Shown: positions 1 through 23,351, counted from the stretch's first letter. The stretch: DNA of 23,351 nucleotides from an uncultured Nitrososphaerota archaeon (GCA_964618805.1 CAZUBM010000025.1:1-23351), one strand, 5' to 3'. Numbers and translations are program-made. The notes: generated from the letters alone by a model not told the origin.

Positions 1-55
1 TGCTTGAGAGGTCTATCTCCAGGTAGAATCCGGCATAGCCTCCTAGTCTAGCCAT
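1..55 (-). CDS. N-terminus of an aldehyde:ferredoxin oxidoreductase (AOR) family protein, running off the window edge
   Basis: Minus strand from ATG at 55 reads MARLGGYAGFYLEIDLSS, matching the AOR N-terminal pattern and the in-window AOR (MFYGWAGTVLRVNLT). GAGGTG RBS at 61-66. Lies directly downstream of a 4Fe-4S gene. Confidence 0.75.
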   Translation of the reverse strand, partial: MARLGGYAGFYLEIDLSS

Positions 56-67
56 ATTACCACCTCT

Positions 68-571
68 TCATGGTATTCTCGGGAGAACGAGCTCGATTAA
101 CCTTGTGATCTTCTCTAAGGAACGTTTCTTCTTTATCACATTGAAGACAGTCACTGGCACAAACTCTATTGCTTTCTCAACACAATATTTGACGCATTCT
201 GGGTCCCCATCACATAGATCGCACTTTATCGGCTTATGCGTCACGTAGTCTAGGGAATTGCCTCCGAAGGGACATACCGCGATGCATGTTTTGCATCCTA
301 TGCACTTCTCATAATCTATGAGGACTGGTCCGGTCTCCTCCTCTCTGTAAGTTGCTCCAGTAGGACAGGTAGTTATGCAAGGTGCTTCCTCGCACTGTTG
401 ACAAACCATAGGCAAATTTACCCCTCTCTCAGGATCCCTCAATACAGTTATCCTCGCCCTTCTTGGGTTGAACTCTCTGTAATGAGCGAAAGAACAGACG
501 ACTTCGCAGATCCTGCATCCTGTGCATCTTTCGGGATCCACAATCAGTATCATTGGTACTCTGGAACTCAT
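68..571 (-). CDS. 4x[4Fe-4S] dicluster protein (AorA/HydN/CooF-like electron-transfer subunit)
   Basis: 16 Cys in four motifs: CTGCRICEVVC, CQQCEEAPCITTC, CIGCKTCIAVC, CDLCDGDPECVKYC. Start moved from 604 to ATG 571 (MSSRV) because a GGTGA RBS lies 5 nt upstream. Confidence 0.93.
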   Translation of the reverse strand: MSSRVPMILIVDPERCTGCRICEVVCSFAHYREFNPRRARITVLRDPERGVNLPMVCQQCEEAPCITTCPTGATYREEETGPVLIDYEKCIGCKTCIAVCPFGGNSLDYVTHKPIKCDLCDGDPECVKYCVEKAIEFVPVTVFNVIKKKRSLEKITRLIELVLPRIP

Positions 572-832
572 GGCTTTCACCGCATAGTTGTAGCTCTTTC
601 CCATGGAAAAAAATTAATCTTAAACTTCACCCTACGGGACATTTCTATTGAGGGATGAGTTAAAAGAGGAGATAAGGGATATAGCCCTCATAATGGCTAA
701 GGAGCTTAGTCATGCTCTAAAGCATGAACTTAGGTCCTAGCAAGAGGATGATTGCTGGTGAGATAAGTACTGGCTTCAGCCCGTGAGAAACCCCCTCCCT
801 TTCTTCTTTCTTTTTAGGATTATTAGAGGTGC

Positions 833-2408
833 GTGCTTAGCATGGGGTTTGCTAATGAGAGGATAGTGAGGATGAGGGGGATAGTCAAGAGATTCCCAGG
901 AGTAACAGCTAACGACCACATAGATCTCGAGATAAGGACAGGTGAGGTTCTCGGTCTCCTTGGGGAGAATGGGGCTGGAAAGACTACCCTCATGAACATC
1001 CTATACGGCTTGTACAGGCCGGATGAAGGGGATATTTACGTTGATGGTGAGAAAGTCGAGTTCAAATCTCCAAGGGATGCTATAGAACATGGGATAGGTA
1101 TGGTTCATCAACACTTCATGCTAATAGATGATTTCACGGTAGTCGAGAACGTAATACTTGGCTTAAGAGAGTTTGGTCTCATCCTTCATTTAGGCGAGGC
1201 AGTCAAGAGAATTGAAGAAATTTCCTCGGAATTTGAGCTAAAAGTAGACCCCTGGATGAAGGTTTGGCAGCTATCAGCTGGGGAGAGGCAGAGAGTTGAG
1301 ATAATAAAGGCACTATTCAGAAAAGTCAGAACCCTTATCCTAGATGAGCCGACATCAGTACTAACCCCTCAAGAATCCAGAAGCCTCTTCAGAACTCTGA
1401 GAAAGTTCGTTGAGAGAGGGATTGCAGTAATCTTCATCACACAAGCTCCATGAAGTCATGGAGGTAGCTGACAGGATTGTGGTACTTAGAAAGGGCAGAG
1501 TGGTCGGGAGACTTAGGAAGGAGGAGGCTTCTATCCCAGGATTGGCTAAACTTATGGTAGGACGGGAAGTTCTCTTCAGACTTGAGAAGAGGCCTGTCTC
1601 GCCTGGAGATGTGGCCCTTGAGATTAGAGGATTGAAAGCTATCGGAGACAAAGGAGTTCTCGCCTTAAGGGGAATCTGGCTCAAGGTTAGAAGGGGGGAG
1701 ATTATTGGGATAGCCGGAGTTGCTGGGAATGGTCAGAAGGAGTTAGTTGAAGTAATATATGGTCTAAGAAAATCTCTAGAGGGAAAAATTACACTATTCG
1801 GCCAGGATATGACCAGGAAACCAACGAGCAGAATAATAAGATTGGGAACATCCCTTATACCTGAGGATAGACTCAGAAGAGGGATTATCCCCAACTTTTC
1901 GGTTTCAGAGAATCTAGTATTGGAATCCATAGATAGCGAACCCTTTTCCTCTAAACTTATGGGTGAACTCAGGAAACTCAACGAGGCAGAGATAGAGAGG
2001 CATGCAGAGGAGTTAATAAAGAAATTCAACATAGTGACCCCTTCAACAGAAACTAGGGCAATAACCCTCTCAGGCGGCAACATCCAAAGATTGATCCTAG
2101 CTAGAGAACTCAGCAGGAAACCGAGTCTTATAATAGCGGAGGAGCCTACAGCTGGACTAGATGTAGCAGCAGCGGAATTCATAAGAAAACTTCTACTTAA
2201 AGCAAGAGAAAGGATGAGTGCCATTCTCCTTGTATCAGGGGACCTATCTGAAATCCTATCGCTAAGCGATAAAGTTGCGGTAATGTACGAGGGCGAAATA
2301 ACCGGGACTTTTAGACCCGGAGAAGTATCCATCGATGAAATCGGGCTAATGATGACCGGGGCGAAGAGAATGCCGAAAGAGAAGGTGATTAACTTTTGGG
2401 AGCTATAA
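833..2408 (+). pseudogene. Two-domain sugar/nucleoside (CUT2-type) ABC ATPase split by a 2-bp frameshift at about 1436-1443 (pseudogene or sequencing error)
   Basis: ORF 833-1453 has Walker A GENGAGKT, signature LSAGE and Walker B ILDEPT. ORF 1458-2408 continues with GVAGNGQ, LSGGN and AEEPT. The junction ATCACACAAGCTCCATGAAGTC needs one more CA to read ITHKLHEVMEV, as in the paralog (ITHKLDEVMRV). Confidence 0.9.
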
Positions 2409-3457
2409 GACTAGAGGAGAGAAGAGAAGTCCCCCCACATCTCTATATAATCGTGCCAATCATGGCATTTCTATCTGCCTTCCTACTGGGTGGATTGCTA
2501 ATGGAGTGGGCTGGTGCAGAGCCGCTATCAGGATACAAAGCTTTCTTAAAAGGGGCTCTTGGATCCCTCCCAACACTAGGAGATACTCTTGTCAGAATGA
2601 TCCCCTTCCTCCTAATGGCCACAGGAATAGCCATCTCAAATAAATGTGGAGTGCTAAACGTTGGAGCTGAGGGACAATTCATAATGGGAGCATTAGCTAC
2701 TACATGGATGGCTGTTCTCTTCCAAGAGAACCTCCCCTCCCCCCTCATAGCACTAATGGGAATAATAACCTCTCTTGCTGCTGGAGCCTCATGGGGCGGA
2801 ATAGCTGGCTACCTCAAGGCTAAAATGGGAATAAATGAGGTGGTCACCACTGTAATGATGAATTGGTTAGCATTTAAGCTAATGCAGTGGTTATTAAGAG
2901 GCCCACTAAGAAGTCCCCTATCCCAAATGTGGCCAATGTCCCCTCCAATCAAGCCAAAAATGCCCATAATCCTACCGGGAACTAGACTTCACGCTGGATT
3001 CATAATAGCCCTTTTAGTAGCCATTGGAGGTTACTACCTTCTCTTCAAAACAAACCTAGGATTTAAGATGAGAGCATGCGGTCAGAATCCATCTAGCGCA
3101 CTCTACGCAGGCTATGATGTCGAGAGAATAACTCTCATAAGCATGATGATAAGCGGAGGACTAGCTGGCCTAGCCGGTTCGATAGAGGTGATGGGGGTCT
3201 TCCATGTACTCTATGAGGGTATAGCAGTTGGATTAGGATACACAGCCATAGTTGTAGCTCTAGTAGGGAAAAATCATCCAATAGCAATAATTCCATCCTC
3301 CCTAATGTTCGGCGTCATATACAATGGGGTTGTATACCTACAAGCAGCAACGGGAGTTACCTACACACTCTCCAAGGCCATGGAGGGAATGATCTACCTA
3401 TTCGTCCTAGTATCCGAACTATTCGTTAGATACAGAATTAGGGTGGTGAGAAGCTAA
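2396..3457 (+). CDS. Nucleoside/sugar ABC transporter permease (BPD_transp_2), subunit 1
   Basis: Hydrophobic 353 aa with LNVGAEGQ, INEVVTTVMMNW and GGLAGLAG motifs. TTG start after an AAGGTGA RBS. Paralog of 13779-14825. Confidence 0.92.
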   Translation: MGAIRLEERREVPPHLYIIVPIMAFLSAFLLGGLLMEWAGAEPLSGYKAFLKGALGSLPTLGDTLVRMIPFLLMATGIAISNKCGVLNVGAEGQFIMGALATTWMAVLFQENLPSPLIALMGIITSLAAGASWGGIAGYLKAKMGINEVVTTVMMNWLAFKLMQWLLRGPLRSPLSQMWPMSPPIKPKMPIILPGTRLHAGFIIALLVAIGGYYLLFKTNLGFKMRACGQNPSSALYAGYDVERITLISMMISGGLAGLAGSIEVMGVFHVLYEGIAVGLGYTAIVVALVGKNHPIAIIPSSLMFGVIYNGVVYLQAATGVTYTLSKAMEGMIYLFVLVSELFVRYRIRVVRS

Positions 3458-4391
3458 TGTTGGAACTAGCCGAACCAATACTAAACTTAACAGTTGTTAT
3501 GGGCACCCCCTAGCTCTAGCGGGAGTAGGAGAGGTTTATTCAGAAAGATCAGGCATCCTAAACCTCGGAATAGAGGGCATAATGCTTATGGGAGCATTCA
3601 TAAGCTTCTACTGCACATACACCACAGGAAGCCTACTACTCGGCTACTTATCTGCCATAACTGTAGGAATGGCCCTCGGAGCCCTAATGGGATTCCTATC
3701 CATAACGCTGAAGGTAGATCAGGTAATAGCAGGAATGGGTATCTTCTTCTTGGGCTTCGGCCTATCAGACTTTCTCTACAGATCAATCTTCGGAGAAAAA
3801 CATGTAACAATAGAGAAATCAGCACAATTCCTCATCCCCGGGCTCTCGAAGATCCCAATAATAGGAAGAGGATTCTTTAACCAATACCCAGCAGTCTACC
3901 TCTCCTACATCCTAATCCCCCTAATGTGGTTTATACTCTATAGATCCCGATGGGGGCTCTCACTCAGGGCAGCAGGAGAAAACCCCAGAGCAGCGGATAC
4001 ATTAGGAGTAAACGTACCTCTAGTAAGATATCTAGCCACAATACTAGGATCCGGACTAGCGGGTCTAGCCGGCGGATTCCTCTGTCTCGGAGTTGTGGGA
4101 CTCTTCTTCGAAAACCTAACATTCGGCATGGGATTCATAGCAATAGGGCTAGTCTACTTCGGCAAATGGGACCCATTAAGAACATGGGCTGGCTCCATGA
4201 TATTTGGATTCTCATGGTCGATAGCGACAACTCTACAAGAATACCTGGCCAGAATCGGATATCCATCCGCAACCTACTTCCTCCTAACTCTCCCCTATCT
4301 TACAATAATACTAGCCCTAATAGCCGTCTCCAGAGGGACAAGAGCACCTCCAGCCCTAGGAATACCATACAGAAGAGAACAACAGGCCTGA
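3457..4391 (+). pseudogene. Nucleoside/sugar ABC permease, subunit 2, with a 1-bp deletion in a C run at 3506-3510
   Basis: ATG 3457 overlaps the upstream TAA and reads MLELAEPILNLTVVMGTP then TAG. A sixth C restores TP-LALAGVGEVYSERSGILNLGIEGIMLMG, continuous with ORF 3582-4391 and matching the paralog ([30 protein letters not shown]). Confidence 0.88.
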
Positions 4392-4399
4392 GCCACCCA

Positions 4400-4891
4400 C
4401 TACTCCTGAGAAACCTTAACACCAGGCTTAGACCACCTCTCCCTTAAAGCCTCATGAAGACAAGCAAGATATCTCTCCCCCCTACTAGAAGCCATCTCCC
4501 TCTCATCAACTATTCTAAGACAACCAACAGGACACCATTCAACACAAGACCCACACAAAACACACTTAATAGCCACACCCCTCTCCGGATGAATTCTTAT
4601 CGCACCAAAAGGACAAACCTCGACACAACTCCCACACCCTATGCACTTCCCCTCATCAACTAATACAACCCCCCTAGCATCCCTATAGAGAGCACCAACA
4701 GGACAAGCATCCACACACGGAGCCCTTGCACAATTCCTACAGGCTATCGGCTGATCAAGAGGCATTAAACTCAAAACCCTAATCCTCGACCGAGAAGGAT
4801 CTATCAAACCCTCAAAGACAAACGAGCACACAATCTCACAAAGCTTACACCCAGTACACTCAAGGGGATCAGCAAACAAATGCTTAGGCAA
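4400..4891 (-). CDS. 4x[4Fe-4S] dicluster protein
   Basis: CTGCKLCEIVC, CRNCARAPCVDAC, CIGCGSCVEVC, CVLCGSCVEWC. TTG start after GGTGA. Closest in-window paralog is 17841-18239. Confidence 0.93.
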   Translation of the reverse strand: MPKHLFADPLECTGCKLCEIVCSFVFEGLIDPSRSRIRVLSLMPLDQPIACRNCARAPCVDACPVGALYRDARGVVLVDEGKCIGCGSCVEVCPFGAIRIHPERGVAIKCVLCGSCVEWCPVGCLRIVDEREMASSRGERYLACLHEALRERWSKPGVKVSQE

Positions 4892-5026
4892 TCACTCACC
4901 CTAACATGCCTAATATCCTCTCATTAATATCAATTGAGTTCCCACTCTAAACAAGCTGACTACCATCACACTCATCTACTCATGTCCATATCCGAATCTA
5001 CTAACAGCAAAGATGCCGTTCCTCCT

Positions 5027-5231
5027 TCATAGGATCGTCACTTCATCCTCGGGATATAGGCCAATGCTAGCTCAGATTTAGGATACTTCTTTTTAGCCGT
5101 CTCGTAAGCTTCCTTGGCTGTCTCTCCGTAGCCTATAACCTGCTTATTCCATATGGCTACGTGCATTCCACGGTACTTCTTAAGCTCCCTAGGGTTACTA
5201 GCATACCACAGGAATCCTCATCGACAGCCAT
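5027..5231 (-). pseudogene. DUF5678-like small protein with two 1-bp deletions
   Basis: With single-base corrections near 5213 and 5051 it reads MAVDExFLWYASNPRELKKYRGMHVAIWNKQVIGYGETAKEAYETAKKKYPKSELALAYIPEDEVTIL* (68 aa). The KYxGxxVAI...VIGYGxTAKEAYExAKKKYP pattern resembles DUF5678 (from recall). GGTG RBS upstream. Confidence 0.65.
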
Positions 5232-5284
5232 AACTGCACCGCTACTAGCATTTACCCTCAAATAAATAAACGTTATGAGAAGCG

Positions 5285-5881
5285 TACAGGCATATAAAGA
5301 AGGATCTGGAAGTTGAAAGAACTCCCGTCCACATTCATGTCGAGGCTGACATAACCAAAGGAAAGTATTGCGATTATGACATATTTATCACTGAGGAGGC
5401 AGCCCATTACCTCAAAGCTTTACTTAGAGCAAAGGAGCAGAGGAACCGATGATATGCTCCCAAGGGAGATAACCGATGAATCGCCTTTACTCAGGACATA
5501 TGAAAGGGAGTTAAATTTCTAAGAAACATTTACACCTCGGCGAATTTGAGGATATTCCCGAAAGCAAAAACAAAAGAGGAGATCTATGGGGATCTTCTAA
5601 GGAGATGGATAAAGATTGCAAGGGAGGAAGGTATAAACATCACCCTATCCAAGATTCAGGAAATTATCACTTTGCTAGAGGACTCCGGGCATCTTATGCT
5701 TGGTGCTATGGGTATATCAGAGGAAGAGGAAACAGAGATTCATGCAAGGGTACTATGGGAGATACTGCGCAGGGATCTGCTAACTAGGTTAACATCACAT
5801 GTAGAGGGAGAGGTAAATCTTTATCTGTTCCCTTGTGACTTATTGCTAGTCTCGGGTGCCGAGATTGCCAAAAAAGTTTGA
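5285..5881 (+). pseudogene. Degraded tyrosine recombinase/integrase relic (mid-domain fragment plus C-terminal tail)
   Basis: Reads YRHIKKDLEVERTPVHIHVEADITKGKYCDYDIFITEEAAHYLKA / YLEQRSRGTDDMLPREITDESPLLRTYE / KGVKFLRNIYTSANLRIFPKAKTKEE... This resembles archaeal integrases (TKGK catalytic-Lys region, ESPL motif, FLRNIY tail). No HxxR box is present. ORF 5546-5881 is the tail. Confidence 0.6.
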
Positions 5882-6152
5882 AATACATCTGTTCGGTGAA
5901 ATACGAGGCACCATCAAAGCTAAGCAACCGAACTTTGAGGCTGAAGCAGAGACCTTAGAAGAGTCCCTTTATCGCCTTTGGAAAGTATTTTCTAGCGATG
6001 TTAAGTCCACCCTTTTCAATAAGAAGGGAATCTTAAAACCATGTTTCTTGTTAATGGTCAACAGTAAGGAGATGAAATTTTCCTGGAACTTGAAGCTAAG
6101 ACTCAAGGATAAAGATTGCTCAAAAATCCCTCCTTCTCTCGATGTAGGGTGA
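5865..6152 (+). CDS. MoaD/ThiS (ubiquitin-like beta-grasp) protein, divergent copy without C-terminal GG
   Basis: MPKKFEIHLFGEIR...ETLEESLYRL...LLMVN...KIPPSLDVG. TTG start inferred from the GGGTG RBS and the paralog at 18631. Confidence 0.7.
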   Translation: MPKKFEIHLFGEIRGTIKAKQPNFEAEAETLEESLYRLWKVFSSDVKSTLFNKKGILKPCFLLMVNSKEMKFSWNLKLRLKDKDCSKIPPSLDVG

Positions 6153-7414
6153 AGGCATTGAGGGCAGATATCCTAGTCGTAGGCAGCGGAATTGCTGGGA
6201 TTTCAGCGGCTATTGCTGCCAAAAATACAGATCCAAAAAGAGAGGTGATTTTAATTGGGGAAGAAGAATTCTTATACAGAAGACCTGCAATATTCTCGCT
6301 AATAGATAACAGCTCCCTAGAAGATCTGGCAATATATAGCCCAGATCTCATGACAAAATACAACATAAGATCATTATTTGGAATTAAAGTAAAGGCAATC
6401 AACCTTGAGGATAGGTCGGCAACGCTTGATAATGGTGAAAAGGTAGTTTTTGATAAAGTTGTAATATCAACGGGCGGTAAGCCATTTATCCCTCCAATAG
6501 AGGGTTCCGATATCAAAGGTGTTATTCCCTTCAGGTGCTGTTCGGATGCCCTAAGCATAAGAAGGATGCTAAGTGTTGGGAGCAGATGTGTCATAATAGG
6601 AGCTGGGTTGATAGGAGTCAAGCTTGCTTCTATTCTTCATAAGAAGGGAGTGAAGGTCCTCCTTGTTGAGCTTAAAAATGTCTTATGGACTCTGTTAGAG
6701 CGTCCTTTATCCACTTATGTTAGAGACTTACTTCATTCTAACGGAATTTCAATCATTGAGGGAAAAGAGGTCGAGTCCATAAAAGGTCGGCATCATGTAA
6801 ATTCGGTTGTTATTGATGATAGGAAATATAACGCTAATTTCGTGATCATTACTGCTGGAGTTAGATCTAGAAGTGAAATTGTGATCAATCAACTTAAGTT
6901 GGGAGTTAGGGGGGCTATAGAAACTGACAAATTTATGAAAACATCAATGGATGGCGTATATGCCTGCGGGGACTGTGCTGAAACCATTGATCTGGTTTCA
7001 GGGAAGAAAACCTATAGACCAATTGGAAGCATAGCTTATCAGGCTGGAAAGCTAGCTGGCGCCAATTCAGTTAGAGAGGAGAGAAGATATAATGGATTCC
7101 TCAGGTTACAGGGAGATGATTTTTTGGGAATTTCCATAACATCAATCGGCCTAACTGGAAGTGAGGCCAGGGTTTTGGGAGTAGATTTCAAGGTGCTTCC
7201 TTTGAAGTACAGAGAAGTAAAGTTTGGTATCTACTCCAACCTTTTCAACCGGCCAGGGAAGTTACTTGGGATAGTTGACGCAAAGGAAAGATTAATAGGA
7301 TTTCAGGCAGTAGGGCAGAAATTGTCTAGAAAATCAATCAATTCAATTTCTTCGTTGATATCAGCCGGATGTAACGTGGATGAATTGGAATCTATTGGTT
7401 TAGAACCTGTCTAA
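6149..7414 (+). CDS. FAD-dependent NAD(P)H oxidoreductase (Pyr_redox_2; AorC/rubredoxin-reductase-like)
   Basis: GSGIAG FAD motif, STGG, GAGLIG NAD-binding motif, VYACGDCA. GTG start at 6149 overlaps the MoaD-like TGA (GTGA), as in the paralog at 18921. Confidence 0.92.
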   Translation: MKALRADILVVGSGIAGISAAIAAKNTDPKREVILIGEEEFLYRRPAIFSLIDNSSLEDLAIYSPDLMTKYNIRSLFGIKVKAINLEDRSATLDNGEKVVFDKVVISTGGKPFIPPIEGSDIKGVIPFRCCSDALSIRRMLSVGSRCVIIGAGLIGVKLASILHKKGVKVLLVELKNVLWTLLERPLSTYVRDLLHSNGISIIEGKEVESIKGRHHVNSVVIDDRKYNANFVIITAGVRSRSEIVINQLKLGVRGAIETDKFMKTSMDGVYACGDCAETIDLVSGKKTYRPIGSIAYQAGKLAGANSVREERRYNGFLRLQGDDFLGISITSIGLTGSEARVLGVDFKVLPLKYREVKFGIYSNLFNRPGKLLGIVDAKERLIGFQAVGQKLSRKSINSISSLISAGCNVDELESIGLEPV

Positions 7415-7476
7415 AGGAGTTTATAGTTTTCCTGAGCCTACTCACAATCTTGGTCGTCCATAAAAATATAAGTAAA

Positions 7477-8067
7477 CTAAGCTTCTAAGAGCTCTTTAAG
7501 CTTATTAACAAGCTCTGAAATCGATCCAAGCTCAGAAAACTCTGGATAGGCTAGAAAAGGTATCTTTATGTTGTTTGCATCCAGTTCTCTTCTCAAAATT
7601 TCTATGAAGATTCCCTCTCCTCTAACAAACTTCTGCTTTGGAGGCTTCCTTCTGAGTATTTCCTCCTCCAAAAATCCGCCCCATCTTGATCCTATTTCTT
7701 CGTTTGTCCAGTTAACTCCACAAACCGGACTACCATCAGCACCAACGATAGCTAAAACCTTGTAGCCGTTTTTCACATAATCTGAGATCTGAAAGACTAT
7801 TTCTTTGGCTATCCTTTTGCAAAATTCTCGAAAGAAAGGAACGTTATATTGCTCCCTAACCATACCCCATCTCCTTATCCCCCAATACATCATCTCTGGG
7901 CAAGGCATCTGTAATATCCCAATCTCATGCTTAAGCAAAAATTCTACAATCTCAGGTATGGCTCCGGGAGCAATTGCTATTCCAAAGACCTTTGAGTTTT
8001 GGTTTAAGAGACAATGAGCAAGAACAACAATTTTCCTGCTTCTCTTATCCTTTAGATTCATAATCAC
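7477..8067 (-). CDS. TudS-related (DUF523 / CD3072-like) putative [4Fe-4S] thio-nucleobase desulfidase
   Basis: Three Cys-containing motifs typical of DUF523/TudS-like proteins (AHCLLNQN, QMPCPE, GSPVCGV) plus a GxGIF motif near the C-terminus. Confidence 0.8.
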   Translation of the reverse strand: MIMNLKDKRSRKIVVLAHCLLNQNSKVFGIAIAPGAIPEIVEFLLKHEIGILQMPCPEMMYWGIRRWGMVREQYNVPFFREFCKRIAKEIVFQISDYVKNGYKVLAIVGADGSPVCGVNWTNEEIGSRWGGFLEEEILRRKPPKQKFVRGEGIFIEILRRELDANNIKIPFLAYPEFSELGSISELVNKLKELLEA

Positions 8068-8108
8068 TCAATACTTAATACTTCACATCTAACTAATAAT
8101 TCCCTGGT

Positions 8109-9896
8109 ATGATAAAGAGGAGCGATGTAGGTCTGGAAATTGAGTTTATGTCTAAGCTTATAATGGCGGCAACGGGAGAAATTCCTCCAACCCTAAAGAT
8201 CACTGGAGGAATAATTGTAAACGTCCTTACGGGGGAATTAGAGGATGCTGATCTAATATTGTTTGAGGATAGAATAGTTGGTATTGGAAAATCCGTTGAT
8301 TACCCAGAATGCAAGACATTGAATGCTGAAGGTATGTATCTGGTGCCAGGATTAATAGATTCCCATATGCATATTGAAAGCACCTTACTTGTCCCTCAAG
8401 CCTTGGCATGCGTCTTACTTCCACATGGAGTGACTTGTCTTCTTGCCGATCCTCACGAGCTGGCTAATGTCCTTGGGAGTAAGGGAATAAAACTCATAGC
8501 ATCTATGGCTGAAAAAGCTCCTCTCAGAATATACTTCCAGATCCCGTCTAGAGTTCCGACAGCTCCTGATCTTGAAGACTCTGGAGCTGAGTTGAATCTT
8601 AAAGATACCGCTCAGCTCCTGAAAATAGAGAAAGCCGTCTCCTTGGGAGAGCTTAACTACCAGAATCTTCTCTCTGGCAAGAGAATTTACTTGGAGAAGA
8701 TAGCTTTAGCTGAATCTATAGGTAAAATCACTAATGGACATATGGCTGGTGCCTCAGTAAAAGAGATTAATGCCTGTGTGGCGGCTGGTCTCGTAGATGA
8801 CCATGAATGTTTGTCACAGGAAGAAGCTCTAGAGAGACTAAGAAGAGGATGCGCGGTAATGGTAAGGGAGGGCAGCTCTGAGAGAAATCTTGTTGCCATA
8901 CTCTCTAAGATGCAGAAGAAGATTTCAGATATGAGAGGTTTAATGTTCTGCACAGACGATAAGCATCCGGATGATCTCATTTCAGAAGGAGGAGTTGATT
9001 TCAACGTAAAAGAAGCTATAAGGATTGGAGTTGATCCTATAATAGCTATTCAAATGGCTACTATAAATGCAGCAACCCATTTTGGTTTAGACAAAACTTT
9101 AGGAATTCTAGCTCCGCATAGAAAGGCAGATGTAGTTATTCTAAAGGAACTGGAGAGTTTTGAGGTCAACTCTGTAATTTTCGATGGAAAGCTTTTATAT
9201 CATAAAGGGAGGCTCCTTTACTTATACCAAAGAGCGAATATCCCTAGTTGGGCTCTTAGTACAATTAGAGTTAGTCAAGAACTAAGGGCAGTAGATTTAG
9301 TGATAAAAGTTAAGGGAGCAAAGAGAGCAAAGGTCCGCGTCATAAAGGTAATACCTGGTCAGATAGTGAAGAGAGAGATGTGTGAATGGATTTCTGTAAA
9401 GAAAGGGATAGTAACAGCGGACCCAGAAAGAGATCTCCTCCATATAGCAGTTGTTGAGAGGCATAGATGCTTAAAACAGGTTGGAAAGGGATTTATAAGT
9501 GGGTTTGGACTTAAAGAGGGAGCTATAGCATCCTCAATATCTCATGATCATCATAACTTGATTACGGTAGGAACTAACCCTGATGATATGCTCTTAGCCA
9601 TAAGGCGATTAAAGGAGATTGGAGGAGGCTTTGTTGTTGTTAAGTCTGGATCTATACTAGGAGAACTTCCTCTACCATTTGCTGGGTTATTATCACTTGA
9701 ACCAGCTGACAAGGTAGTATCTAAGCTCAAGAGACTCAAGAGAATAGCACAGCTTTTAGGATGCAAATTAAAATCTCCCTTTATGCAATTATCCTTTGTC
9801 TCCCTGCCTACCGTCCCTGAGCTTGGAATAACGAACAGAGGACTTGTAGATTCTAGGAAATTTAAGTTGGTGGATCCTATCCTAGAGCTAGAGTAA
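8109..9896 (+). CDS. ade: Adenine deaminase (amidohydrolase superfamily, Ade/AdeC type)
   Basis: PGLIDSHMHIES, DPHELANV, LGE, NGH, DDHE, REGS, FCTDD metal motifs and the C-terminal domain (VVERH, ASSISHDHHN, LPFAGL). True start may be ATG 8148. Confidence 0.92.
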   Translation: MIKRSDVGLEIEFMSKLIMAATGEIPPTLKITGGIIVNVLTGELEDADLILFEDRIVGIGKSVDYPECKTLNAEGMYLVPGLIDSHMHIESTLLVPQALACVLLPHGVTCLLADPHELANVLGSKGIKLIASMAEKAPLRIYFQIPSRVPTAPDLEDSGAELNLKDTAQLLKIEKAVSLGELNYQNLLSGKRIYLEKIALAESIGKITNGHMAGASVKEINACVAAGLVDDHECLSQEEALERLRRGCAVMVREGSSERNLVAILSKMQKKISDMRGLMFCTDDKHPDDLISEGGVDFNVKEAIRIGVDPIIAIQMATINAATHFGLDKTLGILAPHRKADVVILKELESFEVNSVIFDGKLLYHKGRLLYLYQRANIPSWALSTIRVSQELRAVDLVIKVKGAKRAKVRVIKVIPGQIVKREMCEWISVKKGIVTADPERDLLHIAVVERHRCLKQVGKGFISGFGLKEGAIASSISHDHHNLITVGTNPDDMLLAIRRLKEIGGGFVVVKSGSILGELPLPFAGLLSLEPADKVVSKLKRLKRIAQLLGCKLKSPFMQLSFVSLPTVPELGITNRGLVDSRKFKLVDPILELE

Positions 9897-9927
9897 TAGA
9901 GAGTAATTATTTAGGGAAAATTTAGCG

Positions 9928-10401
9928 CTAAGCCTCTCGAAGTAATTTTGCTACTCTGCTTATTCCCTCCTTCCTCCTTTGAATTACTTCTTTAGTTATT
10001 TCAAGAAACTCCAAAGCTCCTGTGGGACAAGCCTTTACACATTTAGCTTCTCCTTTGCATAAATCACACTTTATTATTTTTCTCTCAAAGAAGTTAAGCC
10101 CCATCCCACCAAAAGGGCAACAGTAGATACAGTACTTACAGCCTATACATGCTTTTTCATTTACAAGAACTAGTTCCTTAGAATCATCTCTAAAAATAGC
10201 TCCTTGTGGACAAGCAGCAGCACAGGGGGGATCTTGGCATTGGAGACACAAAATAGGGAAATTTAGACCTTTATCCAATCTAACAACTGTTATCCTAGAT
10301 AGAGAGGGTATAAACGCTCCCTGATGTTCAGCAGAACATACTAGCTCACATATCCTACATCCAGTGCATAGCTCCGGATTTATAACTATGACTTTGCCCA
10401 T
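9928..10401 (-). CDS. 4x[4Fe-4S] dicluster protein (AOR-associated)
   Basis: CTGCRICELVC, CLQCQDPPCAAAC, CIGCKYCIYCC, CDLCKGEAKCVKAC. Last gene of the AOR operon. Confidence 0.93.
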   Translation of the reverse strand: MGKVIVINPELCTGCRICELVCSAEHQGAFIPSLSRITVVRLDKGLNFPILCLQCQDPPCAAACPQGAIFRDDSKELVLVNEKACIGCKYCIYCCPFGGMGLNFFERKIIKCDLCKGEAKCVKACPTGALEFLEITKEVIQRRKEGISRVAKLLREA

Positions 10402-10406
10402 TTCAG

Positions 10407-10895
10407 CTATAACCTTTTAATACCTACTACCGTGAGTCCAGAGAGCCTCTCAACACTTATTCTTCTCTTCTTTAGCGTAGCTCTATCTACCCTAATAAAA
10501 TCAAGTGCTCCGGTAGGACATGCTTTGACACACTCTGGATCCCCGCCGCAGAGATCACACTTTATTGGGAGGAGAGTATTGGGATCTATCGAGATTGCCC
10601 CACTAGGACAGAAGAGGAAACACATCTTGCATCCAATACATTTGTTTAAGTCAAGTTTGACAATTCCATCCTCCCAGTCCTTATATAAGGCATGGGTTGG
10701 ACAAGCAGCAACACATGGGGGATCCTCACATTGTGAGCAGAGTATTGGAATGTTAGGTCTCTCTCCCTCCTGTTTAATTACCTTTACTCTAGATCTAGTT
10801 ACGGAGAAAGCGCCAGTATTATGTTCAGAACATACCAGCTCACATATCCTACATCCAGTGCATAGTTCCGGGAGGACAACCAAAATCTTATGCAA
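10407..10895 (-). CDS. 4x[4Fe-4S] dicluster protein (AOR-associated)
   Basis: CTGCRICELVC, CSQCEDPPCVAAC, CIGCKMCFLFC, CDLCGGDPECVKAC. Starts 2 nt after the AOR stop, with a GGTGA RBS. Confidence 0.93.
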   Translation of the reverse strand: MHKILVVLPELCTGCRICELVCSEHNTGAFSVTRSRVKVIKQEGERPNIPILCSQCEDPPCVAACPTHALYKDWEDGIVKLDLNKCIGCKMCFLFCPSGAISIDPNTLLPIKCDLCGGDPECVKACPTGALDFIRVDRATLKKRRISVERLSGLTVVGIKRL

Positions 10896-10897
10896 TT

Positions 10898-12796
10898 CTA
10901 CTCACCTGAATACTCTATTCCAAGTTCCTGCAACTTCTCTTTAGTTGGAAGCCCTGTTTTAACATCCCAATTCCTAGCCTCATAGTATTCATCAAGCATT
11001 GGTTCTAGTTTGACTACTTGTCCCTTAAATGGCCCCTCAGGCATAGGCTCCTTTAGAAATCTATCAGGAAGTGTGTCGTGCTTTCTATTAAAGCCCCTTT
11101 TAGCATTAAAGAGCCTTTCTATGTTCACTATCCTTTCACCGATTTTAAGAACATCCTTCTTTGTGAGAGATATTCCTGTAACGGCATGTATGAGCCTAGC
11201 TAATGCTTCAGGAAAGAAAAGTGCGTGCTTTATCACTTCTCTTGAGACTGGAGTTCTAGCGGTATTATAAACACATATCTCTAGAGAATCGTGGACGGCT
11301 CGAACGTTTTCATGCCAAGCAACTAACCTTCCCTTCCCCTTAACTCCAAAAAGATCAACAGCTTCCTCTGAACCGAACATATCCTTGGCTAAATCAGGAG
11401 GAAAGTGGAATTCTCCTATTGGGAAAGCTCTGAGGTGGTCAGCTCCTCTTGTTGAAACTGCAAATGCTAATGCCCATGCTTTTGGTCCTCTAGGATCTAC
11501 GTTTATTATCTCAACCCCTTTAACTTCCGGCGCAAACTTCTGCGCTTCTTTACCTATTCTTTCTGCCATTTTCTTAACTCCTTGGGCAAGAAAATCTCCA
11601 AATCCCTCCCTTTTCGCTATTTTGTGGACTAACTCTATAATTAGCTCAGAGTCCCCCCATTTTATCTCCATGCCTTCGGTATCTTCTTTTGTTAAAAGAC
11701 CCTTTTCATAACACTCCATGGCGAATGCGATCGAACCAGATGTGGATATGGTATCTAAGCCATATTTGTTACAGAGTTCATGAGCTACTATTATGGAGTC
11801 AAAGTCGCTGTTCCCACATCTAGATCCAAAACCGCATATTGTCTCGTACTCTAAGCCCTCTCCTATGGTTTCACTATAAGGACCTCCTTCTATCTTATAC
11901 CAATGGCTGCAGTGGAGAGGACAGCCAAAACATGCTACCGATCTTATGGCATATTTCCTCATAAATACATCGGCGCTTATCTTTTCAGCGTCTTCAAATG
12001 TTCCCTTCTGAAAGTTTCTAGTTGGAAGGGCTCCCATTTGGTTGTACATCATAATTAGAGACGTTGTTCCTTCTGTCGAGAATGCCTTATAGTAGGCCTC
12101 ATCCATCATCAAAGCCTCGTGATTTTTCTCAACGACTTCCCTTAGTTCCCTAGGATCTGCTACTCTTACGCCCTTAGTTCCCCTTACAGCAACAGCTTTG
12201 AGCTTCTTAGATCCCATAACAGCTCCTATTCCGCATCTAGCTGCAGCTCTAGCTTTATCATTTATAACGCAAGCATATAATACGAGATTCTCCCCCGCTG
12301 GACCTATTGATGCTATATTTATGTCTGGATCCCCTACCTCCTCCCTTATTATGTCCTCCGTCTCCCAAGTAGTTCTTCCCCAAAGGTGAGATGCGTCCCT
12401 AATTTCGACTACATCATCATCTATCCATAAGTAAACCGGCTTACTGGATCTTCCTTCTATTACTACAGCATCATATCCAGCATACTTGAGCATAGCCCCC
12501 CATGAACCTCCTGCATTCCCATCTCCAATAGTACCGCTTAGAGGGGAAAGAGCGCTCACAGTGTACCGATTTGATCCAGGAGCTCTTGTACCGTTAGCTG
12601 GTCCTATCCCAAAGATTACCTTGTTTTCAGGCCCGAGTGGATTAATTCCTACTTCAAGTTCATCATACAGTATTTTAGAGTTGAGACCCCTTCCACCTAA
12701 GTAATTTAGTGCTAGTTTTTTATCTAAGGGCTGTCTCCTTATCGTCCCATTTGTAAGATTAACACGTAAAACAGTACCCGCCCAACCATAGAACAT
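10898..12796 (-). CDS. aor: Tungsten-pterin aldehyde:ferredoxin oxidoreductase family protein (AOR/WOR)
   Basis: 632 aa with YLGGRG, SIGPAGENLV, AARCGIGAVMGSKKLKA, CFGCPLHC, EYET, GLDTIS, STRGADH, DSLEIC, ERLFN, DTLPDRF and YYEARNWD. Confidence 0.96.
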   Translation of the reverse strand: MFYGWAGTVLRVNLTNGTIRRQPLDKKLALNYLGGRGLNSKILYDELEVGINPLGPENKVIFGIGPANGTRAPGSNRYTVSALSPLSGTIGDGNAGGSWGAMLKYAGYDAVVIEGRSSKPVYLWIDDDVVEIRDASHLWGRTTWETEDIIREEVGDPDINIASIGPAGENLVLYACVINDKARAAARCGIGAVMGSKKLKAVAVRGTKGVRVADPRELREVVEKNHEALMMDEAYYKAFSTEGTTSLIMMYNQMGALPTRNFQKGTFEDAEKISADVFMRKYAIRSVACFGCPLHCSHWYKIEGGPYSETIGEGLEYETICGFGSRCGNSDFDSIIVAHELCNKYGLDTISTSGSIAFAMECYEKGLLTKEDTEGMEIKWGDSELIIELVHKIAKREGFGDFLAQGVKKMAERIGKEAQKFAPEVKGVEIINVDPRGPKAWALAFAVSTRGADHLRAFPIGEFHFPPDLAKDMFGSEEAVDLFGVKGKGRLVAWHENVRAVHDSLEICVYNTARTPVSREVIKHALFFPEALARLIHAVTGISLTKKDVLKIGERIVNIERLFNAKRGFNRKHDTLPDRFLKEPMPEGPFKGQVVKLEPMLDEYYEARNWDVKTGLPTKEKLQELGIEYSGE

Positions 12797-12814
12797 ACGG
12801 GATAATGTCTCAAC

Positions 12815-12836
12815 TTCTTATATATATTTTTTTAAA
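12815..12836 (-). promoter_or_regulatory. Putative BRE/TATA box for a leaderless aor transcript
   Basis: Minus strand reads TTTAAAAAAATATATATAAG about 21-40 nt upstream of the aor ATG, and no SD precedes the ATG. Confidence 0.55.
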
Positions 12837-12843
12837 GCTGAGT

Positions 12844-13782
12844 TCATTCCCTTCTGTAGGGAACTCCTAGAGAGGCTGGTGCCTCTGCCTTCCTCGCTAC
12901 ACCTAAGAGTGTAAGTATTGTGATAATATAAGGTAACATTAGCAAAAATTGATATGGAATACCAAATCCCATTGTTTGTAAACGCTTCTGGAGAGCATCG
13001 ACAAAACCAAAAAGCAAGGCGCCAGAAAAGGTTCTATAGGGATTCCATTTGCCAAAATATACTATGGCTATTGCTATAAATCCTTTTCCTAGAGTCATGC
13101 CTTCAATGAACATGCTTAATTGAGCTAAGGATAAGTACGCCCCAGCAAGCCCAGCCAAGCCTCCTTCTATCATCAAGCACATGTAACGTATTCGATAGAC
13201 ATCTACTCCTAAGGTATCTGCTGCTTTTGGATTCTCTCCTACCGCCCTTATTCTGAGACCAAAATCAGTTCTATAAAGGACTATAGAACTCAGAAACACT
13301 AGAATAAACATAAGGTACACGAGAACATTGTGATTGAAAAGTATCGCTCCTAGAAACGGCATCTCACTTAGTAAAGGGATAGAGATGGTATCAAATCCTT
13401 TAACTGTGGGAGGCAAAGTTCGAACCCCAAATATCATTCTGTAAAGAAAGCCTGAAAGTCCCCAGCCAAGCAGCCAAAGGGCCATTCCGCTAACTACCTG
13501 ATTGGCCATAAACCTTATAGTGATTAATCCATGAATAAGAGCCATGATTATACCTATTAGAATAGAAAGGAGTACTCCTACGAGAAGAGACCCAGTAAAG
13601 TAAGTCCCAAGGAAGCCTAACAGGGCACCCATTAGCATAATTCCCTCTACACCAAGGTTTATTATGCCAGAGTTCTCTGAGAATATCTCTCCAAGAGCTG
13701 CTAATGCTAGAGGAGTGGCCATTCTTATAGCTGCAGAGAATAGTCCAACAATTAGCGCTTGGTTTATAAATTTTAGACTCAT
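12844..13782 (-). CDS. Nucleoside ABC transporter permease, subunit 2
   Basis: ATPLALAALGEIFSENSGIINLGVEG, RAVGENPKAADTLGV, GKGFIAIAIVYFGKWNP, LPYIITIL and APASLGVPY, typical of RnsD/NupC-type permeases. Confidence 0.93.
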   Translation of the reverse strand: MSLKFINQALIVGLFSAAIRMATPLALAALGEIFSENSGIINLGVEGIMLMGALLGFLGTYFTGSLLVGVLLSILIGIIMALIHGLITIRFMANQVVSGMALWLLGWGLSGFLYRMIFGVRTLPPTVKGFDTISIPLLSEMPFLGAILFNHNVLVYLMFILVFLSSIVLYRTDFGLRIRAVGENPKAADTLGVDVYRIRYMCLMIEGGLAGLAGAYLSLAQLSMFIEGMTLGKGFIAIAIVYFGKWNPYRTFSGALLFGFVDALQKRLQTMGFGIPYQFLLMLPYIITILTLLGVARKAEAPASLGVPYRRE

Positions 13783-14825
13783 GCCCTCCCCCTCTTAGTT
13801 ATAAACTCGCTGCTGACTAGAAAAAGCATCATTAAGCCTTCTATGCAGTAAACTAGAGTAGTCGGTATTCCCGTTGTCCTTTGCATCATCTCAGCGCCTA
13901 CGAAAAGAGTGCCAAAGAATAATGACGCAAGAACTACACCTAAAGGATGAAGTCTCCCGACTAGAGCTACCGGGATTCCCAGATATCCATATCCTCCCGA
14001 GAGCGGCGTATCTAGAAGCCTCCTGTGAACTCCACAAACCTCTATCATCCCAGCTAATCCGGCTAAACCCCCACTCAAAATCATAGCGATAATAATACTT
14101 CTAAAGACATTAATTCCAGCACAGTATGCTGCTTCGGGATTTAAGCCTACAGCTCTTATGTAATAACCCAGTGGAGTTTTCCACAGTAGAATATAGGTTA
14201 AGAGAGCGCATAGAAGGGCAATTAATACTCCCGCATGTGATCGACTGCCCTTCACAAGTTTTGGTAAGAGAGCCGATTTTGGCAGAACTGGAGAGAGGGG
14301 ATATCCGTATGCCTTTGGATCCATCATAGGTCCATGAACCAAGTAGCTTAAGAGAAAGGTGGCTATGTAATTCATCATCAGTGTAACTATAACCTCATTC
14401 ACTTCAAACTTAGCTTTTAGTAGTCCTGGTATAAACGCCCAGAAAGCACCTCCTAAGAAGCCAACTAACATCGCTAAGAGGAGCAATAGCGGGCCTCCCC
14501 TGTCTCCTATGGCTAGTGTAACCCAAGTAACTACTATCGTAGCTATTATCATTTGTCCTTCTGCTCCTATGTTCCATACATTACATTTGAAGGCCACCGT
14601 CATGCTAAGACTGACCAGTAAGAGAGGAGTAGCTTTCACTAGACTCTCCGTTATCCCATAGGTACTACCTAAAGCCCCAGATAAGAGGGATTTATAAGCA
14701 AAAAGTGGGTTAACTCCAACAGCTAGGAGTAAGATCGAATTAACTATAAGAGCTCCTATTATAGCTATTAATGGAATTAAAACAGATGTACTAAAACCTT
14801 CTCTCTCTATAGACACTAAGAGCAA
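13779..14825 (-). CDS. Nucleoside ABC transporter permease, subunit 1
   Basis: WNIGAEGQ, VNEVIVTLMMNY, RAVGLNPEAA, SGGLAGLAG, GYGYLGI. ATGA overlap with the next gene. Confidence 0.93.
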   Translation of the reverse strand: MLLVSIEREGFSTSVLIPLIAIIGALIVNSILLLAVGVNPLFAYKSLLSGALGSTYGITESLVKATPLLLVSLSMTVAFKCNVWNIGAEGQMIIATIVVTWVTLAIGDRGGPLLLLLAMLVGFLGGAFWAFIPGLLKAKFEVNEVIVTLMMNYIATFLLSYLVHGPMMDPKAYGYPLSPVLPKSALLPKLVKGSRSHAGVLIALLCALLTYILLWKTPLGYYIRAVGLNPEAAYCAGINVFRSIIIAMILSGGLAGLAGMIEVCGVHRRLLDTPLSGGYGYLGIPVALVGRLHPLGVVLASLFFGTLFVGAEMMQRTTGIPTTLVYCIEGLMMLFLVSSEFITKRGRA

Positions 14826-14853
14826 AACCTCCCAAAAAGAGAAAGGATGGGTT

Positions 14854-15882
14854 TTATCCGGCTTTTGGTGGTATCATTGCAGTGATGTTAAGTTGACCTG
14901 AGATTATCTGCTGCTTAACCTGCTCTATAGTATCTCTCACATCCTTGGGAACTGCTGGATTGAATGGAGATAAGGTTATGCCCCCATTAGCAAAGGATGC
15001 CCAGTAAAATTTCTTATCGAACTTGCCATCCTCTCTCCAATCATTCATTATCTGCTCAAATAGCGGACCCCAGGAGTATACTACGCAGCTGAGACATTTT
15101 TCAGGACAAAGAGAACTTTGATCAACTGGAACTCCCATGAACCAGAATCCTTTCTCTTTGGCTGCTTCAACTACTCCCAATCCAAGACCATCTCCACTAT
15201 GCCAAATCACATCTACTCCCATTTCGAACATACTTATAGCTGCTTCTTTAGCTCCCTCAGCATCTCTCCAATCACCAGTATAATGCTCGTATATCTCTAT
15301 ATCTGGATTAATCGATTTTGCTCCTAACTTAAATCCTTCATGCCCTCTGTAGATCTCCACCACGTCGCATCCTCCTATTACTCCAACTTTTCCAGTCTTA
15401 CTCATTAGCGCTGCTAGAACCCCCATTAAGTAGCCTCCTTCCTCCAATCTTACATCATAAACAATGCTATTTTCAACAGTCTTATATCCGGTTCCCAAGA
15501 GAAATGCTGTATGTGGATATTCAGGGGCTACCGTAACTATAGGCTCCATGAACTGGAACCCATGACCTATTATCATATCATAACCCTTCTCTGCGTAATC
15601 TCTTAGCGCTGGTTCTATTTTTGCGACTTCATAAACCTCTTCCGTGTATGTTATATCTATAGCCTCTCCATACTTATCTTTAAGCCACATAATTCCTTCA
15701 TAAGCAGCTTGATTCCACGATACATCATCAATTCTACCTGGAAGGATCAGAGCAATTCTAAAAGGAGCAGCAGGAGGAGCTTTAGGTCTTGTTAGGACAT
15801 AAATGGCAGCTATAGCAACTAAAATGATCAATAGGATAACTAATAAGGTCTTCTTTTCTATTCTAAGACACCTCCATCCCAT
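14854..15882 (-). CDS. BMP-family (PnrA/TmpC-like) nucleoside-binding protein with N-terminal membrane anchor
   Basis: N-terminal TM helix, DDVSWNQAAYEG, GYDMIIGHGFQF, EEGGYLMGVLAALMSKTGKVGVIGG, GFKLGAK, GVPVDQ. Confidence 0.92.
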   Translation of the reverse strand: MGWRCLRIEKKTLLVILLIILVAIAAIYVLTRPKAPPAAPFRIALILPGRIDDVSWNQAAYEGIMWLKDKYGEAIDITYTEEVYEVAKIEPALRDYAEKGYDMIIGHGFQFMEPIVTVAPEYPHTAFLLGTGYKTVENSIVYDVRLEEGGYLMGVLAALMSKTGKVGVIGGCDVVEIYRGHEGFKLGAKSINPDIEIYEHYTGDWRDAEGAKEAAISMFEMGVDVIWHSGDGLGLGVVEAAKEKGFWFMGVPVDQSSLCPEKCLSCVVYSWGPLFEQIMNDWREDGKFDKKFYWASFANGGITLSPFNPAVPKDVRDTIEQVKQQIISGQLNITAMIPPKAG

Positions 15883-15945
15883 ACTTTGCTACCTGTTTCT
15901 TATAATCTTTACTTACTTTGGGATGAGTGAATATTCAGTTTAGAG

Positions 15946-17529
15946 CTAACTAGTGACTCCCGCCATGAGTAAGCCTATGCGATCTATATCTGCCTCTTCA
16001 CTTAACATTTCTCCCACAATTCTCCCCTCATACATCACTAATATTCTGTCACTTATCATTAGAATCTCATCTAAATCCCCAGAAATCAAGAGAATAGCAG
16101 CTCCTCTCTCCTTTTGCTCTAATATTTTTGATCTTATAAATTCTGTCGCTCCTACATCAAGTCCCATAGTTGGTTGGACAGCTATTATTAGCTTTGGAGT
16201 CTGAGTCAATTCTCTAGCTAATATCATCCTTTGGATATTTCCTCCAGAGAGCTGATTTGCTGGGGATGATGCGCTAACAGTCTTGATGTTGTATTCTTTG
16301 ACCAACTGATTCGTATAATTATAAATCTTTTCTTTATTAAGAAAAAGAGGCTTGCTAACAGGAAGGAACCATCCATCTGCGAAGGTACGTAAGAACTTTT
16401 CTTTTAGTACCAGATTCTCTGCTACAGAAAACTCTCCGATTAGACCTCTTTTAAGCCTTTCCTCTGGAATATAGGCAACTCCTTGTTTAAGAATCTGTCT
16501 AGGAGGAGAATTAGTAATATCCTTTCCTTCTATCAATACCTTGCCTTTTATTGCTTTTCTTAACCCAACTATAACTTCTGCAAGTTCTCTTTGGCCATTA
16601 CCAGCAACGCCAGCTATACCCAATATTTCTCCTTGATGAATAGCAAAAGAAACCCCTTTTAGAGCTACCAATCCTTGATCGCTCATAGTCATCAAATCCT
16701 TTACTTCAAGCACTACTTTGCCGATCTTCGTTGGTTTTCTTCTTATCGCAAAGAGAACTTCTCTTCCAACCATCATTTTTGCAAGTTCATGCTTGTCTGT
16801 ATCTTTAGTATCCACCCTGCCAATGACTCTTCCTCTTCTTAACACAGTAACTCTATCGCTTACTCTCATAACCTCGTCCAATTTGTGAGTTATGAATATT
16901 ATTGATTTTCCCTCCTTTTTCATAGATTTAAGTGTTCTAAAGAGGCTTTCTGTCTCTTGAGGAGTTAGCACAGAGGTGGGCTCATCTAAGATCAGGATAT
17001 CTGCTCCCCTATATAGAATTTTTAGAATCTCAACCCTTTGCTGCTCTCCAGCTGAGAGTTGCCATATCTTTGCTCTTGGATTGACCTTTAAGCCATATTT
17101 TTCTGAAAGCTCAATTATTTTCTTTTCTATTTCAACAAGGTCCAATAAAGGCCATTTCGGACCTCTTTGTCCGAGTACTATGTTCTCAGCTACAGTAAAC
17201 TTAGGAACTAACATAAAATGTTGGTGAACCATACCTATACCAAGTCTTATTGCATCTCTTGGGGACTCTATTTGCGCTTTTTTACCTCTTATGTAAATTT
17301 CGCCTTCATCAGGCTTGTAGAGACCATAAAGGATGTTCATAAGTGTTGTCTTTCCAGCTCCATTCTCACCCAAAAGAGCATGTATCTCTCCCGTTCTAAG
17401 TTCGAAATCTATATGATCATTGGCTACTATGCCGGGAAACTTTTTTACAATTCCTTTCATCTCTACTGCAATATCTTCAGTTCTTTTCGTTTTCTCAGGT
17501 ATCTCTGAGTTTACATTATTATGCATCAA
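15946..17529 (-). CDS. Two-domain nucleoside/sugar ABC ATPase (intact)
   Basis: GENGAGKT, LSAGE, ILDEPT, ITHKL; second domain GVAGNGQ, LSGGN, ISGDLDE. Confidence 0.95.
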   Translation of the reverse strand: MMHNNVNSEIPEKTKRTEDIAVEMKGIVKKFPGIVANDHIDFELRTGEIHALLGENGAGKTTLMNILYGLYKPDEGEIYIRGKKAQIESPRDAIRLGIGMVHQHFMLVPKFTVAENIVLGQRGPKWPLLDLVEIEKKIIELSEKYGLKVNPRAKIWQLSAGEQQRVEILKILYRGADILILDEPTSVLTPQETESLFRTLKSMKKEGKSIIFITHKLDEVMRVSDRVTVLRRGRVIGRVDTKDTDKHELAKMMVGREVLFAIRRKPTKIGKVVLEVKDLMTMSDQGLVALKGVSFAIHQGEILGIAGVAGNGQRELAEVIVGLRKAIKGKVLIEGKDITNSPPRQILKQGVAYIPEERLKRGLIGEFSVAENLVLKEKFLRTFADGWFLPVSKPLFLNKEKIYNYTNQLVKEYNIKTVSASSPANQLSGGNIQRMILARELTQTPKLIIAVQPTMGLDVGATEFIRSKILEQKERGAAILLISGDLDEILMISDRILVMYEGRIVGEMLSEEADIDRIGLLMAGVTS

Positions 17530-17840
17530 GGAGGTTATGAGTCCTTAGCAAAATAAAAATTCTCTTTGGATGTATTACTTTCAATTCGCATGGTTTCTGT
17601 TCATTTTCTTGTTTATTCTAATTAAGAGAAAGTTACTCTATGAAAAATATCGTACAATTTGCTCCAGCATTAGAAATTATGACAAGCTAAGGAGAGGGGA
17701 AAATTCCTATAGAGAGATCGTTTATATCACGAGGAGAAAATATGATAAAGCAGATCAGCGAGAAAGCGATAATTAATACATAGATAAAGCCGTAAAGTTT
17801 TAGATCATAGGACAGGAACGGTAATTGTACTATGTTAAAA

Positions 17841-18239
17841 TTAAGGTAAGTCTTCAACTATCTTAAGACATTCTGCAGGGCACCACTCAATGCAAGAACC
17901 ACAGAGCACACATTTTATTGCAACCTTCTTTGTTGGATGTATTTTTATCCCGCCGTAGGGACAAGCTTTTACACATTCACTACATCCCACGCAATTTATC
18001 TCGTTTGCCATAATGATACCCCTAGAATCTCGATAAATCGCTCCTGTCGAACAAGCTTCAATACATGGCGCATTTTGACAGTTTTTACATACTAAAAGTT
18101 GATCTAAATGACCACGGCTTACCACTTTTATCCTAGCTCTATTAAGATCTAGAACCCTATCAAAAGTAAATGAGCAAACAAGTTCGCATAACTTGCATCC
18201 AGAGCATTCGAGTGGATTTGCATAAATATGTCTGGGCAA
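17841..18239 (-). CDS. 4x[4Fe-4S] dicluster protein, short form without C-terminal helix
   Basis: CSGCKLCELVC, CKNCQNAPCIEAC, CVGCSECVKAC, CVLCGSCIEWC. TTG start after GAGGTG. Confidence 0.92.
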   Translation of the reverse strand: MPRHIYANPLECSGCKLCELVCSFTFDRVLDLNRARIKVVSRGHLDQLLVCKNCQNAPCIEACSTGAIYRDSRGIIMANEINCVGCSECVKACPYGGIKIHPTKKVAIKCVLCGSCIEWCPAECLKIVEDLP

Positions 18240-18409
18240 TCTAGCACCTCACTAAATTGTTAATCATATGCGTGTTTGGAAAGGATCTATCCACTTTCTG
18301 GGTTATCTTATCTAGGGACATATGATGTCAGATTTTGAGATTAATATTTGCTAATGTCTCATTGGAGTATGCTTGAATGAAATTGGTTTTTCGCTGGGTT
18401 TAATCTTAG

Positions 18410-18536
18410 TGGGAAGATCAGCTCAATCAGGCTAGAGATATTCTTTAAGGACCTCTTCTTCATTATGTTGAAGATAGTAACGCAAACGTACTCTGTGGGT
18501 TTGTCTATGCAGTACTTGACGCACCCTGGAACTCAT
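18410..18536 (-). pseudogene. Internally deleted relic of a 4Fe-4S gene paralogous to 68-571
   Basis: ATG AGT TCC AGG GTG (MSSRV) is joined out of frame to PGCVKYCIDKPTEYVCVTIFNIMKKRSLKNISSLIELIFP, compared with PECVKYCVEKAIEFVPVTVFNVIKKKRSLEKITRLIELVLP. Upstream DNA 18526-18585 aligns with 561-621. Confidence 0.8.
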
Positions 18537-18630
18537 GGACTTCACCGCAAACTAGGAGCTCATTTATTTAGGAAAAATTAATCTTTATGTGCCCCTGAAA
18601 CTTCCTAAGCTCCAGCTGCGGGTGCAAAGA

Positions 18631-18924
18631 TTGCCAAAAAAGTTCGAAGTACACCTTTTCGGCAGGGTTAGAGATGTGATCAAAGCTAAGAAGCTGAAGC
18701 TCGAAGTTGAGGTTGAGGTCGAAACCCTTGAGCAGCTGCTGCACCACCTCTGGAAGTTACTTCCCAAAGATGCTAGATCCATTCTATTCGATGAAGAAGG
18801 AGATTTGAAACCTTTTTTCTTGGTTATAGTCGATGATAGAGAGGTAAGGCTTCCAAGAGACCTTAAGCTCGAGCTTAAAGATGGGGCATCGGTTAAGATC
18901 CTTCCTCCCATAGGAGCAGGGTGA
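18631..18924 (+). CDS. MoaD/ThiS (ubiquitin-like) protein ending in GAG rather than GG
   Basis: MPKKFEVHLFGRVRD...TLEQLLHHL...FLVIVDDREV...LKDGASVKILPPIGAG. Start TTG 18631 chosen from the GGGTG RBS. Confidence 0.85.
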   Translation: MPKKFEVHLFGRVRDVIKAKKLKLEVEVEVETLEQLLHHLWKLLPKDARSILFDEEGDLKPFFLVIVDDREVRLPRDLKLELKDGASVKILPPIGAG

Positions 18925-20192
18925 AGAGGTTGAGGAGAACTGACATCCTAGTTATTGGAGGGGGAACTGCAGGGATCTCTGCTGCAATTGCTGCTAAGAC
19001 AACCGACCCAAAAAAGGAAGTGACGTTAGTTGGAGAGGAACCTTTTCCCTATAGGAGGCCCTCCATATTCTCTTTAATAGAAGGGGAATCTTTGGAGGAT
19101 TTGGCCATCTTCGGACCTAATTGCTTAGCGGAATACGGCATAAAATCTCTCTTCGGAGCTAAAATAAAGGCTCTTGACCTTGAAGATCGATTAGCGAGAT
19201 TTGAAGATGGTAAGAAGATATCCTTCGAAAAAGCTGTGATAGCTACAGGAGGAGAGCCCTTCGTTCCCCCGGTGGAGGGCTCAAGCATGAATGGCGTTTT
19301 CTCCCTTAGGAGCTACTCTGACGCCTTAAGAATAAGGAAGATGGCGCATGCTGGGGCTAGGTGCTTCATAGTCGGGGCTGGCCTGATAGGGGTTAAGCTC
19401 GCCTCCATTCTCCATAAGAGAGGGGTGAAGGTCACTCTCGTTGAGCTGAAAAAGGTTCTTTGGACACTTTTAGAGGAGCCGTTGTCGGAGTTTGTAAGAG
19501 ATCTGCTCATTTCCAACGGGATTTCGGTTGTTGAAGGGCAAGGAATCGAATCGATAATGGGCCAAGAGCATGTAAGCTCGGTTAAATTGAGTGGTAAGAG
19601 GTATAATGCTGATTTCGTGGTTTTCGTCACCGGAGTTAGGCCAAGGGTTGAAGTTATAGCTGATCAACTGAAATTTGGCGTGAGAGGGGCCATAGAAACC
19701 GATCAGATGATGAGAACATCCGTAGAAGGCGTTTATGCGTGCGGTGACTGCTCCGAAACCATAGATCTAATTTCAGGGATGAAAACATACAGACCAATAG
19801 GAAGCATAGCCTATCGGGCTGGAATTATTGCTGGAGGGAACTTAGGAGGTGAGGAAAGGTCATACGGTGGATTCCTCAGGTTGCAGGGGGATGAGTTCTT
19901 GGGAACCTCTGTAACATCGGTCGGCTTGACAGGAGCGGAAGCTAGAGCTTTAGGAATTAGCTTCAAGGTGTTACCCCTGAAACAAGCTCAAAGCTTGAAG
20001 ATTGGCATATGTTCTGGCCTCTTTGAGCCAGATGCTAAGTTCCTAGGGATATTGGATGGCAAGGAAAGGCTGATTGGATTTCAAGCGGTTGGCCACAAGC
20101 TCTCAAGAAAGGCAATTCATTCGATCTCTTCCCTAATATCATCTAAATCTAAATTGGAAGAGTTAAGATCTATAGGATTAGAACCCACTTAG
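18921..20192 (+). CDS. FAD-dependent NAD(P)H oxidoreductase (AorC/rubredoxin-reductase-like), paralog of 6149-7414
   Basis: GGGTAG, ATGG, GAGLIG, VYACGDCS. Long near-identical peptide stretches with the first copy (GAGLIGVKLASILHK, KTYRPIGSIAY). Confidence 0.93.
   Translation: MKRLRRTDILVIGGGTAGISAAIAAKTTDPKKEVTLVGEEPFPYRRPSIFSLIEGESLEDLAIFGPNCLAEYGIKSLFGAKIKALDLEDRLARFEDGKKISFEKAVIATGGEPFVPPVEGSSMNGVFSLRSYSDALRIRKMAHAGARCFIVGAGLIGVKLASILHKRGVKVTLVELKKVLWTLLEEPLSEFVRDLLISNGISVVEGQGIESIMGQEHVSSVKLSGKRYNADFVVFVTGVRPRVEVIADQLKFGVRGAIETDQMMRTSVEGVYACGDCSETIDLISGMKTYRPIGSIAYRAGIIAGGNLGGEERSYGGFLRLQGDEFLGTSVTSVGLTGAEARALGISFKVLPLKQAQSLKIGICSGLFEPDAKFLGILDGKERLIGFQAVGHKLSRKAIHSISSLISSKSKLEELRSIGLEPT
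20148..20192 (+). repeat. Direct repeat copy 1 (3' end of the FAD oxidoreductase gene)
   Basis: 37/45 identical to 21506-21550 by manual alignment. Confidence 0.75.
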
Positions 20193-20303
20193 ACCCTATC
20201 AAAATAGTTCTTTCTCAAAGCTTTGTTTAACTCAGAATCTTAGTGATTACTGACAAAAATGGAGGATCCTCAGGAAGTTCTTCTATGCTTCTCTTAGGTA
20301 ATA

Positions 20304-20332
20304 CTTATTATAAGATTTTTTCTTATAATAAG
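20304..20332. promoter_or_regulatory. Perfect 12-bp inverted repeat (operator-like) overlapping the TATA region of the HEPN-MNT operon
   Basis: CTTATTATAAGA-TTTTT-TCTTATAATAAG, ending 5 nt before ATG 20338. Confidence 0.7.
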
Positions 20333-20337
20333 ATATA

Positions 20338-20706
20338 ATGGGGGATGTGGGACATCATGCAAGGTTAGCTAAAGAAAAAAGAGCTGCAGCCTTGGACGAG
20401 TATCAAAAAGGAAGATACACTGTGGTTGGTGATTTGGTCCTAAAAGCAGTAGAACAAGCGATTGAAGCAGCTGCTTCAAAAGAAGGTATGCACTTTCACT
20501 TAAATCCGAGGACAGCACATGCTAGAAGGACAACTTGGACAAAGGAGAGATTCCCGAACATTGCTGCAGATCTAGATGTGGTCTGGGGAGCCTACGGAGA
20601 TCTTGGATATGACGGATTGAATGGAAAGAGAGCTAGAGAAGCAATTGAGGCCATGGAGAGGATAATAAATGAAATCGAAAGAAAAACTGGAATCAGACTT
20701 AAGTAG
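20338..20706 (+). CDS. HEPN-domain protein (putative toxin/partner of the MNT)
   Basis: 122 aa, helical, with A..EY.KGRY....LVLKAVEQAIEA and a PRTAH loop. Overlaps the downstream MNT gene. Confidence 0.72.
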   Translation: MGDVGHHARLAKEKRAAALDEYQKGRYTVVGDLVLKAVEQAIEAAASKEGMHFHLNPRTAHARRTTWTKERFPNIAADLDVVWGAYGDLGYDGLNGKRAREAIEAMERIINEIERKTGIRLK

Positions 20707-21253
20707 GATAGTAAACGCCATAATAGGCGTAGAAGGAGTCATAGCTGTGATTCTCTTTGGAAGCAGGGCAAAGGGAACCTACGACGAGTACTCAGACTAC
20801 GACCTTCTCGTTGTTTTCGAGGACGACGAGCTTATGTGGAGGAACCGTAGGAAGCTCTACGAAAACGTTGGGAAGCTGGGCCTTTTTACCCAAGTTCTTG
20901 CAAGGAGCATGAGAGAGCTGAGAGAGAGCACAGATCCAACCTTTTTGCGCAGCATATTCGAGCAAGGGATAACCCTTTACATGAGATACCCTTTGAAGGC
21001 CCCAGCATTCCTTCAAGAACTCAGACCAATGGCCATAGTGAGATACAACCTCAAGAGCTTAAATCAGAAGGAAAAGATGAGGGTGATTTATCGCCTGTAC
21101 GGGAAAGGAAGATTAAAGGGAGTCGTTCAAAGGAATGGTGGTAGAAGGCTTGGAGATGGATGTTTTTTGATCCCTGAAGAAGGTCTAGAAGAGGTCTTAG
21201 ATCTTTTAAAGCATTATAGCATTGAATTTGAGGTAATGAGAGTGTACGCTTAG
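20669..21253 (+). CDS. Minimal nucleotidyltransferase (MNT, Pol-beta superfamily) with extra C-terminal domain
   Basis: ILFGSRAKGTYDEYSDYDLLVV is the GSx10DxD motif. About 85 aa extend beyond the normal MNT end (IFEQGITLY). Confidence 0.88.
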   Translation: MKSKEKLESDLSRIVNAIIGVEGVIAVILFGSRAKGTYDEYSDYDLLVVFEDDELMWRNRRKLYENVGKLGLFTQVLARSMRELRESTDPTFLRSIFEQGITLYMRYPLKAPAFLQELRPMAIVRYNLKSLNQKEKMRVIYRLYGKGRLKGVVQRNGGRRLGDGCFLIPEEGLEEVLDLLKHYSIEFEVMRVYA

Positions 21254-21505
21254 GGGCCACACCTTACTCAGGGTCAAGGAGGTAGAACACGATGGAGGTT
21301 AGCCTTTAACTTTGCTATTGCTAATCTCCTTCTCCATTAAAACGACAAATCCACGAGGCCTCTCTATCCTATTAACTATCCCATATCCAAGTTTCTTGGA
21401 CTCATCGCAACAATGAGTGAAGCAACTGTCAAATCTGATGGAAAAGAGATAATCAAAAGCGGTTTCATAGTAACTCGAAGCTAAAAATCACTTCTAGAGC
21501 AATAC

Positions 21506-21550
21506 TCTAAATTAGAAGAGTTAAGATCTCTGGAATTGGAGCCTGCTTAG
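21506..21550 (+). repeat. Direct repeat copy 2 (orphan 3' end of an FAD oxidoreductase gene)
   Basis: Translates SKLEELRSLELEPA*, compared with SKLEELRSIGLEPT* at 20148-20192. Confidence 0.75.
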
Positions 21551-21633
21551 GATCCATTCAGACCATACCTTGATCCCCTGTCAGCGGCGATATCAGTTCA
21601 TCCAACTCTTGCCAGAAACAGTCCATCAATTTG

Positions 21634-22128
21634 CTAAATCTCGGGAGGAGTGCTCCTAACAAACCTGACAGATATCTTCACAATCACGTTTGGAGAGTTT
21701 GCCTTTATCTCCCAATAATTCCAACTTCCAAAATGGACTGAGCTGTTATAAGTCAGGTTGTTTGTGTGATAAATCTCGGGTTCGAGACGTGGACCACGGG
21801 GGCTAATAAAGCTTCCATTCTCGAATATATACAAAAGCCCCCCGTGCCAGTCCCATTTTGCAAAACCAGGGCCAGAAGTCCAGTACGAAAAGATTATGAC
21901 CGTTGTATTGGGAGGAGCATCTATCTCTATGGATTCTTGATAAATCCCGACATCTTTGTAATGCTCTGGACTTCTTACGATGTATAGCCCGTGTTTTGGA
22001 TCATATTCGCCCTCGCTAAGCTTAAGGGTGTAAAAGATGGGAGTCATCTTCTCTAATCTTTTCATTTGAATATAGGGCCCAACAGTTAGCAAAAGACAAA
22101 TCAAAAATCCAACTAAAAATCTAAGCAT
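21634..22128 (-). CDS. Hypothetical membrane-anchored/secreted protein
   Basis: 164 aa, hydrophobic N-terminus (LRFLVGFLICLLLTVG), aromatic and beta-rich remainder, GAGGGA RBS upstream. Confidence 0.65.
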   Translation of the reverse strand: MLRFLVGFLICLLLTVGPYIQMKRLEKMTPIFYTLKLSEGEYDPKHGLYIVRSPEHYKDVGIYQESIEIDAPPNTTVIIFSYWTSGPGFAKWDWHGGLLYIFENGSFISPRGPRLEPEIYHTNNLTYNSSVHFGSWNYWEIKANSPNVIVKISVRFVRSTPPEI

Positions 22129-22376
22129 GTAATATCCCTCCCATCTTTAGATTTATGAGGAGGGAATATTATGAAATTCGATTTAAAAGACAAATTATAT
22201 CATCTATTATAAATTACGGGAAGAAGTCATATATATTATCTCCAAATGGCTTGATTTAGCTCATCGGCTAAGACGAAGCCCGCTTGGAGTCAGGGTTCAC
22301 CAAAAAAGCAGGCGATAACTTTCAACATTTGATGTTCAGTCATTCTCAAGGAGAGAATGAGCCTTAAGACCCTATC

Positions 22377-22421
22377 TGCAGTACAGATAGGGATAAATAT
22401 GTATTACAAAATCATATTACA
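22377..22421. promoter_or_regulatory. Putative vapBC autoregulatory operator
   Basis: Palindrome TGTATTACA at 22400-22408 with related copies TGCAGTACA (22377) and CATATTACA (22413) around an AT-rich TATA-like element. Confidence 0.45.
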
Positions 22422-22432
22422 AGGTGCTTCAG

Positions 22433-22663
22433 TTGAGTGTTACAATATCTATTCGTGTTCCCAAAGAGCTAAAGAAGAAGATGGATGAACTTCGCAGTAC
22501 CATAAACTGGAGTGAGGAGATCAGGAGATATCTTGAGAGAAGGATAAAGGAGTATGAGCAGCTTAAGGCTATAGAGGAACTCGAGAAAATCGTAGAAAGC
22601 CTTCCATCCTGTCCGAGGGGAACAGCAGCTAAGTATGTGAGGGATGATCGTGATAGTCGTTGA
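22433..22663 (+). CDS. vapB: VapB-type antitoxin (ribbon-helix-helix N-terminus)
   Basis: SVTISIRVPKELKKKMDEL...INWSEEIRRYLE and C-terminal VRDDRDSR. TTG start after AAGGTG. Overlaps the PIN gene. Confidence 0.88.
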   Translation: MSVTISIRVPKELKKKMDELRSTINWSEEIRRYLERRIKEYEQLKAIEELEKIVESLPSCPRGTAAKYVRDDRDSR

Positions 22664-23063
22664 CGCCTCTTCCCTGACAAAGTACATCCTTCATGAGGAT
22701 AACTGGAGGGAAGTTGGCCGCTTCATCAGAGAGAGAAAGCCTCTGTACTCCATAGATCATTTGATTAAGGAGGTAGGGAACGCCCTTTGGAAGCACTGTA
22801 GTCTGCAGAAGATCATAGATCCAGAGAGCGTTCTAAAGCTATATGACGGACTTAATACGCTGCTCAGGGCAGAAATCATAATCATGGAGCCAGAAAGCGA
22901 TTATCTGGGCGAAGCACTGAGACTGGCATTAAAGCACAGAATTTCCTTGTATGACTCGCTGTATTTGGCTCAAGCTATGAGGTATGGAGAGATGCTTACA
23001 AGCGATGAAAAACAGGCTGATATCGCAGAAAAGCTAGGCATAAAAGTCCACCTAATCGTTTAG
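22644..23063 (+). CDS. vapC: VapC PIN-domain toxin
   Basis: IVVDASSL, KEVGNALWK, SLYDSLYLAQA and LTSDEKQ supply the four acidic PIN residues. Confidence 0.93.
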   Translation: MIVIVVDASSLTKYILHEDNWREVGRFIRERKPLYSIDHLIKEVGNALWKHCSLQKIIDPESVLKLYDGLNTLLRAEIIIMEPESDYLGEALRLALKHRISLYDSLYLAQAMRYGEMLTSDEKQADIAEKLGIKVHLIV

Positions 23064-23147
23064 CGCTAACAGGGAAAAGGTGAAAAAGGGGATTAAATCC
23101 TTCTTTAAAACGAAGATAATTGGAGCCATCCTATCTCATTCATTTTC

Positions 23148-23351
23148 TCAGGCTTCTGGCTTAAACCCTGCTTCTATGAAATAGACATAGGTACCAGCAT
23201 CGGGCCACACGTTCGCAATGATGTAGATCCCATCCTTGCACCTCAAAGGATGTCCAAAGGCACTAAGCCACTAGCCTCCCAAGCTGGTGTACCATCCCTC
23301 TCAATTCTCTCTCTGGACAGTCCCAACCTTCCATCATTCATATCTATGGCA
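23148..23351 (-). other. Possible 3' end of a frameshifted hypothetical gene entering from the right edge
   Basis: Two adjacent open frames (AIDMNDGRLGLSRERIERDGTPAWEA and WLSAFGHPLRCKDGIYIIANVWPDAGTYVYFIEAGFKPEA*), followed by T-rich minus-strand sequence near 23075-23090. No family recognised. Confidence 0.3.

Follow-up and report, generated by a model that had tools for sequence, protein, structure and literature searches.

A purine-type importer, adenine deaminase and AOR-family gene block in an uncultured Nitrososphaerota archaeon suggests a role for AOR-type enzymes in oxygen-free purine breakdown

The window considered here is a 23,351-nt stretch from an uncultured Nitrososphaerota archaeon (GCA_964618805.1, CAZUBM010000025.1:1-23351), in which genes of a block at 7,477-20,192 have been identified by Pfam and NCBIfam profile searches. 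The centre of the block is a co-oriented minus-strand run, read from 17529 to 9928, comprising an ABC ATPase with two nucleotide-binding domains (15946-17529; profile match), a BMP-family binding protein with an N-terminal membrane anchor (14854-15882; 196.7 bits), two BPD_transp_2 permeases of the same BMP-type importer (13779-14825 and 12844-13782; Pfam), a catalytic subunit of the AOR/WOR family (10898-12796; AFOR_N 279.7 bits, AFOR_C 479.7 bits) and two four-cluster polyferredoxins. The first polyferredoxin is AorA-like and starts 2 bp past the AOR stop (10407-10895), and the second completes the AOR unit (9928-10401; profile match). Neighbouring this run are an adenine deaminase gene on the plus strand (8109-9896; TIGR01178 537.9 bits, cut-off 472.5) and, on the minus strand, a gene for a TudS-related putative [4Fe-4S] desulfidase of the CD3072 family (7477-8067; NF045597 174.6 bits, cut-off 130), the product of which gives no Pfam match even at E<=10. 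At the other end, a ferredoxin gene, Fd3 (17841-18239, minus strand; profile match), diverges from a plus-strand pair encoding a small protein of MoaD/ThiS fold (18589-18924; weakly matched, with ThiS at 30 bits and moaD_arch at 44.5, below its cut-off of 49.5) and a Pyr_redox_2 FAD/NAD(P)H oxidoreductase of the CoADR/Nox/ferredoxin-reductase superfamily (18921-20192; profile match). A remnant of a polyferredoxin C-terminus is found at 18410-18529 on the minus strand, with 59% identity to residues 135-175 of the protein encoded at 68-604. The contiguous, unbroken block described in the first-pass annotation is borne out, as each named gene lies where it had been placed and none of those at 7477-20192 is broken; the importer is co-oriented with the AOR gene and ends 47 bp upstream of it. 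The AOR, ABC, ferredoxin, MoaD-like and FAD genes are likewise all present as a set, but the FAD and MoaD-like genes lie outside the AOR operon. The 47-bp spacer between permease and AOR genes (12797-12843, minus strand), read directly, has an A/T run, TTTAAAAAAATATATATAA, that lies about 18-37 nt ahead of the start codon of the AOR gene. This run is a possible archaeal TATA box, and the AOR gene may therefore also have its own promoter.

A second version of the module occupies the left of the window. On the minus strand, the first 18 codons of another AOR gene (MARLGGYAGFYLEIDLSS) run off the contig at 55-1; positions 1-55 match the final 55 bp of contig C9 exactly, an end overlap through which the rest of the gene is found at C9:82540-84441. 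Directly upstream lies a gene for an AorA-like four-cluster polyferredoxin (68-604, minus strand; 46% identical to Fd1). The adjoining plus-strand ABC genes encode an ATPase with two nucleotide-binding domains that a frameshift at about 1437-1444 breaks in two (833-2408), a first permease that is 69% identical to one from the Fd-Fd-AOR-FAD-BMP-ABC operon of the relative G019 (2396-3457) and a second permease with a frameshift near 3505 (3457-4391). No binding-protein gene follows the second permease and, given the frameshifts, this ABC is probably a decaying copy. Further on are a ferredoxin (4400-4891, minus strand), a MoaD-like small protein with one very weak family match (5856-6152, plus strand) and an FAD/NAD(P)-type oxidoreductase (6116-7414, plus strand). 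These three are true paralogous duplicates of Fd3, the 18589-18924 protein and the 18921-20192 protein, with 58, 49 and 66% identity, respectively. The recurrence of the gene combination at the left is thus real with regard to this trio, but degraded in that the ABC is frameshifted and has no binding-protein gene, and just 18 codons of the AOR, which continues on C9, lie in the window.

The importer had initially been assigned to nucleosides, an assignment that is not upheld by comparison with solved structures. The window BMP protein matches 3s99 (150 bits) and AtzT (148.5 bits) best, versus 71 bits for PnrA. AtzT is reported to bind guanine at 0.11 uM and adenine at 2.5 uM, and 3s99 has been modelled with adenine (PMC6834077). 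The tryptophan stacking pair (Trp56/Trp205) and the base-binding Glu176 are conserved with respect to both proteins and Asp231 corresponds to an Asp in 3s99, whereas Ser97, Asn218 and Asn220 of AtzT are replaced by Gly, Ser and Asp; at 148-150 bits, the matches to the Pseudomonas sp. ADP and Brucella proteins are distant, and the archaeal protein differs in being membrane-anchored. A further BMP protein, encoded on contig C16 of the same genome, reaches 222 and 205 bits against the purine-base binders 3s99 and AtzT. Both AOR-linked importers look like the purine-base type, as predicted from homology, while the third BMP protein of the genome is PnrA/4pev-like, of the nucleoside type, and is encoded elsewhere, near PNP, PfkB kinase, thymidylate kinase and PRPP-synthetase-like genes.

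The window AOR shares its catalytic subunit family with the Pyrococcus furiosus AOR (1aor, 485 bits) and with AorB (8c0z, 433 bits) of the AorABC complex of Aromatoleum aromaticum, which is accompanied by AorD/E. It keeps the equivalents of P. furiosus AOR Cys288/291/295/494, Thr243, Tyr312, Glu313 and His448, and the retention of the last four indicates that it may still oxidise aldehydes. The second-shell Tyr452 of the P. furiosus enzyme is replaced by Phe458. This tyrosine is kept in none of 40 AORs with purine-type (SsnA, PreA-like, hydantoinase-like or carbamoyltransferase) neighbours, and AORs linked to aminotransferase genes (L171, L172, L015) likewise lack it, so that the residue does not separate a ring substrate from an aldehyde. 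As in AorABC, an AorA-like four-cluster ferredoxin adjoins the AOR, with Fe-S subunits of AOR complexes as its best solved matches (9mqx_E 127 bits, 8c0z_C 116 bits), and MoaD-like genes and an FAD oxidoreductase of the AorC superfamily are present, the 18589-18924 protein being comparable in position to AorD/AorE. The window differs from AorABC in having two polyferredoxins, in the change of strand and the roughly 5 kb that separate its FAD and MoaD-like genes from the AOR, and in its FAD protein, which is closer to CoADR/Nox (CoADR 147 bits) than to AorC (8c0z_E, 114.6 bits). The N-terminus of this protein reads ...PYRRPSIFSL..., with no Cys at the site that we take to hold the redox Cys in CoADR/Nox. 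The metabolic setting is also distinct, a purine importer and deaminase here and aromatic amino-acid catabolism in Aromatoleum.

The genome carries 14 AOR genes in 2.18 Mb, and the setting of those on contig C16 is informative. The core there is arranged as ATPase-permease-permease-BMP-Fd-AOR and is accompanied by a true SsnA (573 bits, cut-off 444), a PreA/UacX-like DHO_dh reductase with two [4Fe-4S] motifs, a hydantoinase/allantoinase-like hydrolase, a carbamoyltransferase and a second Fd-AOR pair, with a third AOR at a distance of about 14 kb. In its gene content, this archaeal cluster resembles the reductive uric-acid (2,8-dioxopurine) pathway described in 2025 for E. coli, C. difficile and C. 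sporogenes, which is reported to comprise XdhD/DOPDH, YgfK or UacX, SsnA, HyuA, YgeW-YqeA or UacY, YgeY and YgeX, with SsnA as its marker (10.1101/2025.05.19.654654). Bacterial versions of the cluster also carry an adenine deaminase and a BMP-ABC resembling those of the window. The archaeal cluster departs from the pathway in having Fd-AOR pairs and no XDH-family enzyme found in the genome, and in a PLP decarboxylase where YgeX might be expected; the window itself holds the uptake, deaminase and AOR part, with no SsnA, PreA or hydantoinase gene. In the main text of the pathway papers, the words archaea, tungsten and transporter do not occur.

Xanthine dehydrogenases and related purine hydroxylases, which are molybdenum and often selenium dependent, do the job proposed here for the AOR, namely purine ring (de)hydroxylation, with an unrelated fold and cofactor (Mo-MCD/MPT, 2Fe-2S and FAD, versus W-bis-MPT and 4Fe-4S in AOR). 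Enzymes of the xanthine oxidase family oxidise aldehydes as well as purines. The lack of xdh genes first noted for the window extends to the genome, neither having a match to the XDH-family domain PF02738, although at 93.7% completeness the absence is unproven. The domain was found in none of five genomes of the genus, four of which have a true SsnA. Moreover, four of the nine full-length SsnA-like amidohydrolases of the genome lie within 6 kb of an AOR gene (binomial p about 0.003; 0.02 when the C13 pair is counted once). With no XDH-family gene found, it is a serious possibility that AOR paralogues take a non-classical part in purine catabolism.

Among 80 SsnA loci from other genomes, an AOR gene occurs in 7, an XDH gene in 26, both in none and neither in 47; the seven come from six relatives of one class and one bacterium and thus represent few independent events. 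An adenine deaminase homologue is present in 15 and a BMP-ABC in 12 of the 80, and a Caldisericales locus has a three-subunit XDH beside SsnA, adenine deaminase, Hyu, M20, carbamoyltransferase, carbamate kinase and BMP-ABC genes, which indicates that deaminase and importer are regular members of such clusters. In locus L098, a deaminase 62% identical to that of the window adjoins SsnA. In this genome, and in several other phyla, AOR paralogues sit within sets of SsnA, PreA/UacX-like, hydantoinase-like and carbamoyltransferase genes, and many fall in a well-supported clade spanning several archaeal and bacterial phyla, where 26 of 32 members have purine-type neighbours (SH-like 95; 14 of 18 in a smaller IQ-TREE set, SH-aLRT 99). 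The 'PreA/PyrK' neighbours labelled in loci L005, L019 and L025 are probably pyrimidine-biosynthesis genes. The AOR beginning at 55-1 belongs to this core clade, while the window AOR lies outside it, in a group with mostly a ferredoxin neighbour only (27 of 34 rows). A regular association of AOR with purine genes, as sought in the first-pass annotation, is a feature of the core clade, to which the window AOR does not belong, and a linkage to TudS is not conserved. What stands of its broader claim of an AOR in purine catabolism is the tie of the block to purine-base metabolism, the occurrence of AOR paralogues within N-heterocycle gene sets and the lack of a detected XDH; the position of the window AOR in the tree and an aldehyde as a live alternative substrate weigh against it.

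The reading favoured here, at somewhat less than even confidence, is that the block forms the way into an oxygen-free catabolism of purines linked to ferredoxin, with the AOR acting on the purine ring. The importer would take up a purine base, adenine being the best guess, which the adjoining deaminase would convert to hypoxanthine. The AOR, presumably tungsten-containing, would work on the ring and not on a free aldehyde, most likely adding a hydroxyl group at a C-H position of the ring in hypoxanthine or a related oxopurine, or performing the reverse dehydroxylation. Electrons would pass through its [4Fe-4S] cluster to the two polyferredoxins, the separately encoded ferredoxin and FAD oxidoreductase could connect this pool to NAD(P), and the MoaD-like protein may serve cofactor maturation, as proposed for AorD/E. 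The C16 set (SsnA, PreA-like, hydantoinase-like, carbamoyltransferase), with its own purine-type BMP-ABC and further Fd-AOR pairs, would then reduce, open and dismantle the ring.

A rather less probable but substantial alternative is that the block does handle nucleobases while the AOR performs ordinary chemistry, oxidising a small aldehyde or semialdehyde that arises in the later steps, such as malonic semialdehyde formed from beta-alanine by an aminotransferase, or another archaeal pathway-end product. The polyferredoxins would carry its low-potential electrons to the PreA/UacX-like ring reductase, which depends on ferredoxin. For close relatives of the window AOR, no chemistry other than aldehyde oxidation has been shown, and in the next relatives after its close orthologue, L171 (51%) and L172 (50%), a class-III aminotransferase gene stands between AOR and a PreA-like gene, a layout expected if the AOR oxidises a semialdehyde and thus favouring, by analogy, an aldehyde substrate; in L015 a class-III aminotransferase gene also directly follows the AOR. 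A PreA-like gene within a few bases after the AOR in L032, L063, L098 and L002 suits the electron coupling, and clostridial UacX is thought to need reduced ferredoxin (10.1101/2025.05.19.654654). Against this, the pathway as published there yields no free aldehyde, and no aminotransferase occurs in the AOR clusters of this genome, the three class-III matches lying away on C1, C2 and C4. Nor can one aldehyde explain three conserved, diverged AORs per cluster or several AOR-amidohydrolase pairs per genome, and purine hydroxylation would be left with no candidate enzyme in a genome without an XDH-family match.

It is unlikely that the genes share no pathway, with the AOR a broad-range aldehyde oxidoreductase of a peptide-fermenting archaeon, the importer and deaminase serving purine salvage and their proximity due to a compact genome and inherited synteny. 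With 14 AOR genes a few neighbours should arise by chance, the window AOR falls outside the core clade and the spacer may contain a separate AOR promoter. The window arrangement recurs in one of 159 AOR loci of other genomes. This locus, L001, has the only close orthologue of the window AOR (69%), together with a second AOR gene, genes for a PreA-like protein and a dihydropyrimidinase-like hydrolase, and PyrK/GltD-like genes. Its ABC lies on the strand opposite the AOR and, with the TATA-like run in the window spacer, this leaves co-transcription not assured; the deaminase and BMP-ABC are nevertheless kept beside the AOR despite rearrangement. Linkage of BMP and AOR genes in this genome exceeds chance, as two of its three BMP genes, both of purine-base type, lie within 3 kb of an AOR gene (0.74% of 200,000 random placements; p about 0.007). 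By gene coordinates, at least 8 of the 31 related genomes, spread over four genera, have a BMP gene followed by Fd-AOR, and in G019 the order Fd-Fd-AOR-FAD-BMP-ATPase-permease-permease forms a single co-oriented run. Finally, desulfurisation of imported thiolated bases by the TudS-related protein before oxidation by the AOR, for which the first-pass annotation had the adjacency of this gene as its one argument, is very improbable: the protein exceeds its family cut-off and TudS enzymes are reported to desulfurise thiouracil and 4-thio-UMP (PMC10611767), but these are pyrimidine substrates, at odds with an importer of apparent purine specificity, the gene is in divergent orientation with its sole paralogue on C17 away from any AOR, and a homologue occurs in none of 79 + 80 + 80 loci (239) from other genomes, L001 included.

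To our knowledge, no activity on a purine has been described for the AOR family, and neither 'purine' nor 'heterocycl' occurs in a 2025 review of obligate tungstoenzymes. The wider genome suggests that AOR-type enzymes take over the part of the molybdenum xanthine dehydrogenase, for which no gene was found, when purines are broken down without oxygen.

All of the genes named in the first-pass annotation were recovered by ORF listing and by Pfam and NCBIfam scans of the window, which is one whole contig (C25) of a 2.18-Mb genome with a completeness of 93.7%. Between 17529 and 9928, seven minus-strand genes form a run, beginning with a double ABC ATPase and continuing with a BMP-family binding protein (Bmp domain, 196.7 bits), two BPD_transp_2 permeases, the AOR (10898-12796), which lies 47 bp downstream of the last permease, and two four-cluster ferredoxins, Fd1 (10407-10895) and Fd2 (9928-10401), which follow after gaps of 2 and 5 bp. 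The adjoining binding protein, paired permeases and double ATPase are the features of a BMP/PnrA-family importer. The 47-bp spacer holds TTTAAAAAAATATATATAA, approximately 18-37 nt upstream of the AOR start codon, which suggests that the AOR may also be transcribed from a promoter of its own. Convergent to this run is an adenine deaminase (8109-9896), which scores 537.9 bits on TIGR01178 (cut-off 472.5) and has both an Amidohydro_1 domain and an Adenine_deam_C domain, the latter at 207.8 bits. A CD3072-family TudS-related gene (7477-8067; NF045597, 174.6 bits against a cut-off of 130) is divergent from the deaminase and has no Pfam family match even at E<=10. Upstream of the ATPase are the ferredoxin Fd3 (17841-18239) and, divergently oriented, a MoaD-like gene with an FAD oxidoreductase (18589-20192). 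No RNA genes were detected in the window by Rfam and tRNA scans. Towards its right end, a HEPN-like gene (a weak match, E 0.017) overlaps a nucleotidyltransferase gene (Polbeta/NTP_transf_2) at 20338-21253, a couple looking like a HEPN/MNT toxin-antitoxin pair, with paralogues at C6:38906-39812 and on C38. A minus-strand ORF of 164 aa without family match (21634-22128) is followed by a likely VapBC-type pair (22424-23063), in which the start of a PIN-domain gene (22644-23063) is overlapped by a 79-aa ORF, also without family match.

The importer had been proposed to carry nucleosides, a reading which was abandoned in favour of a purine base, considering both solved-structure matches and the contrast with the C5 system of the same genome. 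The best solved matches of the window binding protein are Brucella 3s99 (150 bits) and AtzT (148.5 bits), while the nucleoside binder PnrA/TmpC reaches 71 bits. In the AtzT study, dissociation constants of 0.11 uM for guanine and 2.5 uM for adenine are given, with GTP above 8 mM, and 3s99 has been modelled with adenine (PMC6834077). In the alignment, the AtzT stacking residues Tyr45 and Trp194 correspond to Trp56 and Trp205, and Glu165 is kept as Glu176. Three AtzT contacts differ: Ser97 and Asn218 are replaced, and at Asn220 the window protein has Asp231, which 3s99 shares. Three BMP genes are present in the genome, on the window, C16 and C5. The C16 protein is AtzT/3s99-like (222 and 205 bits) and its gene is followed by a ferredoxin and an AOR, whereas the C5 protein is 4pev/PnrA-like (277 and 126 bits, with AtzT at only 47 bits) and is encoded beside a nucleoside phosphorylase, a PfkB kinase, a thymidylate kinase and a PRPP-synthetase-like gene. 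Thus, both base-type importers adjoin AORs and the nucleoside-type importer does not. On these comparisons, the window importer appears to take up a purine base. In a relative (L086; G005:C22, ~7600-16450), the BMP-ABC most similar to that of the window has no AOR beside it; its neighbours are genes for a RACo-type corrinoid activase, a B12-binding protein and an MtmB-like methyltransferase. A PDB entry titled 'Basic membrane protein A' (9q1u) is numbered directly after 9q1t, a tungsten-dependent aldehyde oxidoreductase, with no sign that the two are related.

A purine-breakdown cluster is found on C16, where minus-strand genes for a carbamoyltransferase, a PLP decarboxylase and SsnA are followed on the plus strand by an ATPase, two permeases, the BMP gene, a ferredoxin and an AOR. 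Next come a 268-aa minus-strand gene (13587-14393 of locus L083), a PreA-like DHO_dh gene with two [4Fe-4S] motifs, a ferredoxin and a second AOR, and lastly a hydantoinase/allantoinase-like amidohydrolase, with a third AOR located ~14 kb beyond, at the contig end. The 268-aa product, which has no Pfam or NCBIfam match and is conserved in another of the loci compared (L092, 52%), could be an accessory factor. The C16 SsnA is a true member of its family (573 bits, above the cut-off of 444). In a preprint on the reductive uric-acid pathway, SsnA is described as the most identifiable marker, alongside XdhD, YgfK or a PF01180-type UacX, HyuA, YgeW/YqeA or UacY, YgeY and YgeX (10.1101/2025.05.19.654654), and a companion preprint stresses selenium-dependent molybdenum hydroxylases (10.1101/2025.04.24.650524); the words 'tungsten', 'archaea' and 'transporter' are absent from the main text of both. 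No SsnA, and hence no such marker, occurs in the window itself. The lack of xdh genes remarked on in the first-pass annotation extends to the whole 93.7% complete genome, in which PF02738, the XDH-family domain, found no match, XdhD/DOPDH-type hydroxylases included. Of 40 species genomes of the class, 11 have a true SsnA and 6 a PF02738 match; in the genus, the figures are four and none of five genomes, respectively.

Comparison with other organisms has revealed what occupies the corresponding position elsewhere. In the 80 loci nearest to archaeal SsnA, an AOR is present in seven, an XDH large subunit in 26, both in none and neither in 47; the AOR-bearing loci belong to six relatives of the class and to one bacterium (L162). 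Adenine deaminase homologues occur in 15 and BMP genes in 12 of these 80 loci, and in a Caldisericales locus (L107) a three-subunit, Pfam-confirmed XDH adjoins SsnA and adenine deaminase, together with a hydantoinase, an M20 peptidase, a carbamoyltransferase, a carbamate kinase and a BMP-ABC importer. Bacterial purine clusters thus regularly include adenine deaminase and a BMP-ABC importer. The place of XDH in L107 is taken by the ferredoxin-AOR couple in archaeal clusters, a displacement argument that is suggestive and draws on a small number of independent lineages.

The block probably serves the uptake and catabolism of purine bases, a role with good support. For the AOR itself, the favoured though tentative reading, mechanism included, is that it would hydroxylate or dehydroxylate the ring of an oxopurine, replacing the XDH seemingly missing from this genome. 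This reading is preferred because it fills an otherwise empty step, accounts both for the presence of several diverged AORs in one cluster and for the recurring pairs of AORs with amidohydrolases or deaminases, and agrees with where XDH lies in bacterial clusters. The window AOR belongs to the AOR/WOR family along its whole length (AFOR_N 279.7 and AFOR_C 479.7 bits); residues 3-627 match 1aor at 485 bits, with two insertions relative to it. Cys288, Cys291, Cys295 and Cys494, the [4Fe-4S] ligands of the P. furiosus enzyme in a numbering checked on the alignment, are all Cys in the window AOR. Thr243, Tyr312, Glu313 and His448 are kept as Thr244, Tyr317, Glu318 and His454, while Tyr452 is replaced by Phe458, leaving the second-shell set of aldehyde-oxidising AORs incomplete. 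This set, as given in a 2025 review, comprises Glu313, His448, Tyr312, Tyr452 and a conserved Thr/Ser, Tyr452 being a proton-relay residue which is Trp in the inactive WOR4 and His in WOR5/ASOR (PMC12096430). Tyr is present at this position in 21 of 120 AORs compared, and among the paralogues of the genome only in C9:48456. It is found in none of the 40 AORs labelled as having N-heterocycle neighbours (23 Leu, 10 Phe, 7 other residues), a set which includes a few false positives, since the labels derive from tblastn, and the PreA/PyrK/Hyu/CTase matches at L005 and the PreA/PyrK matches at L019 and L025 appear to be biosynthetic (pyrD/pyrK/pyrB/pyrC). The solved structure of WOR83, a tungsten-dependent aldehyde oxidoreductase of Haloferax volcanii (PDB 9q1t), scores 324 bits against the window AOR; the literature search turned up just one paper under that name, an unrelated one.

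The main rival, which is rather unlikely, holds that the AOR oxidises an ordinary pathway aldehyde and returns the electrons to a ferredoxin-dependent ring reductase. It draws on aminotransferase-linked relatives of the window AOR: in two loci (L171 and L172, 51 and 50%), a ferredoxin, an AOR, a class-III aminotransferase and a PreA-like gene follow one another, with a further AOR, ferredoxin and BMP gene downstream of the PreA-like gene in L171. Absence of Tyr452 was considered as a marker of non-aldehyde function and found not to be decisive, given that the aminotransferase-adjacent AORs lack it as well, one of them (L171a) together with Glu313; it marks divergence and does not identify the substrate. 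In the metagenome locus L171 (10001-14746), the AOR that is 51% identical to the window AOR carries Gly for the catalytic Glu313 and Leu for Tyr452. Were the AOR to oxidise a pathway aldehyde instead, the block would still define a type of purine-base ABC importer and a ferredoxin-coupled variant of the pathway.

Among the putative electron partners, Fd1, which starts just past the AOR stop codon, is an AorA-like four-cluster ferredoxin whose best solved matches are Fe-S subunits of such complexes (9mqx_E and AorA, 8c0z_C). The gene of the FAD protein is on the other strand, at a distance of ~5 kb, and among solved structures the protein is such that it scores 147 bits against CoA-disulfide reductase/NADH oxidase (CoADR/Nox) and a lower 114.6 bits against AorC; its N-terminus has no Cys at the position of the CoADR/Nox redox cysteine. 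In a relative (G019), an FAD gene lies within the run that joins two ferredoxins and an AOR to a BMP-ABC system. AorABC and the MoaD-like AorD/E of Aromatoleum form an NAD-reducing AOR (PMC6365974), and the window holds the same kinds of parts in a looser arrangement.

Trees of the family have placed purine-gene linkage mainly in one branch. From 122 AOR matches, two with stop codons or fewer than 520 aa were dropped, giving a FastTree of 120 sequences; an IQ-TREE of 52 comprised 50 of these, picked by hand, and two from L171. In both, a well supported core clade gathers most AORs with SsnA, PreA or hydantoinase neighbours, and such neighbours accompany 26 of its 32 rows in the former and 14 of its 18 in the latter. 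The AOR truncated at the left end of the window (55->1) falls inside this clade, while the window AOR and its orthologue in L001 lie outside, in a group where most AORs have only a ferredoxin as neighbour. L001 (69%) is the only close orthologue in the genome contigs searched, the next match being at 52%, and the best matches in the metagenome contigs are at 51 and 50%, so that conserved linkage for the lineage of the window AOR depends on one other genome. L001 is a contig of 35 kb from a Bathyarchaeia MAG, with adenine deaminase (46%), a BMP gene (72%) and permeases beside the AOR on the opposite strand, as well as a second AOR and MoaD-like, PreA-like, dihydropyrimidinase-like hydrolase and PyrK/GltD-like genes. 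The MAG (1.5 Mb; G048) has no PF02738 match, ~20 AOR paralogues and 12 SsnA-like amidohydrolases, and an AOR lies within ~4 kb of four of the latter; such pairs are repeated on its contigs C7, C15, C31 and C57. The 52% match (L002) has SsnA-like genes and a DHO_dh-like gene nearby.

That the neighbours are together by coincidence is improbable and hard to square with their recurrence. A BMP gene followed by a ferredoxin-AOR cluster is found in at least eight of 31 genomes, among the AOR matches listed: by coordinates, the present genome, G003, G005, G007, G009, G012, G015 and G019, the last with two ferredoxins, AOR, FAD, BMP, ATPase and two permeases as a single co-oriented run. Within the present genome, two of three BMP genes have one of the 14 AORs no more than 3 kb away, an outcome reached in 0.74% of random placements, and four of nine full-length SsnA-like amidohydrolases are within 6 kb of an AOR (p ~0.003, or 0.02 with the C13 pair counted once). 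Two further arrangements have been observed there: a PreA-like gene, AOR, ferredoxin, minus-strand hydantoinase-like gene, AOR and SsnA-like gene at C6:51552-59729, and two SsnA-like amidohydrolases with a ferredoxin and a divergent AOR lacking His448 at C13:22716-30055. The thio-base idea of the first-pass annotation, which relied on the TudS-related gene, is very improbable and was dropped, as comparative support is nil, with no homologue of that gene in 239 loci from other genomes.

The combination of genes had also been said to recur at the left of the window, where the theme is indeed repeated, in a degraded form. A polyferredoxin (68-604) precedes the first 18 codons of the left AOR; a ferredoxin (4400-4891), a MoaD-like gene (5856-6152) and an FAD gene (6116-7414) share 58, 49 and 66% identity with the right-hand trio, and the left permeases 70-78% with those of G019. 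The left ABC system is frameshifted in the ATPase (~1437-1444) and the second permease (~3505), and no binding-protein gene was found for it. A short remnant of a polyferredoxin C-terminus lies between Fd3 and the MoaD-like gene (18410-18529); taken with the two frameshifts, it suggests that this region was duplicated recently and has since decayed. Bases 1-55 are identical to the end of C9, which carries the remainder of the left AOR; since the break falls inside a multi-copy gene, it is likely, not certain, that C9 continues into C25. An exact 55-bp overlap also links the end of C16 to the start of C6, and both overlaps lie inside AOR genes, which suggests that C9 joins C25 and C16 joins C6, the assembly having broken at k-mers common to AOR paralogues.

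To our knowledge, only molybdenum enzymes belonging to the xanthine oxidase family have so far been described as hydroxylating purine rings. The known substrates of the AOR family are aldehydes, aliphatic sulfonates and benzoyl-CoA. In the main texts of the open literature searched, no paper was found linking AOR-family enzymes to SsnA or purine breakdown, or joining AOR, Bathyarchaeia and ABC transporter, and the 20 best-ranked of 604 matches on purines and tungsten contained nothing relevant. Extending the ring reading to the family is somewhat more doubtful: one AOR/WOR branch might consist of purine (N-heterocycle) C-H hydroxylases/dehydroxylases and not of aldehyde oxidoreductases. Polyferredoxin-wired AORs would then replace the Mo/Se XDH family in a 2,8-dioxopurine route of anaerobic archaea and a number of bacteria, with several paralogues serving different ring positions, such that hydroxylations could pay for dehydroxylation and ring reduction. 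The window AOR would be a hypoxanthine-directed member supplied by an adenine importer and adenine deaminase, the FAD module acting as an overflow to NAD(P).

The window contributes a Korarchaeia-like case with a purine-base importer and adenine deaminase as entry module, an AOR outside the core clade and, as internal control, a nucleoside-type BMP system without AOR. If the ring chemistry is true, the AOR family would acquire a new reaction class, and purine fermentation by hot-spring and sediment archaea without XDH would be explained. The anaerobic purine pathway described in 2025 for gut bacteria would reach archaea, with tungsten and ferredoxin wiring, and a testable function would be provided for many unexplained multi-copy AOR genes of uncultured archaea.
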